DNA from: Patescibacteria group bacterium
GTDB taxonomy: Bacteria > Patescibacteriota > UBA1384 > XYA2-FULL-43-10 > 1-14-0-10-43-13
Direction of reading: 5' to 3'
DNA length: 64,000 nucleotides
Assembly: GCA_041674765.1 (NCBI GenBank)
Contig: JBAYVE010000001.1
Location: 2,321 to 66,320, forward strand
Shown here: positions 1 through 64,000 of the stretch, piece after piece
How positions within the stretch are numbered: the first letter of the stretch is position 1
How the letters are laid out: each line of letters begins with the position of its first letter
The notes under the pieces: model-generated
What the model was told of the DNA's origin: nothing
The model's database searches: none
The model's input: only the letters and a program-made list of their open reading frames with translations
Made by a program: the position numbers and the translations under genes

Positions 1-470
1 TCTTGATATTTATGACCGGTGAACTCAGCAAATTTCTTGGCGATTAAATCGGATTGATTAAAGCCTCTTTGATTATAACGATTTTTATGAAGTGGTACGG
101 CAGTTATCAAGACTTCCTTTTTTGCTAATAATGACATTAAAGTTCGATTATCGATGCGCTTAACCAAGAGCATTCCGATAATCTCGGAAATACCGGTCAA
201 TCCGCTGTATTTGAGATGATGAATCATTTCCTTGACCGGACCTGCATCGTATTTTGATGCTACAACCAGGTAATCGATTGAAAAACCATTTCTACTACGG
301 CATTTTGCGCATATTTTTGAATTTTCCGATATTTTACCACAGGCAAAACAGGTATCCGTTTTAACCATTTCAATGTTTGACGCACAATTAAAGCATAAAA
401 AATCACCAAATTTACCGCAATTTACGCATCGCCTCGGGAAGAATAACTCCAGGCAAAATAAGTATAATGG
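1..470 (-). CDS. ComF/ComFC-family protein (phosphoribosyltransferase-type competence protein), 3' end cut by window start; start codon not resolved (no in-frame ATG found upstream of the zinc-finger region)
   Basis: Reverse-strand translation reads ...RCVNCGKFGDFLCFNCASNIEMVKTDTCFACGKISENSKICAKCR...VKEMIHHLKYSGLTGISEIIGMLLVKRID...ITAVPLHKNRYNQRGFNQSDLIAKKFAEFTGHKYQ. Multiple CxxC zinc-finger motifs followed by a PRTase-type core, typical of ComF. Not in the ORF track because it is partial and has no ATG. Confidence 0.5.
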
Positions 471-570
471 CCCAAGAAATAGCCCGTTAAATTTCTTGCA
501 CAAATAATTAGAACTCCACAGATGCCTTACTGTTGATAAAGTAGTTAATTGTTTCATAAAACCGCCTGTA

Positions 571-599
571 TTGACTTATAATTGTTATAAAAGTATCAT
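571..599 (+). promoter_or_regulatory. sigma70-like promoter upstream of hsp20 (TTGACT, 17-nt spacer, TATCAT)
   Basis: TTGACT at 571-576 and TATCAT at 594-599, about 50 nt upstream of the Hsp20 start; read by eye. Confidence 0.35.
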
Positions 600-649
600 T
601 TTGTTATAAGTAGGATTTATCGAAATTGGATTTGGCTGAAAGGAGGGCA

Positions 650-1027
650 ATGAATGCAACAGATACTAATAATGACTGGCTTGCTGATGAAGCAGACGGT
701 CAACTTTCGATTGATGTCTACCAGGACGATCATAACATTTATATTTTAGCCCCAATTGCCGGGGTAAATGCAAGTGATGTAGACCTTTCTATCACAGATG
801 AAGTAATTACAATCAAAGGAACTAGAAAGCCGGGTCACTCGGAGCCAAATGATCAACACTTTACCCAGGAATGCTATTGGGGACCTTTCTCCCGTTCCTA
901 CGTCCTTCCCATAGCCGTAAATGCAGAGAATTCAAAGGCTAGTTTGAAAGACGGTTTGTTGACCGTAATAATTCCAAAGGATGAGAAAGTAAAGACCCGA
1001 TCTATCAAAATCAACGAAACGAAATAA
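650..1027 (+). CDS. Hsp20/alpha-crystallin family small heat-shock protein (likely start at ATG 650; ORF track begins at TTG 626)
   Basis: GQLSIDVYQDDHNIYILAPIAGV...LKDGLLTVIIPK matches the alpha-crystallin domain; AGGAGGG sits just upstream of ATG 650. Confidence 0.85.
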   Translation: MNATDTNNDWLADEADGQLSIDVYQDDHNIYILAPIAGVNASDVDLSITDEVITIKGTRKPGHSEPNDQHFTQECYWGPFSRSYVLPIAVNAENSKASLKDGLLTVIIPKDEKVKTRSIKINETK

Positions 1028-1047
1028 GCAAAAGCTGTATTTGTTAG

Positions 1048-1075
1048 AGATTAAGGCACTTTCAAAAGGGCCTTT
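1048..1075 (+). terminator. weak terminator-like hairpin after hsp20 (GGCAC...GGGCC followed by TTTTTGTTT)
   Basis: Imperfect stem followed by a T-rich run directly after the hsp20 stop. Confidence 0.25.
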
Positions 1076-1124
1076 TTGTTTGATACAATGGTAATTAGCA
1101 AAATAAATGTTAAACAGGAACTTT

Positions 1125-2054
1125 ATGAAAAAAATTCGAAAAGCGGTTATCCCGGCAGCTGGCTATGGAACTAGATTTTTGCCTGCAACAAAAGCCATGC
1201 CCAAAGAAATGCTGCCTATTGTTGACAAGCCGGTCATTCAATATGTAGTTGAAGAACTAGTAGAAGCGGGGATTGAGCAGATTATTTTGATTACCGGTTG
1301 GCACAAGAGAGCAATTGAGGATCATTTTGACCGTCATCTAGAGCTAGAGCATAAATTATTTGAAGCAGGTAAGCTGGAGCAATTAGATAAAATTAAAAAG
1401 ATCTCAGAGATGGCCGAATTCGTTTATGTGCGACAGAAGGAGCAGCGTGGCAACGGTGACGCTATTCTGACAGCCAAAAATGTGGTAGGGGATGAGCCAT
1501 TCATAGTTTTCTGGGGGGATGACTTTATACTCTCCGAACCATCCCGTGCCAAACAGTTAATTTCTGCCTACGAGCAGTATGGCTCAACAATATTGGGCGG
1601 AATAATGACCAAAAATCCGGAGGACGCCAAGATATATGGTTTTGCAAAAGGACAGGAAATTGCCGACGGCGTAATCAAGGTTGAAGATTTAATCGAAAAA
1701 CCGGGAGCCGACAAAAAGCCCTCGGACCTCGCCATAGTTTCCGGTTTTGTTTTCCCGCCGGAGATCTTTGGGGCCTTAGAGGCATGCAAGATTGAAGAGG
1801 GAAAGGAATTGGTGTATGTCGACGGTGTAAACAAATTGAGAAATGACGGAATTCCCGCCTATGCAGTTGAAATCAAAGGCGGTAAATATTATGATTGTGG
1901 TAACGTAGTCAAATATATTAAAACCAACCTTGAAATCGCTATGCAGCGAGACGACATCAAAAAAGAGATGACGCCGTTTATCCGTGAAATGGCTGCCGGA
2001 TTGCAATCGGAAGACTCTGATAGACAAAGCTCTTCATATATCGTCAGCAATTAA
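1125..2054 (+). CDS. galU: UTP--glucose-1-phosphate uridylyltransferase (GalU); start probably the second ATG at 1125
   Basis: MKKIRKAVIPAAGYGTRFLPATKAMPKEMLPIVDKPVIQYVVEE is the canonical GalU N-terminus; AGGA lies 6 nt before ATG 1125. Confidence 0.9.
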   Translation: MKKIRKAVIPAAGYGTRFLPATKAMPKEMLPIVDKPVIQYVVEELVEAGIEQIILITGWHKRAIEDHFDRHLELEHKLFEAGKLEQLDKIKKISEMAEFVYVRQKEQRGNGDAILTAKNVVGDEPFIVFWGDDFILSEPSRAKQLISAYEQYGSTILGGIMTKNPEDAKIYGFAKGQEIADGVIKVEDLIEKPGADKKPSDLAIVSGFVFPPEIFGALEACKIEEGKELVYVDGVNKLRNDGIPAYAVEIKGGKYYDCGNVVKYIKTNLEIAMQRDDIKKEMTPFIREMAAGLQSEDSDRQSSSYIVSN

Positions 2055-2080
2055 TATTTTATATAAATCTGGAGGGAGAT

Positions 2081-3460
2081 ATGAAACGGTTTGCGAAGAT
2101 AGCGAGCTACATAATAATAGCCGGCCTTTTTTCGGTAGCGCTCTCGGGCTGTACTGCAAAAAGTCAAAAGACGCCGGAAACGACGAAACTAATTGTCTGG
2201 GGATTTGAGGAGGAAGACGTCTGGAAACCAGTTAAAGCTGAATTCGAAAAAGCCAACAAGGGGATCGAACTAAATTATCAAAAACAGATCTTTGATGACA
2301 GATATGAAACCAGAGTTCTAAATTCAATGCAGTCAGGACAAGGTCCGGATGTCTGGGCAATGCCAAACGACTGGGTCTACCGCCATAAGGACAAACTTGT
2401 GCCAATGCCGGCTAACTTGGCCAAAAATGTCAACCTTGACACGCAATTCGTCCCCATAATCAAACAGTCTGTAAACTTTGACGATAAAATCTATGCTTTA
2501 TCACCATACGCAGAACCCATGCTGGTTTTTTGGAATAGCAGCATCTTCAAAACTATGGAAGAAGACTACAGTCAAAAAGAAAAAACACCAAGCCTGACCT
2601 CGGAGCAGAGAGATAAGACTTTACGGCTTTTTCAGTCCTTTCCAAAAACTTGGACTGAATTTACTGATCTAGCGAAGGCTTTAACGCTCAAAAGCAATCA
2701 GGAAATTCAACAGTCCGGAGTCGCGATGGGGAGTAGTAATATCCGACACAGTCAGGACATTCTAAACCTTCTTATGCTTCAAAATGAGACGAAAATTGTT
2801 TCGGATGATCTAAAAATTGCCACTTTTAATCTTCCCCTGGAGACACCAAGAGAGAATCCTGACATTCCAGGCAAAAGAGCTCTCGATTTCTATACCGCCT
2901 TCAATAATCCAAATAGCGCCAACTACTCATGGAATGATTCCCTTGGGAACTCTCTCGATGCCTTTGCGAATGGTAAAGTGGCTATGATCTTTGCCTATAA
3001 CTCAGATGAGAATTATTTAAAACAAAAGTACCCGAGTTTCTCATACAAAAAAGCTTTTGTCCCCCAAATTAGCGAAGAAACGAACAAAATTACCGATTTT
3101 GCCAAATTTACAGCTTTCGGCGTCAGCAATCAAACAGAATTAGCAGCACAAGCCTGGAATTTAGTATATAACTTTTTGGTTAATGACCCATCAACTCAGT
3201 TTGTCTCCGGAGCAGGGCTGTATAATTCCAAGAAAGCTGCCGAATATGATATCGCTCTTGCAAATAGAGATAACAATAGTCCTGAAAAACTAGAATTGGC
3301 CACGGCAAAGACCTTTAACAAGGGAAGATTTCCCGTTGAATTTGATAACTACATAAAAAGCGCTATATTTGCGGTAAATAAGGGATTACAAGACTCAAAA
3401 CAAGCTCTGGACCTCGCGGCGGAAAATGTGACTCAGCTTCTGAAAAAAACTGATTGGTAA
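2081..3460 (+). CDS. Lipoprotein, family-1 extracellular solute-binding protein (ABC-type sugar-binding fold); no permease genes adjacent
   Basis: Lipobox LSGC after an N-terminal hydrophobic segment; KLIVWGFEEE...FEKANKGIELNY...SGQGPDVWAMPNDW is a typical SBP_bac_1 N-lobe; strong SD GGAGGGAG upstream. Confidence 0.7.
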   Translation: MKRFAKIASYIIIAGLFSVALSGCTAKSQKTPETTKLIVWGFEEEDVWKPVKAEFEKANKGIELNYQKQIFDDRYETRVLNSMQSGQGPDVWAMPNDWVYRHKDKLVPMPANLAKNVNLDTQFVPIIKQSVNFDDKIYALSPYAEPMLVFWNSSIFKTMEEDYSQKEKTPSLTSEQRDKTLRLFQSFPKTWTEFTDLAKALTLKSNQEIQQSGVAMGSSNIRHSQDILNLLMLQNETKIVSDDLKIATFNLPLETPRENPDIPGKRALDFYTAFNNPNSANYSWNDSLGNSLDAFANGKVAMIFAYNSDENYLKQKYPSFSYKKAFVPQISEETNKITDFAKFTAFGVSNQTELAAQAWNLVYNFLVNDPSTQFVSGAGLYNSKKAAEYDIALANRDNNSPEKLELATAKTFNKGRFPVEFDNYIKSAIFAVNKGLQDSKQALDLAAENVTQLLKKTDW

Positions 3461-3478
3461 GACAGGGGAGTGCTCTCA

Positions 3479-5968
3479 ATGGGAGGAACCAAAAGAAAAA
3501 TATTTGCATGGGCCATGGCGGCGATCATAGTTTCGTCAGCTGGTTTTTTATACTTCTCTCTTCCTCTCGCCAGTGCCGACAGAAATTTTCCAGCGACAGG
3601 GGACTATTCTGTCAACCACTATTTTAAATTTCATATCAATTCGAACGAATGGAAAATTATCCGCCAGGTAATGAATGCCGATAGTCAGGGTAAAAAATTA
3701 GGAGAAGAAGGGATAGGAGAAAATCAGCTTCGTGATCTAATTTACAACGGCAACAAACTCCTGATGGGTGATCCGGCCCAATTCACCTATGGCAGACTTT
3801 ATGTCTATGAGAAATTCGGGCAATCAGGTTTTGACTTTCCCCTGGATTTGAGCGGAAATAAACGCTCGGCATGGCTTTTGATCCAAGAAAAGATGAAAGG
3901 CGGACCAGATCTTCATGTTTCGGGTAATAAGAGAACGTTAACTCCAGAGGAAAAAGTATTTCTTACCGACGGAATTTCATATATTCATTATCAATTAGCC
4001 CCTCCTGCCACACCGGTAGTAGAAGCGCCGAAGCCTCCTGAGACCCCAGTCGTAACAGCGACAGTTGCGCCGGCAAAGCCTGTCAGGCCCGCGATTTTGG
4101 ACCTCCAATATTCTACTAGACACAAAGCCGGCCCGGATAGCCCGCTGGTCTTTGTAATTCCCAATGCGACAACTCAGCTCGGATCCGAGAGGGTCAAGAT
4201 TCTCTCAGACCCAAAGTATCCTTTGGGAGCGTTTATGTACAATAAGGCTAGCGACTCCCGTATAGCCGTTGACCCCGACACGCTCTTTCTACCCTATGGG
4301 CTAGAGGTCAGCGATCTTTCGGCTTTCAACAGTACTCACGCCGAGTTTATCAATGTAGTTATGGAAATATATAAGTCTATTATTGATAGAGTCCAGGCGT
4401 CGGGAAATACAACAGACGATCAGGCTAAGACCGATCTGAAAGCAGCTCAAACGGCTTATGAGGCTCTAATTGATTATGTCAGCAGCAATTATCAACCGAT
4501 TGATAGCCTACTAAACTTTTGGGCAGAAAAAGGAACCTATCTGAAGGGTGAGGACGTCGAGATCATCATCGGCATGCCGAGCGTTCCGTCAAATTGGAAT
4601 TATGTCTCCGTCAAGGTTACGGAAGCAGGTTATAAGAGTGCTACAGATAGTGCTCTTGCTCAAGATAACAACTATGGTATTTCTATTTATAATGATGACA
4701 TAACCAAGTTTCCCATTACCGACCCTACGACTGGGAAACGTGAGGAACATACCTTTTGGAAAACAGATGGTGATACTAAGGCCGGCTACCATGGCATATT
4801 GGCCCAGATTTGGGGTCCGAACGGTCCACTGCGAAGCAGGCGAATAGTGGTCAATCTAGAAGAATATAGCGCTGAGAACAAAATCAATGTCAGTAGTAAA
4901 TCGATAAATCAGGGTGATACTTTGAAAATTACCGCTGATATATCTGATCAACAGGCCAAGAGAGATTCCGGACTTAGCTGTTTTTTCTACATTAGCGATG
5001 GCTTGGCGCCAAATCCGAATAAGGATGAAGGGGGTTATTGGCTAAAAGGCGAGGGGATGGGTTATGCTCTTGATAAATGTGCTTTCGATTGGAACACGGA
5101 TACCAATACTACAGTCGGCCTGCATACAGTCGGCTTTACTTTGTTGAAAGTTGGCCTTCATCCAACTTTTATTAAGAAACCGGAAACCCCGCCATTTCCC
5201 TGGGTTTATACCCAGGTCAATGTCTGCAAAAAGGGGTCGTCTTCCTGCAACAGTGACATTCCGCTACTCGGTATCAGTGCTACCAACACGGCGATAAATC
5301 AAGGAACAAAAACGACAATCACCGGCCACATTTCCGATCCCAATTCGGAGGAGGTCAAAGGCAAGCAATGTTATTTCTATGTTGGCGACCGGACAGGCAC
5401 TAATACTTGGATTCCGATGGCCAAAAAAGATCTATCTGATTGTAAATACGAGTGGAATACTATAAATAGTGAGCCTGATCTCTACGGCTGGCGGGTCAAC
5501 CTTCAAGCTCCGGGATTGTCCGGCCCCGATACAAATCCTGAGGCAGAGCCAAAATCAAAAACTCTCTTTGTTAGAGTATGTGAAAAGAATGCCACCAGCT
5601 GCCAAGCCCCAAATCAGCCCGATAATCCCAATCCTCTAGATCCTGCAGGCGATGGCACGGCAATCGTTCCCTTCAATGCAGAGGTTTCATCTTCCTCATT
5701 GATTACAATCGCCGGTTTGACGGCAGATATACAGACACTAGAACAATTACTTTTCAAGACCAAATATTACTGGCTGCCTCTTTTTCTTGGTGTGCTCTCC
5801 TTCATCGCTATTCTTTTCGGTGGATTTATGATATTAACCTCGGGTGGAAACGAGGAGCAGGCAAAAAAAGGCAAAAATTCCATCCTCTACGGAGCGATCG
5901 GGCTTGCTATTGGCACCGTCTCTTATGTTATTATAATTATATTAATCCGTGATTTTATCAATAAATAG
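3479..5968 (+). CDS. Large secreted surface protein: signal peptide, Pro-rich linker, two tandem Cys-containing modules, and a C-terminal two-TM hairpin paralogous to the two downstream small proteins
   Basis: ATG 3479 with GGGGAG 8 nt upstream (ORF track used GTG 3470). Linker PPATPVVEAPKPPETPVVTATVAPAKPVRP. Repeated modules CFFYISDG...CAFDWNT and CYFYVGDR...CKYEWNT. C-terminus FLGVLSFIAILFGGFMILTSGGNEEQAKKGKNSILYGAIGLAIGTVSYVIIIIL. Confidence 0.6.
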   Translation: MGGTKRKIFAWAMAAIIVSSAGFLYFSLPLASADRNFPATGDYSVNHYFKFHINSNEWKIIRQVMNADSQGKKLGEEGIGENQLRDLIYNGNKLLMGDPAQFTYGRLYVYEKFGQSGFDFPLDLSGNKRSAWLLIQEKMKGGPDLHVSGNKRTLTPEEKVFLTDGISYIHYQLAPPATPVVEAPKPPETPVVTATVAPAKPVRPAILDLQYSTRHKAGPDSPLVFVIPNATTQLGSERVKILSDPKYPLGAFMYNKASDSRIAVDPDTLFLPYGLEVSDLSAFNSTHAEFINVVMEIYKSIIDRVQASGNTTDDQAKTDLKAAQTAYEALIDYVSSNYQPIDSLLNFWAEKGTYLKGEDVEIIIGMPSVPSNWNYVSVKVTEAGYKSATDSALAQDNNYGISIYNDDITKFPITDPTTGKREEHTFWKTDGDTKAGYHGILAQIWGPNGPLRSRRIVVNLEEYSAENKINVSSKSINQGDTLKITADISDQQAKRDSGLSCFFYISDGLAPNPNKDEGGYWLKGEGMGYALDKCAFDWNTDTNTTVGLHTVGFTLLKVGLHPTFIKKPETPPFPWVYTQVNVCKKGSSSCNSDIPLLGISATNTAINQGTKTTITGHISDPNSEEVKGKQCYFYVGDRTGTNTWIPMAKKDLSDCKYEWNTINSEPDLYGWRVNLQAPGLSGPDTNPEAEPKSKTLFVRVCEKNATSCQAPNQPDNPNPLDPAGDGTAIVPFNAEVSSSSLITIAGLTADIQTLEQLLFKTKYYWLPLFLGVLSFIAILFGGFMILTSGGNEEQAKKGKNSILYGAIGLAIGTVSYVIIIILIRDFINK

Positions 5969-5986
5969 TTATTATCTTCATAAACA

Positions 5987-6340
5987 ATGTTCCATTTGAT
6001 AGAAAAAGTCAGCGCTAAGAACCTCGGTGAAATCATCAAAGAGATGAATTTTACCGTATCAAACAGTCCTGTTCAGGCAAACAAAGATCATGACTGGGGT
6101 ACAATTTTGACCTTCGTTACAAGAGTGATGGAGATAGCCCTTGACTTTGCCGCTATCACTGCTGGTATAATGATGATGATGGGAGCGATAGGATATGCGA
6201 TGTCCTTTGGCGATGAAGCGAAGGCTGAGACAGCCAAGAAACAGCTTCTTTGGTCGATCATCGGATTGTTTATCCTTGCCGGCTCCAGGTTAGTTATCGG
6301 CTTTATCAGCCGTGAACTGACCGGTAAAGCATTACCTTAA
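5987..6340 (+). CDS. Small two-TM hairpin membrane protein; VirB2/TrbC-pilin-like topology is a hypothesis
   Basis: About 55-aa hydrophilic N-terminus, then AAITAGIMMMMGAIGYAMSFGDEAKAETAKKQLLWSIIGLFILAGSRLVIGFI. Shares the helix-loop(AKK)-helix core with the next ORF and with the C-terminus of the 832-aa protein. Confidence 0.45.
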   Translation: MFHLIEKVSAKNLGEIIKEMNFTVSNSPVQANKDHDWGTILTFVTRVMEIALDFAAITAGIMMMMGAIGYAMSFGDEAKAETAKKQLLWSIIGLFILAGSRLVIGFISRELTGKALP

Positions 6341-6365
6341 ATAAAAACTTAAAACTGGAGGAAAT

Positions 6366-6680
6366 ATGATCAGTCAACTAGTCGAAAAAGTAGTTGCAAG
6401 CTATAACACCAACAATGTCGCGGTGACCCCACTTTCTAGCAATCTTACCCTTACCAATTTACTGGATAAGGTTGTTCCGTGGGTAGCTATCATCGCAGGC
6501 ACATTAGCCTTCTTCTTTCTTGTCTACTCCGGCTTCCTGTATCTGACGGCCAACGGAAATCCAGACGCTGCGAAAAAAGGTCAGGCGGGTATTATCAACG
6601 CCATCATCGGCTTGGTCATCATCTTCTTGGCCTGGGGTATCACTACTGCGATCGTAAATCTGCTAGGTGGTAAAAGCTAG
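6366..6680 (+). CDS. Small two-TM hairpin membrane protein, paralog of 5987-6340; VirB2/TrbC-pilin-like topology is a hypothesis
   Basis: VAIIAGTLAFFFLVYSGFLYLTANGNPDAAKKGQAGIINAIIGLVIIFLAWGITTAIV; GGAGG SD 6 nt upstream of ATG. Confidence 0.45.
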   Translation: MISQLVEKVVASYNTNNVAVTPLSSNLTLTNLLDKVVPWVAIIAGTLAFFFLVYSGFLYLTANGNPDAAKKGQAGIINAIIGLVIIFLAWGITTAIVNLLGGKS

Positions 6681-8314
6681 CTTTTTGTCACTCTCCAGAC
6701 CTCTTCGATAGTAGTAGTCCCTAAAATTGCTTTTATAAGGCCGTCCTGCTCCATGGTAATCATCCCTAGAGCTTGGGCGGCTTTTTCGAATTCAAAGATC
6801 GAAGCCTTCTTGGAGATCAGCTGCTCAATCTGTTCGTTCGGAATCAGAACTTCGATTACAACTTGGCGGCCTGAAAATCCGGTGTTATTGCAGCTTTTGC
6901 AACCGGCGCCTTTCTTTAGCTTGATCTGACCTGAACTTATTTTGGCGTTGGCTTCTGCCGGCAAGCGGTCTTTGATCGGGCGCAGAGTATCGAGCACGAC
7001 CTGCCAGACTTCCGGTCTCGGTGTAATCTCTTCCTGACAATCAGGACAAACTTTCCGTACCAATCTCTGAGCCATAATCAGGTTGATCGAACCGGATAGC
7101 AAGAATGGCTGAACGCCCATTTCGAGAAACCTGGCGTAAACAGCAGGCGCTGAGTTCGCATGAATTGTGGATAAAAGTAAATGGCCTGTCAGAGCCGCTT
7201 GGACGGCAATCTCGGCGGTAGAGATGTCACGGATCTCACCAACCATCAAAACGTCAGGATCTTGGCGCAGAGAGGCTCGCAGCCCATCTGCAAACTCATA
7301 GCCGGCCCCTGGTTTGACCTGGCTCTGTTCAATGCCGTCTATTTTATATTCGACTGGATCTTCAAGTGTGATAATCTTGACACCGGGTTTCTTTAAATCC
7401 ATCAATATTGCATATAGTGTAGATGACTTACCGCTGCCTGTCGGACCAGACGTCAAAATCATCCCATGAGGTTTCGAGATAGCCTCGCGGATAATTGCCA
7501 GCGCATCTGGCCTGAAGCCTAACTTATCGAGGCTCAAGATTGATTTTTCCTGCCCCAACAAACGGAGAACTACCGACTCGCCGAACGCAGACGGCATAAT
7601 CGAGACTCTGAAATCTATCTCCTCTCTGCTATCTTTGAAGGAGAACCGGCCATCCTGCGGCTTATCTGTTATGTCCATCCGGAGCTTGGACATATATTTG
7701 ATACGTGCTATCAACTGTTTATAGGCAGGTATTGGCAGAAAGACAACATCCTGAAGTACACCGTCAACCCGGTAGCGGGTCAGGAAACCGTCCTCAGCCG
7801 GTTCTATATGAATATCCGAGGCATTGAGCTGCATCGCGCCGTATAGTAGAATTTCCAGAAGTTCGGTAGTGGAAGCTTTTTTCGCAGCGTCGGCAGCTGA
7901 TTTGATATCGGTGATCTGGACTTTATTTTGATGCTCCTCCAGCTCGGCTTTTTTCTGACTCAGCTCTGTCTTTGCCTTTTCATACTCATATAAACCATAC
8001 CGCCAACTGCTCTCAGACATCACCCCCGGCTGAAACTGAACACCTAATTTGTCCCCCCATTCAGAGAGGAAATTTATCGTTTCCTGATTTTTCGGGTCAA
8101 CGGCTGCTATTTTTATCTGCTTGCCAACTTTCAGATATGGTATCACTTTGTATCTAAAAGCGTTCTCTTCAGGCACCAAATCAAGGATTTCTTTAACTAA
8201 GGGATAACCGCTCAAATTGATATAGGGCAGTTTTTGCGCTTTCGCCCGCTCCTCAGTATGATGCTCCTCCTGAGTACGGTTGAGGAAATAAATTTTATCA
8301 TTTAGGGTTGACAT
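6677..8314 (-). CDS. pilB: GspE/PilB-family secretion ATPase (type IV pilus/type II secretion assembly ATPase) with N-terminal GspE_N-like domain and C-terminal tetracysteine motif
   Basis: Walker A LTSGPTGSGKSS; Asp box VLMVGEIRD; His box; C-terminal CPDCQ...CKSCNNTG; N-terminal NLSGYPLVKEILDLVPEENAFRYKVIPY resembles T2SSE_N. Confidence 0.85.
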   Translation of the reverse strand: MSTLNDKIYFLNRTQEEHHTEERAKAQKLPYINLSGYPLVKEILDLVPEENAFRYKVIPYLKVGKQIKIAAVDPKNQETINFLSEWGDKLGVQFQPGVMSESSWRYGLYEYEKAKTELSQKKAELEEHQNKVQITDIKSAADAAKKASTTELLEILLYGAMQLNASDIHIEPAEDGFLTRYRVDGVLQDVVFLPIPAYKQLIARIKYMSKLRMDITDKPQDGRFSFKDSREEIDFRVSIMPSAFGESVVLRLLGQEKSILSLDKLGFRPDALAIIREAISKPHGMILTSGPTGSGKSSTLYAILMDLKKPGVKIITLEDPVEYKIDGIEQSQVKPGAGYEFADGLRASLRQDPDVLMVGEIRDISTAEIAVQAALTGHLLLSTIHANSAPAVYARFLEMGVQPFLLSGSINLIMAQRLVRKVCPDCQEEITPRPEVWQVVLDTLRPIKDRLPAEANAKISSGQIKLKKGAGCKSCNNTGFSGRQVVIEVLIPNEQIEQLISKKASIFEFEKAAQALGMITMEQDGLIKAILGTTTIEEVWRVTKS

Positions 8315-8490
8315 TTTTTCCTTTCAATCTCACTTAAGTATAATAGAATCACCTTCTTTTGTCTAATGGAAATCCAAGATCAAATATGATAAGGTTGACA
8401 TAATAAAGAGTAGGGAATGGTAAAAAGTTAGCTGATAGGACTGATTGAAGATTGGTCGCAGAAATGCTTATAGATATTTCGATTACTTCT

Positions 8491-8580
8491 GGTGAGATGC
8501 CCGAGAGGCTGATGGGGCTGGTCTCGAAAACCGGTAACCGGGAAACCGGTTCGTGGGTTCGAATCCCACTCTCACCGCCA
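8491..8580 (+). tRNA. tRNA-Ser (anticodon CGA), CCA-encoded
   Basis: Acceptor GGTGAGA/TCTCACC; anticodon arm CTGGT-CTCGAAA-ACCGG; long variable arm; T-arm GTGGG-TTCGAAT-CCCAC; discriminator G plus CCA. Closely resembles E. coli tRNA-Ser(CGA). Confidence 0.9.
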
Positions 8581-8670
8581 GCCTTCGCTAAAGCTACGGC
8601 TGTCAAGCCAGTAATTTAGCGAAGGGTGTCCGCCGAAGTTTTAACGAAGGCGGGCTTTTGTTATTAGACT

Positions 8671-8910
8671 ATGAATTATTATGTTTATATTTTGGAACTT
8701 TGCGATAAATCACATTATATAGGATCCACGCCAGATATTGATAACCGTCTCAGGGAACACCAATCTGGTTATTGTCTTTCAACCAAAGGTAAATTACCGT
8801 GTATCATGATTTGGCATGGCTGTTTTAACGACAAATTGAAAGCTCTAAGATTTGAAAAATATCTTAAATCTGGTTCAGGCAGGGCGTTTCGTCATAAACG
8901 ATTTGAATAA
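8671..8910 (+). CDS. Small GIY-YIG nuclease-superfamily protein (UPF0213-like)
   Basis: YYVYILELCDKSHYIGSTPDIDNRLREH matches the GIY-YIG core (YVY...YIG...R..EH). Confidence 0.65.
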   Translation: MNYYVYILELCDKSHYIGSTPDIDNRLREHQSGYCLSTKGKLPCIMIWHGCFNDKLKALRFEKYLKSGSGRAFRHKRFE

Positions 8911-9203
8911 TATGTTTAGGGTCTTTTTTGCCGACAGATATGGTATTTATTTAAACAGCCCACCACATGGGCCGTTAAAGTTATTATCGAATTATTTGCT
9001 TTTTGTGCTATTTCAAGTACTATTTGACCACGGGAAAGGTCTAGACCCACACGTCCCGCCAGTTGACCCGTCATAAATAAGTTTATTCCTCACTCCCAGT
9101 AGGCCAATAATTTGAAATTAGCTTGTGGCAGGGCAGATTCTTATAGCAAGCCATGCTCTTATTAAACGGCCTACGTCAATCAGGGGGAAATTGGAGAGCC
9201 ATT

Positions 9204-9233
9204 AAAAAAAGACCTCTTTCGAGGTCTTTTTTT
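9204..9233. terminator. Bidirectional rho-independent terminator (A7-GACCTC-TTTC-GAGGTC-T7), ends yidC
   Basis: Perfect 6-bp stem at 9211-9216 and 9221-9226, flanked by an A-run and a T-run, immediately after the yidC stop. Confidence 0.7.
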
Positions 9234-10158
9234 ATTTCTTGGTTCTGACGGTCACATTCACGCCGAGCTTCTTCTCAGTCTTATCAAGCCGCTTTTCATT
9301 TATCTTAGCAAGCCAATCCTTTTTCTTCTTCGGCGCTCCCAATAAACTATGTTTTTCTGCTGCCTTCAGTTCGCGGTCGATCTCCTGAACCACAGGATCA
9401 CTGTCAAGTTCCTTCCGAGCCTCCGCTCTCTCTTTTTTGTTATTTAGGATTTGTTTGTTGACATAAAGCTGCTGAACAATACTAAATACGGTAGTAACAA
9501 TCCAGTAAATAACTAGAGCCGCCGGCATTGATCTGCCAAAGAAAAGAGTAAAGACTGCCGGTAGAAAAAGCATTTGCTTGTTCATCATAGCCATAGGATC
9601 CTTTGGCTCGTCCTCGGCCTTCTTGTTTTTATCCTTTCTCGGCATCATCAGATAAGAGAGTCCCATCTGTAAGACTGCTGCGACTATCGGTAAAATCCAC
9701 TTATCAGGCTCAGAAAGATTGAAGCCCAAAAACATCTGGTTCATTGTTTCAGGATGGGGGATAAAGGAATATAAATCTTTGAAGCCTTCTTCGGTTAATC
9801 CGCTTCGAAAGACAGAGAAGAGAACCCAAAGAATCGGCAGTTGAATTAGGAGTGGCAGACATGAACCAAAAGGGGAGAAACCTTCTTCTTTGTACAGAGC
9901 CATCAACGCTGCTGATTGATCCTTCTGATCTTTGATCTCGCTCTTGATCTTATTAATCCGTGGTTGAAGTTCCATATTCTTGACTTGGGCGTGAGCAGCC
10001 TTCAGCGATGAAGGCAATAAAATAAGTCTGACAATAACCGTCAGAATAATAATCGCAACACCAATTGAATGACCCGGAACAGCCCATGCAAAAAGAATCA
10101 GCAAATTATATAACGGCTGATAAAGAAGAACGTGAAAAAAAGATTTAAATGCTTCCAT
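9232..10158 (-). CDS. yidC: Membrane protein insertase YidC (short monoderm type) with Lys-rich C-terminal tail
   Basis: Multi-TM core with conserved IVRLILLPSSLK...QP...; position downstream of rnpA-yidD; basic C-terminal tail. Confidence 0.85.
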   Translation of the reverse strand: MEAFKSFFHVLLYQPLYNLLILFAWAVPGHSIGVAIIILTVIVRLILLPSSLKAAHAQVKNMELQPRINKIKSEIKDQKDQSAALMALYKEEGFSPFGSCLPLLIQLPILWVLFSVFRSGLTEEGFKDLYSFIPHPETMNQMFLGFNLSEPDKWILPIVAAVLQMGLSYLMMPRKDKNKKAEDEPKDPMAMMNKQMLFLPAVFTLFFGRSMPAALVIYWIVTTVFSIVQQLYVNKQILNNKKERAEARKELDSDPVVQEIDRELKAAEKHSLLGAPKKKKDWLAKINEKRLDKTEKKLGVNVTVRTKK

Positions 10159-10183
10159 AAGATATAAATTAATTATTTATTGA

Positions 10184-10420
10184 TTATTTAATAGAGTCAA
10201 AACCGCCTTTACTCCATGGGTTGCAACGCAGAACACGCCAAGTTGATAAGGCCATGCCGTAAATAACACCTTTTTTTAGAATTGCTTCTTTGGCATACTC
10301 CGAGCAGGTTGGCGTAAACTTACAGTATCCGCCAGGATGACGATGCCTAAGCCAGCTATGATCAGGTGATAATGTTTTCTGGTATATGCCGATTAAAAAG
10401 ATAAGAAATTTCTTTATCAT
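10184..10420 (-). CDS. yidD: Membrane protein insertion efficiency factor YidD
   Basis: YQKTLSPDHSWLRHRHPGGYCKFTPTCSEYAKEAILKKGVIYGMALSTWRVLRCNPWSKGGFD is a canonical YidD sequence; overlaps rnpA by 4 nt. Confidence 0.85.
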   Translation of the reverse strand: MIKKFLIFLIGIYQKTLSPDHSWLRHRHPGGYCKFTPTCSEYAKEAILKKGVIYGMALSTWRVLRCNPWSKGGFDSIK

Positions 10421-10767
10421 TTTATCGCCCCAATTCTAGAAAGCCCGCAGGTAAGGTCTTTCTTGATATCTTCCCTGACCCGATCACCAGAGTAAGCCTC
10501 TTTTATCCCGATTATAATATCGAGTCCGCCTTTAATCTCCGATAGGTTATCCAGAATAAGCGCTCGTAATTGCCGCCGAAGAAAGTTACGCCTAGTAGCC
10601 CTTTTGTCAATCTTATTACTGATAATAAAACCAAACCGCGTAAGCGTCTGACTATTTGGATTTTGAGCAGCCCTAAGATAAAGATGGCCTGAGTAAACCG
10701 GCTTTGATAACTTAAATACTTTTTGAAAGTCTCTCTGCTTCTGTAAACGATTGTTCTTCTTAAGCAT
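10417..10767 (-). CDS. rnpA: Ribonuclease P protein component RnpA
   Basis: Basic about 116-aa protein NRLQKQRDFQKVFKLSKPVYSGHLYLRAAQNPNSQTLTRFGFIISNKIDKRATRRNFLRRQLR; position between rpmH and yidD. Confidence 0.8.
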   Translation of the reverse strand: MLKKNNRLQKQRDFQKVFKLSKPVYSGHLYLRAAQNPNSQTLTRFGFIISNKIDKRATRRNFLRRQLRALILDNLSEIKGGLDIIIGIKEAYSGDRVREDIKKDLTCGLSRIGAIK

Positions 10768-10870
10768 AGAATTACACTATCATTTAAGGCTGCTGATTGC
10801 AAAGTAAAAAGCGCTATATCCTAGATCAGACTCTGAGTTCATAAAAAAATGAGCTAAAAGCTCATTTTCC

Positions 10871-11005
10871 TTAGGCAGATAGAGTTTTCCGGCCTTTGGC
10901 TCGTCTGCGTTTCAACACAAGACGGCCAGCCAGGCTGGACATTCTCTTCAAAAAACCGTGTCTCTTTGATCTTTTTCTTTTGTTTGGTTGGAAAGTTCTT
11001 TTCAT
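10871..11005 (-). CDS. rpmH: 50S ribosomal protein L34 (45 aa), missed by the ORF track because it is under 60 aa
   Basis: Hand translation of the minus strand gives [44 protein letters not shown], a near-consensus L34; canonical position upstream of rnpA. Confidence 0.9.
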
Positions 11006-11426
11006 AGTAACCATATTTATAACATAATTTTCGACTCATTTCAACCCATAGAAACGTGGTTCCGAAAACCTTACTTTTTCCCTGTTTCTTATTGTTCGAG
11101 GAGGAACGACGAGAACTTTGGTCACTTATTAGTACAGCGACAGACTTCTCATTTCAAAGAGCACCATTCGAAGAATAAATACATTTAATAGGGTTTTAGG
11201 GAATCACAAATAGAAACTACGGTTTGGATTACAGCAAATATTCTGGTAGTGATTCATTTACTACCTTCCCGCTGCACCCGTACAACCAGACTACACCATA
11301 TATCATCCAAACCCAACGTTGCCATTACTGCCGAACTACTTGATACCTCACTCCCTAGATGTTTAATTTCTTTACCACTCTCTTACTGGATAATTTATGC
11401 TTCGAAACGCGCTGTATTGCATACCT

Positions 11427-11435
11427 TGTGGATAA
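11427..11435 (-). promoter_or_regulatory. Perfect DnaA box (TGTGGATAA, reverse complement of TTATCCACA) 40 nt upstream of dnaA
   Basis: Exact 9-mer consensus read in the sequence; likely dnaA autoregulation or an origin element. Confidence 0.5.
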
Positions 11436-11473
11436 CTTGATAATATTTTGAAGACGAAACAACTTACAATTGG

Positions 11474-12868
11474 ATGCTTATGGATTTAGTAGATTTATGG
11501 CGTAACGCCCTAGGAGAGTTACAGATTACCCTGTCGAAGCCAAGCTTTGAAACTTGGTTCAAGAACACTTTCATTTTTGAGTTTAAAAAAGGAAACTTTA
11601 CGATTGGTGTGCCGACTTTCTTCGTTGAGGACTGGCTAAAGAAGAAGTATATCAAAGAGATAATGCGAGCGCTACAAAAACAGATCGATGAGCCGATCAT
11701 AGCCATCAAATTTAAAATAGCCATACCCGCCCCAGAACAGGTTATCGCCTTTGATAAGAACAAAGTTATCCACAAGCCTGTGGACAAACGGTCCGAAGCG
11801 GTAGCTGTTATTTCTCCACCGAGCTTTCCCAAAAGCGCCAACCTAAATGATAGTTATGTTTTTGAAAACTTTGTAGTCGGCCAATCAAATCAATTAGCGT
11901 TTGCTGCTGCACAAGCAGTCGCCAAGGGTCCGGGAACTCTTTACAACCCTCTCTTTATCTATGGAGACTCAGGACTCGGCAAAACTCATCTGATGCAAGC
12001 AATTGGACATGAACTCCTAAAGGACCATCCCAATAAACAGGTTCTTTACGTCTCGACCGAAACATTTGTCAACGATTTTATTCAGGCTGTCGGATCGGGT
12101 TTTGGCAAGGCAAAGGATTTTAAGAACAGATACCGCAATGTGGATCTATTACTAATCGATGATATCCAATTCCTCTCAACCAAAGAACAGACTCAGGACG
12201 AGTTTTTCCACACATTCAACCATCTTCATCAGAACAAAAAACAGGTCGTCCTGACATCAGATAGGACACCTAAAGATATCAAAGGATTGGAATCCAGACT
12301 CAAGACAAGGTTCGAAGGAGGTATGGTCTGCGATATTTCCTACCCCGATCTGGAAACAAGAGAAGCAATTCTACAGCACAAAGCGGTCCAGCTAAATAAG
12401 GTTGTTGACCCCGGGGTGATTACCTTCATCGCCGAAGTCGTTAAATCTTCTGTTCGGGAGCTGGAGGGAGCTCTCAATAAAATAATCGCCACTTGTGAGC
12501 TTACCAATACTGCCCTGACACTAGAGAAAGCAGCCGAAATTCTAGATAACATTATCGAAGATAAAAAGACTGTCATTACTTCCGACTTGGTAATTCGGGA
12601 GGTGCACAAGTATTATAAATTACCAATCGAAGAGATCATCAGCAAAAAAAGGACAAAAGAATTGGTATTACCGAGACAAATAACCATGTACCTTTTACGT
12701 CATGAATGCGGGCTGTCCTTTCCGGAGATAGGCAGAGAGATGGGTGGTAAGGATCATTCCACTATCATGCATGGTTGCAACAAGATAGAAGCATGTATCT
12801 CCAGCAACAACCGAGTTAAAGAGGATCTGAATAACTTAAAGGAACAAATATTTTCCGGGTACCGGTAA
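11474..12868 (+). CDS. dnaA: Chromosomal replication initiator DnaA
   Basis: AAA+ Walker A GDSGLGKTHL; Walker B LLLIDDIQF; C-terminal DNA-binding helix-turn-helix region ...LPRQITMYLLRHECGLSFPEIGREMGGKDHSTIMHGCNKIE. Confidence 0.95.
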   Translation: MLMDLVDLWRNALGELQITLSKPSFETWFKNTFIFEFKKGNFTIGVPTFFVEDWLKKKYIKEIMRALQKQIDEPIIAIKFKIAIPAPEQVIAFDKNKVIHKPVDKRSEAVAVISPPSFPKSANLNDSYVFENFVVGQSNQLAFAAAQAVAKGPGTLYNPLFIYGDSGLGKTHLMQAIGHELLKDHPNKQVLYVSTETFVNDFIQAVGSGFGKAKDFKNRYRNVDLLLIDDIQFLSTKEQTQDEFFHTFNHLHQNKKQVVLTSDRTPKDIKGLESRLKTRFEGGMVCDISYPDLETREAILQHKAVQLNKVVDPGVITFIAEVVKSSVRELEGALNKIIATCELTNTALTLEKAAEILDNIIEDKKTVITSDLVIREVHKYYKLPIEEIISKKRTKELVLPRQITMYLLRHECGLSFPEIGREMGGKDHSTIMHGCNKIEACISSNNRVKEDLNNLKEQIFSGYR

Positions 12869-13292
12869 TAAAATAATAGCTTATTTAAGTAATAGTAATA
12901 ATAAGGGGTGTGGATACTGTGGGCAATTGAAAAAATCCTATGCCAGAGCTATAAACAAGAGCAATGATCTGTGGAAAAACCTGGAAATAACAAAGTTGAT
13001 AAACAGTTGATAAGTGACAAACTATTTTCAGAAATAGGTTAGAAGACCCTTTATACACTTTTTATCCACCAGGCTCTCTCGAATAACCGGTAGTTCTGTC
13101 CACAGGTCTTACCGGTAGGTGGAAAAAAGCCAATATAGAACAGCTAAATTGCGTCAGGACTTATTCACAGTTTTTATAGGAAGTGTTGATAACATCAAAG
13201 ACAGTTCGTAAAGTTGAAAAATTTATAAGTTGTTGAAGTGATCGCTTGTCTTAAAATTTTTTACTTTACGAATTAAGAATATGAGGAGCACA
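12869..13292. promoter_or_regulatory. Candidate oriC: dnaA-dnaN spacer with clustered DnaA-box-like 9-mers and an AT-rich stretch abutting dnaN
   Basis: TGTGGATAC at 12909-12917; TTATCCACC at 13062-13070; CTGTCCACA at 13096-13104; TTATTCACA at 13161-13169; TGTTGATAA at 13184-13192; AT-rich region 13200-13280. Confidence 0.5.
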
Positions 13293-14396
13293 ATGAAAAT
13301 AGTATTGCTGCAATCGAATTTTGCAAAAGCGCTGAACCAGGTATCCAGAGTCGTCGGGGCCCGTACGACCCTACCTGTTTTGAGTAATGTTTTGTTATCT
13401 GCCAAAAAAGGCAAGATAAGACTCTCTGCGACCGATCTGGAAGTTGGTATCACAACTCAGACTGTCGGCAAGATAGAAGAAGAGGGTGAGCTGACCTTGC
13501 CGGCCAGACTGCTATCTGATTTTATCTCAAATAATAAAGACGAGTCGATTGAGATTACTACAGAAGGAATGGTCGCCACCTTGAAGTCAAGTCATTTCGA
13601 GGCAACAATCCAAGGGATTTCTGCCGAGGAGTTTCCGACAGTTCCAGAAGCCCCGAAGGAGTATTATTCTTCTGTTAAAAGAGGGGAATTGGCTGACGCG
13701 TTGAAAAAGGTAAATCTAGCGGCTGCCAATGACGAATCAAGGCCGGCGCTAGCAGGTGTTTTTTGGCAATTTGACTCGGGTGCCCTGACTTTAGCGGCGA
13801 CAGATTCATACCGTTTGGCCGAGAAGAAACTAATTCTAGAGAAGAATGTAGAGAAAAAAGATATTATTATTCCAGGTAGGACGATGAATGAAATTGCCCG
13901 GTTATTGGGAGCTGAGGAGGTTGAAGATGTCCTGTTGGCGGTCGCAGATAATCAAGTAACATTTAAGGTAGGGGATATTTTGATCGTCTCCAGACTCATT
14001 GAGGGTGTGTTCCCCAACTATAGGCAGATTATTCCAACCGGTTATAAAACAACAGTGAAAGCCGGTCTATCAGGACTTCAGTCAGCTGTTAAAATGTCTT
14101 CTCTGTTCGCCAAGGACTCGGCTAACAATAATATTAAACTTGTGGTCGATAAGGTGCTAACAGTGGTCTCATCGGTATCTCAGACTGGCAGCGCAAAATC
14201 AACGGTGGATGCCGAAATTTCCGGTACCGGTCTGACAATAGCCTTCAACGCTAGATATGTCCTTGATGTTCTCTCGGTTATCGGTGGGGACAAAGTGATC
14301 TTTCAGTTTAATGAAAGTAGTTCTGCTGCCCTAATCAAATCTGAGAAAGACGAGAATTACAACTATATTATAATGCCGTTGAAGGCTGAGAGCTAG
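13293..14396 (+). CDS. dnaN: DNA polymerase III beta sliding clamp DnaN (start at the second ATG, 13293, which has an AGGAG SD)
   Basis: MKIVLLQSNFAKALNQVSRVV...LPVLSNVLLSAKKGKIRLSATDLE is a canonical DnaN N-terminus; follows dnaA. Confidence 0.9.
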   Translation: MKIVLLQSNFAKALNQVSRVVGARTTLPVLSNVLLSAKKGKIRLSATDLEVGITTQTVGKIEEEGELTLPARLLSDFISNNKDESIEITTEGMVATLKSSHFEATIQGISAEEFPTVPEAPKEYYSSVKRGELADALKKVNLAAANDESRPALAGVFWQFDSGALTLAATDSYRLAEKKLILEKNVEKKDIIIPGRTMNEIARLLGAEEVEDVLLAVADNQVTFKVGDILIVSRLIEGVFPNYRQIIPTGYKTTVKAGLSGLQSAVKMSSLFAKDSANNNIKLVVDKVLTVVSSVSQTGSAKSTVDAEISGTGLTIAFNARYVLDVLSVIGGDKVIFQFNESSSAALIKSEKDENYNYIIMPLKAES

Positions 14397-14469
14397 TATT
14401 AACTAAAAAGTAAAAACGAAAAAGTTAAAATTAGTGTGTTCGTATCACAAACGAGTTATTTATATATTC

Positions 14470-14484
14470 AGCCACGAAGTGGCT
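14470..14484 (+). terminator. Perfect 6-bp hairpin AGCCAC-GAA-GTGGCT after dnaN; weak terminator (poor U-tract)
   Basis: Read in sequence; followed by cttttacattttt. Confidence 0.25.
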
Positions 14485-14516
14485 ACTAAACTTTTACATT
14501 TTTACCTTTAACAAAA

Positions 14517-15575
14517 ATGTTAAAACACTTGAAATTAGAGAACTATCGCAATCATCAGCAACTGGAGATTGAACTGTCGGAAATAACGGTTTTGATCGGA
14601 AGGAACGGGGCCGGTAAAAGCAATATCTTAGAAGCGATTGCAATGCTGTCCTTCTGCCGTTCTTTTCGTGATGACGCGAAGAAGAATGTTGTCTTTTTTG
14701 AAGCCGATTATGCAAGAATTCGGAGTGGTGAATTGGAGGTCTTTATACAGAAGAATCCGGTTTTTCTATTGAAACCAAAAAGCAAAGGAGTTGCCAGAAA
14801 ACAATCGGAGTTTATCGGCCAGCTCCGCTGTGTTATTTTTTCACCGGAGTCCTTAGAGCTGGTGTCAGGCTCGCCAAAACAGAGAAGACGGTTCTTGGAT
14901 ATAATGATAAGTCAGAGGAATCCGGAGTATCTAAATGCATTGATCGCCTATGAAAAGGTGCGGTCGGAGCGGAATTCGCTTTTGTTAATGATTCTACAAC
15001 ATAGGGCTTCCGAACCGGAATTGGATTTCTGGGATAATGAGATTGCCAAATATGGGCAGATTATTATCGGAGAAAGGCAGAAAGCGATCGGCCTGGTCAA
15101 TGAATTAATTTCAACTATCTATGGGAAAATATCAGGGAGCCCCAATGATCATCTTAGAATCGAATATGAGTCGAACGCCATCGGAGAAGATTATCTAGGT
15201 GGATTAGCAGCGACGAGGAGGAGAGAAATAGCGGCCGCTCGTACCGTTTTTGGCCCTCACCGTGATGACTTCAGATTTATATTAAACAATCATGATATGG
15301 GAAATTTTGCCTCGAGAGGAGAGACTAAATCTGCTGTCTTAGCTTTGAAGATGGCGGAGCTGGCTTTTCTAACAAACAGTTCCAAGGAAAAACCGATTTT
15401 ACTTTTGGATGATGTTTTCTCAGAATTTGACCAGTATCGCCGAAAACAATTAATAGAGGTTGTCCAAGGTTATCAAACGGTAATCTCAACAACCGACCGC
15501 AGTAATCTTTCGGAGCAACTTTTAAGCCATGCTAAAATTATTCAGTTAGCACAGTGTAATTCACAGAATTTTTAA
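14517..15575 (+). CDS. recF: DNA replication and repair protein RecF
   Basis: LKLENYRNHQQLEIELSEITVLIGRNGAGKSNILEAI (Walker A) and signature near the C-terminus; follows dnaN. Confidence 0.9.
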   Translation: MLKHLKLENYRNHQQLEIELSEITVLIGRNGAGKSNILEAIAMLSFCRSFRDDAKKNVVFFEADYARIRSGELEVFIQKNPVFLLKPKSKGVARKQSEFIGQLRCVIFSPESLELVSGSPKQRRRFLDIMISQRNPEYLNALIAYEKVRSERNSLLLMILQHRASEPELDFWDNEIAKYGQIIIGERQKAIGLVNELISTIYGKISGSPNDHLRIEYESNAIGEDYLGGLAATRRREIAAARTVFGPHRDDFRFILNNHDMGNFASRGETKSAVLALKMAELAFLTNSSKEKPILLLDDVFSEFDQYRRKQLIEVVQGYQTVISTTDRSNLSEQLLSHAKIIQLAQCNSQNF

Positions 15576-15577
15576 CT

Positions 15578-15874
15578 ATGAAAAAGATAGATAAGATTTT
15601 GAGCGATAGCCTAACCAAGAAAGGCATCGGACAGGCTGCCAAGAGCGCCCTGGTTTGTTTTTGGGCAGACAAGTGGGGAAACGGTCGTTTTTCCGTTATA
15701 AGCTTCCAAAACGGCATTTTGAAGGTTTCTGTGGAATCATCCCCGGCTGCATCTGAGTTAGAAATAGCTAAAGAGGATCTGATTGATGAGGTCAACAAAA
15801 AAGCAAACAAACGGATAGTTCGTCAGGTTAGAATTTTAGTCGGGAGACAAAGACGGGACTCTGTTCTAAATTAA
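15578..15874 (+). CDS. DUF721/DciA-like protein at the canonical position after recF
   Basis: Small basic protein immediately after recF (ATG overlaps the recF stop region); sequence fits DUF721-type (GIGQAAKSALVCFWADKW...SFQNGILKVSVESSP). Confidence 0.55.
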   Translation: MKKIDKILSDSLTKKGIGQAAKSALVCFWADKWGNGRFSVISFQNGILKVSVESSPAASELEIAKEDLIDEVNKKANKRIVRQVRILVGRQRRDSVLN

Positions 15875-16173
15875 AGAATCCAGCCGTCCAAGAGAGAGCA
15901 GAGAAGCACCGGAAACTAGAATTATCCCATTAGAAAAGAACTAATTGAATTGATCTTGGGTATGTCAAAAGTCTTTGAATCGAAATAACACTGTCATTTC
16001 GACCCCTCGATGTGTTGTCTAGGTTGGAGAAATCTTTGGAGAGTCAATACTTATGGTTTGCTAAATCTCTTTGGTTAATTAGCACCGCTCGAGGCGACAA
16101 AAAAAGTTCTATTTTATTAACCCAAATAAACCACCCCTAGCCCCTCCTTGAAAAGGAAGGGAATGTAACGGGA

Positions 16174-19100
16174 TTAGAACCCTACATGCGTCCAGACGGT
16201 CGTTTGGGTGTTGGCCCAGAGACCCTCTTTTGTTTTTGCTTTGCCCTCGCTATCAAAGCCAAGGCAGATGCCGTTGACAGCCAAAGCGTCTTTGCCAAGG
16301 CGTTGCTGGCAGATATTAGTCGAAACCATGTCATTCCAAAAAGTGACATCCTCTGAACGTCCAGTCATTATTTGTGTTGGGATAAGGGCTTCGCCGGTCG
16401 AATCGTTGTATTTACTGTCGTACTGAATAGAAAGGACGTCTCCGATCAATCTCCTGGCCTTATATTGAGCCGCTAGAATTTTCTTTTTTTCCAATGTCTT
16501 ATTCAGGGCTGATGAATGGGCGGCATTTCCGCCGAAAACGCCTATGCCGGAGATATCATTTTTTTGCATTGCAGAGGAAGGAATTGTAAAATTATTCACC
16601 GGTGTATCAAGAAGGGATAAAGGATCACCCGACAAATTTATGTTTTGGTTTCCAGAAGATCTGCCGCTAAGTTTATCCCAGAAACTAGAAGGAGGAGAAG
16701 AGTCCTTATAAGGGTAATATCCATCAACAGAGCACCAATACTCAACACGGTAAGTAGAGAAGAGATTGATGGCCAGAAAAGTCAGGAGTGTTATAGCGAT
16801 TGTTACCGGATCGACCATCGGAATTATCCAGGCGCCAGCGATAGCATGGGCTGCAATAGCGATACTGGCATATGCAGCGGTGCTTACTAACACCATCAGA
16901 CTACCTGGCACAAGATTTAAGTCCTCTTCCCAGCCCGAGATCGTTTCGCCAAGGTACTTTTCAACTAGATAATCAATCGTCATTTGAACAATAATCTGGA
17001 AGGCTGCAGCTCGAAGGGCTTTGGCATTATCAACTTTGATTTGCTCGACCGTTTCTGCGGCCTGGGCATTCTCCAGATTTGTTTGGAATCTTTGTACCTG
17101 GCCGGCCATGCCGGCGTTTACTGCCTCGTCATATAGCCGTTGGGCTTCTTGGACATTTTCGGTTGCAGTTTGAAGAGACTTTTGGGCGCTTCGAAGAGCC
17201 TGATTCGCTTTATAAGCGTCGATACCTGACTTCGCAAGTCTAAAGGATGTGCCTTCTGAGACACCGAGAGCCCTGTCAGCCCAATTAAATACTCTTCCGA
17301 CGCCCCAATTCACAATAGCCTGTCCGAGCGTTGGAACAGATGCTCCGCCGATAGTTTGATTGGCATTGCCCTGAATTCCTTCGAAGCTGAAGGAATTAAT
17401 ACCCCAGTCATTGGTTGAAAGTCCGACTAAAATTCCCTTGGCCATATCGGGAGTGATTGAGAAGCGAAAAATCTTCTCAAAGCCTTTAGCCATATAATTC
17501 GCAAAATATTGAAAAGACTGACCGTTGTTTACCTTGATTAGAGTCTCTAAGGCAGCCATATTGTTGCCTTGGATCATACTGCTAGCATAAACCAGAATAT
17601 CGCCCCACTCCTGAACATTCTTTACGGCGTCAAATTTGACGCCAAATAAGTGACCGTTTGTCACTCCTCGTTTGACATATTTGACGATAGCAGCAGTCTT
17701 GATTTCTCCATTGCCTTTTATAATTGCCTCTGCAAAGCCAGGATAAATATTTGTGTCCAGCTTCCAAAGTCCGATATCCAGAGCTCGGTATTCGAGAATC
17801 TCAATAGCACGGTTTTTGGCTGATCCATTGACATCTTGGACGTCTGCGGCGTTAGCTCTTGAAGGATCGTTTAGAGTGTTAAGTTTCCTCTCCAAAGGTT
17901 CTACTCTAATCGCCTGTTCATCTTGAATACACGAATTAATCTTATGTTGTTGCTCATACCTATCCGTACACGAGTTTTTAATCGAAGTATTTTCCCTATT
18001 TATCTGAGTTTGGAGATCGACTTTTGCCTGTTCATACTTTTCAGGGGTGTAGTCATACTGTCTTTCGACGGTGGCTTGCACACTTTCAACCGGTGATTTG
18101 AAAGCATCTACCTGACCGAGACAATCAATGCCTTTTGCAAAATCATTGCCGCCCGTCTTTGCGCATTCCGGAGCCCCCGGAGCGTACTCAGTTACCTCGG
18201 GATTGGCCGAGTTACCAGTAGCATCCTTGTAGGCTGCTAGTTTTTGAGCGCTTTTGGTAGATAGACCATAAATTGAGTTACGGATCATCTCATATGTGAT
18301 AAAAAACTCTGCCGGGATAGGAGTCTTTGTATCAACGCCATCGATTTTTTTGATTGCATAATTGGAGGTCAGTGCCATAGTAATAACGCTGATCGCTCTG
18401 TTGCTATCTCGGCCAAAGAGATCTTTCAAATCAGCGGTTGGGACATCAACGCCGATAAAAACACCGCCGATTGTTAAATTGGCAATCTTTTTATGCAGCT
18501 GTTCTATCGCTGCGTTTTGGAGCCAAAGCCGGGCCCGATCTGCCAAGACTTCATTTTTTGGAATTGTACCTTTATCGATATCCTGTTTTTGGGCAATCGA
18601 TCTTCTGGCCGTGATTTTGCATTCTGTCTCTTGTGCATTTAGAGCGTTGATTTGCAGTACGGCATCATCTCTGTCTGCTACGGCATTTTCATATTCATCT
18701 GAACCGACAACGGTCTTGGATATCTCTTTTTCTGCTCCCGACTTGATCAGCGCCAGTCTAAGTTGCTCATCTGCATAAGTGGCCCGACACTGATCATCGG
18801 CACTTTTTACATCAGTTGGCAGAAGGGCTTTATAAATTCCGCTAAAAGATGCTTGGCTGGTGCTATTTAGATCGGCCTGTTCATCAAGCTTGGCTGCTAT
18901 GACTCCCATCATCGTTGAATAGGCGGTATCAGGATTCTCGATTATACTTAAAATTGTGGTTTGCGGAATGCTCAATTTATCTGCAAGTTTATATTTGAAT
19001 AAATTAGTCAAACCGTCGAAGAGCAAGGCATAATTCTTATAATCAGGGTTACTACTCTCTCCAGATATAGAGAATGTTGGCGCAGTAAAGATTGCCCTGA

Positions 19101-22100
19101 GGGCAGTCACAGTTTTCTTCGCGCCTTCTTCCTGTTCCACACTTAGATCAAAAATGCCGCACAGACGATCAACAGATACATCAAGGATGCGGTTTTTTAT
19201 AAGGGAATTTCCGGCTTCTTCTATATATTCCGAAGGTGTTATCTTGCCGTAGAGAAGCTGATAGGTGCCGCCGGCCTTTAAAGAAAAAGTATTGTCAAGC
19301 TGAGCGATAAAGCGGATATACGCAGAGACTCGTGCATTCTGAGTAATATCATTGCTATCGGTAGTGCTGGGTAAAATAGTCAAAGCATCAGTTATATTTA
19401 TTGTTAGCTCATTCTGAAGCTCAGAAAGCGCATCAAAAGCATCATTACTAAGCATTGGCGTGCCCTGAACATATTTCTGCAAGCGAAGAAGTTGATAAGA
19501 GATATCCGAATTCTTAATAAGAGCATACTGTTCGCCCATAATACGGGACATCTTCCCCTCATCCTTCAAAGCCCAGAGAAAAGGAATTTTGAAAGCAGCG
19601 GCAAAGTTTATCGGCTTTACATTTCTAATGATTTCTTCAATATCGTCTCCATGAAAGGTTCCGCGAGGAATGCCAAGTGTTTCTTCAATCTTGGCCTGGC
19701 CGATATTTGAGATAAAGCTATCAATAGTTTTTCCTTTAATCGGGACATAATCTAGTCCAAAGAGCCCGCCCAAGAAAGTGCCGCCGGCTTGGGCAAATGC
19801 ACAATCTCTGGCATCGGTTGTGAGAGCAGTATAAATTAGATAAGTTGTACCAGTTTTTAGTTCCATCTCCTGATCAAGATAACCGGAAGCAATCCGACCG
19901 GCAGATGAATAGTCGCCATTCAAAAGATCAAACATATCCCCGGCATCAAAAAGGTCCGGATCGACGGAAAAGGGGAGATTATCAAACAATTTGTAAGTAA
20001 AGATTTTGGCGGCTTCTTTCTCTCCGACCAATTGTTTATAGTTGGCTACTGAATTTTTAAGATGATTCCTCACAAAAAGTTTTTCTAGCAAGGTAATCGG
20101 AAGGCCAGTACTCCTATAAATCTCATTAATGACGATATTACTTGTATTTGCCTCTCCAAACGCGTATTGCATAGAGGGATCGTTTACAAAATTCTCTAAA
20201 TTGGAGTGAAAAATCTCGAAATCCCAACCAGGGAAAGCTCTACTTAGGCCATAAGAAATTTCATATAGAATACTAATGATTTGCTGCTCTTTGTGATTAT
20301 TTGCATAGTTTTGAGCTTCCTCTCTGCTTTCAAAACAGTGCCGGCCTTCCTTATCGTAATAACAGAACGAATTGTTCTGTAAGGTCGTCTCATTTACGGA
20401 GAATCCTTCTTTTTGGGTGTAGATAACTTTACAGCTGCTCTCTTTGTTATCATCGGCATACGGATTTGCATTGATGTAATCTACGAGCCTATCACTACCG
20501 TACTCATCTGCTTCGCTGGGCAGAAGTTCTCCGTTGAGCATCTGGATATACTTCTCCAAGGCGTTTTTGCTGATTTTTAATATTGAAGCCTCAATCAAAT
20601 TCTTCTGTTTGTTGGTTAGACTGGCCGATGTCAAGGTTTTCTCTTCAGTAAATAGAGATTTTGTGGAACCTTTTAGAACATCAAAATTTTTATCTGCCTT
20701 CTCAGCAGTTGAGTTGGCTTCGCTCCATATTCCAGAATTTCCACTCTTCAAGGCCTCATAACTGCCCATCGGCAAGCCCATACGGAACAACAAATCATTT
20801 TCTGGTGTTCTGATATTATCGCCAAATTTTCTATTGGAGATATTCTCAACGATATCATCCAGATCGTTTTCCTTCGTTAGCAAGCCGTTCTGGTCTTTGA
20901 GCTTTGATTGAAAGTCTTGTTTCCAACGAGTTGTTGCCGCATCGACAAATTTTTTAAATTGGTCGGGGTTATCCTTCTTTAATTTACGGAAATAATCAAC
21001 CGTTAATCTCTCTCTGGTTTGGGATAGCCGCTTAAAGAATTCATCAAATTTACTGAGTTTTACCGTGTCGCCGAAATACGCTGATAATATTTCAGGCCCT
21101 GCCCATCTCATCAAAGCTTCAAAATCTTTCTTGAAGTCAGGCGGGGTCTTGGATATGGAGGCGCCCTGAAAGTAGAAGAAAGGCATATTATAATGTTCCT
21201 CGATTCTTGCTTGACCGATCGCTTGCATAAAGGCATCCTGACCGGTGACTCCTCTTTTTTCAAAGTTCTCGACAAAATAAATTAGGGAGTTGCTGGGAAG
21301 ACCCAATTTAGCCTCGGCGGTGTTGGCTCCGAGGGTGACAAACAGATCAGACACACCAATTTTTCCGGCGATGAAGTTAAAAATAATCTTTGCTATTTGA
21401 AAGGTAGTCAATTTTTTACTTTTTCGCCGTCCATCGCCAGAATCAGTGTTTTGGGTGGAATCGAGGCCTGGCTTTATCTGATTTATGGTTAATAAATCAG
21501 AGGGAATTTCTTTGCCTGCCATGATCTCGCTGATAGCTCTGATCAGTTCGTTTACGTCAGTGATTAGAATGTTTACTCGGGCAGCCTTCTCATCATATTC
21601 ACTGGTTTTCTTCATCTCATACACCTGCTTCAGCGCCAGAAGATTTTTCTGGAGGTCGGCGAGATCGGTAGCAATTACACTAGCCGAATTAATAATCCCC
21701 TGAAGCTTTGAGAGATCGCTATCGTTCTTTAAAAGATCCCTCAAAGAACTCATAGTTTTTTCAACCTTGTCAGAAATCTCACGTATCTCAACATCATCAG
21801 ATTTTAGAGCTTCCCATTCGCTGTTGATCTTACTTTGTAGCTCATAGACCTTAAGAACTCTAGCTAAGTAGAAGCCAAGTTCCTTGTTGTTGGTTGAGAG
21901 TTCCGGATCTAGATTAAGGAGATCAATTTTGGTTTTATCTTCATCATCCAATAATTTGTTGGCCAGTCCGTAATAAAGCAATTTTGAGCCGATTCGTTCA
22001 AATACATTCTCAGCATTTGCGTTAGCATATCCCATCATAAGAAAAAGATCGAAGTCTTCCAAACCGGCTGTTTTAGCTTTTGTTTTTGGGATATTAAAAT

Positions 22101-24717
22101 CTTGAGAATAATCTTTACTTTGAGCCTCGCTTGAATCCTGAGTTTTATATTGGATCCGGAAATTTACGGTCTGACTGAGCGCACAAATACTTTGTTGTCG
22201 CTTCTTTTCAATCTCGTCACTGATCTCAATATTTCCGGCATCTGTGTGAATCGTAATATTAATCTGTTCGGCCGGACGTTGGCAGGCATCTTTGGCAGTA
22301 ACTTTGGCTAAATTACCTCGAAGCCACTCTCTAAAGGTTAGATATCCCAAGTCGCCAGGATTGTATTCCACCTCCTGGCCATTTTCGATGGCAAATATCT
22401 TATCAATAGTTTCACCTTCGTTTAGGAACTTTGTACTGTCTAGATGAGTGGAATCATCTCCGAGCCGCCGTGCCAGCGTGTAGATGCCGATAGTTTGGTA
22501 GGCACTTCTACTGCCGGAAATAGCTTGTTCCCAAGTGCCGTCCGGTAGTTGATAGGCGCTATTCGTCATGGCGAAGTATTTCAAGCCGAAACTCGTGTCG
22601 TGCTTACGGGATTCCCCGACTATGTTGGCATATTCGGCCGCAGTGAAGGGCTTTGCGTGATCATTTGGATTGTGACCGTTCGTAAAAAGCGAAGTTGTCC
22701 CTGGCTGAATATGCAGGAGGTTATCAATATAGCCTGCATTGTTGCGGAAGATCTGAGTGCGGACAGAATTTAAGCTATCGTCTAAATCATTGAAAGACGT
22801 TGCATCCGTAGGCCAACTTTCCTTTGGCAAGTTTAACTTTGCTTCGATAATCTTGGCGCCGACGAGTGTCGCAAACATCGTACCGTCATTTAGATTATCA
22901 AGATCGCCGGCACGAAGATTCATCTCTGCTTCAACTTTGCGCTGTCCAATATTTTCCAGCAAACCGAAAAGATTATTCTTGACTTCCTTTCCGGCCTGGA
23001 AGTCATTATCAAGGGAACCAAAGGGAAGACCAAGCCTTTTTTCGATTGCAGATCTACCAATGACGTATTTGAGCGCTGTCAGGTCTGTAATATCGGTATC
23101 TGTCAGTATTTCTCTTGGAAGACCTAAATAGTCAGCCAGATAAACGCCTCCCAAATTTTTCAGAGTGTCCTCGACATCGCTACCATGAATAGAGTTTGTA
23201 GGCGAGTTAATGATATTAGCAAAGAGTGATTGGCCTAGAAGAGAAACAATATCATCCAAGCCGGCGCTTGAGAGATCGCCATCATAACTGCTAAATTGAG
23301 GATTCATGGCAGACAATAGATCGAGAGCGCTCTGAGATGCCATTTGTCTCATCGTCTCCATCAAATCCGTGCCAGTGTTTGTATTTGATCTCCGATAGCC
23401 ATCAGTTGTCTGCCATGCCAATTTGATCGGTTGGGCAGCCTGAGGTTCCTTGAAATCATGGCCGATCCTTCTTTTCTTTAGGACGGTGCAACGGACGTCG
23501 TCAATCTCGGTGATATCAACTGCCTGACCATTGTAGTGTGCAGAGATATTTCTGCTATTCTTCAGTGCCGGATCACTGTCCTCGAGAATCTCAGCGTTTT
23601 TCAAATCTTCATAATAAGCGTCATATTCCTGACCGTCTTTATCCTCGATTGTAAAACTATTGGCTTTTGCCCCGCATTCCGCGGCACTTTCATCTAAAGA
23701 GCAGACAACGTTTGAGTTGGTAATAGAACCGTTCAATTGTTCTCGTATCACATCTGACTCATTTGAATCGGTGTCGTTCTGGAGGATTCTGTTGGCCTTA
23801 ATTCTCCAATGACCTCCTCCTCCCTGGTCTTTTGGTGTGATTAAGTAAATCAGCGTCTTCAAAACTCTGATATCGATAGTCGGGGCCGAGATAGCATCAG
23901 AAATCAAATCGGCGACATATTCCTTATTGTTGTCACTTAATAGCTTGCCTTGGAGAGTATTGCTATCGATACCGGTGATGCACGAGAGAGTATTAAAATT
24001 GGCAAGATTTGTTTTGCCGGTTGCTTTAATTCGAGCCGCCTCCTCTTCCCAAAGGCCTTTCAACTTTTTATCACCGAAGTTTTTTTCCGCGAGAGAAACC
24101 AGATCCCTGAATTGCTGATGGTTGGAGATAGTCTCCGTCGCAGTAATACCGGTACCGTTTTGAAGCCAGGTTAGATATTGGAATTCATCTAGATATCTAG
24201 GACTCTCCTTGGTCTTTTCGGTATTTACCTGGTCATAAATCTTGTTCCGATTATCTGCAGGCAAAATTGCAAAAAGATTGAACAAGTCGTTATTGAAATC
24301 AGGCATAATATCGCTCATGCATTTGAGCTTTTTGAGAGATTCGATATCTTTCTTAGCTAAAACTAATCTTGCGTCAGAGGACGGTCCGAAAATGTCGTCC
24401 ACGGATAAAAGACTATCAGGATTGGTATAATAACTAATCAATTCCGCGAGCTGCTGATAGGCCTCTGACTGACCGAATTTTTTACAAACTTCTGAGTTAT
24501 TAGTTTCGGGCAGAGTGAACGTGAAATTTTGCTGAATGGTTATTGAATTAAGTCTGATCAGATCCGGTCTGTTCTGGGCAATATAGTCAGAAGAATCCAA
24601 ACTATCGATTTCGGTTGAAGGGATATCTGCAGCCTGTGCCCAGCTTAATAGAAAAGGATTTAGTATAATGACGACAGAGATAACTGCAAATAATAACTTT
24701 TGAAAGAATATCTTCAT
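16174..24717 (-). CDS. Giant (2847 aa) secreted surface protein, membrane-anchored by C-terminal TM helices; last gene of the T4SS-like operon; function unknown
   Basis: Single uninterrupted ORF. Signal peptide MKIFFQKLLFAVISVVIILNPFLLSWAQA. Recurrent motif (I/L)E(A/E)KLGLP at least 8 times. SAHYNGQAVDI motif (M15-peptidase-like SxHxxGxAxD). Coiled-coil segment. Hydrophobic helices SLMVLVSTAAYASIAIAAHAIAGAWIIPMV...ITLLTFLAINLF about 215 aa from the C-terminus. ATG overlaps the upstream gene stop (ATGA). Confidence 0.7.
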   Translation of the reverse strand: MKIFFQKLLFAVISVVIILNPFLLSWAQAADIPSTEIDSLDSSDYIAQNRPDLIRLNSITIQQNFTFTLPETNNSEVCKKFGQSEAYQQLAELISYYTNPDSLLSVDDIFGPSSDARLVLAKKDIESLKKLKCMSDIMPDFNNDLFNLFAILPADNRNKIYDQVNTEKTKESPRYLDEFQYLTWLQNGTGITATETISNHQQFRDLVSLAEKNFGDKKLKGLWEEEAARIKATGKTNLANFNTLSCITGIDSNTLQGKLLSDNNKEYVADLISDAISAPTIDIRVLKTLIYLITPKDQGGGGHWRIKANRILQNDTDSNESDVIREQLNGSITNSNVVCSLDESAAECGAKANSFTIEDKDGQEYDAYYEDLKNAEILEDSDPALKNSRNISAHYNGQAVDITEIDDVRCTVLKKRRIGHDFKEPQAAQPIKLAWQTTDGYRRSNTNTGTDLMETMRQMASQSALDLLSAMNPQFSSYDGDLSSAGLDDIVSLLGQSLFANIINSPTNSIHGSDVEDTLKNLGGVYLADYLGLPREILTDTDITDLTALKYVIGRSAIEKRLGLPFGSLDNDFQAGKEVKNNLFGLLENIGQRKVEAEMNLRAGDLDNLNDGTMFATLVGAKIIEAKLNLPKESWPTDATSFNDLDDSLNSVRTQIFRNNAGYIDNLLHIQPGTTSLFTNGHNPNDHAKPFTAAEYANIVGESRKHDTSFGLKYFAMTNSAYQLPDGTWEQAISGSRSAYQTIGIYTLARRLGDDSTHLDSTKFLNEGETIDKIFAIENGQEVEYNPGDLGYLTFREWLRGNLAKVTAKDACQRPAEQINITIHTDAGNIEISDEIEKKRQQSICALSQTVNFRIQYKTQDSSEAQSKDYSQDFNIPKTKAKTAGLEDFDLFLMMGYANANAENVFERIGSKLLYYGLANKLLDDEDKTKIDLLNLDPELSTNNKELGFYLARVLKVYELQSKINSEWEALKSDDVEIREISDKVEKTMSSLRDLLKNDSDLSKLQGIINSASVIATDLADLQKNLLALKQVYEMKKTSEYDEKAARVNILITDVNELIRAISEIMAGKEIPSDLLTINQIKPGLDSTQNTDSGDGRRKSKKLTTFQIAKIIFNFIAGKIGVSDLFVTLGANTAEAKLGLPSNSLIYFVENFEKRGVTGQDAFMQAIGQARIEEHYNMPFFYFQGASISKTPPDFKKDFEALMRWAGPEILSAYFGDTVKLSKFDEFFKRLSQTRERLTVDYFRKLKKDNPDQFKKFVDAATTRWKQDFQSKLKDQNGLLTKENDLDDIVENISNRKFGDNIRTPENDLLFRMGLPMGSYEALKSGNSGIWSEANSTAEKADKNFDVLKGSTKSLFTEEKTLTSASLTNKQKNLIEASILKISKNALEKYIQMLNGELLPSEADEYGSDRLVDYINANPYADDNKESSCKVIYTQKEGFSVNETTLQNNSFCYYDKEGRHCFESREEAQNYANNHKEQQIISILYEISYGLSRAFPGWDFEIFHSNLENFVNDPSMQYAFGEANTSNIVINEIYRSTGLPITLLEKLFVRNHLKNSVANYKQLVGEKEAAKIFTYKLFDNLPFSVDPDLFDAGDMFDLLNGDYSSAGRIASGYLDQEMELKTGTTYLIYTALTTDARDCAFAQAGGTFLGGLFGLDYVPIKGKTIDSFISNIGQAKIEETLGIPRGTFHGDDIEEIIRNVKPINFAAAFKIPFLWALKDEGKMSRIMGEQYALIKNSDISYQLLRLQKYVQGTPMLSNDAFDALSELQNELTINITDALTILPSTTDSNDITQNARVSAYIRFIAQLDNTFSLKAGGTYQLLYGKITPSEYIEEAGNSLIKNRILDVSVDRLCGIFDLSVEQEEGAKKTVTALRAIFTAPTFSISGESSNPDYKNYALLFDGLTNLFKYKLADKLSIPQTTILSIIENPDTAYSTMMGVIAAKLDEQADLNSTSQASFSGIYKALLPTDVKSADDQCRATYADEQLRLALIKSGAEKEISKTVVGSDEYENAVADRDDAVLQINALNAQETECKITARRSIAQKQDIDKGTIPKNEVLADRARLWLQNAAIEQLHKKIANLTIGGVFIGVDVPTADLKDLFGRDSNRAISVITMALTSNYAIKKIDGVDTKTPIPAEFFITYEMIRNSIYGLSTKSAQKLAAYKDATGNSANPEVTEYAPGAPECAKTGGNDFAKGIDCLGQVDAFKSPVESVQATVERQYDYTPEKYEQAKVDLQTQINRENTSIKNSCTDRYEQQHKINSCIQDEQAIRVEPLERKLNTLNDPSRANAADVQDVNGSAKNRAIEILEYRALDIGLWKLDTNIYPGFAEAIIKGNGEIKTAAIVKYVKRGVTNGHLFGVKFDAVKNVQEWGDILVYASSMIQGNNMAALETLIKVNNGQSFQYFANYMAKGFEKIFRFSITPDMAKGILVGLSTNDWGINSFSFEGIQGNANQTIGGASVPTLGQAIVNWGVGRVFNWADRALGVSEGTSFRLAKSGIDAYKANQALRSAQKSLQTATENVQEAQRLYDEAVNAGMAGQVQRFQTNLENAQAAETVEQIKVDNAKALRAAAFQIIVQMTIDYLVEKYLGETISGWEEDLNLVPGSLMVLVSTAAYASIAIAAHAIAGAWIIPMVDPVTIAITLLTFLAINLFSTYRVEYWCSVDGYYPYKDSSPPSSFWDKLSGRSSGNQNINLSGDPLSLLDTPVNNFTIPSSAMQKNDISGIGVFGGNAAHSSALNKTLEKKKILAAQYKARRLIGDVLSIQYDSKYNDSTGEALIPTQIMTGRSEDVTFWNDMVSTNICQQRLGKDALAVNGICLGFDSEGKAKTKEGLWANTQTTVWTHVGF

Positions 24718-26120
24718 TTTAGCGATAAAGCATACTTAATACGGGACCACAAATAATCGCCCCAATCCTTCGATTCGTTTTGATTATGGTCGATTTTATC
24801 TACTTCTGTGGTTGTTAGACAGACATTGCAGTAGCTCATTTCAATATGAAGCTGCGAATAATTGCCAATTTTTACTGTTTTTCCGATCGGCTTATTTAAG
24901 TCAGTAATCTTTTGTCCTTTTACTACAGAGGGATCAAAATTTGCGTACAAGAGGAGATAGTCACCGTTTTGGATAGCTATCTTCTTATGGCCCGTCCCAT
25001 CATCAGAAACATCAATGACCTCGCCGATCATACCGGGGTAGACGTTGTTACCTTCGGTGGTATACAAATCGACGCCGTCACATTTATTTTGGCCGAAGTA
25101 AATATAAGTTCCGTGACCCAGATCATCGCTCGGTGTAGTCGGTCGGAGTGGTGTTCCGGTGTGAAGTTCACTGTTTGTGCCGATGATTTTGGCCTTTTCA
25201 ATCGGATAATGTCCATTGATAGCAGGAATGCTATTATCTATTTTTTGTAGAACATTTTTTATAGCATCAAAAATTTCCTGACCTAACTCGACATTACCGG
25301 CAGCCGCTTGATTGACCTTTGTGAGAGCGCTATCGATCTCATTCTTGATATTTTGATCTGTCGTCTCCTCCTTTAGCTGAGTTAGTAAGAGCTGTAATTT
25401 TGTCGTTAGCTCTTTCTTTGATTGCTTTTGGATTTCAGGGTCTTTGACTGCGAGGAGTGTAGCCTCAATAACTGATTTATTATCAATCGGCATGGCGGGA
25501 GTAGTGGGAGTTTGGCCGCCGGCCCCACTCTTATAAAATCTAAGGGAGAAAGCCAGCATGCCGATGGCCATAGCCAGTATTACGACGACTAAAATGATAC
25601 TCCAGCTTCCGCCGAGGAGTCCGGCTATCCAGGCCCAGATTCTAACAATTGCAGCTACAAATCTTTTTGTTACTTTTTCTTCGAATTTTTGTTTTAAATC
25701 ATCAGCTATTCTTCTTGCTTTTCCGGCTCTAGCGTTTTGTTGATTAGTGTCTTCTCTAGAAGCATTTGGTTCTTGTCCTTGTTCAGGACCATTTTGGATG
25801 TTAGCCGCTCCCGTCTTTCGGGCGGTTCCCCCCTGATTGGCATATGGATCGGTTTTATCATCGCCAGGAAGAATCTGATCTGGAGAGATCTCGGGGTTGT
25901 CGGGTACCCTTTGCGGTAAAGGGGGCGGCTGTGATTCTTGTTCCCAAATCGGATCGTCAATCTCGCGGTTTAGAAAAGGATCGTCTTGAGCGCCAGGAAC
26001 TCCTTTGCCCTGATTGCGCAGACGTAAATATGAATCTCTAGCGCCCTCCGACTGAGACTTCATGTAGTCTTGTCGGTATTTGCGCATCTGTTTTTTGATA
26101 GATTGTAGTCTTTTATCCAA
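24714..26120 (-). CDS. Membrane-anchored protein with C-terminal M23/LytM-like peptidase domain (possibly degenerate)
   Basis: Basic cytoplasmic N-terminus; TM (WIAGLLGGSWSIILVVVILAMAIGML); C-terminal ...GTNSELHTGTP...VVKGQKITDLNKPIGKTVKIGNYSQLHIEM resembles the M23 core (…VKKGQ.V..GQ.IG..G.TG.STGPHLHFE). Confidence 0.45.
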   Translation of the reverse strand: MDKRLQSIKKQMRKYRQDYMKSQSEGARDSYLRLRNQGKGVPGAQDDPFLNREIDDPIWEQESQPPPLPQRVPDNPEISPDQILPGDDKTDPYANQGGTARKTGAANIQNGPEQGQEPNASREDTNQQNARAGKARRIADDLKQKFEEKVTKRFVAAIVRIWAWIAGLLGGSWSIILVVVILAMAIGMLAFSLRFYKSGAGGQTPTTPAMPIDNKSVIEATLLAVKDPEIQKQSKKELTTKLQLLLTQLKEETTDQNIKNEIDSALTKVNQAAAGNVELGQEIFDAIKNVLQKIDNSIPAINGHYPIEKAKIIGTNSELHTGTPLRPTTPSDDLGHGTYIYFGQNKCDGVDLYTTEGNNVYPGMIGEVIDVSDDGTGHKKIAIQNGDYLLLYANFDPSVVKGQKITDLNKPIGKTVKIGNYSQLHIEMSYCNVCLTTTEVDKIDHNQNESKDWGDYLWSRIKYALSLK

Positions 26121-26180
26121 GACCCCTCCACTTGATTGGGCTAGTATTATTTATAGGTTATCTGGTTTCAACCTCACGCT

Positions 26181-27446
26181 TTATTCAACTTTGATCGCAA
26201 ATATTCCATCGCTTGTTTGATATAAAATCATCTTTTCATCATCAGAAATAAAGAGTGTATTTATAAATATTTTGCCGAAATCTCTAATAATAAACCCGGA
26301 ATTTTTTTTATTATCGGTGTCAAATTTGAAGATTGATTCGTTCTTTGTTTTCGAATCATAAGTAGCGATGACTACGTTTTTTGAATCCTTCTCCCATGCG
26401 GTTTTACTTATTTCTGCAAAAATGCCCAGTGTCCGTTTATCAGAGCCATCGATATTCATGATAGACAGAGCCGAAAAAACGGGGCTTTCGGGATCGCTCT
26501 GATATGTTCCATAAAGTATTTTGTTGCCGTTGGGAGAGAAAGAGGCATCCAATTGACCACCATTATCGGTCAAAGTTTTGAAAGTACGGGAGTAGGTGTT
26601 GAAAAGATATATTTTGTTCTTCGAACGATCGCTATTTCGCGGAATTATAAGCAGCCATTGCGAATCAGGAGACCACTTCAGAATCGGATTCTCGATGCCC
26701 CTCTCGGAAAAATTAGCAATTCTAGTTACCTCGGTATTGGCAATATTGGAAAAAACCAGCGATTTCTCTCCATTCGTTGCATAATAGTAGGCTATTTTGG
26801 AGTTATCAGGAGACCAAGCAACAGCTCCGACATCCTTGCCCCAAGGAAGTTCTGTTTGATTGACAAAGTCGTATTTTTTAAAGTCAAATATTGTCATCTC
26901 GCCGGCTTTTCTTAAAAGGGCCAATTCCTTTGTCGGCGACCAGATTATCTCTTTCACGCCGGTTAATCTAGCATCGGTAATCGGCGTATTCTTGATGATT
27001 TCAATAGTCCCATCCTCCGTCAGACCGACCTTTAGTTTGTAGAGAGTTTTCCCACCGTTCCCAAGGTAGTAGCCGTCGTTGAAATCACTTCCCTTGACGA
27101 TATATTCTGCGCCGTTGCTGATCTCGACCGGTTTCGGAGTAGTTTTCAACTCAAACAAAATCTGTTTCATGAACCCGCGTTTCAGAGAAAGAGTGGTATT
27201 CAATCCGACATAGCCATCGGCCTCGATTTTAACATTATGATTCTCCGGCGAAAGATTGAGGCGGAAAGTGCCGCTGCTGATCGATTGGACAGCCTTATCA
27301 TCAATTGTTAGCTCAGCTTCATAGGGAATGACTTTCAGCGTTACAAATGATCTCGAGAAAACCCATATTAGGGCAATTACGGCTAATATTGTTGCTAAAA
27401 TAGCGATATAAATGGAACGGCTTAATTTTTTTAATTCTACATTCAT
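26181..27446 (-). CDS. N-terminally anchored TolB-like beta-propeller protein (PD40/WD40-like repeats)
   Basis: N-terminal TM then repeated ...WSPD...KI(A/L)Y... units (IIWSPTKE, VAWSPDNSKIAYYY, LKWSPDSQWLLI, ASFSPNGNKILYG). Confidence 0.6.
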   Translation of the reverse strand: MNVELKKLSRSIYIAILATILAVIALIWVFSRSFVTLKVIPYEAELTIDDKAVQSISSGTFRLNLSPENHNVKIEADGYVGLNTTLSLKRGFMKQILFELKTTPKPVEISNGAEYIVKGSDFNDGYYLGNGGKTLYKLKVGLTEDGTIEIIKNTPITDARLTGVKEIIWSPTKELALLRKAGEMTIFDFKKYDFVNQTELPWGKDVGAVAWSPDNSKIAYYYATNGEKSLVFSNIANTEVTRIANFSERGIENPILKWSPDSQWLLIIPRNSDRSKNKIYLFNTYSRTFKTLTDNGGQLDASFSPNGNKILYGTYQSDPESPVFSALSIMNIDGSDKRTLGIFAEISKTAWEKDSKNVVIATYDSKTKNESIFKFDTDNKKNSGFIIRDFGKIFINTLFISDDEKMILYQTSDGIFAIKVE

Positions 27447-27479
27447 TTTTACCTTTACTTATCTTTCTTTAGTTGAGAG

Positions 27480-28691
27480 CTACCAGCGTCCTATGCCGCA
27501 ATTAGCACACTGTAAGTCTTTTAACGTGCGATGATGTTGAATCCTTATCTCATCATCACCGACATTTCCTTCGATTGTGACTAAATCAACTGGAGTGACA
27601 ACAAAGCCTACATGGTAACCGCTGTCGCTTGCCCTACTTGGTACCATGAAGACGTCTCCTGCCTGTATTTCTGATAAGCTTTTCGGCTTAAACCAAGTGT
27701 GATTTTTTATGAAATAATCGCGTAAATTCAGAGTTCTACCGATTTTTGCAACCTCAGGGTCATTGTATACTTGAGCCAAAATCCATGAGACAAAGTATGT
27801 GCACCATTGAGCACAGCCTTTGCCTGGAACATATTTAACGCAGTTTGCGCCTCCGGTCTTATAACCTTTTTTCCCGGCAGCCAATTCGTCTGTAGCCAAC
27901 TTAACTATCTCATTTCCTGTCTGATTGCCTACCGTTAGTTGGCCGTTGATTGTGCATCCTTCAGCTAACTCTGTAAAAGTTTTTCCGACGTCTTGCAGAT
28001 AATCAAGTGCAATCTGTGCCCCACGGATTGCAGTAATACCTTGTTTGGACCAAAGGGGATATATCTTTGACCCATAATTACTCTGATCTTGATATTCTTT
28101 AATCTTGTCTGCGGACATAGGATAGCCATCTGCAACCCAAAGCTTTGCCACATTTGCCCCGCGATTATAAGCCAAAGCTACTGCTTGAATAGCATGAACA
28201 TCGGAAAAATTTGTAATACCAAGACTCTCTGCCTTATTCTTAATTATTTTAGCTGCCGGCCCAACTGATTTTGCAAAGTCTTTAGCGTCTTCTTTGGAAA
28301 GTCCGTATGCTTCTCTGCTGGCGCTATCCAGTTGGAATGGTCCGCAACCGTTTACTACGCAGGCAAAGTCTGATCCCATTGGTTTCCATTGCCTACCATT
28401 TTCCTTCCAGTAAATTGCTGCAAGCATCGCCGGATGAATGCCGGCTTCTTTTGCAGCCTGTGTCATCAGGGTCTGCTCCGATATGCCCACTTTTGCCCAA
28501 GTGTTACAGGAGACATCGCCGGATGAATAATTACTAGCTGCAGGATCGCCCTGTGCCTTCATTATATTCATGAATCCAGCACCGCCGACAGCGGCAGCTA
28601 CGATGGTGCCGCCAAGAATAAGTATGCTTGAAAAAATCAGCGGTCCGACCAGAACTGCGGCTTTATATTTTTTTAAAAATATCAATTTCAT
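27480..28691 (-). CDS. Bifunctional peptidoglycan hydrolase: lytic transglycosylase (SLT)-like domain plus C-terminal CHAP domain; VirB1-equivalent of Gram-positive T4SS (TraG/PrgK-like architecture)
   Basis: N-terminal TM; LAAIYWKENGRQWKPMGSDFACVVNGCGPFQL (SLT-like catalytic Glu region); C-terminal CAQWCTYFVSWILAQV...GDVFMV...GYHVGFVV...TIEGNVGDDEI (CHAP Cys/His). Confidence 0.6.
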   Translation of the reverse strand: MKLIFLKKYKAAVLVGPLIFSSILILGGTIVAAAVGGAGFMNIMKAQGDPAASNYSSGDVSCNTWAKVGISEQTLMTQAAKEAGIHPAMLAAIYWKENGRQWKPMGSDFACVVNGCGPFQLDSASREAYGLSKEDAKDFAKSVGPAAKIIKNKAESLGITNFSDVHAIQAVALAYNRGANVAKLWVADGYPMSADKIKEYQDQSNYGSKIYPLWSKQGITAIRGAQIALDYLQDVGKTFTELAEGCTINGQLTVGNQTGNEIVKLATDELAAGKKGYKTGGANCVKYVPGKGCAQWCTYFVSWILAQVYNDPEVAKIGRTLNLRDYFIKNHTWFKPKSLSEIQAGDVFMVPSRASDSGYHVGFVVTPVDLVTIEGNVGDDEIRIQHHRTLKDLQCANCGIGRW

Positions 28692-28695
28692 TCAT

Positions 28696-30516
28696 TTATT
28701 GTTGTCCTAGTATTTGTTTGGGGTCGGTAGTGATAATTTGATCTTCCGTGTACGAAGCTACTGCTTTGAAAGCAACGTGATTTAATCCTGCAAAGAAAAG
28801 ACCCTCTCCGACGTCTGACTCCAAAAGTAAATACTTTTCACCTTCAGTCAGGTTAAAAGTCTCAGCCACAAGGTCAACAGAAGCTGTTGATTGCTTCATC
28901 AATACCTGCATCGAGGAGTTGGCGACCACGGCCTTTCCATAACGGCTGGACAGAAAATCTTCTACATCCTGACTTATTATCGTCAATCCCAGATAGTATT
29001 TTCTGGCTCTTTTGGCCAAACCGTGAAGGAATTTCGCCGAGTCCTCGTATTGCATCATCCACCAAGCTTCATCGACGATCATCAGGCGCTTTTTCATCTC
29101 CATCCGAACTTTGGTCCAGATATAATCAAGAACAGTGTAAATGGCGATTGGCCGAAGCTGTTCATCCAGATCCCGGACAGAGAAAACAACAAATCCGGGT
29201 TTCAAGGTAAAATTCGTTCGTTGATTGTAAAGATTGGCAAAAGTGCCCTCGGTAAATTTCGACAGCCTGGCACGCAGAGACTCCGTGCCCTGTAGATTTG
29301 AGAGAATGTTGTAAAAATCTTGGAGTAGGGGAGGCTCGTTCTTCTGACTCTCAGGGTCAAAGGTAATATCCTTTAGGGCATATGTTTCAAAGAGCGCTTT
29401 GTCCACCACAGCATCTTCTTCCGGCGAAAGTCCGCCAACCATCAGATTTATCAACCCATGCAAAGAGGAGATGTTTGACCGCAACACATCTTCGCCCGAT
29501 TCTTTATCATTGGTCGGTAGATCAAAAGGGTTGATTCTTTTATCAGAATTCAAGGAAATATTTAGATAGCTACCATTGACGGCGTCACTCAGCGTCTTGT
29601 ATTCGTTTTCAGGATCTATCACGATGACGTCAGCTCCCAGCATCAGATAACGGATTGCTTCCAATTTGACGAAATAAGATTTACCTGAGCCTGATTTGGC
29701 GAACACAACGGAATTGGCATTCTCCAAATGAAAACGGTCAAAGATGATCAGCGAATTGTTGTGCCGGTTGATACCGTATAGGACGCCTTCATCCTGAGTC
29801 AATTCTGAGGAGGTAAAGGGGAAAGTCGACGAGAGAGAACCGGTATCCAAATTCCGCAAAACATTTACCTTGTCGGTGAATAAAGGCAGTGTCGCTTGAA
29901 AACCTTGCTCCATCTGGAAAACTGTTTCCTTCGTGTAGATAAGAAGACCTCCCAGGGTGGATTCCAGCTGATCACAGAGCGTCCGTAATTCCTCTTGAGA
30001 CCTGGCATATAAAGTAAAGTAGAGGCCGAATTGGAAGAGCCGAACCTCGCCTCTTTGAAGAACGTCTCGGAGGGATTCTACATCGCCCAGAGCAGTCTCC
30101 ATCTCAGGATCCCGAGGCTTACCCTTTTCATGATCGATTGACATTGTAGATTCGAGTTTACCAACCTGGGTTTTGAGCTGATACATCACCTCCTTGGATT
30201 CCAAAGGGTGAATGTACATCCCAATGTCCATGTTCATGTCATAGTTGATTACAGGAGAAAGCCAGTTCGTCTCCAAATATCGAGGGTAAGTAAAAACAAA
30301 GAGAGTTTTGATATAAAAGGATCCCACTTGAATATAGTTTGGGGTAACCACATAAGAAGCAGGCGCAATAATATCCCGGATCGATGCCACTCCCTGGCTT
30401 GGCACGTCCTTCTTTTCCTTGGTATCGCGAACATAAGCAACTTCGCGCTCGGAAATATTATTCTGGGCTAGTTGACGTGCATCTACATTTTTAGTTGTTT
30501 GGTCTAAATCAGCCAT
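28696..30516 (-). CDS. virB4: VirB4/TrbE/CagE-family T4SS ATPase (606 aa from ATG 30516; the longer ORF-track version to 30732 is an out-of-frame artefact)
   Basis: Walker A FAKSGSGKSYF; Walker B RLMIVDEAWWMM; VirB4-type middle region YVVTPNYIQVGSFYIKTLFVFTYPRYLETNWLSPVI; GGAG SD 14 nt upstream of ATG 30516; 8-nt overlap (ATGGCTGA) with the upstream gene. Confidence 0.85.
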   Translation of the reverse strand: MADLDQTTKNVDARQLAQNNISEREVAYVRDTKEKKDVPSQGVASIRDIIAPASYVVTPNYIQVGSFYIKTLFVFTYPRYLETNWLSPVINYDMNMDIGMYIHPLESKEVMYQLKTQVGKLESTMSIDHEKGKPRDPEMETALGDVESLRDVLQRGEVRLFQFGLYFTLYARSQEELRTLCDQLESTLGGLLIYTKETVFQMEQGFQATLPLFTDKVNVLRNLDTGSLSSTFPFTSSELTQDEGVLYGINRHNNSLIIFDRFHLENANSVVFAKSGSGKSYFVKLEAIRYLMLGADVIVIDPENEYKTLSDAVNGSYLNISLNSDKRINPFDLPTNDKESGEDVLRSNISSLHGLINLMVGGLSPEEDAVVDKALFETYALKDITFDPESQKNEPPLLQDFYNILSNLQGTESLRARLSKFTEGTFANLYNQRTNFTLKPGFVVFSVRDLDEQLRPIAIYTVLDYIWTKVRMEMKKRLMIVDEAWWMMQYEDSAKFLHGLAKRARKYYLGLTIISQDVEDFLSSRYGKAVVANSSMQVLMKQSTASVDLVAETFNLTEGEKYLLLESDVGEGLFFAGLNHVAFKAVASYTEDQIITTDPKQILGQQ

Positions 30517-31495
30517 TTGATGGTTCTGTCTCCTGTTTAGTTTCCTCTTGGCCCTTTTCGTCATCTGCGACCGGCACGGCCGGTCCTGTTTTCCCGGGAG
30601 TTGGACTGTCCGGGGTATCTTTGGTTTGTGAGCTCGAAGTTTGTCCGTTGCTACTTTTGCTTGACTCGGCTTGAGCCGCTTCTGCCTTGAGTCTCTCTTC
30701 CTGTTCAATCTTTCGCTGTGCCAAAACAACATTGGAATTGTCGATCATATCTAATTCTTCCTGGCTTTTTTTGCCGTCATTTTCAGTCTCTGCAGCATCA
30801 GCTACTTTCATTTTCTTCTTAGTCTCGCTCGCAGCGATAATAATGGGGGAGGCGAGTGAAACAGCATCTTCAATTCGCTCCTTTGAAGCTTCATCAGGAT
30901 TGTAGACCTGATAAAACAATTCTATTAACTGTTCAGTCGATAATTGGAAGCAGTGAAGGCCCATGCTTCCCAAGCCTTGGGCTACTATTGCGCCCCTTTC
31001 CATTATTTTTTTTGCATTGGTCTCAAATTCCTGGTCTGTAATTTTGATATGGTCGTAAATGGTCGCTTTTTTCGGTTTAAATAACTTATCAAATAAACCT
31101 GATTGTTGAATTGCCATCGGCTGGTAGGAGACAACAACGTAAAAATTCTTTTTCATTATGTTGGCCATCGTAATCAGTTCGCCAATGAAGTCTATGTAGT
31201 CGTCGGTCTGTGCCTTCAAGAGTTCGTTCCCCTGGCTTTTGGCTATATCGGTCAGTTTCTTCAGGTATGGCGCCAAGTCGAGCTGTTTTGATCTGATAAT
31301 TATTTCGATTGGGAAATGGAGTGAGTTGAGAAAACCCTGATATTGAAAAACAATCGAATTTTGTTCAGCCTCGCTTTTTAGGTTAAAATTGGCGGCTGCG
31401 ACCTGTAAGACTATCCGGTAGGAACCGTCTTTTAGGATGATAATGCCGTCTTTTATTCCGGCGATATCGATAGCTTGTTGAGTGGAAAACACCAT
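30509..31495 (-). CDS. VirB4 N-terminal-domain-like protein with about 110-aa acidic/Ser/Gln-rich disordered tail; encoded separately from and translationally coupled to the VirB4 ATPase
   Basis: LKDGSYRIVLQVAAANFNLKSEAEQNSIVFQYQGFLNSLHFPIEIIIRSK parallels the extreme N-terminus of A. tumefaciens VirB4 (LEDGSIMSIARIDGVAFELEE...FNTLLRNIADDHVSIYAHLVRH; from memory); tail ...ETENDGKKSQEELDM...AEAAQAESSKSSNGQTSSSQTKDTPDSPTPGKTG...DDEKGQEETKQETEPSNG. Confidence 0.5.
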   Translation of the reverse strand: MVFSTQQAIDIAGIKDGIIILKDGSYRIVLQVAAANFNLKSEAEQNSIVFQYQGFLNSLHFPIEIIIRSKQLDLAPYLKKLTDIAKSQGNELLKAQTDDYIDFIGELITMANIMKKNFYVVVSYQPMAIQQSGLFDKLFKPKKATIYDHIKITDQEFETNAKKIMERGAIVAQGLGSMGLHCFQLSTEQLIELFYQVYNPDEASKERIEDAVSLASPIIIAASETKKKMKVADAAETENDGKKSQEELDMIDNSNVVLAQRKIEQEERLKAEAAQAESSKSSNGQTSSSQTKDTPDSPTPGKTGPAVPVADDEKGQEETKQETEPSNG

Positions 31496-31518
31496 AATAT
31501 AAACTTTAAAATAATTTG

Positions 31519-31932
31519 TTATTGTTTAATCAGAACTTTTCCCGTGTCATACTTCTTCGCTATATTGCTTATTTCATCATGACTGACATTCTTGTGCTGA
31601 ACCGTCGTTCCTTTCTTCTCGACATGATATATTTCTATCCTCAGATCGGAATCATCACCTTGGTGCCAGACCCTTTTTTTCGGTTGGGATACATAGGCAA
31701 TAGCGGCTTTAAAGAAATCCAAGAAAGGGCGCTCATTGATCTTGATGAAATCCAAGCAGATGACAAATACCGCAATCGGTGTGATCAAAATATAGGAAAA
31801 CGGCTTGGGGATAGCAGAATAAATGGCATATGAACAGCCAAAGCCAATTACGGCATAGATAAACTGAACCATTGTTAATGGCCCGAGGACTCGATCTTTC
31901 ATATCGATATTTTGCGGAACTTTATACCTCAA
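31519..31932 (-). CDS. Small two-TM membrane protein, VirB3/PrgI-like (position and topology)
   Basis: 137 aa; MKDRVLGPLTMVQFIYAVIGFGCSYAIYSAIPKPFSYILITPIAVFVICLDFI hairpin; lies immediately upstream of the VirB4-N gene, as VirB3 does in T4SS loci. Confidence 0.4.
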   Translation of the reverse strand: MRYKVPQNIDMKDRVLGPLTMVQFIYAVIGFGCSYAIYSAIPKPFSYILITPIAVFVICLDFIKINERPFLDFFKAAIAYVSQPKKRVWHQGDDSDLRIEIYHVEKKGTTVQHKNVSHDEISNIAKKYDTGKVLIKQ

Positions 31933-32022
31933 AAGCCCCTCCTAGGCCTAAGTTATGACTATAAAGTTAGTATAACAAAAAAAAGGAATGCAACAAAGAG
32001 GACGAAGCTTGGGCAAAGATTA

Positions 32023-32943
32023 TCAAGGATGGATGATAGGAGAAGGTTTTGCTGCCTGTGCTGCAAACTGGTTTTTCCGAATTAGAGGCTTGCCGGCTCT
32101 TTCTAATTCACTTGAAGTGATTAGCGTTGAATAAAAATAAAGCATGGCTGATCGTTCACGAATATAATTTTCAGCTTCTTCATAATTATCGGTTTTAAGG
32201 CCATGCGCTGTAAGATAAATTTTAGTGTCTGCAATTTCCTCGGCGTTGACGATATAAATCAATGCTTCCTCGCAATTGACCTCTTCTTTGAGCTTTTCTA
32301 TATCGAGTTCGAGTCTGTTTGTGAGGCGGTAGAAATCGACAACTTTGGGATAGATTTCTTTGAGCTGGGGGATAGTAATGGGATATTCAATATAATTATG
32401 CATCACAAGCAAAATTTCTTTTGCTAAAGCGCTGATTTTCTTTAAGGTCTCAGGGTTTTCTTCCCCCGATCCTTTATAAAGTCGGGCGAAGTTATCGACT
32501 TGAGGCTTAACAGCGAGATAGCAAAGGTTTTCATAGCCATTCTTAATCTGTCTGCATCGGACAACAATTTCCTGCCAAGACTTGACCTGCTGACTTATGA
32601 CATATTTCTCATTTAGCCGAAATGTGCCCTGAAATAGCTTGGCAAGAGTAATATTTATATCATTCAGACTCCCATCTTTCATTCCAGCTATCGCAAAAAT
32701 AATCCGTTTGCGATCATCATCGATTGCTATTGATCCGCATGTCTCAGCCAGGAGACATGCCAGTATTATTTTGTGGCGTGCAATTTCTCGAAGTAGGCAA
32801 TTTTCAAAAAAGAGATACCAAAAATTTATATAATCAGGTCTCGGCAATGCCGTTACAAATGTTTTTACTTCCTCAAAACTATGAGTTTCCAGGTAGAAGG
32901 CGTAGTTTTTTGCGTCAGTGATATCTTTTTCGGTTTCGATCAT
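32023..32943 (-). CDS. Hypothetical cytoplasmic protein (306 aa) within the T4SS-like operon
   Basis: Long ORF with no TM segments or recognisable motifs; tight operon spacing. Confidence 0.5.
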   Translation of the reverse strand: MIETEKDITDAKNYAFYLETHSFEEVKTFVTALPRPDYINFWYLFFENCLLREIARHKIILACLLAETCGSIAIDDDRKRIIFAIAGMKDGSLNDINITLAKLFQGTFRLNEKYVISQQVKSWQEIVVRCRQIKNGYENLCYLAVKPQVDNFARLYKGSGEENPETLKKISALAKEILLVMHNYIEYPITIPQLKEIYPKVVDFYRLTNRLELDIEKLKEEVNCEEALIYIVNAEEIADTKIYLTAHGLKTDNYEEAENYIRERSAMLYFYSTLITSSELERAGKPLIRKNQFAAQAAKPSPIIHP

Positions 32944-32958
32944 ACAAATTTCTTTTTA

Positions 32959-35733
32959 TTACTTCAAGAACCTGGCTGGAATCTCGACGCCAGGATATTT
33001 TCGTCGGAATTCGTCAACGCCAAGAAAGCTGACCAGGTCATCAATTTTATCGCCAATTTTGACTTTCTTTCCGTTTATTTCAATTGTCTCCGTCGCATCC
33101 AACCCAGAGGCATTATCGAGTTCCTTGCCGCCTTCACGGGAAACAGGAGCGTACTGCAGCTTGGCCTCTGCATCAAAACCTTGCCGATATTGTCCGCCAG
33201 GACCGCGGATATCAGCATTTATAACGGCCTGATTCATTTTGCCGAGGACATCAAGCCCCTGAGTATATTCGGCGCTAGTGACATTTTCACCAGCGGCTTT
33301 TCGAAGGTCTACTTTTAAGGTATTTTTAGTTGAATCCCATACAAAGGTGGCAGCACTTTCGAGTTCGGATTTCTGGACTTTTGTCAGGTCTGCTGCCTTT
33401 CTCACAGCAGCCTCTCGTAGATGGACTTGGAAACCAGAGGCGTCAGTTTCGTCAGCCAGAAATTCGTCAATTTTGGCAGATTTCTCTGCGTCGGTAAGGG
33501 CTTTGAACCCAGCATCTACTTCTCCATAACTTGACATCGCATCTTTTTTAATGGCGATAAATTGGCCGCCGTTCATAACAGTTTCGAGACCTCTTTCATG
33601 CTTTTGGGCTAGTTTATCCCTTACAACCACAGCACCGGCGGCGTCCTCAGTATCACTAGCCGCTTCTAATTCCGCGCTTGTAAACATGTCATGGATGTTT
33701 GACCATGTCGAAGTTTGGGAACTAACCCCTTGAAGAGAATTTTTTATCTCCGAGAAGATTTTCCAATACTCTTTACCGTTGAGATCTCCTGCTCTATTTG
33801 TAACCATTTTCATAAACCAATCTCTCATCTCACCTGTTGCCAAACGAGCCGACTCTTCGGAGATGCGTTTTTCCGTTGTCGAGCCATATTCCTCTTTGTT
33901 TATAGCAGAGAGCTCTTTCATCGTTCTGTCGCGAAGTAGTCCTTTAATTGCCTCGGGCTCGCCATCTGTCAGAGAGCCAGCTTTTGAAATATCTTCACTG
34001 ATAACGTTGCCGTTCTCATCCATTGGAACTATACCTTGCAATGATATTCGGCCTAGTCCTATAAATTTGTTGTTATTTTTATCAAAGTATCTAGAGTCTG
34101 ATTTCAATGAATCCAGTTGGGCGGCATAGCTCAATTCAGCAATCTTTAGCTCCTTTTCAGCAATCACCCTCTGATCTTCTAGCTTTTTCCTTACTACCGG
34201 ATCGGTAACGTCCGGATCTGCAAGCATGGCTTCGACTTTCTCAATTGTATCGCTGTGCTTACGGAAGGATTCGACTACTTCATTTAATTTATATGCGTTC
34301 GCCTTGACCTCTCGGCGGTTATCACTGTCTGATTTTCCACCAAGCCTTTCGTATGGCTGAGCCATCCTAACTGCTTGCAACAAGTCCTCCCAGACTGCCC
34401 GGAATTGTTTATTATCATGAAAAGCAGGATCGCCTAAAGCGGCCATCCCCTTTGCCTTATTCTTGAAATTATTTAGATAAGTATCATCTGCCTCGACTCT
34501 CATCTCATACTGTCTGGTTCTTAAATACGCCTCTTTGCCTTCTGCGCCGCCTAGCTCATAGTATTTTCTCTTTAAGTTCTTGTCTTTCCAATCTTTTTCA
34601 CCATAGAGTGAATTGACGTTATCCATATACTGACCCCATTTGGCTTGGTCTTTGTCGCTCATATATCGGATGCCGCCTGTTTTACCACCAAACGCTTCTC
34701 GATAAAGCTGATCGTCCCAGCCTTCAGATTCTTTTTTATGCCAATCTCTGGCAGCTTGGACCCTTCTAGCACGTCTAACCCAAGCACCGATAGGATTTGC
34801 CAAAGCATTTGGACTCTTGCTACCAAAGCTCTTGAACCAGTTGCCGATCGTTGTCTTCTTATCTTCCACCATAGGATCGATCCACTTGGACTTGACCTTG
34901 CTACCAGCCCATTTGCCAGCTTTTTTGACGGTCAGATTGCCAAATTGATTCATCAGCGATCCACCGACCTTAAATGGGGCCATGATAGCCATTATGATCG
35001 TTGCTAGAGTCAGAATACGCATCATAAAGCTATTATCCGAAATATTGCCAAGCTGGAAACCGAGCCAAAGGATGGCGATGGAGATTACCGGCATAAATGT
35101 CCAGCGAAGCATGTAACTCCACCACTGATTAAATAAGCTTTTTGTTTGAGGAAGGATCATCGCCAGGAAAGCTAGGGGAGAAACCATTATCAATACGTAT
35201 ACGACCCAATTCCGAAAAAGGAAGAGAAAAGCCAAGACCAAGGCACCAATTCCAATGGCCAGAATAGTTATCGAGTTCAGGAATGCATCGAAACCTCCGT
35301 CGAAGTTGAATTGCGGCATCTCCAGACCCAATGAGTTATCGACAGCACTGGTATTCGTAAAGAAAGTCATTGCAACGCTGGAGGCATCGACAAGGATTCT
35401 TGAGATTAGGAAACTGAAATTCGCTGCGATGACAGCGAGCAGAAGAGTGGGGATCAATTTTTTGATCCCGTAAGTATTAGCATTTATCCGTAGTATCTCC
35501 ATAAAGGCGATAGCAACAAGAATAAGAATGAGTAGAGAATTGGCTGTAGTTAAAAGCATGCCCCAAACTTCGCGTATCACTGTCCCCGGTTGTCCACTTC
35601 CTGTTAGGACTTTACACATCGGTTCAACTGTTGACGCCTGCGCGGAATCAGGTAATAAGAAAAAAGCTAGTGGCGATAATACCAATAGTAAATTCAATAA
35701 TCTCCAAATTATCCTTTGCTTTGTCAGGTGCAC
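32959..35733 (-). CDS. VirB6/TrbL-like polytopic membrane protein (signal peptide, about 6-7 TM N-terminal half, about 500-aa hydrophilic C-terminal extension)
   Basis: MHLTKQRIIWRLLNLLLVLSPLAFFLLPDSAQAS then multiple hydrophobic helices (LLILILVAIAFMEIL, LIPTLLLAVIAANFSFLI, ILAIGIGALVLAFLFLF, VVYVLIMVSPLAFLAMIL, FMPVISIAILWLGFQL, ILTLATIIMAIMAPF), then a charged coiled C-terminal region. This architecture is typical of Gram-positive VirB6 analogues. Confidence 0.55.
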   Translation of the reverse strand: MHLTKQRIIWRLLNLLLVLSPLAFFLLPDSAQASTVEPMCKVLTGSGQPGTVIREVWGMLLTTANSLLILILVAIAFMEILRINANTYGIKKLIPTLLLAVIAANFSFLISRILVDASSVAMTFFTNTSAVDNSLGLEMPQFNFDGGFDAFLNSITILAIGIGALVLAFLFLFRNWVVYVLIMVSPLAFLAMILPQTKSLFNQWWSYMLRWTFMPVISIAILWLGFQLGNISDNSFMMRILTLATIIMAIMAPFKVGGSLMNQFGNLTVKKAGKWAGSKVKSKWIDPMVEDKKTTIGNWFKSFGSKSPNALANPIGAWVRRARRVQAARDWHKKESEGWDDQLYREAFGGKTGGIRYMSDKDQAKWGQYMDNVNSLYGEKDWKDKNLKRKYYELGGAEGKEAYLRTRQYEMRVEADDTYLNNFKNKAKGMAALGDPAFHDNKQFRAVWEDLLQAVRMAQPYERLGGKSDSDNRREVKANAYKLNEVVESFRKHSDTIEKVEAMLADPDVTDPVVRKKLEDQRVIAEKELKIAELSYAAQLDSLKSDSRYFDKNNNKFIGLGRISLQGIVPMDENGNVISEDISKAGSLTDGEPEAIKGLLRDRTMKELSAINKEEYGSTTEKRISEESARLATGEMRDWFMKMVTNRAGDLNGKEYWKIFSEIKNSLQGVSSQTSTWSNIHDMFTSAELEAASDTEDAAGAVVVRDKLAQKHERGLETVMNGGQFIAIKKDAMSSYGEVDAGFKALTDAEKSAKIDEFLADETDASGFQVHLREAAVRKAADLTKVQKSELESAATFVWDSTKNTLKVDLRKAAGENVTSAEYTQGLDVLGKMNQAVINADIRGPGGQYRQGFDAEAKLQYAPVSREGGKELDNASGLDATETIEINGKKVKIGDKIDDLVSFLGVDEFRRKYPGVEIPARFLK

Positions 35734-37718
35734 TTTCCTCCATATCCGATCGCATCGCGTAAAAGGCCGAGACCAAGGTTAGCCAGAGGCTCTAAAATAG
35801 TATTGTAAATCAACCTCAACACAATGCAGATTGAAAAGCTTATATATTCTAAAGGACTAAGCATAGATGCATTTGGCGAGATACAATCGCCTTTTGCTCC
35901 TTCTTGGATAGCAGCAGCGTTCCATTCATTGGCTAGGGTTTGATCAGCAAATCTTTGTGCCACAGCGTTCTTATCATCTAAGATTTCTTGAGTAAAGCCA
36001 AAGGCTTTTTTTGTCTCGTCTGTAATGTTTTCACTTCCCATTATACATTCGTGAAATTCAATATTTTTTTGAAGATAAAAAAGTCCTAATTCTGATTGGA
36101 AAACAGCGGTTAGATAATCTTCCTGGGTATTTTGAGCATAAGCCTTTATTCCCCAAAGAGCTATGCCTATTGTGATGATACCTATGAGGGCGTATATATT
36201 GGCTTTTCCAGGGCTCTTAGACCAAAATTTGTTTCCAGCTGCTTTGATTTTAGCAGCTGGCCGTGAGGCTGGTACTATTAACTCAGCCCCGGGTTTTGGG
36301 GCAGTAAGTGCAACATTTGCACCTTTTGAAGATGGCATAAGAATATTTGTCCCTGGGTGCGTTCTTTCAATTTGGGCAATAGCCTTTTCCGTAACAGCTG
36401 CTCCGGTAGTGGTAACTTCTGCAACTGACGCAGCAGCTCTAGCATCTTGCAAGCTTTTTAGTTTATTATACCCAACGAATGCGGCACCTACTTCACCAGC
36501 GCCGACAATGACTTCAGCGGCGCTTGTAAAATCCATATCAAATTGTCCTTCCGGGTACTCCTTGCCTTTATTCCATGGCATTGCTTTCCACCAATCAGAG
36601 TATTTGCTTCTAGCCTCTTCGCTGGTGAACATCTTTATGCCCTTTATTGCCAAGTCGTACTGCTTGTCTAAATAAGCGCCGTTCACAGAATGGATATCAG
36701 GATATTCTGATCCAGAGTTAGCATAAAAAGACGTATACATCGCCATGTCTATATCTGCGTTTTTATATTTAGAGCCGTCAAATTTTTGTTTTACTTCTGT
36801 ACCATTTATTTTGGCGATCTCAGAAGCGAATTCTTCGGCTACGCTCTTAATTGCATCCAAATTCTTCCAGCCGGTTTGCGATTCGGGCTTAACTATGAGG
36901 TTGCGGCATTGATCGACAGCTTCTTTCGGCATATTGCCCTGAATTAATTTTGGCTTTGTGCCACTTTTAAGATACTCGATAGTTTGTTTCAAATACCAAC
37001 CGAAGATCCAGTTAGTGTCGTTCGTGGCAGCCCAATGAAGGCCAATTTTTTCTTTCTCGTTATAGGGATTCTCATAGTAGAAATCCCAGTTCATTAATTT
37101 CCCGTTTGCATCCTTCGCGCATGCCATGAAGAGTGTAAAATCACCCGAATTATCTTTTTGGCACTCTTTCCATGCAAGAGCATCGATCACGGTTCCGTCT
37201 GGAATTTGAGGGTAGAAACCATACTCACCTGCAGGTTTCGAGGTGTCATTTCTTGTTGTTGGTCTGGTGATGAGGACTAAGGGATATTTACCGCTGCCAG
37301 CAGGGGCGCCGTTAACCTTTAACTCTTTTATGGATTCTGATAGATCGATTGTTTTGCCTTCACTAGTTACGGTATATCCGGTTATATATAACAGATCAAC
37401 ATCCCATGAACCATTATCGGCATTGTCATTTTCTACTGTCATATTTCGCCATCGAGTGCCACCGGTTCCATAGTTGGTGTAAGTGATCTTTGCTAGTTTT
37501 CTCTTGCCATCTTCTGTAAAATAGATTGAATGAACCACATTACCAGCGATATGTGTGCTGGTCCCATCTCCAATAGTTGCGTTGGTAGATGACCATGTAG
37601 CGGTTTTTTCCTCAAATTGGGGATTGGGCACCTCTGCGTGAGCAATGTCCGCGAAGATAGGTGAAAAGTAGCCTATCAAAAAAGAAAATAGTACTAGATA
37701 ACTTACAATTTTTTTCAT
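35724..37718 (-). CDS. Secreted protein (664 aa) with signal peptide and a single TM helix near residue 510; unknown function
   Basis: MKKIVSYLVLFSFLIGYFSPIFADIAHA signal; later IYALIGIITIGIALWGIKAYA TM; 10-nt overlap with the VirB6-like gene. Confidence 0.5.
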   Translation of the reverse strand: MKKIVSYLVLFSFLIGYFSPIFADIAHAEVPNPQFEEKTATWSSTNATIGDGTSTHIAGNVVHSIYFTEDGKRKLAKITYTNYGTGGTRWRNMTVENDNADNGSWDVDLLYITGYTVTSEGKTIDLSESIKELKVNGAPAGSGKYPLVLITRPTTRNDTSKPAGEYGFYPQIPDGTVIDALAWKECQKDNSGDFTLFMACAKDANGKLMNWDFYYENPYNEKEKIGLHWAATNDTNWIFGWYLKQTIEYLKSGTKPKLIQGNMPKEAVDQCRNLIVKPESQTGWKNLDAIKSVAEEFASEIAKINGTEVKQKFDGSKYKNADIDMAMYTSFYANSGSEYPDIHSVNGAYLDKQYDLAIKGIKMFTSEEARSKYSDWWKAMPWNKGKEYPEGQFDMDFTSAAEVIVGAGEVGAAFVGYNKLKSLQDARAAASVAEVTTTGAAVTEKAIAQIERTHPGTNILMPSSKGANVALTAPKPGAELIVPASRPAAKIKAAGNKFWSKSPGKANIYALIGIITIGIALWGIKAYAQNTQEDYLTAVFQSELGLFYLQKNIEFHECIMGSENITDETKKAFGFTQEILDDKNAVAQRFADQTLANEWNAAAIQEGAKGDCISPNASMLSPLEYISFSICIVLRLIYNTILEPLANLGLGLLRDAIGYGGKCT

Positions 37719-37807
37719 TTACCCCTCCGGTAATAGTGCATTTTAGTAATCACAAAAATTATACCACAAAGATCTTAAAATCAGTAAACAAATTTTTTAA
37801 TACAAAT

Positions 37808-38476
37808 CTATTCTATAGCGTTCAGATATTGCCGGACAAGTTCATCGTCGGGATTGAGAGACTTGGCGGCAGTAAATGATTGCTTCGCTTCCTCCCGCAA
37901 TTGTTTTTTCAGATTAGAATTCATCTCGATATTTTCAGCAATTTTCAACTGGGAAATACCCAGATATAGCCAGCCGTCGGCGGAAGTTTTGTCCATCTCG
38001 ATAGCAATTTTGGCAGCAGCTGACGCTAACTGAAACTCCTCTTTCTCAATTAGTAATTTAGAATTTTTGACGGCTTGAATGGGCTCAGCGGGGACTTTCT
38101 TTGCTAATTCAAAATATTGTGATTGCTCGGTCAGCTTTTTTTCTTTGAAAAAGTCTTCTAGAGATAATATATCGCTAGTTCCAAGCTCAGCCAATTGCCG
38201 TCTTTCCGCTGCTTTTTCGTTCTTGCCATTTAAGACTAAGGCTTTTTTATATTCCAAGTCGGCACTCAAAAATTTCTTCTGCTCTAAGTACAAGTCGCCC
38301 TTTTCGACATAATTATTCGACCATTTGCCTCGAGCCGGTTTAGTTAGTAAGGATAAGGTCAACAGTATTATCAGAAAAATAAGTGTCCATTTCAGGCATT
38401 TCATAAGCAGAGGATTACCTAGGAGGAAGGAACCTTTATTCTTTTGATCAGGCGGAATTGCCATCGGCATTGGCAT
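37808..38476 (-). CDS. N-terminally anchored TPR-like (helical repeat) protein
   Basis: TM LKWTLIFLIILLTLSLLTK; helical-repeat-like region ...KGDLYLEQKKFLSADLEYKKALVLNGKNEKAAERRQLAELG...DGWLYLGISQLKIAENIEMN...AKQSFTAAKSLNPDDEL. Confidence 0.4.
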   Translation of the reverse strand: MPMPMAIPPDQKNKGSFLLGNPLLMKCLKWTLIFLIILLTLSLLTKPARGKWSNNYVEKGDLYLEQKKFLSADLEYKKALVLNGKNEKAAERRQLAELGTSDILSLEDFFKEKKLTEQSQYFELAKKVPAEPIQAVKNSKLLIEKEEFQLASAAAKIAIEMDKTSADGWLYLGISQLKIAENIEMNSNLKKQLREEAKQSFTAAKSLNPDDELVRQYLNAIE

Positions 38477-38477
38477 C

Positions 38478-39272
38478 TTATCTCCTCAATAGATAAATGA
38501 GAATAATAAACAAAGCAAAAATTATGCGGTAGAATACAAATATTTTGAAATTGCTCTTTTTTAGGTAGTTCAGCAAGAATTTTATAGCGATGAAACCGAA
38601 AACAGTGGCAAACAAAACCGCAGTGAAGAATTCGAGATTAAGGTCAGAGCTCGTTAACTTTCTTGACTCATACAGAAAGGCACCGACTGTGGCAGGCGTT
38701 CCAATCAGAAAGGAAAAACGGGCAGCGTCCTCCCGTTTCAAACCGATCGAACGGGCAGCCACCATCGTGATACCCGAACGGGAAACACCGGGGATTAGGG
38801 CCAATGCCTGAGCTAATCCGATAAGAAAGGATTGCTTGAAGCCAATATCCTTGAAAGAGTTTGTAGATTTGGCATATTTATCTACCAGCCAGAGAACTAT
38901 GCCAAAAATCATCATAGTAAAAGCGATTATCAGTGGAGCCTGGAGCTTTGACTCAGTAATCTTTTCGAGAAATACTCCTGCAATCGCGGCCGGAATCGTT
39001 GCTAACACAATTTGCCAGAGCAGGGTCGAGGAAAACGCAGTGGTATTCTTTCCTGTAAAAGCAGATCGAAATATGCCCAGCCAATCCCGCCAGAAGAAGG
39101 CAAGCAAAGCGGCCACGGTGCCCATATGCAAGGCCGTATCAAATTTCAACCCTCCATGAACCCAATTGAAAAGATAGGGAACTCCCCAGAGATGTGCCGA
39201 TGATGATATTGGCAAAAACTCAGCCAAACCCTGAATAGTGCCCAAAATAATTGCTTGATATAAATATAGCAT
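38478..39272 (-). CDS. uppP: Undecaprenyl-diphosphatase UppP (BacA)
   Basis: IILGTIQGLAEFLPISSSAHL...GVSRSGITM... are canonical UppP motifs; first gene of the long minus-strand operon (1-nt gap to the next gene). Confidence 0.9.
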   Translation of the reverse strand: MLYLYQAIILGTIQGLAEFLPISSSAHLWGVPYLFNWVHGGLKFDTALHMGTVAALLAFFWRDWLGIFRSAFTGKNTTAFSSTLLWQIVLATIPAAIAGVFLEKITESKLQAPLIIAFTMMIFGIVLWLVDKYAKSTNSFKDIGFKQSFLIGLAQALALIPGVSRSGITMVAARSIGLKREDAARFSFLIGTPATVGAFLYESRKLTSSDLNLEFFTAVLFATVFGFIAIKFLLNYLKKSNFKIFVFYRIIFALFIILIYLLRR

Positions 39273-39366
39273 AAGGATATTTTAACAAACAAAGACAAAA
39301 ATACCAAGAAAAGGTGCAGAAGAGATACGCTTGTTGTTAGTGCCAGGTATCCGTTATAATCAATGC

Positions 39367-39921
39367 ATGAATATTTTAGATCAATTGAGATTTTACGATT
39401 ATCACATTTATTTGTTTTTTCATGGTGCCATTCATGGGCGGCCCTACTTAAACGAATTTTATCTTTTCTTCGCCAAGTACGGCATTATCTTCTTTTTCCT
39501 TGCATTTATTTATCTCATCGTGAGAGGAAGAATTTATGCCTTCGTCTGCGCCTTTTTTTCAAGCGCAATGGCCAGTCTTCTTGATATCTTTATCGGCTTG
39601 ATTTTCAAACGACCGAGACCTTTTGTCAGTCATAATGCAGAAGTTCTCACTCCTATCATAACTGGTCTTCGGGTAGACCGTCTTTCCTTTCCTTCGGCTC
39701 ATACATACTTGGCCTTTGCGATTGCCACCAGCATTTTTTTGTATGGCCATCGAAAGTTGGGCATATTGCTATATTTCCTCGCCATCCTGGTGGCGGTGGG
39801 GAGGATGGGAGCAGGCTTACATTATCCTAGTGATGTTACGGCCGGTGCCCTGCTTGGGATTAGCACTGGAATTATCTCATTTCTAGCAATCGAAAAATAT
39901 GAACGTAAACATCAAGATTAG
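39367..39921 (+). CDS. PAP2-family lipid phosphatase (likely start ATG 39367; ORF track begins at 39331 inside a promoter-like sequence)
   Basis: PAP2 motifs KRPRP..., PSAHT, GLHYPSDV; TTGTTA...GTTATAAT promoter-like sequence at 39333-39360. Confidence 0.7.
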   Translation: MNILDQLRFYDYHIYLFFHGAIHGRPYLNEFYLFFAKYGIIFFFLAFIYLIVRGRIYAFVCAFFSSAMASLLDIFIGLIFKRPRPFVSHNAEVLTPIITGLRVDRLSFPSAHTYLAFAIATSIFLYGHRKLGILLYFLAILVAVGRMGAGLHYPSDVTAGALLGISTGIISFLAIEKYERKHQD

Positions 39922-39982
39922 CAGGGGAGGAATTGGAAAGAAACACAATCTTTTAGAATTTAAGACTTACTACATATAACTT

Positions 39983-41032
39983 ATGACTGCCAATCTGATT
40001 GAACTGAAAAGACAATTTTTGGAGTATTGTGAGTTGGACAAGGGCCAATCTCTCTTGACGATAGAAAATTATAACCGGTATCTGGATAGATTTTTTAAAT
40101 TTTTGGAAGAACAACGTGCTGTCATTCCTGCGAAGGCAGAAATCCAGAAGATTAAGGAATTGGATTCCGGATCTCCAGATACAGTCCGGAATGACACTGT
40201 TGAGCTTCTACCATCCGATATAGATCAGGAATGCGTCCGGCAATACCGTCTTTACGTCAACAGGCTAAAGGATGACCGGGGAAGAGAGTTAAAAAGGTCA
40301 ACTCAGAACTTTCATATGCTGGCGCTCCGTGCGTTTCTTCGATACCTCGCTAGGAGTGGTATCGCGAGCCTGGCAGCTGATAAAGTTGATATCGCCAAGA
40401 CGGGCGACCGAGAGGTCACTTTTCTCGAGGGAGAAGAGATTGGTAATATGCTGAAGCTTCCTGACACGGATGAGCTGTCCGGACTGCGGGATCGCGCCAT
40501 TTTAGAGGTGCTATTTTCAACCGGTCTCCGTGTCTCAGAATTAGCAAGCCTCGATATTGATGATTTGAACTTCGATCGTGGCGAGATCTCGATTCTCGGG
40601 AAGGGGAAAAAAATCAGAGTAGTTTTTCTTTCTGAGGAAGCGGTTTATTGGCTTCTTCAATATACCAAGAACCTTGGTTGGGCCGATAAAGAAAAGGACC
40701 AACCTTTATTGTTATCGAACAGAGGGACGCGGCTGACAGTTAGGTCAATCGAGCGGATTGTCAAAAAATATGCTTTGCGAGCAGGCATAGGCAAAAAAGT
40801 CTCGCCACACACCTTGCGTCACTCTTTTGCGACCGATCTCCTTATCGCTGGTGCCGATATCCGCAGTGTTCAGTCCATGCTCGGCCATGCCTCGATTACG
40901 ACCACTCAAGTCTACACCCATATTACAGATCAACATCTTCGGGAAATTCATCAAAAATTTCATGGCAGATCACTAAAAGAGGAAAAAAGCGCCGAAGAAA
41001 GTCATATCACAACAGAGGAAAAAAGCGAATAG
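39983..41032 (+). CDS. Tyrosine site-specific recombinase, XerC/XerD family, with an insertion of about 60 aa in the N-terminal core-binding domain and an acidic C-terminal tail
   Basis: N-terminus LKRQFLEYCELDKGQSLLTIENYNRYLDRFFKFL; catalytic region R..., HTLRHSFATDLLIAGADIRSVQSMLGHASITTTQVYTHI (RHRH...Y). Confidence 0.85.
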   Translation: MTANLIELKRQFLEYCELDKGQSLLTIENYNRYLDRFFKFLEEQRAVIPAKAEIQKIKELDSGSPDTVRNDTVELLPSDIDQECVRQYRLYVNRLKDDRGRELKRSTQNFHMLALRAFLRYLARSGIASLAADKVDIAKTGDREVTFLEGEEIGNMLKLPDTDELSGLRDRAILEVLFSTGLRVSELASLDIDDLNFDRGEISILGKGKKIRVVFLSEEAVYWLLQYTKNLGWADKEKDQPLLLSNRGTRLTVRSIERIVKKYALRAGIGKKVSPHTLRHSFATDLLIAGADIRSVQSMLGHASITTTQVYTHITDQHLREIHQKFHGRSLKEEKSAEESHITTEEKSE

Positions 41033-41035
41033 GGC

Positions 41036-41064
41036 TTGACAAATTATGGTCTATCTGATACAAT
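41036..41064 (+). promoter_or_regulatory. Near-consensus sigma70 promoter (TTGACA, 17 nt, TACAAT) followed by a perfect 7-bp inverted repeat ATTTACT-AAAA-AGTAAAT at 41071-41088
   Basis: Hexamers and spacer read directly; the palindrome sits at the predicted +1 to +18 (operator-like position). Confidence 0.4.
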
Positions 41065-41110
41065 CTCTTAATTTACTAAAAAGTAAATACTAATTAGATA
41101 GGCAGGCCAT

Positions 41111-41272
41111 ATGAAAACAAAAATAAAAATTGATCCGATTGCTGACAATAAGACAAATGTGCTCATCAACTCTGCTGAGCATCGTATTCTTGAAATTAAA
41201 AAGGAAATTCGAGGTGTGTTCGAATTTCCATCAAGATGCAAGACCCGGGTCTTCGAGATGTGGGAAGACTAA
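41111..41272 (+). CDS. Unannotated small ORF (53 aa), hypothetical
   Basis: ATG 41111 (AGGCAGG 4-10 nt upstream) to TAA 41270-41272: MKTKIKIDPIADNKTNVLINSAEHRILEIKKEIRGVFEFPSRCKTRVFEMWED; under the 60-aa threshold so absent from the ORF track; directly downstream of the promoter/palindrome. Confidence 0.3.
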   Translation: MKTKIKIDPIADNKTNVLINSAEHRILEIKKEIRGVFEFPSRCKTRVFEMWED

Positions 41273-41356
41273 AGCAAGAGATGTCTCTCTCGCATTAAAT
41301 TTTGCGCCGTTCTATCTACGATTATTTAGCGGTAATTTGATAGCTTTATAATTTGG

Positions 41357-42685
41357 CTAGTCTCGGCCAAATCTTTTTTCAAGTTCCTCGCGGGCAATTT
41401 TTCTATCTGAAAAAGGGATAAATTTATCCTCTCCGATTGCCATCACTTCTTCGGCTCCTTTGCCGGTGATAATAACCACATCGTTCTTCGCTGCCTCTTT
41501 AACCGCCTTGTGGATTGCTTGGGCCCGATCCAAAACTTTCCAGTAGTTTCGGTTTAAATGCCACTGATGTTTCTTTTCTCCACCTTTATGGATTGCTTCG
41601 GCAACCTGTTCCATAATTTCATCAGGATCCTCGTCATAGGGATCTTCATTTGTAAATATTACCAAATCGGCATAATGACCTGCCAGGGCACCCATGATAG
41701 GACGCCTTGTTTTGTCACGCCTACCTGTCCCGCCAAGAACAGCGATTAATCGTCCACCTCTGTTTTTCATACTATCGCAGATCGTCTCGTAGACATTTTT
41801 CAGTGAATCCGGATTATGAGCGTAGTCAACAATTACGGTGAAATCCTGGTTTTTAGAAGCGACAATCGGCTCCATTCGTCCAGGGACCAGAGTGATTTTC
41901 TCGAGGCCATTTTTGATGATCTCAGGCTCAATTTCCAAAGCAAGTCCGACCGCGAAGGCCGCGAGGGCATTTTGTACATTGAATGTTCCAGGAAGCTTCA
42001 AGTTGATGGTATTTTGGCCGCTGTCGTAGACAGCAGTGAAAGTAATCCCGTTTGGAGAGGGTAATATCTTTCTGGCAACGACGCCATGCTCTACTATCTT
42101 TTTGGCTGAGTAGAGAAATTTCTCGCTCGAAGGCAATGAGTAAAATTTGTTCCAGTTTTGGTCGTCGGCATTTATGACGAATTTTGCGGCAGGATTTTCT
42201 TTGAAGACCTTGAGCTTTGCGTTGAGGTAGTTCTCCTTTGTTTTATGATAATCCAGATGATCCTGAGACAGATTGGTGTAGACCAGGGTATCGAAATGAA
42301 TGCCAGCAATTCTGTTTTGATCAATGGCCTGGGAGGAAGTTTCTATGACCGCAAACTCACATTTTTCCTTCACGGCTTGCTTTAAGAACGCTTGAATGAC
42401 GGGAGCCGGCGGGGTCGTAACCCAGCGTGATTTCGTCGTATGAGCAATGTTTTTGCCGCCCATCTTGGTATTGATTGTCGTCTCCATCGCATTTTTGATG
42501 CCAGCTGTATCTAGGACGGAAGCAATCATATTGCAAACTGTGGTTTTGCCCTTGGTGCCGGTAACACCGATGACTTTTATCTTATTGGCGGGTTTGCCAT
42601 ATCGAAAAGCAGCAAAGATAGCCTCAACTTTATGGGCCTTGTTCTTGGTCGATTGTGTCAGTACTTTGGATATAATTTTTCGCAT
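41357..42685 (-). CDS. murE: Mur ligase, MurE-type (UDP-MurNAc-L-Ala-D-Glu:diamino acid or L-Lys ligase), short N-terminus
   Basis: VIGVTGTKGKTTVCNMIASVL; ETSSQAI; NLSQDHLDYH; DYAHNPDSL are MurE-like signatures. Confidence 0.75.
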   Translation of the reverse strand: MRKIISKVLTQSTKNKAHKVEAIFAAFRYGKPANKIKVIGVTGTKGKTTVCNMIASVLDTAGIKNAMETTINTKMGGKNIAHTTKSRWVTTPPAPVIQAFLKQAVKEKCEFAVIETSSQAIDQNRIAGIHFDTLVYTNLSQDHLDYHKTKENYLNAKLKVFKENPAAKFVINADDQNWNKFYSLPSSEKFLYSAKKIVEHGVVARKILPSPNGITFTAVYDSGQNTINLKLPGTFNVQNALAAFAVGLALEIEPEIIKNGLEKITLVPGRMEPIVASKNQDFTVIVDYAHNPDSLKNVYETICDSMKNRGGRLIAVLGGTGRRDKTRRPIMGALAGHYADLVIFTNEDPYDEDPDEIMEQVAEAIHKGGEKKHQWHLNRNYWKVLDRAQAIHKAVKEAAKNDVVIITGKGAEEVMAIGEDKFIPFSDRKIAREELEKRFGRD

Positions 42686-42771
42686 ACAGATTTGTTTAAT
42701 GCTAAAGACTAAAATAAACGAAATAACGAAATTATCTTTTTAGTTGTTTGGTTTCTTTTAGTTTTTAGCGT

Positions 42772-43758
42772 TTATCTCCGCCTAATTCTCTCTGCAATTT
42801 TAAATAAATTATACTCCATTGGCCGAAGTATCAAATCATGGCTGCCGAGCAGATCGACTTGTTCGCCGCCAAACTGCTTCTTAAATCGGGTAATACCAGA
42901 CCAGGGATGCTTCGGATCATCGTTAGGCGCAATTCCAAAGAAATCATATTTTTTAAAGCCGTTAGCTTTTGCCTCCTGGATAATTTCAAAATGCAGTAGA
43001 TTCGGTGCCATCATGTTCTTATATTCTTTGCTCGACGCTCCAAACATGTAGATGGCGGTATCGCCGGAATAAACAATAATAGCGCTGGCCAGCGGAATTC
43101 TCCCCATGCCCGAGGGGGAGTTAGAGGGGGCGGGAGAATCCTTAATTTCTCCAAAAGCGGTATAGGTCCGAGCATAACCACTTTTAGAGAGAATTTCAAG
43201 GAGCTGGTCAAAATATTTTTTTGAGCGAAAAGAGATGCCATGACGCTTGGCGGTTTCGGAATAAAGCTCGAAGAAGGTATCAGCGGTATTTTCTTCTTCA
43301 ACTTTAATATTATTGTTCTGTGCAATTTTTAAATTATAGCGGCATTTTTGCTTCATACCTGCGAGCATTTTTTCGGTCGGCTGGGTTAAGTCTAGGATCC
43401 AGGTATGTTCGGGTTGCATTTCCTCAAAAGCTTTCTGGAAGCCAAAAGCAGAAAGCTTAAAGTCTAAAGTTGTAGCAGTTGACTCGAAACGGTAAAAAAA
43501 TGCCTTTTCCCTGTTCGCTATTTCTCTTATCTCTTTTAAAAAGTTTTTATCTTTTAACTTGCTACTTTGATCTTCGCTCACCATCGGCGAATAGAGCATA
43601 CTTCGGCCGAATGGCAGATTTTTTTGCAAGACTAAAATTCCTTCTATCCAATAGCTTTTTTGATAGCCGGTCGCAAGCTTAAACTGCTCCCACTCTTTAG
43701 ATTGAAAAATCGATGCCATAAAGACATAATAACATTTTTCTCTAATGAATGGCAGCAT
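42772..43758 (-). CDS. FemAB-family peptidoglycan interpeptide-bridge aminoacyltransferase (alternative start 43719)
   Basis: FemAB-like N-terminus SIFQSKEWEQFKLATGYQKSYWIEGILVLQKNLPFG...; length and position next to murE. Confidence 0.65.
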   Translation of the reverse strand: MLPFIREKCYYVFMASIFQSKEWEQFKLATGYQKSYWIEGILVLQKNLPFGRSMLYSPMVSEDQSSKLKDKNFLKEIREIANREKAFFYRFESTATTLDFKLSAFGFQKAFEEMQPEHTWILDLTQPTEKMLAGMKQKCRYNLKIAQNNNIKVEEENTADTFFELYSETAKRHGISFRSKKYFDQLLEILSKSGYARTYTAFGEIKDSPAPSNSPSGMGRIPLASAIIVYSGDTAIYMFGASSKEYKNMMAPNLLHFEIIQEAKANGFKKYDFFGIAPNDDPKHPWSGITRFKKQFGGEQVDLLGSHDLILRPMEYNLFKIAERIRRR

Positions 43759-43960
43759 TGAGAAAAACTGCCAAAAATGGTATAAATAACTTTAATTGAA
43801 AATCGCCTGATTAGTTTTTTTTCTTTGGGTATCACAAAATCAACAATGCAACAATTTAACAATCAAACAATAAGAATATTAGCTATTAAGACGAGCTGTG
43901 ACCCATCCTACGCTAAAGCTACGGAGGGCGAGTCGAGGAATAAAATAAGTTGAGCCACGC

Positions 43961-45226
43961 ATGAAAAGCGAGAATATTAAAATTTTAGCAATTGAAACCA
44001 GCTGTGATGAGACGGCTGCTGCTGTGATTGGAGTTAAAGACGGACAGCCGGTCATCCTATCGAATGTTGTCAGTTCGCAGATCGATCTTCATGCAAAGAC
44101 TGGCGGAGTTGTCCCTGAGGTGGCAAGCCGTGCTCACCTCGAAGCAATTATTCCGGTAATTACAGAAGCGCTGCTAGTGGCAAAAAATTTCAATATTCAA
44201 CAACCAACCCCCAATCAAATTCCAAATTGTAAGAACCAAATGGAAATTAAAAATTGGATGTTGAATGGACGTTGGAATTTGGAGGTTGGCAACTCTAAGA
44301 ATTTTCTTTTAGAAGATATTACCCATATTGCTGTGACGGCGGGACCGGGACTGATCGGATCGTTGCTGGTTGGATATAATGCTGCAAAGACTATCGCTTA
44401 TGCAAAAAATCTTCCAATTATTCCCATAAACCATATCGAAGGACACATATATTCAGCTTTCGCTGAATTAGGCCAAAAGCCAAAAGTAAAAAGCCAAAAG
44501 CCAGGAACAATTTTTCCGATCCTTGCCTTAACAGTCTCGGGTGGTCATACCTCGCTAACATTAATGAAAGGTCATGGTCAATACGAGACGATCGGTCAAA
44601 CACTCGATGATGCTGTTGGAGAGGCATATGACAAGGTCGCCAGATTGCTTGATCTGGGTTATCCTGGTGGACCAAAGATCGCTCAATTAGCACAACAATT
44701 TCGCGATAAATTTCTAAACAAATCTAAAAATTCATATGGCAATGAAGCAACAAATCAATTGAACAATAAAATAATTTTTCCTCGCCCAATTCTGAACGAT
44801 GGCACTTATAATTTTTCCCTCTCTGGCCTAAAGACAGCAGTGCTTGTGAAGGTTAAAAACATCATGACACAATTTGGTTATGCTACTCCAGATCAAATTC
44901 CAGAGAATACCAAAGAGGAGATCGCCTTCGCTTTCGAGGAGGCCGTCGCTGAAGTTCTGTCGGTCAAAACGGCAAAGGCTGCGATACAATATAGGGCGAA
45001 TGCGGTAATATTTGCGGGAGGCGTCTCAGCAAATACCTATCTTGGGGAGAGGATAAAGGATGAATTGGCAAAGACCAACACGGAGTTGCCAATCTGTATT
45101 CCCAAAAGAGAGTTGGCGGGAGACAATGCAGCAATGATCGGCATCGCGGCTTATTATCACATCTTGGATGGCAAAGTTCGAAAGTGGGACGATACAAAAG
45201 TTGATTCTGGTTGGGAGCTAGCCTAG
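43961..45226 (+). CDS. tsaD: tRNA N6-adenosine threonylcarbamoyltransferase TsaD (Kae1/Gcp) with an insertion of about 60 aa
   Basis: ILAIETSCDETAAAVI...GGVVPEVASRAHLE...; insertion NFNIQQPTPNQIPNCKNQMEIKNWMLNGRWNLEVGNSKNFLLED before ITHIAVTAGPGLIGSLLVG. Confidence 0.9.
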   Translation: MKSENIKILAIETSCDETAAAVIGVKDGQPVILSNVVSSQIDLHAKTGGVVPEVASRAHLEAIIPVITEALLVAKNFNIQQPTPNQIPNCKNQMEIKNWMLNGRWNLEVGNSKNFLLEDITHIAVTAGPGLIGSLLVGYNAAKTIAYAKNLPIIPINHIEGHIYSAFAELGQKPKVKSQKPGTIFPILALTVSGGHTSLTLMKGHGQYETIGQTLDDAVGEAYDKVARLLDLGYPGGPKIAQLAQQFRDKFLNKSKNSYGNEATNQLNNKIIFPRPILNDGTYNFSLSGLKTAVLVKVKNIMTQFGYATPDQIPENTKEEIAFAFEEAVAEVLSVKTAKAAIQYRANAVIFAGGVSANTYLGERIKDELAKTNTELPICIPKRELAGDNAAMIGIAAYYHILDGKVRKWDDTKVDSGWELA

Positions 45227-45390
45227 TTATTGATAAGAACTATTTTGCAATTGAAGGATAATATGGAATCATTTATGTCCTTCTGATAATTTTAGATCCC
45301 AATTAAGTTGATTCTTTGAAACGATAATACTAGAAAAGTTAGCCCCGAAAAAGTATAATCAACAAATAATTATTAATCTTTTATTGTTTT

Positions 45391-46029
45391 ATGATTACAG
45401 CCGTAGTAGACGTTCTGGCAAATGCCGTTATTGAGACAATTGATTTTGCGGGATACGCAGGTATTTTTTTCCTAATGCTGGTCGAAAGTTGCGGGATCCC
45501 GATGCCTTCCGAAGTAATAATGCCCTTCTCGGGGTTCCTGGTTTTTGAAGGCAAAATGACACTACTTGCCATCGTTCTTTATGGCGCTCTGGGCAATCTG
45601 GTCGGCTCTTGGCTAGCCTATTGGATTGGCTACAAGGGAGGGCGTCCGCTGATTGAAAAATACGGGAAATATTTCCTTATCTCCAAACATGATTTGGACT
45701 TGGCTGATAAATGGTTTCAAAAATGGGGGGATTGGACTGTATTTATTGGGCGTCTTTTGCCTGTTGTCCGCACATATATTTCGTTCCCGGCCGGTGTAGC
45801 AAAGATGGATTTTAAGAAGTTCAGCATCTATACTTTTCTAGGCGCTCTTCCCTGGACATTGCTTTTCGGCTGGCTTGGTATCAAGATGGGTGCAAATTGG
45901 GAACTGATTAGGGAAAAACTTCATAATTTTGATATGGCGATTTTATTGGTTGTGGTTTTGACGATTGTTCTCTATGTATGGCGCCATATTCGACAAAACA
46001 AAAAAATCAAAGCAGTAGAGGCCTCATAA
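45391..46029 (+). CDS. DedA/VTT-domain family membrane protein
   Basis: YAGIFFLMLVESCGIPMPSEVIMPFSGFL...GNLVGSWLAYWIGYKGGRPLIEKYGKYF...FIGRLLPVVRTYISFPAG. Confidence 0.8.
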   Translation: MITAVVDVLANAVIETIDFAGYAGIFFLMLVESCGIPMPSEVIMPFSGFLVFEGKMTLLAIVLYGALGNLVGSWLAYWIGYKGGRPLIEKYGKYFLISKHDLDLADKWFQKWGDWTVFIGRLLPVVRTYISFPAGVAKMDFKKFSIYTFLGALPWTLLFGWLGIKMGANWELIREKLHNFDMAILLVVVLTIVLYVWRHIRQNKKIKAVEAS

Positions 46030-46089
46030 ATAATAGTTAGCTCATACTAAAATACCCCGGCAATTCCGGGGTATTTTAGTAATTTCTTT

Positions 46090-46851
46090 TTAGAGAGATG
46101 TACTGGCGGGAGTGGCAGTGTCGTCGGCAGTATCATCAGAGGTAGTGTTTGTAGGGGTTGATCCAGCCTGCGATTGATTATCCTGTATTTGCGATGATGT
46201 TGGCTGAACTTGACTTTGATTAATAGCCGACGGGTTGATATCCGCTGTCTGGGACTGTGTATTGTCTACTGGCGCTGACGTAACCGGAGTCTGCGCCGGA
46301 GGAGTACCTGCTCCTGAACCGGCTGAGCTGAAGGAGAATGGTGAACTGTCTGCCTGGCCAAAAGCGATACCGGTATTTGCTGAATCCTGGTTTGGGGCAA
46401 CGGGGGCGGGAGCTGCAGCCGGCCGATCAAGTGGAAGGCTAGTATCGGTAACGGCTGTCGCCACTGGCGCAGGAGTATTAATCTCGGCCGGACCGAAGAT
46501 ATCTGCATTTAAGTCGGGGCTGCTGGCGGCAAATGGATCGGATGGCACAGCCGACCCAGTGGGCTGATCCCATGTGGCAGTCGGTGCTGACTCCAGAGCA
46601 GGCGGAGTGGCTGGTTGTCCGGCATTTGCCTCTGCTATTTGATCTGCATTACCTTCGTCCACAATCAGATCGGTGTGGGGAATACCGGTCAGCTTTTCTA
46701 GATGATGAACGCCGACAATGATGGCCGCGGGTTTACCATTTTTTGTAATAACATAAAGTTGTTCAGAATCTTCGACCTCATCGATTATTTTGTTAAGAGA
46801 GTCCCTCGCCTCGGTTACGGGTAAAATTTTCTCAACATCTACGTCTAGCAT
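46090..46851 (-). CDS. Phd/YefM-antitoxin-like N-terminal domain fused to an Ala/Pro/Thr/Ser/Gln-rich disordered tail of about 170 aa; no cognate toxin adjacent
   Basis: ILPVTEARDSLNKIIDEVEDSEQLYVITKNGKPAAIIVGVHHLEKL (YefM-like) then ...AGQPATPPALESAPTATWDQPTGSAVPSDPFAASSPDLN...TSAPVDNTQSQTADINPSAINQSQVQPTSSQIQDNQSQAGSTPTNTTSDDTADDTATPASTSL. Confidence 0.45.
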   Translation of the reverse strand: MLDVDVEKILPVTEARDSLNKIIDEVEDSEQLYVITKNGKPAAIIVGVHHLEKLTGIPHTDLIVDEGNADQIAEANAGQPATPPALESAPTATWDQPTGSAVPSDPFAASSPDLNADIFGPAEINTPAPVATAVTDTSLPLDRPAAAPAPVAPNQDSANTGIAFGQADSSPFSFSSAGSGAGTPPAQTPVTSAPVDNTQSQTADINPSAINQSQVQPTSSQIQDNQSQAGSTPTNTTSDDTADDTATPASTSL

Positions 46852-47021
46852 AAACCTCCTGATTTTTTTTAACGATTTTATTATGTTACTATTTTACCAC
46901 TATTTTAGCCATTTACTACTCATCTTGTTCCGGACATTAGCTCCTAATTTTATTTCTAAAAGCAAAGTGTTAAAATGATGGTGAACATTTCAAAGTGAAT
47001 TAAAAGCTAACAGGAATAAAA

Positions 47022-47447
47022 ATGAAAAATGAGAGGTATCAGGGTATTTTCCAATTTATAAAATTTGGGCTAGTTGGCGTGTCAAACACCGCCGTCGACT
47101 GGGTGATCTTTTTTCTCCTGACTATTACTTTTTTAAAGGAGGCCGAAACCTTTGCCAAAGCCCTTGCTTTTCTGGTCGCTATGTTGAACTCCTATCTCTG
47201 GAACACAATATGGACCTTCAAGAAGGAGTACAGGGATGCTACAGCGATAGAGGGTACAAATGTGAAGAGAGCTATCTTTATGAAATTTGCGGTTGTGAGC
47301 ATACTTGGCTGGGGGTTAAACACGCTCGCCTTTAATTTTACTCGCTTTGATCTCGATCAATCAAAAGTGATTGCATTAATCGTTGCTTCAGCGGTAGCCA
47401 CTCTGCTAAATTATTTTGCCAACAAACTCTGGACTTACAAGAAATAA
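47022..47447 (+). CDS. GtrA-family small membrane protein (polyprenyl-phosphate-sugar flippase-like)
   Basis: FIKFGLVGVSNTAVDWVIFFLL...KLWTYKK; 4 TM, about 140 aa. Confidence 0.6.
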   Translation: MKNERYQGIFQFIKFGLVGVSNTAVDWVIFFLLTITFLKEAETFAKALAFLVAMLNSYLWNTIWTFKKEYRDATAIEGTNVKRAIFMKFAVVSILGWGLNTLAFNFTRFDLDQSKVIALIVASAVATLLNYFANKLWTYKK

Positions 47448-47655
47448 GCAGCAAACAGTAAACTAGTTTTAAGCTGTTAAGTCTCAAACAGTGAGTTGAG
47501 CCTATAATACTTACTTTTTGGCCTGGCCAATACTCTTATTTTTAGCCTTCAACTTTTTGCTTTTAGGCTAATGTTAGTTCTCGCTTGCCTTTCGAGCAAA
47601 ACGGTTGTAATATTATCCTATAATTTTCGCAAATCTAATTTTTTATTGGAGAAAT

Positions 47656-48939
47656 ATGGCAAAGGAAAAAGGCAAGGTTGCAATTGTTGGTTTGGGATAC
47701 GTTGGTCTGCCGCTGGCTCTATTGGCCTCAAGAAAGGGATTTGAGGTTGTTGGTATTGATATTAATGAACAAAAGATTTCTCTCTTAAACGAACGCAAAA
47801 TGCCCTTTGTCGATGCAAAATTACAGAAAGAACTTTTGTTGACCAAGGCTAAATTCTATTCGGATATTGAAAAGATCTCCAGCGCAGAAACTATTGTAGT
47901 CTGCGTACCAACACCCGTTTATGACAATTATCTTCCCAATTTGGAACCAGTGAAGGGTGCAATGGATGGAATTGCCAAACAATTGAAGAAAGGGCAGCTG
48001 GTGATACTCGAGTCAACCGTCAACCCGGGTGTTTCCGATGAAGTAGCAATCCCAATTCTTGAGCAGAGCTCCGGTTTGAAGGTGAGCACAGACTTCTATT
48101 TTGCTCATTGTCCTGAGCGGATAAATCCTGGTGACGACAAATGGGATGTAGAAAATATTCCCCGTGTGGTTGGGGGGTCCGATAACCAAGCTTTGAAAAA
48201 GGCAACGACCTTCTACGAAGGGATTCTATCGGGCTCCGTAAAGCCGATGGGTTCTCTAAAAGAAGCAGAGGCCGTGAAAATTGTCGAAAATTCCTTCCGG
48301 GATATCAACATTGCCTTCGTCAATGAACTTGCTCAGTCATTTGCCCATTTGGGAATTGACGTCGTTAATGTCATCGAAGGTGCAGCCACTAAGCCTTTTT
48401 CATTTTTAGCCCATTTCCCTGGCTGTGGCGTTGGCGGCCATTGTATCCCAGTCGACCCGTACTATCTAATCGAATATGCCAAGAAAAATGGTTTCGAACA
48501 TGATTTTCTGCGTTTGGCTAGGAGAATAAACAACCAAATGCCGAGTTATGCCGTCAGCCAGATGGTCGAGGGGCTAAATGAGGCCAATAAATCAATCAAG
48601 GGTTCCGTAATTGCTGTTTTGGGTTTGGCTTATAAGTCGGGGATTGACGACTGCCGTGAGAGTCCCGCTTTCAAAATCATTGAGGAGTTAAAGGGATTGG
48701 GCGCTACTGTCAGGGTTTTTGATCCCTTCGTTATGGCCAAATCTGATGTTCAGAACTTGGATGAGGCTTTATCCGGTGCTACTGCCGTGATGGTCACAAC
48801 CGGCCATAAAATTTTCAAAGATTTGTTGCCTGATGATCTTTCCAAATACAAGATCAAGGTAGTGGTAGACGGACGGAATTGCCTAAATAAGGATAAGTTT
48901 AGAAACTCAAAATTAATTTATAAAGCCATAGGACGGTAA
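47656..48939 (+). CDS. Nucleotide-sugar dehydrogenase (UDP-glucose/GDP-mannose dehydrogenase family; possibly UDP-ManNAc or UDP-GlcNAc dehydrogenase)
   Basis: KVAIVGLGYVGLPLALLASRKGFEVVGIDIN (Rossmann); catalytic Cys region GCGVGGHCIPVDPYYL; TATAAT at 47618 upstream. Confidence 0.85.
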   Translation: MAKEKGKVAIVGLGYVGLPLALLASRKGFEVVGIDINEQKISLLNERKMPFVDAKLQKELLLTKAKFYSDIEKISSAETIVVCVPTPVYDNYLPNLEPVKGAMDGIAKQLKKGQLVILESTVNPGVSDEVAIPILEQSSGLKVSTDFYFAHCPERINPGDDKWDVENIPRVVGGSDNQALKKATTFYEGILSGSVKPMGSLKEAEAVKIVENSFRDINIAFVNELAQSFAHLGIDVVNVIEGAATKPFSFLAHFPGCGVGGHCIPVDPYYLIEYAKKNGFEHDFLRLARRINNQMPSYAVSQMVEGLNEANKSIKGSVIAVLGLAYKSGIDDCRESPAFKIIEELKGLGATVRVFDPFVMAKSDVQNLDEALSGATAVMVTTGHKIFKDLLPDDLSKYKIKVVVDGRNCLNKDKFRNSKLIYKAIGR

Positions 48940-50048
48940 TGTCTGAAGAAGTTCTTTGGAAAAAAATAGAGGGAGGGGTTTTTGTCATCGCCGAAATTGG
49001 CAAGAATTTCATCCAATCCGAAGAAGAGAAACCGGTTTTAGAATATTTGAAAAATGCCAAAAAACTTGCGTTGGCTGCCAAAGAAGCAGGTGCTGATGCT
49101 GTTAAGTTCCAGACCCATAATGTAGAAGATGAACAGATACAAACCAAAGTCGTCTCGCCTCATTTCAAAGGCATGGACCGCTACTCCTGGGTTAAACGCA
49201 ATACACTCGTAACTCCTTTGGAAGGTTTCTGGAAGCCGCTAAAAGCGTATTGTGACCAGATAGGAATCACGTTCTTTTCCACGCCGATGTCTCGTGGGGC
49301 TGCAGAGATTGTGGAGAAAATCGGTGTTGACCTTTGGAAGGTTGGATCAGGCGATATTTTAGACTTTGTCATGCTTGATTATTTGACTCAGACAAAAAAA
49401 CCGATCATTCTCTCAGCCGGAATGTCCACTTTGGAGGAGTTGGACCTTGCTTTGAATTTCCTGAAGAAAAGGAAGTCAAAATTCGCACTTTTGCACTGTG
49501 TTTCCCAATATCCCTGTCCTTTGGAGAAGCTAAATTTGTCGACGCTTGAATATTTCAAAGAGAGATATGAATGCCCGATCGGTTTTTCTGATCATTCGGT
49601 TGGTGAACAGGTGGCTCTTGCCGCAGTCAAGCAAGGCGCCAAAATTATTGAGAAACATTTTTCCTTCGGTCGTGATTTATGGGGCTCTGATCACAAAGTC
49701 TCGATGACACCTAAGGAGATGAAAGAGATGATAGACAAAATCCGTTTGCTGGAGAAGAAAATTTTTGTTGGGACGGACGAACAGTTGATTAAAAAAGCGA
49801 TGGGCAAGAAGGGAAAAATACTGCAGGAGGACGAAGCAGTCTTCCGTCCATTTTTTCGGAAGGCGCTAGTAGCCGGATGTGAGATTAAAAAGGGTGAGAA
49901 AATACAGCCGGAGATGATATATGCGATGAGACCGCAAGCATATATAGCCGGGCTTCACTCTGAAGAATATGAAAAAATAGTCGGTAAAGTTGCCAAAAAA
50001 AAATTTTCCAAATATGAGCCTTTTGATATTGATAGTATTTATAATTGA
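48939..50048 (+). CDS. neuB: NeuB-family nonulosonic acid synthase (N-acetylneuraminate/legionaminate synthase-like) with C-terminal SAF-like region
   Basis: VFVIAEIGKNF...AKEAGADAVKFQTH...; TIM-barrel NeuB signature; ATGA overlap with the upstream gene. Confidence 0.75.
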   Translation: MSEEVLWKKIEGGVFVIAEIGKNFIQSEEEKPVLEYLKNAKKLALAAKEAGADAVKFQTHNVEDEQIQTKVVSPHFKGMDRYSWVKRNTLVTPLEGFWKPLKAYCDQIGITFFSTPMSRGAAEIVEKIGVDLWKVGSGDILDFVMLDYLTQTKKPIILSAGMSTLEELDLALNFLKKRKSKFALLHCVSQYPCPLEKLNLSTLEYFKERYECPIGFSDHSVGEQVALAAVKQGAKIIEKHFSFGRDLWGSDHKVSMTPKEMKEMIDKIRLLEKKIFVGTDEQLIKKAMGKKGKILQEDEAVFRPFFRKALVAGCEIKKGEKIQPEMIYAMRPQAYIAGLHSEEYEKIVGKVAKKKFSKYEPFDIDSIYN

Positions 50049-51394
50049 CGGTTCATTCTATGAGCATTAAAAAACTGTTAGGTGAGATGGTAAAGATATT
50101 CATTAATTTTCTAAGAGTGTTAAAGAGTCATTGGTTTGTAATATTTTTGCTTGCTGTCGGTCTCTTTTATTCATTTTATAGCGCTGTTTTTCTGAAACCT
50201 CATGATGCAGACAATCTAATTGCGCTCTCCTTCGGCTTAAGAAACCCTTCTGAGTTTATTACGGGGTCTTTTACTTCATATTTTCCGGCTTACCGTCCGT
50301 TGGCACAGCTTATTATCTGGTTCCAGTATCAGATTTCAGGCGTAAGCTCTTCAGAGAGTTACTTTGTTATAAATATTCTAATTTGGCTTCTTTGCGCTGT
50401 TTTTGTATATCTGATTGTCCATAATCTAACAAAGCACAAAGTTGCCTCTGCTGCCGCTTCTTTATTACTGTTTCTCGATCAGCGATCTTTCAATTCGATT
50501 ATTTGGATAGGCGAAAGACAGAGTTCGTTAGCTGTTCTATTCGGTTTGGCTGCTTTGTTCGTCAGCCTTCGTACCAATCGATATAACATTGCTCGGATCT
50601 TCTTGATTATGTTTTTATTACTTGCTGCTATGCTGTGCAAAGAATATGGAATTGCTTTTGCCGGCGCAATTGTTCTTATCGCTTTTACTAAGAAAAAAGA
50701 CAAAGGCAAGTTAATCTTGGCCTCAATTCTTTCTGTTGTTATCTATTTCGTGATGCGTTTTGTTATCGCTAGTGGCGGGGGCCTGCGTAATTACTGCGAA
50801 GATATGGGCTATTTTCAAACGGTCGCATATATTTGTTATCAAAATTTGCCGCTGATGGTTGAGATCAAACAGCATATCTATAATACCGGTGCATCGTTCA
50901 TAGGCACCTTTATGCCATTGGCCTTCACCGATAAGGGGCAGATAATTCTATCGCCGGAAATAATTATTCATTATGCCCCGAGCTTTGTTCTGGCGTTGTG
51001 GGTAACTTGTCTTGCTATCTTTGCACTAATAAAGCAACACAAGAAGGCCTTACCCTTTTTGGGTTTAATAATCTTCTGTGCCATCCTAAATTTTATGCTT
51101 TACCGCGGACGCAATCAGTTGGTCGGAGTGACCGGCTTATCGATAATTTTCGGTTTGGGCCTCTCTGGTTTAAAGGTGAAGAAGCAATTAATACCGCTCT
51201 TTTGCTTTGTTATAGTTTTTTTAATACTTTTATTTCCGGGCAGGAGGCTTAGAAATGATATTCTTGAATACACGGCGCTTGAACCCAGCAATACCTACTG
51301 CTTGCAGGAGAGATACCCATTTGATATTAATAGGGATGTGGTTAGCAATTTAAATCAAAAATACAATCTAATATTTAGGGAATGTGATGACTAA
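50045..51394 (+). CDS. Polytopic membrane protein, putative GT-C glycosyltransferase (ArnT/PMT/GtrC-like)
   Basis: About 11 hydrophobic helices; acidic motif HDADN in the first extracytoplasmic loop, as in GT-C enzymes; sits within the glycan locus. Confidence 0.4.
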   Translation: MTVHSMSIKKLLGEMVKIFINFLRVLKSHWFVIFLLAVGLFYSFYSAVFLKPHDADNLIALSFGLRNPSEFITGSFTSYFPAYRPLAQLIIWFQYQISGVSSSESYFVINILIWLLCAVFVYLIVHNLTKHKVASAAASLLLFLDQRSFNSIIWIGERQSSLAVLFGLAALFVSLRTNRYNIARIFLIMFLLLAAMLCKEYGIAFAGAIVLIAFTKKKDKGKLILASILSVVIYFVMRFVIASGGGLRNYCEDMGYFQTVAYICYQNLPLMVEIKQHIYNTGASFIGTFMPLAFTDKGQIILSPEIIIHYAPSFVLALWVTCLAIFALIKQHKKALPFLGLIIFCAILNFMLYRGRNQLVGVTGLSIIFGLGLSGLKVKKQLIPLFCFVIVFLILLFPGRRLRNDILEYTALEPSNTYCLQERYPFDINRDVVSNLNQKYNLIFRECDD

Positions 51395-52166
51395 AAATAC
51401 CAAAGTAGTTATTCTGGCCGGAGGGCTTGGAACAAGGATAAGCGAAGAAACGACCCTAAAACCGAAACCAATGGTAGAGATCGGAGGCAAACCGATCCTC
51501 TGGCATATAATGAAGATCTATTCAGAACAGGGTTTCAATGATTTCATTATTTGCCTTGGCTACAAGGGTTTTTACATCAAAGAATGGTTTAGTCATTACT
51601 ATCTTCATCGGTCTGATGTTACCTTTGATTTTGAAAAGAACCAGACGATATTCCATAATCCCAAATCAGAAGATTGGAAGGTGACTCTAGCCGATACAGG
51701 GGAAGCAACGATGACGGGTGGCAGAATCAAGCGAATCAAGGATTATATTGGCGATAAGACTTTTATGCTGACCTATGGAGACGGGGTCAGCGATGTGGAT
51801 ATAAACAAGTTGCTGAAATTCCACAAAAGAAGCAAAAAGATTGCGACTATGACCTCAGTTATTCCGGAGGGCAGATTTGGTGCCCTGAAACTAATGGGAT
51901 CAAAAGTTAAAAATTTTGCTGAGAAGCACGATAACAAGTCAAGGATCAACGCCGGATTCTTTGTACTAGAACCAGCGATTTTTAACTATATTGAAGGAGA
52001 TGAAACTGTTTTCGAGCAGGAGCCACTGCAAAGGTTAGCGGAGGAAGGGCAGCTGGTAACTTTTAAACACGAAGGTTTCTGGAAGGCGATGGATAGTTTG
52101 TCGGATAAAAATAAATTGGAAGCGATGTGGGAAAACTGCGACGCTCCCTGGAAGACTTGGGAATAA
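51384..52166 (+). CDS. rfbF: Glucose-1-phosphate cytidylyltransferase (RfbF/DdhA)
   Basis: VVILAGGLGTRISEETTLKPKPMVEIGGKPILWHIMKIYSEQGFNDFIICLGYKG is near-identical in pattern to RfbF. Confidence 0.9.
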   Translation: MMTKNTKVVILAGGLGTRISEETTLKPKPMVEIGGKPILWHIMKIYSEQGFNDFIICLGYKGFYIKEWFSHYYLHRSDVTFDFEKNQTIFHNPKSEDWKVTLADTGEATMTGGRIKRIKDYIGDKTFMLTYGDGVSDVDINKLLKFHKRSKKIATMTSVIPEGRFGALKLMGSKVKNFAEKHDNKSRINAGFFVLEPAIFNYIEGDETVFEQEPLQRLAEEGQLVTFKHEGFWKAMDSLSDKNKLEAMWENCDAPWKTWE

Positions 52167-52167
52167 A

Positions 52168-53238
52168 ATGCAGATCACGGAGTTTATAAAAGGCAAAAAG
52201 TTTTTAGTAACAGGACATACCGGTTTTAAAGGGGCTTGGCTGACTAAAATTATTCTTCAGTTCGGCGGAGAGGTCTCAGGTTACGCCCTGGCGCCGAATA
52301 CGTCCCCTTCCCTTTTTGAGGCCTTAGGTTTGAAGTCTCAGATAGAGAATCATTTTGGTGATATTAGAGATCTCGAAAAATTTGATAAAGTAGTAGCTGC
52401 TTACAAGCCTGATGTTATTCTCCATCTTGCTGCTCAACCATTGGTTCGGGCATCTTATGATAAACCGGTTTATACTTTCGAGGCAAATGTTATTGGCACA
52501 GTTAACGTGCTAGAAAGTATCCGCAGAAATAAGATAAAATCCGGTGTCATTATCACGACCGACAAAGTATACAAAAATCTGGAGAAGGATGTTTTATTTA
52601 AAGAAGAAGATGCACTCGGGGGACACGATCCCTATAGTGCCAGCAAGGCTTGCACGGAGATAGTTGCTGATTCGTATATCAAATCATTTTTTTCAACCGA
52701 AAAGTATAAGAAAGATCATGAAACCCTAATAGCTACTGCCCGTGCCGGCAACGTCATTGGCGGGGGAGACTGGGCAGAGGATCGGCTGATTCCAGATGTC
52801 GTACGTTCACTTTTTACCACAAAGGAGACGCTGATCCTGAGAAATCCATCTGCAGTTAGGCCTTGGCAACATGTTTTCGAGTCACTTTATGGTTATCTGC
52901 TATTGGCTTGCCGGCTACACAACGGCGAAAAAAACTTTGTCGGCGCCTGGAATTTCGGCCCTGAAAAAAGTGATATGCTCAAGGTTGAAGAAATCATCAA
53001 GAAGCTTCTTGGAATTCTAGGCAATTATAAAGTCTGCCCTGACCCAGCCAAACCGGAGATGATGCTTTTGAAATTGGACAACAGTCGAGCCAAAGAACTT
53101 TTGAAATGGAAAACTACCTATAACATTGATCAGGCCGTAGAAACGACAGCGGCTTGGTATAGAGCATTTTTTAATGAGAAAAATAAAATAGGAGAATTTT
53201 CCGAGTCACAAATAAAAGAATATTTCCATAATAAATAA
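52168..53238 (+). CDS. rfbG: CDP-glucose 4,6-dehydratase (RfbG/DdhB)
   Basis: FIKGKKFLVTGHTGFKGAWLTKIIL...; YSASKAC; SDR extended family. Confidence 0.9.
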   Translation: MQITEFIKGKKFLVTGHTGFKGAWLTKIILQFGGEVSGYALAPNTSPSLFEALGLKSQIENHFGDIRDLEKFDKVVAAYKPDVILHLAAQPLVRASYDKPVYTFEANVIGTVNVLESIRRNKIKSGVIITTDKVYKNLEKDVLFKEEDALGGHDPYSASKACTEIVADSYIKSFFSTEKYKKDHETLIATARAGNVIGGGDWAEDRLIPDVVRSLFTTKETLILRNPSAVRPWQHVFESLYGYLLLACRLHNGEKNFVGAWNFGPEKSDMLKVEEIIKKLLGILGNYKVCPDPAKPEMMLLKLDNSRAKELLKWKTTYNIDQAVETTAAWYRAFFNEKNKIGEFSESQIKEYFHNK

Positions 53239-53247
53239 AGGTTAGAG

Positions 53248-54540
53248 ATGAAAAAAGATATCAGGAATTTAGTAAAAAAGCATTTCAAGGCTCAATCAAA
53301 TAACGGCGCGATACCTGTCAGCCGGAAGATTTTTGACGAGGAGGAGCTGGGAAATTTGATCGAGGCATCGCTAGAAGGATGGTGGACTGAAGGAAAATGG
53401 GCGGCCCTTTTTGAAGACAAACTGAAAGAGTTCTTGGGTGTGAAGTTTGTCCATGCGGTCAACTCCGGCTCATCAGCCAATTTGCTTGCCTTCTCAGCCC
53501 TTTGTTCGCCATCTTTAGGGGAACGCCAGTTAAAGCCAGGGGATGAGGTAATAACGCTTGCTGCCGGATTTCCAACGACTGTGAATCCGATCATCCAAAA
53601 CAGTTGTATCCCCGTCTTTGTTGATATTGATCTCGCAACGTATGATATTGATGTTTTGGAAATGGAAAAGGCTCTCTCCAAGAAGACAAAGGCAGTAATG
53701 ATCGCACATACACTTGGCAATCCTTTCAATATCAAATCGGTCAAAAAGTTTTGCCGTGAAAATAATCTCTGGCTGATCGAGGATAATTGCGATGCTTTGG
53801 GGTCGGAATACGCTGGTAAAAAAACAGGCACATTTGGTGATATTGCCACTCTTTCCTTCTATCCGGCTCATCATATCACGACCGCTGAGGGTGGCGCAGT
53901 TATCACCAATAACGCGAAACTATCTAAAATTCTTGTTTCTATCAGGGATTGGGGACGTCATTGTTGGTGTAAAACTGGCACTGACAATACCTGCAAAAAC
54001 CGTTTTAGTTGGCAATTAGGTCAGTTGCCAACCGGCTATGATCACAAATATATCTATGGTGAGCTCGGCTACAACCTAAAACTGAGCGATCTTCATGCTG
54101 CGATTGGTGTCGCTCAAATGGATAAATTAGATAATTTTATCAAAAAGAGGCGTGAAAATTTCAATTATTTATCTCAGAAGTTTGCTTCTTTGGACAATTA
54201 TTTTGCTCTTCCGAAGGCGACAAAAAACGCCGATCCTTCTTGGTTCGGCTATCTTTTGAGGATTACTGACGACAGCATTGACCGAGAAGATCTGCTTAGA
54301 TTCTTAGATAGTAAGAAGGTAGGGACCAGGCTACTTTTCGCCGGTAATTTGATTAAACAGCCGTATATTGCCGGAAACAAAGGCATCAAATATCGAAAAG
54401 TTGGGAACTTAAAAAATACTGACATAGTAATGAATAGAGTTTTTTGGATTGGTCTCTGGCCAGGGCTCAGCAAAGAAGAGCTTGATTATGCTGTAAAAAT
54501 GATCAGCGATTTTATAAGGGAAAAAAATGGCAAAAGTTAA
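53248..54540 (+). CDS. rfbH: CDP-6-deoxy-D-xylo-4-hexulose 3-dehydrase E1 (RfbH/DdhC), DegT/DnrJ/EryC1-type
   Basis: DegT family fold; active-site His replacing the PLP-Lys: SFYPAHHITTAEGG is diagnostic of E1; N-terminus like RfbH. Confidence 0.85.
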   Translation: MKKDIRNLVKKHFKAQSNNGAIPVSRKIFDEEELGNLIEASLEGWWTEGKWAALFEDKLKEFLGVKFVHAVNSGSSANLLAFSALCSPSLGERQLKPGDEVITLAAGFPTTVNPIIQNSCIPVFVDIDLATYDIDVLEMEKALSKKTKAVMIAHTLGNPFNIKSVKKFCRENNLWLIEDNCDALGSEYAGKKTGTFGDIATLSFYPAHHITTAEGGAVITNNAKLSKILVSIRDWGRHCWCKTGTDNTCKNRFSWQLGQLPTGYDHKYIYGELGYNLKLSDLHAAIGVAQMDKLDNFIKKRRENFNYLSQKFASLDNYFALPKATKNADPSWFGYLLRITDDSIDREDLLRFLDSKKVGTRLLFAGNLIKQPYIAGNKGIKYRKVGNLKNTDIVMNRVFWIGLWPGLSKEELDYAVKMISDFIREKNGKS

Positions 54541-56290
54541 ATTATCGGATTATGTTATATCTTTTTTGGCAGAGCATGAGGTTGGATATGTTTTTGGTTA
54601 TATCGGAGGCGCGATTACTCATCTTGTTGATTCGGCTAGCAAAAATCGAAAGATCAAATTTATTCAGGTTTATCATGAGCAGACGGCTTCTATTGCCGCA
54701 GAGGGATATGCAAGGCAAACTGGTAATATCGGCGTAGCAGCGGCGACTAGCGGACCTGGGGCTACCAATATGGTGACTGGCATCGCCGATGCATATTTCG
54801 ACTCAATCCCAACAATCTATCTTACCGGACAAGTAAACACTTATGAATATAAGTATGACAAAAAAGTCCGGCAGCAGGGCTTTCAAGAAACAGACATCGT
54901 CAGCATCGTCAAACCAGTTACGAAGTATGCCAAACTGGTTGATAAGCCAGAAGAGATCCGTTTCGAGCTAGAAAAAGCTTTCTATCTTGCAAAAGAGGGC
55001 AGGCCAGGGCCGGTTCTTTTGGATCTTCCGATGGATATTCAACGAGCAGAGATTGACCCTGGTAAATTGAAGAAGTTCATTCCGGAAAAATCCCTGCCAA
55101 AAGAGCTGAATCTTCTTAAGATCAAAAAAATGCTTGAAAAAAGCAGCCGGCCGATAATTTTGGCGGGCGGTGGTGCTGTAAATTCTGGGGCCGAGAAGGA
55201 GCTTTTCAGGTTTGCGAAGAAGAATAATATTCCCGTCGTCACTTCGTTGATGGGAAAAGGAAGTTTTCCTGAGGAGCACTCGCTTTTTATCGGCATGATC
55301 GGAAGCTATGGTAATCGTGCCGCGAACATCGCTTTATCGAACGCCGATCTTCTTTTGGCTATCGGTAGTCGGCTGGATACAAGACAGGTCGGTACAAACT
55401 TAAAAAGCTTTTTGAGGTCTGGCCGGATAGTACATATCGACATAGATAAAAATGAATTAAAACACAACAGGCTAAACGGCAGAATTACCTTAAATATCGA
55501 TGCAAAAAACTTTCTCAAAAAAATTAATGATCTAAAGATTGAAAAAAGGGATAGGCCTCTGTGGGTCTCTTACATTAAAAAAATAACGGCTATTTATAAT
55601 CAGAAGGTTGAATCGGAGAGAAGATGCCCGAACAAGACCCCATATGACCTAATGGAAGTATTGAACAAGGTGTCTCTAAAAGACCAGATTTTCACTGTCG
55701 ATATTGGCCAAAATCAGATGTTTGCCGGCCAAGGATTAACAATCAGGGAAAGGCAGCGCTTTTATACCAGCGGCGGAATGGCGCCAATGGGTTATGCTAT
55801 GCCCGTGGCGATCGGAGCCAGTTTTGCTGACAAAAAGAAAAAAATTATTGCCATCACTGGGGATGGAGGTTTTCATATCTCAACGCAATCGCTCATGCTA
55901 ATTTCGCAATATAACCTTCCGATAAAGGTAATAATTCTCAATAATGCCTCTCTTGGGATGATAGTCCAATTTCAGGATTTGTATTTCGACTCAAATGAAG
56001 TAGCAACTACCAAATCCGGAGGCTATTTAGTACCAGATTTTAAAGCCATGTCAGCTGCTTACGGTTTGCCATTTATCAAAATTGGCGATTTGTCTAGGCA
56101 GAGGAAGAGATTAGAGGAGGCTTTGGCCTCTCCTGGCGGCATGATTATCGAGGTAAATACTGGCGGGAAAACAATAGTAGCTCCAAAGCTTGAGGTCAAT
56201 TGTCCGATCGAAGATATGAACCCAAGGCTAGATAAGGCAGAGCTGAGAGATAATATGATTATTGATTTATTCGGCGAAGGCAAGGAGTAG
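54527..56290 (+). CDS. ThDP-dependent acetolactate-synthase-like enzyme (IlvB/AHAS large-subunit family); candidate YerE-like sugar C-branching enzyme
   Basis: N-terminal PYR domain GYIGGAITHLVD...GYARQTGNIGVAAATSGPGATNMVTGIADAYFDSIPTIYLTGQV; ThDP motif ITGDGGFHIS...NNASLGM; embedded between rfbH and a reductase. Confidence 0.8.
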   Translation: MAKVKLSDYVISFLAEHEVGYVFGYIGGAITHLVDSASKNRKIKFIQVYHEQTASIAAEGYARQTGNIGVAAATSGPGATNMVTGIADAYFDSIPTIYLTGQVNTYEYKYDKKVRQQGFQETDIVSIVKPVTKYAKLVDKPEEIRFELEKAFYLAKEGRPGPVLLDLPMDIQRAEIDPGKLKKFIPEKSLPKELNLLKIKKMLEKSSRPIILAGGGAVNSGAEKELFRFAKKNNIPVVTSLMGKGSFPEEHSLFIGMIGSYGNRAANIALSNADLLLAIGSRLDTRQVGTNLKSFLRSGRIVHIDIDKNELKHNRLNGRITLNIDAKNFLKKINDLKIEKRDRPLWVSYIKKITAIYNQKVESERRCPNKTPYDLMEVLNKVSLKDQIFTVDIGQNQMFAGQGLTIRERQRFYTSGGMAPMGYAMPVAIGASFADKKKKIIAITGDGGFHISTQSLMLISQYNLPIKVIILNNASLGMIVQFQDLYFDSNEVATTKSGGYLVPDFKAMSAAYGLPFIKIGDLSRQRKRLEEALASPGGMIIEVNTGGKTIVAPKLEVNCPIEDMNPRLDKAELRDNMIIDLFGEGKE

Positions 56291-57235
56291 ATGAAAATTT
56301 GTATTTTAGGTGCGTCCAGCCATATTGCTCGAGGATTAGTTTTTAATTTTCTCCAAGAAGGAGAGGATGATCTCTACCTATTTGATAAGGGTATTTATTG
56401 TTTCAATAACTATACTGCCGACTTAAGCTCAAAGAAAGTCAGAAAAATCGGTCTATCGGATAAGTTTGAGTCAGTCAATTTTGACGCTATCATAAATTGT
56501 ATAGGGATTGGTGATCCGGCGAAACTGAAGCAGGCCGGTGGATTTATCTTCGACTTGACGGAAAAATTTGACAACAAGATTTTGAAGTATTTAGAAAAAC
56601 ACAAAAGAACGCTTTATATCAATTTAAGCAGCGGCGCCGTTTTCGGAAAATCTGTGAGCAAACCAATTAACAATTCGACGCTTACAACTCTTGATTTAAA
56701 CAATATCCAACCGGAGGATTATTATTCAATCACAAAAATTAATTGTGAGGCTAAGCACCGAGCACATCCGGATCTTAGAATTATCGATCTTCGTGTTTTC
56801 TCATATTTTAGCCGGTTCATCTCGTTGGAGACTGGTTTTTTCATGACTGATGTCATCAACGCACTTTTGGAGGACAGAGTTTTAGAGACACAAAGTGGTG
56901 ATATGGTTCGAGACTTTATTCATCCGAGTGATTTCTTCGCTTTAGTGAAGAAATGCCTTGCGGCTGATGATATTAATGCAGCCTTCGACGTAGTAAGCAG
57001 AAAGCCGGTCAAAAAGACTGAAATTCTAATACATTTCAAGGACAGGTTCGGTCTAAAGTATAAATTCGTGGATAAAGAAGGTTATATTGAGGCAACTGGT
57101 GCTAAGAATTCTTATTTTTCAAAAAATTTGAAGGCCAAAGAGATTCTTGATTTTATTCCGGAGCATAGCTCGCTTCGAGCTCTCGAAATGGAAACGGAAA
57201 CAATATTATTAGGAGCAAAATGCAAAAGAGATTAA
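56291..57235 (+). CDS. NAD(P)-dependent epimerase/reductase-like Rossmann protein (short-chain family)
   Basis: MKICILGASSHIARGL (GxxGxxG-like); YSITKINCEAK (YxxxK). Confidence 0.5.
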   Translation: MKICILGASSHIARGLVFNFLQEGEDDLYLFDKGIYCFNNYTADLSSKKVRKIGLSDKFESVNFDAIINCIGIGDPAKLKQAGGFIFDLTEKFDNKILKYLEKHKRTLYINLSSGAVFGKSVSKPINNSTLTTLDLNNIQPEDYYSITKINCEAKHRAHPDLRIIDLRVFSYFSRFISLETGFFMTDVINALLEDRVLETQSGDMVRDFIHPSDFFALVKKCLAADDINAAFDVVSRKPVKKTEILIHFKDRFGLKYKFVDKEGYIEATGAKNSYFSKNLKAKEILDFIPEHSSLRALEMETETILLGAKCKRD

Positions 57236-58170
57236 TCTCAATCGTAACTCCCTGTTATTGCGAGGAAAAAAATGTAGTTGAAGTCAGCAAGCGCGTGGCC
57301 AAAGTTTTCAAGATTCTAGATAAATATGAATACGAACATATTTTCATCGATAATTGTTCTCCTGATGGTACCGTGAAGATTCTCAAAGGTCTGGCAGCCC
57401 AAGATAAGCATATTAAACTTATCTTAAATGCCAAAAACTTCGGTCATATCCGTTCACCTTTTTATGGCCTTCTGCAGGCTAAGGGAGATGCAGTCATTTT
57501 GCTAGTTTCTGATCTCCAGGATCCGCCTGAGATGATTATTGATTTGATCAAAAAATGGGAAGAGGGATTCAAGATCGTCATCGGGACTAAAAACAAGAGT
57601 GAAGAGAGTCCTGTCATGTTTGCTCTACGGAAGCTCTATTACGGCATGATTAAAAAGATCTCTGAAACCGAGCATATCAAGAACTTTACCGGTTTTGGTC
57701 TCTACGATCAAAAATTTATTGAGGTTTTGCGCCAACTGGATGATCCTTATCCGTATTTTAGAGGTTTGGTAGCTGAGCTTGGTTTCGAACGGGCAGAAAT
57801 AAACTACACACAACCCAAGAGAAAGAGAGGTAAAACCAACAACAATTTTTATACCCTTTATGATATCGGTATGCTGGGCTTCGTCAATCATTCTAAGGTG
57901 CCGATCAGGATCGCCAGTTTTATCGGATTTTGTGCTGCTATCGCCAGTCTCTTGATCGCAGTCGGTTACTTGATTTACAAGATAATGTTTTGGGATAGAT
58001 TTGATTTGGGAACTGCGCCAATGGTAATCGGCCTCTTCTTTTTCGCCTCCGTCCAACTCTTTTTCATCGGTATCATCGGCGAATATATTGGAGCTATTTT
58101 TACCCAAGTTCGAAATCGGCCCCTAGTAATTGAAAGAGAGAGAGTGAATTTTGATAAAAAAAGTTCCTAG
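57220..58170 (+). CDS. gtrB: GT2 polyprenyl-phosphate glycosyltransferase (GtrB/ArnC/DPM1-like) with C-terminal TM helices
   Basis: ISIVTPCYCEEKNV...IFIDNCSPDGT...VSDLQDPPE (DxD-like); two C-terminal TMs. Confidence 0.8.
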   Translation: MQKRLISIVTPCYCEEKNVVEVSKRVAKVFKILDKYEYEHIFIDNCSPDGTVKILKGLAAQDKHIKLILNAKNFGHIRSPFYGLLQAKGDAVILLVSDLQDPPEMIIDLIKKWEEGFKIVIGTKNKSEESPVMFALRKLYYGMIKKISETEHIKNFTGFGLYDQKFIEVLRQLDDPYPYFRGLVAELGFERAEINYTQPKRKRGKTNNNFYTLYDIGMLGFVNHSKVPIRIASFIGFCAAIASLLIAVGYLIYKIMFWDRFDLGTAPMVIGLFFFASVQLFFIGIIGEYIGAIFTQVRNRPLVIERERVNFDKKSS

Positions 58171-58525
58171 TTCGGAATTTATCCGCTTTGTCCTAGTCGG
58201 CATCTTAAATACTCTCTTTGGTTACAGCATCTTTGCCTTGCTTATCTTTTTGCAGTTAAACTACGCCGCCGCTTTGCTGCTGGCCACTATTATGGGTGTT
58301 TTTTTCAATTTCAAGACGATCGGAAAGTTGGTTTTCAAATCCAGCGATAACAAATTGATTTTCCGGTTTGCCGGAGTTTATACTGTGGCGTACCTTTTGA
58401 ACTTAGGATTAATTTTTGCACTTAGTTTTTGGATCTCAAACCGCTATTTAGAGCAGGCCATACTAGCTTTTCCTGTCGCACTTTTTTCATATTATCTAAA
58501 TAAGCGTCTTGTCTTTGCTCGGTAA
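58151..58525 (+). CDS. gtrA: GtrA-family small membrane protein (second copy)
   Basis: FIRFVLVGILNTLFGYSIFALLIF...NKRLVFAR; overlaps the gtrB stop. Confidence 0.6.
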   Translation: MIKKVPSSEFIRFVLVGILNTLFGYSIFALLIFLQLNYAAALLLATIMGVFFNFKTIGKLVFKSSDNKLIFRFAGVYTVAYLLNLGLIFALSFWISNRYLEQAILAFPVALFSYYLNKRLVFAR

Positions 58526-58599
58526 TTATTAATAATTCGCTCCTCCTCTCTTGTGTGCTAATTATGTGTAATTTTATTGCCCTGATATTTGGCCACGCA

Positions 58600-58627
58600 T
58601 TGACAAAATGACCATAAATGCTATTAT
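58600..58627 (+). promoter_or_regulatory. sigma70-like promoter (TTGACA, 16 nt, TATTAT) at the edge of the GC-rich island
   Basis: Hexamers read directly; followed by hairpin CTCGGC-N12-GCCGAG and SD AGGAGG. Confidence 0.35.
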
Positions 58628-58674
58628 GGGATGTTCTCGGCGACCGAAAACATGCCGAGCGCAGGAGGTGTCCA

Positions 58675-59298
58675 TTGGAAAACATTATCAATGTTATCCG
58701 GCAGGTATTATCCTTGCTGGGGCAAATACCCAACATGGCGATTTGTCAGCAAAGCTCGTATGATCGAGCGATGGAGCTTATCAAAAAGACCGGCGGCTTG
58801 CTGCTCGGTCTAGTCCCCAGAGGTATGCCTCTTGGGACTGAACTGTTTGAGGGCGTTGCCGCCCTTTCCATATCCGTAGCCTACGAAATGGTCGTTTTCC
58901 GAACAGGCCAAGACGGTCGAGTCGAGGTCTATATGACGAAGCGCACGGATGATGACCCGGCTTACCCGGGTGAATGGCACTGTCCGGGGACGGTCAGAAG
59001 GCCTTGGGAATCGCCGGCGGACGCGATCGAGCGCCTGGCGCAACGGGAGTTTGGCGCTCGTATTATCAGCTATAAAATCGTCGGGATGATCGACGATTAT
59101 GCCGAGAAGCGGGGGCATTTCTACACTCCAGTTTGTATCGGCCATCTTGACGGCGAGCCTACCAGCCCTCGAGGGGATTGGTTCCCGGTCGATCAGCTTC
59201 CCGAGAACACGGTCAAGCATCATTCCGTGGGTGTTGTGCCGTGCGCTCTAGAGTGGCGGGATCTTCCGGATATTCCGATCATGGAGATCCGAGCATAA
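58675..59298 (+). CDS. NUDIX-like hydrolase-fold protein (degenerate Nudix box), encoded in a GC-rich island; probable TTG start with perfect SD
   Basis: AGGAGG 6 nt upstream of TTG 58675 (ORF track begins at 58618); ...GRVEVYMTKRTDDDPAYPGEWHCPGTVRRPWESPADAIERLAQREFGA resembles the Nudix fold but departs from GX5EX7REUXEEXGU. Confidence 0.35.
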   Translation: MENIINVIRQVLSLLGQIPNMAICQQSSYDRAMELIKKTGGLLLGLVPRGMPLGTELFEGVAALSISVAYEMVVFRTGQDGRVEVYMTKRTDDDPAYPGEWHCPGTVRRPWESPADAIERLAQREFGARIISYKIVGMIDDYAEKRGHFYTPVCIGHLDGEPTSPRGDWFPVDQLPENTVKHHSVGVVPCALEWRDLPDIPIMEIRA

Positions 59299-59318
59299 CG
59301 CCGGAACATGTGTATGGG

Positions 59319-59347
59319 GGCGGCTGTAAAAGGCTGCCTCTTTTTTT
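59319..59347 (+). terminator. Rho-independent terminator (GGCGGC-tgtaaaag-GCTGCC then TCTTTTTTT)
   Basis: 6-bp stem with one G-U pair plus T7 run immediately after the NUDIX-like gene. Confidence 0.55.
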
Positions 59348-59456
59348 AAACAACCCATCACATGGGGCGTTTGAAGCAAACCTTATCTTCGCTTGAAAAA
59401 AGGGTCGTCTTTCGGTATTCTCTAAATAAGCTTAAAGTTAATCTCTATTTTCACCT

Positions 59457-60614
59457 ATGGCAGAGAAAAGAAAAGTCTGTGTAGTTGTGGCCAGCCGGGC
59501 AAACTACGGACGAGTTAAATATTTGATGAAGGCGGTCAAGGAGCATCCACAACTAGAACTCCAGTTGATTGTTGGGGCCTCTACTTTGCTCTACCGCTTC
59601 GGTAAAGCAGTCGATATTATCAAGAAGGACGGTTTTACGCCTTCGAGAAATCTTTATTATGTCGTTGAAGGTGATACTTTAGCGACGCAATCGAAGTCTG
59701 CAGGGCTTGGTATTCTCGAACTTTCCTCCGCTTTTGAGGATCTGCAGCCCGATGTGATTGTTTCTGTCGCTGATCGTTTTGAGACGATGGCCACGGCTGT
59801 TGCCGCTACCTATCAAAATATTCCATTAGCCCATCTCCAAGGAGGAGAGATTAGCGGAAATATTGATGATCGAGTTCGACATGCCATAACAAAGCTGGCC
59901 GATATCCATTTTGTTGCCAGCGATGAGTCAAGAAATCGTGTTATCAAAATGGGTGAAGACCCAGATTATGTTTTAAATTATGGCTGTCCGGCAATGGACA
60001 TTTTGAAAAACGAAGATCTGGCAATCAGTAATCAAGGCATGGTTCAATATGGCGGGGTCGGATCTAAGGTTGATTGGAGAAAACCTTATGTTCTAATGGT
60101 TCAGCATCCTGTCACTACCTCATACGGCAAGGGCTTCGATCAAGTCAATGAAACTCTTTGCGCGTTGGAAAAATTTCCGGAACTTCAAAAGATTGTACTC
60201 TGGCCGAATATTGATGCCGGCACTGATGATGTATCCAAAGCGATTAGAATATTCCGTGAAAAGCATATGGAGGATAACTTCCATTACTTCCGCAACTTTT
60301 CACCAGAGGATTATGCCCGTGTTCTAAATAATGCTCTCTGCGCTGTCGGCAACTCCAGCAGTTTTATTAGAGAAGCTGCTTATCTTGGCGTTCCTGCCGT
60401 GATTGTTGGCGATCGTCAGAGGGGAAGAGAGCACGGCTCAAATGTTGTCTTTGCTGACTACAATTCAGAGAATATCGGCAAAAATGTCACGAGTCAGTTG
60501 AATCACGGACGTTATAAGAGCGACCAAATCTTTGGCCGGGGCGATGCCGGTAAGAGGATTGCGGATAAATTAGCGACTGTTAAATTTACCGCCATTAAAA
60601 AGATAATGTATTAA
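59457..60614 (+). CDS. neuC: UDP-N-acetylglucosamine 2-epimerase (hydrolysing), NeuC/LegG-type
   Basis: KVCVVVASRANYGRVKYLM...PDVIVSVADRFETMATAVAATYQNIPLAHLQGGEISGNIDD... Confidence 0.8.
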   Translation: MAEKRKVCVVVASRANYGRVKYLMKAVKEHPQLELQLIVGASTLLYRFGKAVDIIKKDGFTPSRNLYYVVEGDTLATQSKSAGLGILELSSAFEDLQPDVIVSVADRFETMATAVAATYQNIPLAHLQGGEISGNIDDRVRHAITKLADIHFVASDESRNRVIKMGEDPDYVLNYGCPAMDILKNEDLAISNQGMVQYGGVGSKVDWRKPYVLMVQHPVTTSYGKGFDQVNETLCALEKFPELQKIVLWPNIDAGTDDVSKAIRIFREKHMEDNFHYFRNFSPEDYARVLNNALCAVGNSSSFIREAAYLGVPAVIVGDRQRGREHGSNVVFADYNSENIGKNVTSQLNHGRYKSDQIFGRGDAGKRIADKLATVKFTAIKKIMY

Positions 60615-60621
60615 GGATTTT

Positions 60622-61473
60622 ATGAAAAAAGGCATGACTGGGGATGAATCCTTATTTGAAAAGAACTGGCAGACTAGAGAAGAGAGCTACTACAATCATT
60701 GGACTAAGGATGAACCAGCCAATCAAATTCAGTTCGCCTTTCGTAACCATTGGGAAGTTTTTCAGGAATTGATGAGGGATAATCATTTTAATAAAGGAAG
60801 ACGCTGCTTAGAAGTGGGCTGTGGGCGAGGCAGTATCTCGGCTTATTTTGCAGATGCGGGATTCGATTGTACCTTGCTTGATGTGTCTCCAGACGTAATA
60901 GAGATTGCCAGAAAAATTTATAAGAAGAATAATTTGAAAGCGAAGTTTGTTGTCGGGGATGCCAACGATCTGCCATTCTCTGAAGGATCGTTTGATATTG
61001 TAGTTTCGATTGGACTTTTGGAACATTTCGAAAATTTTGATAAAACAATTGGCGAACAAGTCAAAATGTTGGCGCCAGGAGGATTATTTCTTGGCTATAT
61101 AGTGCCAAAATATACGGACAATATCCAAAAAGATTATGAATGGATTAACCAGGTACTAAAGGGATATAAAAAGGAAGGTCGCATAGCCTCGAAAGAGGAG
61201 GTCTTCCGCTCAGACACACCCTCGTCAGTTTATTTGAAAGCAATGAAAGCATCGGGCCTAGAGGCATCAAAGTCGAGCGGTATTTATTCTGTTCCAATGA
61301 TTTCTCACTCCATCGATTTCCCTTTTTCTTTAATGCCCGAGGAAAGTGAAAAAGCACTGCTCTTGCATTTTAAAAAGTTATTCGCAGAGAGAAAGAAAAA
61401 ATCTGATAAGCATCCTTGGCTTTGCAAAGAGGGCTTCGGCCAGTCATTTCTAGTTTGGGGATATAAGAAATGA
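60622..61473 (+). CDS. Class I SAM-dependent methyltransferase
   Basis: RCLEVGCGRGSISAYFADAGFDCTLLDVSPDVIEIARK...DLPFSEGSFDIVVSIGLLEHF. Confidence 0.8.
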   Translation: MKKGMTGDESLFEKNWQTREESYYNHWTKDEPANQIQFAFRNHWEVFQELMRDNHFNKGRRCLEVGCGRGSISAYFADAGFDCTLLDVSPDVIEIARKIYKKNNLKAKFVVGDANDLPFSEGSFDIVVSIGLLEHFENFDKTIGEQVKMLAPGGLFLGYIVPKYTDNIQKDYEWINQVLKGYKKEGRIASKEEVFRSDTPSSVYLKAMKASGLEASKSSGIYSVPMISHSIDFPFSLMPEESEKALLLHFKKLFAERKKKSDKHPWLCKEGFGQSFLVWGYKK

Positions 61474-62162
61474 AATATTTGGTCATTATTCCAGCGAGAG
61501 GCGGCTCCAAAGGCATCAAGGATAAAAATATTATTGATGTAAAAGGTAAGCCTCTGATTTGGTACTCTATTAATGCTGCGAATAAGTTAGTATCCGAGGG
61601 CCTGGTGTCGGAAGTTGTTGTCTCTACAGATAATGAAAAGATTGCAGAGATTGCTCGAGAGTGCGGAGGCAATGTGCCTTTTTTGCGTCCGGCCGAGATA
61701 TCGGGAGATAAGGCAAAATCCATTGATTTTGTTCTACACGCTCTAAATTTTTATGAACAGCAGGGCTTGTCTTTCGACGCGGTAATCATCCTTCAACCAA
61801 TAGCTCCACTTCGAACTTTTGAGGATATAAAAGAGGCAGTAATTCTTTTCAATAAGAACAAAGTCGATTCTCTCATATCTGTTTATGAGGAGGAGGGTAT
61901 CGATGATTTGGTCCTTTATTATAGAGACGGGGACAGGGCGGTTCCGCTTAATGCTAATCACAACAATGGAAACCGTCGTCAAGATGCCCCCAAAATTTAT
62001 ATGCGGAATGGAGCCATTTATATTGCTAGGACCGATTTTATTAAGACTGGGCACAAGCTAATCGCCGATCAGCCTTTGATGTTAGAAATGCCAAAAGAGA
62101 GATCTATCAATCTCGATGAACCCAAGGATTTAGAGAAATTGAAAGAAATTTTATGCAAATAG
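61470..62162 (+). CDS. neuA: Acylneuraminate cytidylyltransferase family (CMP-NeuAc/CMP-legionaminate/pseudaminate synthetase)
   Basis: VIIPARGGSKGIKDKNI...KPLIWYSI...VVVSTDNEKIAEIA... Confidence 0.85.
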   Translation: MKYLVIIPARGGSKGIKDKNIIDVKGKPLIWYSINAANKLVSEGLVSEVVVSTDNEKIAEIARECGGNVPFLRPAEISGDKAKSIDFVLHALNFYEQQGLSFDAVIILQPIAPLRTFEDIKEAVILFNKNKVDSLISVYEEEGIDDLVLYYRDGDRAVPLNANHNNGNRRQDAPKIYMRNGAIYIARTDFIKTGHKLIADQPLMLEMPKERSINLDEPKDLEKLKEILCK

Positions 62163-63082
62163 GAATATTAGAAAAAAAGGACTTCAGTCCTGAAGCGTTG
62201 GACATGCTTCGAACTATCGGTGACATTTCTTTGTATTCCGAAGGGGATTTAGGCCAGTTTATTTCAAGTAAAGAAGTGATTTTTATCAGGATCAAGCATT
62301 TTTGGGATAAGGAAATGTTCGCTAAGGCCAAAAGACTTAAATATCTTTGTACTCCAACAACTGGGCTAAATCATATTGACCTTGCCGAGGCAGAGAAAAG
62401 AGGAGTCAAAATTATCTCGCTCAAGGGCGAATATGATTTTACCGGGACTATTGCCGCGACTCCAGAACATACATTCGGCCTAACACTGGCTTTGTTGCGC
62501 AATTATAAAGAAGCCTTTCTGAGTGAAAAAAATAAGGAATGGGATAGAGACCAATATAAGGGTCATGAAATAAAAGACAACAAGGTTGGGATAATCGGTT
62601 TTGGCAGAGTCGGCCGGATGATCGCCGGTTATTTTAAAACCTTCGGAGCAGAGGTTTTTTTCTTTGATGCGGATCAAGAAAAACAACCTTTAAACGGAGA
62701 AACTAAGTGTTTGAGTGTCGGCGAATTGATTTCAGGGTCCAACATTATTATTTTGGCTGCCTCGTACTCGGAAGGCAATAATAAATTCATCGGTAAAAAG
62801 GAATTTGATTTGATGGCTGATAAGTATTTTATCAATACGGCGAGAGGAGAATTGGTAGATGAAGATTATCTGTTGGACCGGATTGAGGCTGGTGCTTTCG
62901 CCGGAGTTGCTGTGGACGTAATTACCCGCGAGAATCACCAAAACAATCTTGAAAGATGGCTTAGCCTTGTAAATAATAGAAATCTGATTATCACCCCTCA
63001 TATCGCCGGCGCAACCTATGAATCTATGGAGAAGACGGAGATATTCGTTGCCAATCAATTAATAAAACAAATTGAAAAATGA
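62153..63082 (+). CDS. D-isomer-specific 2-hydroxyacid dehydrogenase family protein (NAD-binding)
   Basis: VGIIGFGRVGRMIAGYF...; RGELVDEDYL...; IITPHIAGAT. Confidence 0.8.
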   Translation: MQIGILEKKDFSPEALDMLRTIGDISLYSEGDLGQFISSKEVIFIRIKHFWDKEMFAKAKRLKYLCTPTTGLNHIDLAEAEKRGVKIISLKGEYDFTGTIAATPEHTFGLTLALLRNYKEAFLSEKNKEWDRDQYKGHEIKDNKVGIIGFGRVGRMIAGYFKTFGAEVFFFDADQEKQPLNGETKCLSVGELISGSNIIILAASYSEGNNKFIGKKEFDLMADKYFINTARGELVDEDYLLDRIEAGAFAGVAVDVITRENHQNNLERWLSLVNNRNLIITPHIAGATYESMEKTEIFVANQLIKQIEK

Positions 63083-64000
63083 ATGATCTAAAACAGAAAA
63101 ATGTTATGTTGGTCTACTTTTACGACCAATTTTGGCGCGATGTAGCCATCAGGCTCAAATCTGAAGGAGCCAGAATTTCCTGCATTGTAACTGACAATAA
63201 ACCATTTTTTCAGAGTGCATTTAAGGATGCTCAAATAATTGATGAAAAGGAGCTAGAGCGGCCTGAACGAATAACAAAACTGGACAATTCTGTTTCTTTG
63301 TCCGAAAAGTTACTCAAGGATCTTTCATATGATGAGAACGTATTTTTGTCGATTACTGACCGTCTCTCCTTTTTTCCGGTATCAGTTCACACTCGCAAAA
63401 AAGTTTTCAAAGAGCTGGTCAGTTATTGGCTTTATATTTTGCAAGACCAGAATATCGATGTAATTATTTTCCCGCGGATGCCTCATATGGGCGCCGAGAA
63501 TGTGCTTTTTTCTGTCGCCAAAAAATTGAAAATAAAAACAATATACATTGAAAGAACTCTGATCAGCGACCGCGTACTTCTAATAGAAGAAGAGATCGAG
63601 AAAACAAAGGTTATAGCGCAAGCCTTATCGGAGACGAAAACTTTAGATGAGATTGATCCTGGGCTGTATAAAGATGTTTTTGCAGAAAGTGAGTGGTTGA
63701 ACCGATCGAAAACGATCAATAATGCTGTGATCGCAAAGAAGAACAAGCAAATCTCCTCAATAATTAGTGCTAATAAAGGGCTCTTTTCCAGAATTGGCAG
63801 ATTGTTTAAGTCTGCTGAGAGCAGCCAGTTTTTCTTCAATCGTCTTTACCCAAATTGGTATGTCTTTATTATTGTTTTTTTCTATAATTTTAAGTGCAGA
63901 GAGCTCCGGCGTTTTTATGAAAATAATTGCGTAGCCCCGGAACTTCAGAAGAAATTTGTTTTTTTCCCTTTGCATTTTCAGGTTGAGAGGACAACATTGC
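63079..64000 (+). CDS. Hypothetical protein, 5' portion (continues past the window end); possibly a capsule-polysaccharide-biosynthesis (KpsC/KpsS-like) family member
   Basis: ATG 63079 overlaps the upstream stop (ATGA); ...KKFVFFPLHFQVERTT at the window end loosely resembles the LQV..D motif of Capsule_synth proteins. Confidence 0.3.
   Translation, partial: MNDLKQKNVMLVYFYDQFWRDVAIRLKSEGARISCIVTDNKPFFQSAFKDAQIIDEKELERPERITKLDNSVSLSEKLLKDLSYDENVFLSITDRLSFFPVSVHTRKKVFKELVSYWLYILQDQNIDVIIFPRMPHMGAENVLFSVAKKLKIKTIYIERTLISDRVLLIEEEIEKTKVIAQALSETKTLDEIDPGLYKDVFAESEWLNRSKTINNAVIAKKNKQISSIISANKGLFSRIGRLFKSAESSQFFFNRLYPNWYVFIIVFFYNFKCRELRRFYENNCVAPELQKKFVFFPLHFQVERTTL

Follow-up and report, generated by a model that had tools for sequence, protein, structure and literature searches.

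An operon in an ultra-small Patescibacteria bacterium probably forms a self-contained cassette that makes and delivers a C-4-branched 3,6-dideoxyhexose. It lies in a 64,000-nucleotide stretch of contig JBAYVE010000001.1, referred to here as the window. In the proposed pathway, RfbF would make CDP-glucose, RfbG would convert this to CDP-4-keto-6-deoxyglucose, and RfbH/E1, with its PMP and [2Fe-2S] cofactors, would take off the 3-hydroxyl group using electrons most likely supplied by a housekeeping ferredoxin or flavodoxin. A YerE-like ThDP-dependent enzyme would then decarboxylate a 2-keto acid, most economically pyruvate, and join the acyl unit to the C-4 carbonyl to give a tertiary alcohol, and an SDR would reduce the side-chain ketone to yield a yersiniose-type 4-C-(1-hydroxyethyl) sugar. 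For delivery, a GtrB/ArnC-like GT2 enzyme would transfer the sugar from CDP to undecaprenyl phosphate, GtrA would flip the lipid-linked sugar across the membrane, and, on the outer side, a GT-C enzyme would attach it to a polymer or protein of the cell surface. The substrates of all steps are inferred, and so are the electron donor, the length of the branch, the acceptor and the use of a CDP-sugar by the GT2 enzyme.

The sugar chemistry is of an already known kind; the proposed delivery route and the absent reductase partner are new. The GT2 enzyme and its orthologues could be the first polyprenyl-phosphate glycosyltransferases to use a CDP-sugar, a claim we make tentatively and at slightly short of even confidence, and would then define a widespread, E3-independent, Gtr-like route that takes ThDP-branched 3,6-dideoxyhexoses to the cell exterior. 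If so, the route also serves cells thought to lack LPS (Patescibacteria, DPANN archaea), on whose surfaces a branched sugar might shape host-cell contact.

Operon Organization and Conservation

The analysis shows to which family each protein belongs, which catalytic motifs are present, how tightly the operon is packed and that the gene neighborhood is conserved. The original prediction concerned five ORFs, all of which were found on the + strand: RfbF/DdhA, a glucose-1-phosphate cytidylyltransferase (51384-52166); RfbG/DdhB, a CDP-glucose 4,6-dehydratase (52168-53238); RfbH/DdhC/E1, a PMP- and [2Fe-2S]-dependent CDP-4-keto-6-deoxyglucose 3-dehydrase (53248-54540); a YerE-like ThDP-dependent carboligase (54527-56290); and, in the place of YerF, an extended SDR (56291-57235). 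For the RfbF gene, independent gene calling on the source contig puts the start at 51387, versus 51384 in the ORF list. Neighbors among these five genes overlap or abut.

The arrangement is far above chance: about 50 of the 73 related genome loci have RfbF, RfbG and RfbH genes flanking the ThDP gene. The order RfbF-RfbG-RfbH-ThDP is kept in genome loci across Bacteroidota, Spirochaetota, Fusobacteriota, Patescibacteria and DPANN archaea. The order of the whole eight-gene cassette is the same in WS2 (L030) and, except for GtrA, in Saccharibacteria (L014).

Entry Genes and the Missing E3

The assignment of rfbF, rfbG and rfbH as the entry to CDP-3,6-dideoxyhexoses held, as all three proteins score above NCBI equivalog-type cut-offs (RfbF, TIGR02623, 396 vs. 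300 bits; RfbG, TIGR02622, 441 vs. 278 bits; RfbH, NF011936, 670 vs. 423 bits). RfbH had been identified as an E1 with His in place of Lys in the active-site motif SFYPAHHIT, and this motif aligns exactly to the SFYPAHHIT of Yersinia pseudotuberculosis E1 (PDB 3bcx; 57.6% identity overall), its first His being the one changed to Lys in entry 3bb8 (H220K). RfbH residues H208, C181, C239, C241 and C249 correspond to Yersinia H220, C193, C251, C253 and C261, and the [2Fe-2S] cysteines are spaced exactly C-X57-C-X1-C-X7-C. Within the clade, 53/53 RfbH homologues keep the His220 equivalent and the four cluster cysteines unchanged, which argues for a working Fe-S dehydrase.

The E1 partner reductase, E3, which combines Fer2, FAD and NAD domains, had been reported as not encoded in the window, and motif, tblastn and profile searches were all negative. 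The plant-type ferredoxin motif was found in no ORF or reading frame of the window, tblastn of the window with two genuine E3 proteins from related loci gave no match (best E = 2.5), and an FNR-like profile matched nothing in it; the same E3 queries do recover genuine E3 in two other loci (L129, L165). Nor does E3 occur within ±10 kb of any of the 80 related genome loci, and its lack is consequently a trait of the clade and no peculiarity of one genome. Because the window holds neither an E3 gene nor a ferredoxin-like gene, the step at RfbH lacks its known partner, and for this reason a housekeeping carrier is proposed as the electron donor.

ThDP-Dependent Enzyme and SDR

The gene that starts 14 nt upstream of the rfbH stop does encode, as described originally, a full-length ThDP enzyme resembling the AHAS large subunit, with three TPP_enzyme domains. 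Its GDGG (445-448), NN (472-473) and catalytic Glu (E51) are invariant across 27 relatives. On TIGR00118 the protein scores 494 bits, below the NCBI acetolactate-synthase cut-off of 538, and it falls far below cut-off on the remaining AHAS models. The nearest solved relative is 5AHK (412 bits and 40% identity), compared with at most 321 bits to any AHAS and 32-34% identity to E. coli IlvB/IlvI. We take 5AHK to be PpYerE, in line with a residue position. Val479, named for PpYerE (PMC12247030), falls at the 'LGMV' of the 5AHK chain after subtraction of a 20-residue tag.

The original prediction was to be given up if this enzyme grouped firmly with bona fide acetolactate synthases beside ilvN/ilvC neighbors, or if RfbH lacked the E1 His; both points were examined, and neither went against it. 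In a bootstrapped tree, built by neighbor-joining only with 200 replicates, the ThDP enzyme and 5AHK form a clade in 192/200 replicates, and E. coli IlvB/IlvI are excluded in 200/200. Within the YerE-like side it falls in a separate large subclade with the motif LGMI[TV]QFQ. Position F482 is occupied by the Trp of a 'QWQ' motif in three of seven AHAS-side sequences, including E. coli IlvI, and by Gln in IlvB; Phe is invariant in 76/76 YerE-like sequences and is a signature residue. No ilvN, ilvC or ilvN/ilvH-like ORF was found near the ThDP gene among the window ORFs. Membership of the YerE class is supported by the likeness to 5AHK and by gene order, and a CDP-keto sugar is the predicted acyl acceptor.

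The Rossmann reductase noted after the ThDP gene proved to be an extended SDR (PF01370) that begins one base past the ThDP stop. It has the catalytic set Y145-x3-K149 and S113/S114, and its AF2 model (pLDDT 91.6) has an NDP-sugar SDR fold. It shares 36-41% identity (E about 1e-75) with the SDR encoded after the PpYerE-type genes of two canonical loci (L129, L165), where the order is E3-RfbF-RfbG-RfbH-ThDP-SDR and the ThDP genes are 70-71% identical to 5AHK. A matching ddhA-D/yerE/yerF set has been described for Pseudomonas WCS417. SDR homologues also come after split transketolases, which form a second class of branching enzymes that use ThDP. The SDR is orthologous to the yerF-position gene of the canonical loci and, with the clustering of the ThDP enzyme with 5AHK, supports the YerE/YerF logic originally read into the gene order. 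We propose it as the branch-ketone reductase; side-chain reduction by YerF was uncharacterized even in Yersinia as of 2016 (PMC4753412).

Proposed Genes for Sugar Delivery

The original prediction was silent on the flanking GT-C, GT2 and GtrA genes, which point to sugar delivery. The GT2 gene (57220..58170, + strand) encodes a GtrB/ArnC-like polyprenyl-phosphate glycosyltransferase with two C-terminal membrane helices. The protein matches GtrB (PDB 5ekp) with 160 bits over residues 6-304, ArnC with 103 bits and the PgfS model with 174 bits; 'SDLQDPPE' (motif D-x-D-L-Q-D-P-P-E) can be read in its sequence, as can two hydrophobic stretches at the C-terminal end. Its orthologues (57-70% identity) adjoin E1/ThDP genes: close ones adjoin the cassette in 13 genome loci, and of the 31 metagenome loci that are 8 kb or longer, 26 have an orthologue beside an E1, ThDP, RfbF or SDR gene. 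In one locus (L161), the GT2 orthologue is still tied to cassette genes though a split transketolase replaces the ThDP enzyme. The last operon gene (58151..58525, + strand) overlaps the GT2 stop by 20 nt and encodes a GtrA-family small membrane protein (PF04138, 59.6 bits vs. a cut-off of 26). A second GtrA-family protein (PF04138) is encoded upstream of the operon on the source contig (47022..47447, + strand).

Upstream of rfbF, the gene at 50045..51394 (+ strand) encodes a GT-C fold membrane glycosyltransferase of a rare subfamily, for which only 14 relatives were found. Its first loop has a conserved D-x-D-N (D54-A-D56-N57), it has a weak PMT_2 match, and its NCBI name is 'GT39'. The fold assignment is supported by an AF2 model (pLDDT 86.7, pTM 0.90) and by a Foldseek search with PglB, AglB, DPY19, ArnT and STT3 as top matches (probability 1.0 and TM about 0.5 for the first four). 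Because distant family members occur away from the cassette, beside NeuB/CMP-synthetase or other GT2 genes, the GT-C step is the weakest link of the proposed route. The window also encodes UppP, scoring just below curated cut-offs, which suggests that an undecaprenyl carrier is in use. Since GT-C, GT2 and GtrA genes flank the module and the GT2 gene is tied to cassette genes in most metagenome loci, the neighborhoods imply a transfer outside the membrane from a lipid carrier.

A Probable Second Sugar Pathway

The first operon gene (47656..48939, + strand) encodes an NDP-sugar dehydrogenase (TIGR03026, 417 bits vs. a cut-off of 190), and its stop abuts the start of a gene for a NeuB-family nonulosonic-acid synthase (48939..50048, + strand; PF03102, 5.6e-71; TIGR03569, 271 bits, below the cut-off of 400). 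The dehydrogenase probably belongs to a second sugar pathway, as do, probably, the NeuB-family synthase, NeuC and a downstream CMP-synthetase. The company of a NeuC equivalog and a PseF-like cytidylyltransferase in the region would explain NeuB as part of a nonulosonic-acid pathway.

Alternative Explanations

An ordinary acetolactate synthase for branched-chain amino acids, lying beside sugar genes by accident, is a scarcely credible reading of the ThDP enzyme and is effectively refuted already. Judged by name, its top NCBIfam matches are acetolactate synthase models, and its relatives carry that label in many databases, but it scores below every curated AHAS cut-off, is nearer to 5AHK than to any AHAS, and has Phe where three of the seven AHAS-side sequences, E. 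coli IlvI among them, have Trp and E. coli IlvB has Gln. Its gene moreover has no ilvN/ilvC neighbor, is translationally coupled to rfbH and the SDR gene, and sits in a sugar-gene neighborhood common across phyla. It is improbable, too, that without E3 RfbH leaves C-3 oxygenated, so that the ThDP enzyme branches CDP-4-keto-6-deoxyglucose, or that RfbH transaminates, in either case giving a product that is not a 3,6-dideoxy sugar. Such an outcome would fit the clade-wide lack of E3 and the behavior of SpnQ, which becomes an aminotransferase when the reductase is missing (PMC8987622). Against it, the invariant His and cluster cysteines speak for dehydrase function, general ferredoxin or flavodoxin reductase systems can serve SpnQ, and E1 showed no transaminase activity under the conditions used for SpnQ (PMC8987622).

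A 3,6-dideoxyhexose pathway might also be real and yet build a branch longer or more functionalized than two carbons (erwiniose- or caryophyllose-like), with a donor from the NeuB-family synthase or from a downstream 2-hydroxyacid dehydrogenase (2-Hacid_dh gene, 62153-63082). NeuB-type enzymes make 3-deoxy-2-keto acids, the one encoded in this operon might in principle provide a longer 2-keto acid, and NeuB-like genes recur beside ThDP and GT2 genes in metagenome loci; the donors of ErwE and MyGE are hydroxylated keto acids of C4-C8, and pyruvate is not accepted by ErwE (PMC9306805). We nevertheless regard a longer branch as rather unlikely. NeuB is outside the conserved core, being absent from two related loci (L005, L030), and is accounted for by its nonulosonic-acid partners. 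The operon has no DmpG/HMGL-type aldolase, the enzyme that supplies longer donors in erwiniose-type clusters (PMC9306805), and most window-type loci lack a donor-making gene, although one related metagenome locus (L149) does carry donor genes of the aldolase/dehydrogenase type. The yersiniose-like two-carbon branch is thus the most economical reading. On the delivery side, the GT2, GtrA and GT-C proteins could handle a common sugar (UDP-Glc, UDP-GlcNAc), with the branched CDP-sugar used by a cytoplasmic glycosyltransferase elsewhere. To our knowledge and in the literature searched, no GtrB-type enzyme has been described as using a CDP-sugar, and all characterized GtrB/ArnC/DPMS-type enzymes known to us use UDP- or GDP-sugars; the cassette-free distant members of the GT-C family point the same way. 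We consider a common sugar unlikely, if worth taking seriously, given that GT2 orthologues are tied to E1/ThDP/SDR genes across many phyla, that the tie outlasts the exchange of the ThDP enzyme for a split transketolase, and that the conserved eight-gene cassette holds no other glycosyltransferase. The neighborhood evidence on this point is strong for GT2 (26/31 loci) and weaker for GT-C.

Comparison with Known Systems

The cassette shares its enzyme families and logic with the yersiniose A pathway of Yersinia pseudotuberculosis O:VI (ddhDABC with yerE and yerF) and its Pseudomonas homologues (PpYerE, WCS417): a cytidylyltransferase, a 4,6-dehydratase, an E1 with His220 and the [2Fe-2S] motif, a DC-superfamily ThDP carboligase and then an SDR. 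With the PpYerE-type loci it further shares the 5AHK-like ThDP enzyme and the SDR of the yerF position, although the ThDP enzyme shares no more than 40% identity with 5AHK and falls in a different subclade. Unlike the yersiniose A pathway, it lacks E3/ddhD, is hosted by a member of the Patescibacteria, which are thought to lack LPS, and has GT2, GtrA and GT-C genes in place of an O-unit glycosyltransferase with Wzx/Wzy. ErwE/ErwF (erwiniose) and MyGE/MMAR_2332 (gastriose, caryophyllose) likewise pair a YerE-like ThDP enzyme with a reductase on CDP-4-keto-3,6-dideoxyglucose, but in their clusters the hydroxylated keto-acid donor is made by an aldolase/dehydrogenase pair (PMC9306805), and the window operon has no such pair.

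The delivery genes resemble GtrA/GtrB/GtrX, ArnC/ArnT and CsbB/GtcA/YfhO (PMC8035078) in that a GtrA-family protein and a transferase of GT-C fold accompany a GT2 enzyme that has two C-terminal helices. They differ in the implied donor, which would be a branched dideoxyhexose activated by CDP and not a UDP- or GDP-sugar, and in the very small subfamily (14 proteins) of the GT-C enzyme. With IlvB/IlvG/IlvI, the ThDP enzyme shares the three-domain fold, GDG...NN, the catalytic Glu and the middle (FAD-type) domain, but it scores below the family cut-off, lacks a regulatory subunit, has a sugar-gene context and a separate clade, and carries F482 where IlvI has Trp and IlvB Gln. SpnQ, the TDP-4-keto-6-deoxyglucose 3-dehydrase of spinosyn biosynthesis, is also an E1-type Fe-S 3-dehydrase without a dedicated E3 (PMC8987622); its substrate is a TDP-sugar and its pathway one of actinomycete secondary metabolism, whereas RfbH would act on a CDP-linked sugar and is 57.6% identical to the E3-dependent Yersinia E1.

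Downstream of the operon, a Nudix-like protein (PF00293, 29 bits) is encoded in its own transcription unit (58675..59298, + strand), with a promoter-like site at 58600-58627 and a terminator-like hairpin at 59316-59341. Homologues of this protein recur in related cassettes (L003, L025, L014, L092 and L104).

Entry enzymes of the CDP-sugar pathway

The biosynthetic core of the operon consists of five open reading frames on the + strand, located as originally predicted: RfbF (51384-52166), RfbG (52168-53238), RfbH or E1, the CDP-sugar 3-dehydrase (53248-54540), a ThDP enzyme (54527-56290), and an SDR (56291-57235). The identities proposed for the first three were borne out, with each protein scoring above its NCBI curated equivalog cut-off (RfbF 396 bits vs. 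300, RfbG 441 bits vs. 278, RfbH 670 bits vs. 423). RfbH was 57.6% identical to E1 of Yersinia pseudotuberculosis (PDB 3bcx). The predicted His active site was confirmed, as SFYPAHHIT matched 3bcx at every residue, and the alignment placed its first His at the residue changed in the H220K entry 3bb8. The cluster motif C-X57-C-X1-C-X7-C was found at C181, C239, C241, and C249. An active-site His and cluster cysteines are the features which set E1 and SpnQ apart from ColD and the aminotransferases (PMC8987622), and His220 and all four cysteines were kept in 53/53 RfbH homologues of this clade.

The ThDP enzyme and the adjacent reductase

The ThDP gene overlaps the end of rfbH, starting 14 nt before its stop, in agreement with the initial reading. 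It encodes a full-length enzyme that has the GDGG (445-448) and NN (472-473) motifs together with all three domains of TPP enzymes. YerE transfers activated acetaldehyde from pyruvate onto CDP-4-keto-3,6-dideoxyglucose, after which a YerF-type reductase acts, and the gene logic of RfbF/RfbG/RfbH plus YerE/YerF is already regarded as diagnostic in the literature. One alternative was a true acetolactate synthase (AHAS). The window enzyme scored 494 bits on TIGR00118, under the cut-off of 538, and fell far under every cut-off of the other AHAS models. Of all the solved structures, 5AHK, which we take to be PpYerE of Pseudomonas protegens, gave by far the highest score (412 bits); plant AHAS came next at 321 bits, ahead of E. 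coli IlvB at 300 bits and 8rph at 298 bits. The 5AHK chain begins with a 20-residue tag; once this is subtracted, Val479, the residue mutated in PpYerE (PMC12247030), lands at 'LGMV', which supports that assignment.

An alignment was made of the window enzyme, 5AHK, three E. coli enzymes (IlvB, IlvI, and Gcl), and 80 genome-derived relatives; in it, the window enzyme was 40% identical to 5AHK and 32-34% identical to the E. coli enzymes. In the phylogeny that had been proposed as a check (neighbor-joining), the set holding both the window protein and 5AHK was monophyletic in 192/200 bootstraps, with E. coli IlvB and IlvI outside this set in 200/200. Position 482 was Phe in all 76 YerE-like sequences, 5AHK included; on the AHAS side, three of the seven sequences (E. 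coli IlvI among them) had Trp, and the remaining four had Gln, Leu, or Val, with Gln in E. coli IlvB. No ilvN or ilvC neighbor was found close to the ThDP gene. The reading of the ThDP enzyme as an AHAS was rejected on the sub-cut-off scores and the tree position.

The reductase predicted after the ThDP gene proved to be an extended SDR, starting one base past the ThDP stop. Pfam returned an Epimerase match only, and searches by sequence yielded no informative match in NCBIfam or in the PDB (best E = 9e-4). The structural model (pLDDT 91.6) had the fold of nucleotide-sugar extended SDRs, and in a fold search it could be placed no more precisely than among NDP-sugar extended SDRs (13-18% identity). 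The catalytic set of Ser and Tyr-x3-Lys was kept in the family. The ThDP genes of two metagenome loci, L129 and L165, were 70-71% identical to 5AHK. Of the two loci, L165 shows the complete canonical order E3-RfbF-RfbG-RfbH-ThDP-SDR, and in L129 no RfbF was seen as a separate ORF. This gene set agrees with the ddhA-D, yerE, and yerF set described in Pseudomonas WCS417. The SDRs of both loci were 36-41% identical to that of the window (E ~1e-75), and we therefore regard the window SDR as the counterpart of the yerF-position gene. Together with the grouping of the ThDP enzyme with 5AHK and the gene order, this supports the YerE/YerF interpretation of the original prediction.

SDR homologues also occurred after split transketolases. 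These are ThDP branching enzymes of a second kind which, according to a review, had hitherto been predicted in Streptomyces only. In the Parcubacteria locus L087 (5307-6989), a split transketolase is followed by a gene of this SDR family, and in L161 (4603-6350) one occupies the YerE-like slot of an otherwise identical RfbF-RfbG-RfbH-[ThDP]-SDR-GtrA-GT2 cassette. Presence of the SDR behind both kinds of ThDP enzyme is consistent with a putative role as branch-ketone reductase. The YerF-step reduction was biochemically uncharacterized in Yersinia as of 2016 (PMC4753412).

Conserved neighborhood and hosts

A genome scan with one genome per species yielded 80 loci. Among the 73 with a ThDP gene at least 40% identical to that of the window, RfbF was found within five genes of it in 48, RfbG in 52, and RfbH in 50, and many of the other loci were truncated contigs. 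Hosts included Bacteroidota, Spirochaetota, Fusobacteriota, Patescibacteria (Moranbacteria, Saccharibacteria, WS2), and two DPANN archaeal MAGs. The eight-gene order of the window recurred in the WS2 MAG L030 and, minus GtrA, in the Saccharibacteria MAG L014. Both DPANN MAGs, L004 (Nanoarchaeia) and L067 (Woesearchaeota), carried RfbF-RfbG-ThDP-RfbH genes. The L004 ThDP enzyme was 59% identical to that of the window and among its nearest tree neighbors, a closeness which hints at either transfer between bacteria and archaea among ultra-small cells or mis-binning.

Absence of E3 and the electron supply of RfbH

E3, the dedicated reductase partner of E1, had been predicted to lie outside the window, and every search agreed. 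Neither tblastn with two genuine E3 proteins nor an FNR-like profile found anything in the window, a motif scan of its ORFs was likewise negative, and a six-frame scan for 4Fe-4S/2Fe-2S motifs gave only spurious matches inside other genes. The same methods found genuine E3 (Fer2 + FAD_binding_6 + NAD_binding_1) in L129 and L165. Within ±10 kb, no E3 was present in the 80 genome loci, and a ferredoxin-motif scan of these loci gave a single match, in L070, which on reading was an unrelated protein. The RfbH residues are nonetheless kept in all 53 homologues. The absence of E3 from these neighborhoods is therefore a trait of the clade. E3-independent chemistry of the ColD type was rejected because RfbH has all Fe-S cysteines, which ColD lacks (PMC8987622). 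SpnQ is served by ferredoxin or flavodoxin systems (PMC8987622), and by analogy the electron source of RfbH is likely a housekeeping ferredoxin or flavodoxin.

Seven loci encoded an FNR-like relative of 228-256 aa next to rfbH (L002 2753-3439, L007 9302-9991, L032, L068, L061, L017, and L011). These proteins consist of FAD and NAD domains that are homologous to the reductase portion of E3, with no [2Fe-2S] ferredoxin domain.

Delivery genes

The operon as originally described held for the sugar genes and missed the delivery genes on their flanks: a GT-C protein (50045-51394), a GT2 (57220-58170), and GtrA (58151-58525), all on the + strand. The operon is tightly packed with overlaps and spans 47656-58525. 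GT2, immediately 3' of the SDR, matched GtrB (PDB 5ekp) with 160 bits and ArnC with 103 bits, and has two C-terminal hydrophobic helices; a GtrA-family protein is encoded next. The gene immediately 5' of RfbF encodes a membrane protein of 449 aa for which only 14 relatives were detectable. Its model (pLDDT 86.7) matched PglB, AglB, DPY19, ArnT, and STT3, and it is therefore predicted to have a GT-C fold. GT2, GtrA, and GT-C together make up the architecture of three-component transmembrane glycosylation systems (PMC8035078).

Thirteen genome loci, representing several phyla, had a GT2 orthologue (46-70% identity) next to the cassette. In a metagenome search seeded with GT2, counted on 31 loci of at least 8 kb, RfbH, the ThDP enzyme, RfbF, or the SDR adjoined the GT2 orthologue in 26/31, and the ThDP enzyme was present in 21/31. 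GtrA and a window-type GT2 also occurred in the PpYerE-type loci L129 and L165. The coupling to a GtrB-like/GtrA/GT-C set implies a CDP-sugar donor for this putative polyprenyl-phosphate GT2; our literature search found no CDP-sugar-dependent GtrB and no link between YerE and GtrB.

The membrane proteins partnering GT2 differed by lineage, with weak PMT_2, PTPS_related, or GtrII matches or none, and several large ones beside GT2 in other loci had no Pfam match. This resembles the variable third component of Gtr systems. The idea that the GT-C family always travels with the cassette was rejected, as more distant members were found away from it, which makes the predicted GT-C step less secure than the GT2 step. 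Such members, with no YerE cassette nearby, were L168 9001-10329, L169 4247-5674, and L170 3782-5239; one lies among NeuB/CTP_transf_3 genes and another beside an epimerase and a short GT2. It may be a shared acceptor, and not a shared sugar, that the GT-C family recognizes.

Many of the metagenome loci with GT2 orthologues (L134, L141, L166, L123, L151, and others) carried ThDP enzymes of a second family, ~600 aa long, together with RfbH and NeuB-like genes. In place of the 'LGMI.QFQ' of the window enzyme type, this family has 'Y.SIR.TQ', and its identity to the window enzyme is 32-37%.

Proposed pathway and significance

In the proposed pathway, CDP-glucose would be converted to CDP-4-keto-6-deoxyglucose, which E1 and its electron donor would turn into CDP-4-keto-3,6-dideoxyglucose. 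The YerE-like enzyme would add an acyl unit at C-4, and the SDR would reduce the side chain. GT2 would then transfer the sugar to form Und-P-sugar, GtrA would flip it, and GT-C would transfer the sugar on the outer side of the membrane. A donor longer than pyruvate is possible. A two-carbon branch from pyruvate is the default. A DmpG-type aldolase marks long-branch clusters (PMC9306805), and the window operon has none. An aldolase of the DmpG/HMGL type adjoins the second-family ThDP enzyme in L149 (4566-5588), following an erwiniose-type logic.

Patescibacteria are not known to carry LPS, and a wall polymer, S-layer, or pilin is therefore the more likely acceptor. Glycosylation in Patescibacteria has been described as essentially unexplored (PMC11623550).

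The core is of the known YerE/YerF kind, of which this operon is a further member, and as such will not surprise specialists. The canonical Yersinia/Pseudomonas system has E3, whereas the window clade lacks it and, unlike that system, is coupled to a GtrB-like/GtrA/GT-C route; both differences are clade-wide. As surface markers, branched 3,6-dideoxy sugars are rare and strongly antigenic; to our knowledge, they have so far been encountered in the LPS of a few Gram-negatives and in mycobacterial glycolipids. Here, a compact operon is predicted to bring yersiniose-type chemistry to an ultra-small and probably episymbiotic bacterium and is tied to lipid-carrier delivery, with a GT2 family that tracks the E1/ThDP genes across phyla and a large clade of such pathways operating without the textbook E3 reductase. 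Testable enzymes are thereby offered: a candidate CDP-sugar-using GtrB-like protein, an E1 that probably draws on a donor other than E3, and a fresh supply of YerE-like catalysts, which are wanted for chiral tertiary alcohols (PMC12247030).

Other features of the window

Downstream of the operon, a strong promoter-like site (58600-58627) and then a terminator-like hairpin (59316-59341) bracket a Nudix-like gene (58675-59298), which has a degenerate Nudix box and is a transcription unit by itself, in a stretch of slightly higher GC. Related cassettes contain Nudix homologues, in the RfbG/RfbH interval in L003 and L025; L014 and L104 have one as well. In L092, the Nudix-like domain is joined to an N-terminus of the GtrA type. 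These occurrences suggest a role for this protein in the same sugar system.

Genes of a second sugar pathway are interspersed with the cassette (48939-50048 and 59457-63082) and run past the window end. They encode a NeuB-family synthase, a NeuC equivalog that scored 367 bits (cut-off 236), a SAM methyltransferase, a cytidylyltransferase resembling PseF, and a 2-hydroxyacid dehydrogenase, with a Capsule_synth protein next on the contig. This gene content suggests a modified nonulosonic acid as the putative product.

GC over the sugar genes was 0.39-0.43, the same as in the remainder of the window. Rfam found one tRNA, tRNA-Ser(CGA) at 8491-8580, and nothing else in the window. The genes dnaA-dnaN-recF lie at 11474-15575, and an XerC/D-type recombinase (39983-41032) sits at a switch of gene orientation and GC skew (~39-42 kb). 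Also in the window are MurE, UppP, a FemX-like gene, and genes resembling those of type IV secretion and of pili. An ORF of 2847 aa with no Pfam match (16174-24717, - strand) is followed by M23 peptidase-, CHAP/SLT-, and TraG/VirB4-like genes in the same orientation (24714-30732), neighbors which place it in a type IV secretion-like block.

Follow-up and report, generated by a model that had tools for sequence, protein, structure and literature searches.

GDP-mannose mannosyl hydrolase (GDPMH; Gmm/NudD/WcaH, PDB 1RYA/2I8T) cuts the sugar-phosphate bond at C1 and releases NDP and the free sugar, and its catalytic base is His124, which lies in the loop preceding the YRW strand. Loss of Nudix box residues has been documented for GDP-sugar glycosyl hydrolases (PMC5389931). 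A second type, the UDP-X diphosphatase/CDP-Chase proteins (PDB 4HFQ, 3Q1P, 6NCH), has been reported from Gram-positive bacteria only. These proteins have about 200-210 aa, with a three-helix N-terminal domain followed by a C-terminal Nudix domain, and their described motifs are HLH GUXXarX2DXXarDX[E/D]RXar, a YXTP hinge, LPXLS and the box KEUXEEXGU (PMC3655063). In the ligand-sensing transcriptional regulators NrtR and AraR (PDB 3GZ8, 5BS6, 2FML), the Nudix domain is fused to a C-terminal winged-helix DNA-binding domain.

Composition-based detection of horizontal transfer treats an atypical gene as a newcomer, and polysaccharide loci are well known as places of frequent exchange. The DNA analysed here is a stretch of 64,000 nucleotides from a Patescibacteria contig (the window), in which a preliminary description had noticed a GC-rich island with a Nudix-like gene and suggested that it was recently acquired from a donor of higher GC. 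Our main reading, to which we give a probability of about 0.6, is that this is an accessory Nudix gene of CDP-hexose loci under a gene-specific GC pressure acting in place, with an enzyme activity that is predicted.

A predicted Nudix-fold protein with a degenerate Nudix box

The 207-aa product is confidently predicted to have a Nudix fold preceded by three N-terminal helices. It matches Pfam NUDIX (PF00293) with 29.1 bits (threshold 21.1), and its structural model (pLDDT 93) has helices at residues 2-16, 26-44 and 54-64, then the Nudix domain at 66-195. The complete box G-x5-E-x7-R-E-U-x-E-E-x-G-U is not present in the product, which reads T106-x5-E112-x7-R120-L121-A-Q-R124-E125-F-G-A. T106 stands in place of the canonical G, L121 in place of E53 and R124 in place of E56, and E112, R120 and E125 are retained, which bears out the Nudix-like core with a divergent box noticed earlier. 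The replacement of the glycine and of two of the three catalytic glutamates is common to the whole family, which we designate WH[CA]PG[ST]. In an alignment of 60 members, R90, W101, H102, P104, G105, R109, R120 and E125 are invariant; the charged residues kept as an invariant set are R90, H102, R109, E112, R120, E125 and H183.

GDPMH has lost the same glutamates, and the pattern E-x7-R-L-x3-E-x-G of the E. coli enzyme is also found in the 207-aa product (alignment with gmm, L101:5744-6223). By hhalign the two are related with a probability of 89% (E = 2.4e-6, 78 columns), and Gmm is the structural neighbour of highest sequence identity (25%). The comparison with GDPMH drawn in the preliminary description was therefore apt for the box and the identity, but not for the pathway, which is that of CDP-glucose and not of GDP-mannose: in E. 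coli the GDPMH gene sits with GDP-mannose/GDP-fucose genes (manC, gmd, fcl), whereas the neighbours in the window are RfbF, RfbG and RfbH. The product scores 11 bits (11.1) against the GDPMH model PRK15434 (NCBIfam; cut-off 146), and reaches none of the curated Nudix subfamily models. The C-terminal halves of the two proteins do not align, and the GDPMH His124 is without a counterpart in the family, where the residues aligned before W169 are S, P, R, G or D. Further differences are the three-helix N-terminal domain, which is extra in the 207-aa product, and H102, R109 and H183, which are invariants of the WH[CA]PG[ST] family itself. The one-glutamate box apparently arose independently of GDPMH.

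In a Foldseek search, the top matches were CDP-Chase structures (6nch/3q1p), and 4hfq was aligned over 168 residues; no single neighbour stands out. The product shares with the UDP-X diphosphatase/CDP-Chase proteins their length and domain order, but identity is 11-17%, the HLH, YXTP and LPXLS motifs are absent from it by inspection, its box reads RLAQREFG and not KEUXEEXGU, and its family is found mainly in Patescibacteria.

The product could also be a non-catalytic sensor or regulator of nucleotide sugars, like the NrtR and AraR Nudix domains, and not a hydrolase. We find this doubtful: unlike those proteins, the product has no DNA-binding domain, the model ending with the last helix of the Nudix domain, and its box retains the metal-binding E125 and E112. 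In addition, the kept E112, R120 and E125, together with the invariant H102, R90 and R109, match the one-metal enzyme GDPMH.

The gene and its neighbours in the window

The features of the locus are listed in Table 1. The promoter, the perfect Shine-Dalgarno sequence with its TTG start, and the terminator that had been described for the island were all recovered; the same start is used in the NCBI annotation of this contig (207 aa). The arms of the leader hairpin are present as described, but when the leader is folded for minimum energy another pairing is preferred, so that the hairpin is putative. In 34 family loci, GC in the bin from 100 to 50 nt ahead of the ORF is 0.09 lower than in the flanks, which would fit a private promoter region rich in AT, and the 50 nt directly 3' of the stop are at +0.09 GC across the family, with an AT-rich stretch beyond.

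Table 1. Features of the GC-rich gene and its surroundings (window coordinates)
Feature	Position	Strand	Details
CDP-hexose module: RfbF, RfbG, RfbH, acetolactate-synthase-like ThDP enzyme, SDR, GT2 polyprenyl-phosphate glycosyltransferase, GtrA	51384..58525	+	NCBIfam, Pfam
16-nt direct repeat, left copy, TATTATCTAAATAAGC	58490..58505	+	within last 36 nt of gtrA
Sigma-70-type promoter, TTGACA-16-TATTAT, TG extension	58600..58627	+	11/12 positions matched; best site in 58000-60000
Leader inverted repeat, CTCGGC...GCCGAG	58636..58659	+	6-bp arms (58636-58641, 58654-58659), 12-nt loop; read directly
Shine-Dalgarno sequence, AGGAGG	58663..58668	+	6 nt upstream of TTG start 58675; read directly
GC-rich Nudix-fold ORF, WH[CA]PG[ST] subfamily	58675..59298	+	207 aa plus stop; helices in residues 2-64, Nudix domain 66-195
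Degenerate Nudix box, WHCPGTVRRPWESPADAIERLAQREFG	58975..59055	+	residues 101-127; alignments
Intrinsic terminator	59316..59348	+	10-bp stem (59316-59341), 6 G-C pairs, then T7
16-nt direct repeat, right copy, TATTCTCTAAATAAGC	59416..59431	+	25 nt upstream of neuC-like start

In 300-nt windows, GC climbs from 0.37-0.42 to 0.55-0.59 between 58700 and 59300 and then drops back. The ORF has a GC of 0.55 (0.551) and a GC3 of 0.61, against about 0.42 and 0.43 in the remaining window, and its core is at about 0.58. Among the 43 window ORFs of at least 150 aa it ranks top in both measures (GC3 of the others 0.37-0.51), and its GC3 lies at z = 4.7 from the 0.453 +/- 0.033 expected from its own amino-acid sequence and the codon usage of the window. 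No ribosomal-protein or elongation-factor genes were found within the window. The sliding-window and codon-usage checks that had been proposed thus confirm an abrupt rise. Its extent had been overstated, as a 0.8-kb island of about 56% GC at 58540-59400: this value fits the ORF, and the whole interval is at 0.526. The intergenic flanks (58526-58674 and 59299-59456) are at 0.42 GC each, so the GC-rich island is the ORF only.

Since the change in composition is abrupt and the genome is metagenome-assembled, the island could be an assembly chimera or a mis-binned fragment. The chance of this is practically negligible: the 207-aa protein occurs in three sources (NCBI, ENA and Logan), and the three contigs that carry it, apparently from these three sources, were grouped by mostly the same neighbouring proteins (compared at the protein level). 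In addition, the boundaries of the island coincide with the promoter and the terminator, and the same arrangement and GC contrast recur in unrelated assemblies.

Upstream, the description of a sugar-nucleotide locus proved correct, with NCBIfam scores above cut-off for the glucose-1-phosphate cytidylyltransferase (396 bits), CDP-glucose 4,6-dehydratase (441) and RfbH (670). The ThDP enzyme of the window scores below the ALS cut-off; that of family loci is YerE-like. By sequence comparison, the product belongs to a large unnamed Nudix-fold subfamily, mostly from Patescibacteria, with 110 cluster representatives at E<=1e-30 and 550 at E<=1e-10 (1368 hits in the profile search); members usually have 160-220 aa. 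Metagenomes were scanned for family loci with a 6-sequence alignment as query. Relatives adjoin RfbF/RfbG-type genes in most loci: among 37 family loci, a 4,6-dehydratase/SDR homologue was present in 28, RfbF in 19, DegT/RfbH in 13 and the ThDP enzyme in 9. In locus L098 the order is that of the window (ThDP enzyme-SDR-GT2-GtrA-family gene), and L100 has GT2-GtrA-family gene. As these two are distant relatives, the adjacency is old. A link to defence systems was also considered, and PADLOC gave nothing meaningful.

The island lies within a 926-bp unit bracketed by a direct repeat (consensus of both copies TATT[A/C]TCTAAATAAGC, 15/16 identical), so a local insertion or rearrangement at the gene is possible from the sequence. 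A 15/16 match was reached in 1/1500 dinucleotide shuffles, 36 control genes gave at most 13/16, and no further exact copy was found within the 64-kb window. The right copy overlaps the -10 of the predicted promoter of the neuC-like gene (TTGAAA-17-TATTCT, 59393-59421). In the search for an empty site, the best homologue found for this neighbour was 74% identical, and no close relative of this genome was found. Flanking repeats were rejected as a family-wide signature of a mobile cassette: P<=0.05 was obtained in 2/43 loci, which is the chance level, and only the repeat of the window stands out.

One recent horizontal event that brought in a Nudix sugar-nucleotide hydrolase cassette from a donor of higher GC, the cassette's composition being still unadjusted, would agree with this repeat and with the distance of the neuC-like homologue. 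It would also agree with the deviant GC3, with the private promoter and terminator, and with a nearest relative that is only 49% identical to the product. Against it, both intergenic flanks inside the repeat-bounded unit are host-like, the repeats are not a feature of the family, and the GT2-GtrA-family gene order is kept in distant L098 and L100. Together with the family-wide comparison given below, this makes a recent acquisition quite unlikely, and the earlier proposal of one is only partly supported, through a possible local insertion or rearrangement.

GC excess across the family

Some 50 independent loci, in hosts of 0.29 to 0.51 GC, show the contrast. The mean difference between the family gene and its flanks is +0.147 GC (sd 0.063) over 40 independent metagenomic loci, and it is above +0.05 in 38 of them. 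In the genomic loci L001-L010, the excess is +0.08 to +0.19 in low-GC hosts and the contrast was seen in 9/10. Other ORFs of the same loci gave +0.001 (sd 0.045) and canonical Nudix genes +0.034. The excess begins at the start codon and is gone within 50 nt of the stop (34 family loci). It amounts to +0.112 at codon positions 1 and 2 (GC12; sd 0.033, p = 2e-12) and to +0.20 in GC3 (sd 0.15, p = 3e-10), where both G and C are affected. The GC of the family gene scales with that of the host, reaching 0.697 (GC3 0.926) in L098, whose host is at about 0.51, and 0.670 (GC3 0.88) in L100. The intact members L081 and L053 have host-like GC; high GC is thus not required for function. A few unrelated GC-rich ORFs were observed in family loci, namely a TylF-like methyltransferase gene plus an unknown gene (both L008) and, in L064, a HAD-family hydrolase gene. 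In the search for partner genes with the same anomaly, these few ORFs and antisense shadows were the only hits, and no recurrent partner was found.

Since almost every family member has the same contrast, it is no valid evidence of transfer, and the GC contrast alone does not show recent import into this genome. GC-rich flanks were seen only in L009 (about 0.61) and L062 (0.54) among 47 close loci (7 genomic, 40 metagenomic), and a pool of high-GC hosts with close homologues was not found among the family loci recovered, so that a donor lineage for a recent acquisition is not in sight. The family gene resembles the atypical single genes usually taken as recent transfers in its deviant GC and codon usage, its own expression signals and its polysaccharide locus. 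It differs from them in being atypical in some 50 hosts, in scaling with host GC and in having been retained through co-divergence with its neighbours. An offset that is family-wide, host-scaled and co-inherited is not as predicted by transfer followed by drift to host composition.

Evidence for co-inheritance comes from two comparisons. Between the collinear loci L090 and L093, identity is 77-90% for the flanking genes and 77% for the family gene, and GC3 is 0.85-0.89 in both family genes against about 0.41 in the flanks. In 190 pairs, identity of the family gene correlates with that of the adjacent RfbF (r = 0.68). The sequence comparisons strongly suggest that the GC excess persists while the gene is inherited together with host-like neighbours; the argument is not absolute, as synonymous sites of the sister pairs are not fully saturated.

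The gene could also have been replaced serially by alleles from a GC-richer gene pool, in which case it would always look foreign because it is replaced faster than it drifts to host composition. Several observations fit such exchange. Between L001 and L051, a neighbouring gene is 95-100% identical and the family gene only 72-91%, and homology ends beside the family gene, as at a recombination breakpoint. L052 has a degenerate AT-rich paralogue beside an intact GC-rich copy; at 40% identity, these are not recent duplicates. The L052 branch shows a net loss of GC (37 S>W against 9 W>S changes), and among the three triplets with polarised substitutions L074/L082 was balanced, L058 near balance and L052 losing GC, with small numbers and a parsimony bias. 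The high variability of the GC3 excess, with a few members fully host-like, also agrees with replacement. However, family divergence tracks RfbF, the gene in L090/L093 is as diverged as its flanks without loss of GC3, and gene GC scales with host GC, up to 0.70 in a host at 0.51. The supposed GC-rich pool is unseen, almost all hosts found being GC-poor. We consider serial replacement rather unlikely.

Finally, the same DNA could carry a second function that accounts for its GC richness, either an antisense gene overlapping the ORF or a structured RNA. The window has an antisense ORF of 137 codons, and in L058 and L091 the antisense ORF is longer than the sense ORF; however, in 51 family genes synonymous-codon shuffling gives antisense frames at least as long as the real ones. 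Against synonymous shuffles, the mRNA shows slightly more stable folding (window z = -2.6, mean about -1.6 over six genes), but this excess is weak and inconsistent, ranging from z = -0.1 to z = -2.8. Rfam gave no match for the island, and an E-value scan of 58000-60000 gave one chance-level match, outside it. Such a second function is very improbable. Selection on mRNA structure was likewise rejected as a cause of the composition, the values for the six genes (z = -2.6, -0.1, -2.0, -2.8, -0.8 and -1.4) being too weak. The whole transcript folds at z = -3.9, a value that includes the terminator and leader hairpins.

Predicted role and meaning for Patescibacteria

In our main reading, the island would be a single, independently transcribed gene, and its Nudix-fold subfamily a long-standing accessory of CDP-hexose (deoxy- and branched-sugar) biosynthesis loci. 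The 207-aa protein would bind a CDP-linked hexose that the neighbouring enzymes produce and, with its one metal-binding glutamate, would hydrolyse or sense this CDP-sugar. Hydrolysis could serve to control flux or to remove a dead-end intermediate, possibly by attack at the glycosidic carbon as in GDPMH. The GC excess would reflect a gene-specific GC-ward pressure acting in place and not the mark of a recent import from a high-GC source. About half of it (the constant +0.11 at codon positions 1 and 2) would be a GC-coded amino-acid composition, and the remainder a variable synonymous excess. Candidate forces are selection on the nucleic-acid composition of the transcript, or a strongly GC-biased repair or conversion at the recombination junction of a glycan locus. 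More tentatively, and at somewhat less than even odds, the family would be held 10-25 GC points above any host by such an in-place force and would encode a Nudix enzyme of a new, one-glutamate type with CDP-sugars as substrates.

If the in-place reading is true, composition-based methods would systematically misclassify the genes of this family, and there would be some force in bacteria able to sustain a large GC offset in a particular gene. Atypical composition could then be inherited as a property of the gene itself, and would not have to point to a foreign origin. The one-glutamate box, with its apparently independent origin, would offer a second test case for changes of mechanism in Nudix proteins. 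The surface glycans of Patescibacteria are poorly understood, and the family is a frequent unnamed component of their CDP-deoxyhexose and branched-sugar loci, where a Nudix protein that resembles GDPMH and acts on CDP-sugars would represent a new control point or editing step.

The Nudix protein and its relatives

The product of the GC-rich Nudix ORF (207 aa) scored 29.1 bits against Pfam NUDIX (threshold 21.1). None of the curated NCBIfam subfamilies matched; MutT, NudI and GDP-mannose mannosyl hydrolase (GDPMH) scored 11-14 bits, where the cut-offs are 95-148. Only five relatives came out of a word-indexed search of 5.8 billion proteins. An exhaustive profile search gave 1368 cluster representatives at E<=0.001, of which 550 reached E<=1e-10 and 110 reached E<=1e-30. 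Tandem paralogue pairs are repeated in this family, for example at 658-1799 of locus L003, 5318-6476 of L082 and 9390-10555 of L008. Fused double-domain proteins of 374-413 aa, which were among the profile-search representatives, also recur (tandem or fusion examples include proteins P0007, P0010, P0025, P0040 and P0058).

In a 60-sequence family alignment, R90, W101, H102, P104, G105, R109, R120 and E125 are invariant, and E71, E112, L121, G147, W169, L175, P176 and H183 are near-invariant. The family Nudix box reads WH[CA]PG[ST]-x2-R-x2-E-x7-R-L-x3-E-[FL]-G; three residues of the canonical G-x5-E-x7-R-E-U-x-E-E-x-G-U are missing from it, namely the glycine, the Glu that follows the Arg and the leading Glu of the EE pair. 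With these three residues replaced and the Pfam match above threshold, the divergent box on a Nudix-like core proposed in the preliminary description was confirmed. The family box is of a one-glutamate type, accompanied by conserved Arg, His and Glu residues, and the gene represents a new and uncharacterised Nudix variant.

An AlphaFold model based on a deeper alignment (pLDDT 93) predicts N-terminal helices at 2-16, 26-44 and 54-64 and a Nudix domain at 66-195, with nothing more C-terminally. CDP-Chase was the top Foldseek match of the first model, and among the structural neighbours the NrtR Nudix domain came first and AraR fourth. UDP-X diphosphatase (UDP-Xase) aligns structurally with the window protein over 168 residues, helical part included. 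Both UDP-Xase and CDP-Chase have 200-210 residues and a three-helix N-terminal domain, and their substrates are pyrimidine-nucleotide cell-wall precursors (PMC3655063). We also aligned E. coli gmm with the family. The two have in common R-L-x3-E-x-G, the E-x7 before it and the Arg after strand 1 (hhalign probability 89%, E = 2.4e-6, 78 columns); however, the catalytic His124 of GDPMH is without a counterpart in the family, and the C-terminal halves fail to align. In GDP-sugar glycosyl hydrolases, key box residues were lost alongside a change of mechanism (PMC5389931).

Locus setting and proposed function

The sugar-nucleotide setting suggested earlier held up, the CDP-glucose-pathway genes RfbF, RfbG and RfbH all scoring above their NCBIfam cut-offs. 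The order RfbF-RfbG-RfbH-ThDP enzyme-reductase is that of the yersiniose-type branched-sugar pathway, which we take as a lead only.

Features of the window, with positions counted within it
Feature	Position	Details
T2SSE/PilB-like ATPase	6677-8314	
dnaN	13281-14396	DNA polymerase III beta subunit
Very large ORFs	16174-37718 (- strand)	2847, 924, 678 and 664 aa
TraG/VirB4-like P-loop ATPase	28696-30732	within large-ORF block
Tyrosine recombinase	39983-41032	
ORF with N-terminal Phd/YefM antitoxin domain	46090-46851 (- strand)	253 aa
NeuB	farther upstream of island	
449-aa ORF	50045-51394	between NeuB and RfbF; no Pfam or NCBIfam match
Glucose-1-phosphate cytidylyltransferase (RfbF)	upstream of island	396 bits, cut-off 300
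CDP-glucose 4,6-dehydratase (RfbG)	upstream of island	441 bits, cut-off 278
RfbH	upstream of island	670 bits, cut-off 423
Acetolactate-synthase (ALS)-like ThDP enzyme	upstream of island	under ALS cut-off
Short-chain dehydrogenase/reductase (SDR)	upstream of island	
GT2 related to PgfS/ArnC	upstream of island	
GtrA	upstream of island	
Left repeat copy	58490-58505	within final 36 nt of gtrA
Promoter TTGACA-16-TATTAT with TG extension	58600-58627	11/12 positions match
Shine-Dalgarno AGGAGG	58663-58668	six bases upstream of TTG
Nudix ORF	58675-59298	TTG start
Terminator	59316-59341 (stem)	10-bp G+C-rich stem, then seven T
Right repeat copy	59416-59431	25 nt upstream of neuC-like start
Hydrolysing UDP-GlcNAc 2-epimerase, methyltransferase, CMP-sugar synthetase	downstream of island	

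Of 37 family loci with usable flanks, 28 carry a 4,6-dehydratase/SDR homologue, 19 an RfbF homologue, 13 a DegT/RfbH homologue, nine a ThDP enzyme and eight a GT2. The window order ThDP enzyme-SDR-GT2-GtrA-family gene recurs in L098, and GT2-GtrA-family gene in L100. At 16/37 loci (L001, L002, L005, L006, L007 and 11 others), the family gene is the sole gene on its strand within a long co-directional sugar operon, often convergent with RfbF-RfbG. The association of the family with CDP-glucose-derived pathways is tight and ancient. Immediately upstream of the ALS-like ThDP enzyme, L098 also has genes for a DmpF-like acetaldehyde dehydrogenase and a DmpG-like HMGL-like aldolase (1-1801), a pair that may be the source of a two-carbon donor for a branched sugar.

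The ligand of the Nudix protein would be a CDP-hexose from the adjacent pathway. Most likely the protein would hydrolyse it, for flux control or for removal of a dead-end intermediate before the GT2/GtrA step; because the box is GDPMH-like, cleavage may, by analogy, occur at the glycosidic carbon. The main alternative to hydrolysis is a non-catalytic, ligand-sensing role.

Elsewhere in the window, the large-ORF block, the ATPases and the recombinase may form a conjugation-like or pilus apparatus, and the presence of dnaN means that the window may be near the replication origin.

GC excess in the window and across the family

The whole window has 42.3% GC. In 300-nt windows, GC is 0.37-0.42 before 58500, 0.55-0.59 at 58700-59300 and about 0.43 thereafter, a rise that matches the single Nudix ORF (GC 0.551; 0.62 at codon position 1, 0.42 at position 2 and 0.61 at position 3). 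The spacers on both sides are short, each with 0.42 GC. Both GC and GC3 (GC at codon position 3) are unsurpassed among the 43 window ORFs of at least 150 aa, and GC3 is 0.612, against 0.453 +/- 0.033 (z = 4.7) expected when synonymous codons are drawn from the window's own usage with the amino-acid sequence fixed. Sliding-window GC and codon usage thus bear out the GC-rich island, confined to the ORF, and its own promoter, perfect Shine-Dalgarno sequence and terminator are all present where the preliminary description had placed them. The gene is an independent transcription unit, and its TTG start is also that of the public annotation of the contig (P0001; a 365-kb Patescibacteria metagenome-assembled genome). 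The window's second-highest GC (0.52) belongs to the antitoxin-domain ORF, where codon positions 1 and 2 (GC2 0.53), not 3, account for the excess.

The excess is a family-wide, ORF-limited trait. In an initial set of ten loci, taken from genomes and early look-ups, the family gene has 0.42-0.60 GC against flanks of 0.27-0.44, except in the sole high-GC host, L009 (0.637 against 0.61). Of 56 further loci from a metagenome scan, 40 had flanks of 1.5 kb or more; their mean excess was +0.147 (sd 0.063, up to +0.25), and 38 exceeded +0.05. The excess amounts to +0.20 at GC3 (sd 0.15, Wilcoxon p = 3e-10), with G and C both elevated at third positions, and to +0.112 at codon positions 1 and 2, with a narrow spread (sd 0.033, p = 2e-12). 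GC3 reaches 0.85-0.93 in L087, L090, L093, L098 and L100, whose hosts have 0.39-0.51 GC. Averaged over 34 loci, the excess begins at the start codon, is +0.15 to +0.21 in every decile past the first and disappears no more than 50 nt beyond the stop. Upstream of the gene, the bin at 100-50 nt is AT-rich, and after the stop comes a GC-rich terminator stem. Neither the other ORFs of these loci (+0.001, sd 0.045) nor 31 canonical Nudix genes from the same scan (+0.034) showed a comparable excess; the few outliers among the former are mostly shadows that the family gene casts on the antisense strand. One locus, L004 (9169 bp), is a mosaic in which the family gene and some others have 0.51-0.58 GC and an intervening 3.6-kb glycan block 0.33-0.40; in this contig, what is foreign may be the low-GC block.

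Import, maintenance and candidate causes

The window protein is present in NCBI, ENA and Logan, and the three contigs carrying it (one of 50-200 kb, two >200 kb), grouped by mostly the same neighbouring proteins, argue against a chimera. A 16-nt direct repeat, TATT[A/C]TCTAAATAAGC, with copies 15/16 identical, encloses the 926-bp Nudix unit. Shuffling the dinucleotides of the two 250-nt flanks reached 15/16 in only 1/1500 cases, the best repeat flanking 36 control window genes was 13/16, and no further copies with <2 mismatches exist in the 64 kb. The stretch just 5' of the right copy (59398-59415) also resembles the final gtrA codons. This pattern fits short-homology insertion or junction rearrangement, but is taken as a lead only, since flanking repeats occur at just chance frequency across 43 family loci and the window P is ~0.03 over 43 tests.

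Transfer from a higher-GC donor, as first proposed, is only partly upheld; the contrast itself fails as evidence of recent import, the excess being family-wide and no donor pool visible. Only L009 (~0.61) and L062 (0.54) have GC-rich flanks among 47 close loci (7 genomic, 40 metagenomic); those of L098-L100 are at 0.47-0.54, but these three were chosen for Arg-rich composition. Several comparisons favour long residence. Collinearity between L090 and L093 extends over 4.3 kb, with flanking proteins 77-90% and the family protein 77% identical. Four-fold sites in their flanks are only 0.38-0.61 identical, against 0.26-0.29 expected from composition alone, so that a foreign gene should have visibly relaxed toward the host; yet both copies keep a GC3 of 0.85-0.89, against ~0.41 in the flanks. 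L052 and L058 show a similar pattern. Over 190 pairs, identity of the family gene correlates with identity of the RfbF homologue next to it (r = 0.68), and the GC of the family gene rises with host GC (r = 0.53 for GC3, 0.71 for positions 1 and 2). We conclude that the GC contrast gives no evidence of recent transfer into the window genome.

Serial replacement of the family gene is possible. Between L001 (6500-7200) and L051 (445-1150), the adjacent dehydratase-like gene is 95-100% identical, the family gene and spacers just 72-91%, and homology ends beside the gene; this drop, with unrelated sequence beyond, indicates a recombination breakpoint at the family gene. L052 has a truncated, motif-degenerate paralogue (5057-5434; WHIPD, without the C-terminal WFP..LP..H; GC 0.33, GC3 0.18) ~150 nt from its intact copy (4333-4911; GC 0.56, GC3 0.65); at 40% identity, it is no recent duplicate. 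The L052 branch has 37 GC->AT against 9 AT->GC changes, and L081 and L053 are intact members with host-like GC. Maintenance of the excess in place is nevertheless better supported than serial replacement.

An overlapping antisense gene was rejected as the cause, open antisense frames being no longer than synonymous shuffles give. No match to a known RNA family and no defence systems were found, and mRNA structure shows a weak trend against synonymous shuffles (z -0.1 to -2.8, mean near -1.6). GC-biased gene conversion, proposed for bacteria at recombining genes (PMC4450053), would fit the junction position, but the sharp ORF boundaries and the AT-rich L052 paralogue so close to a GC-rich copy speak against a DNA-level process acting regionally. 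Of greatest interest is the unexplained compositional offset common to the whole family.
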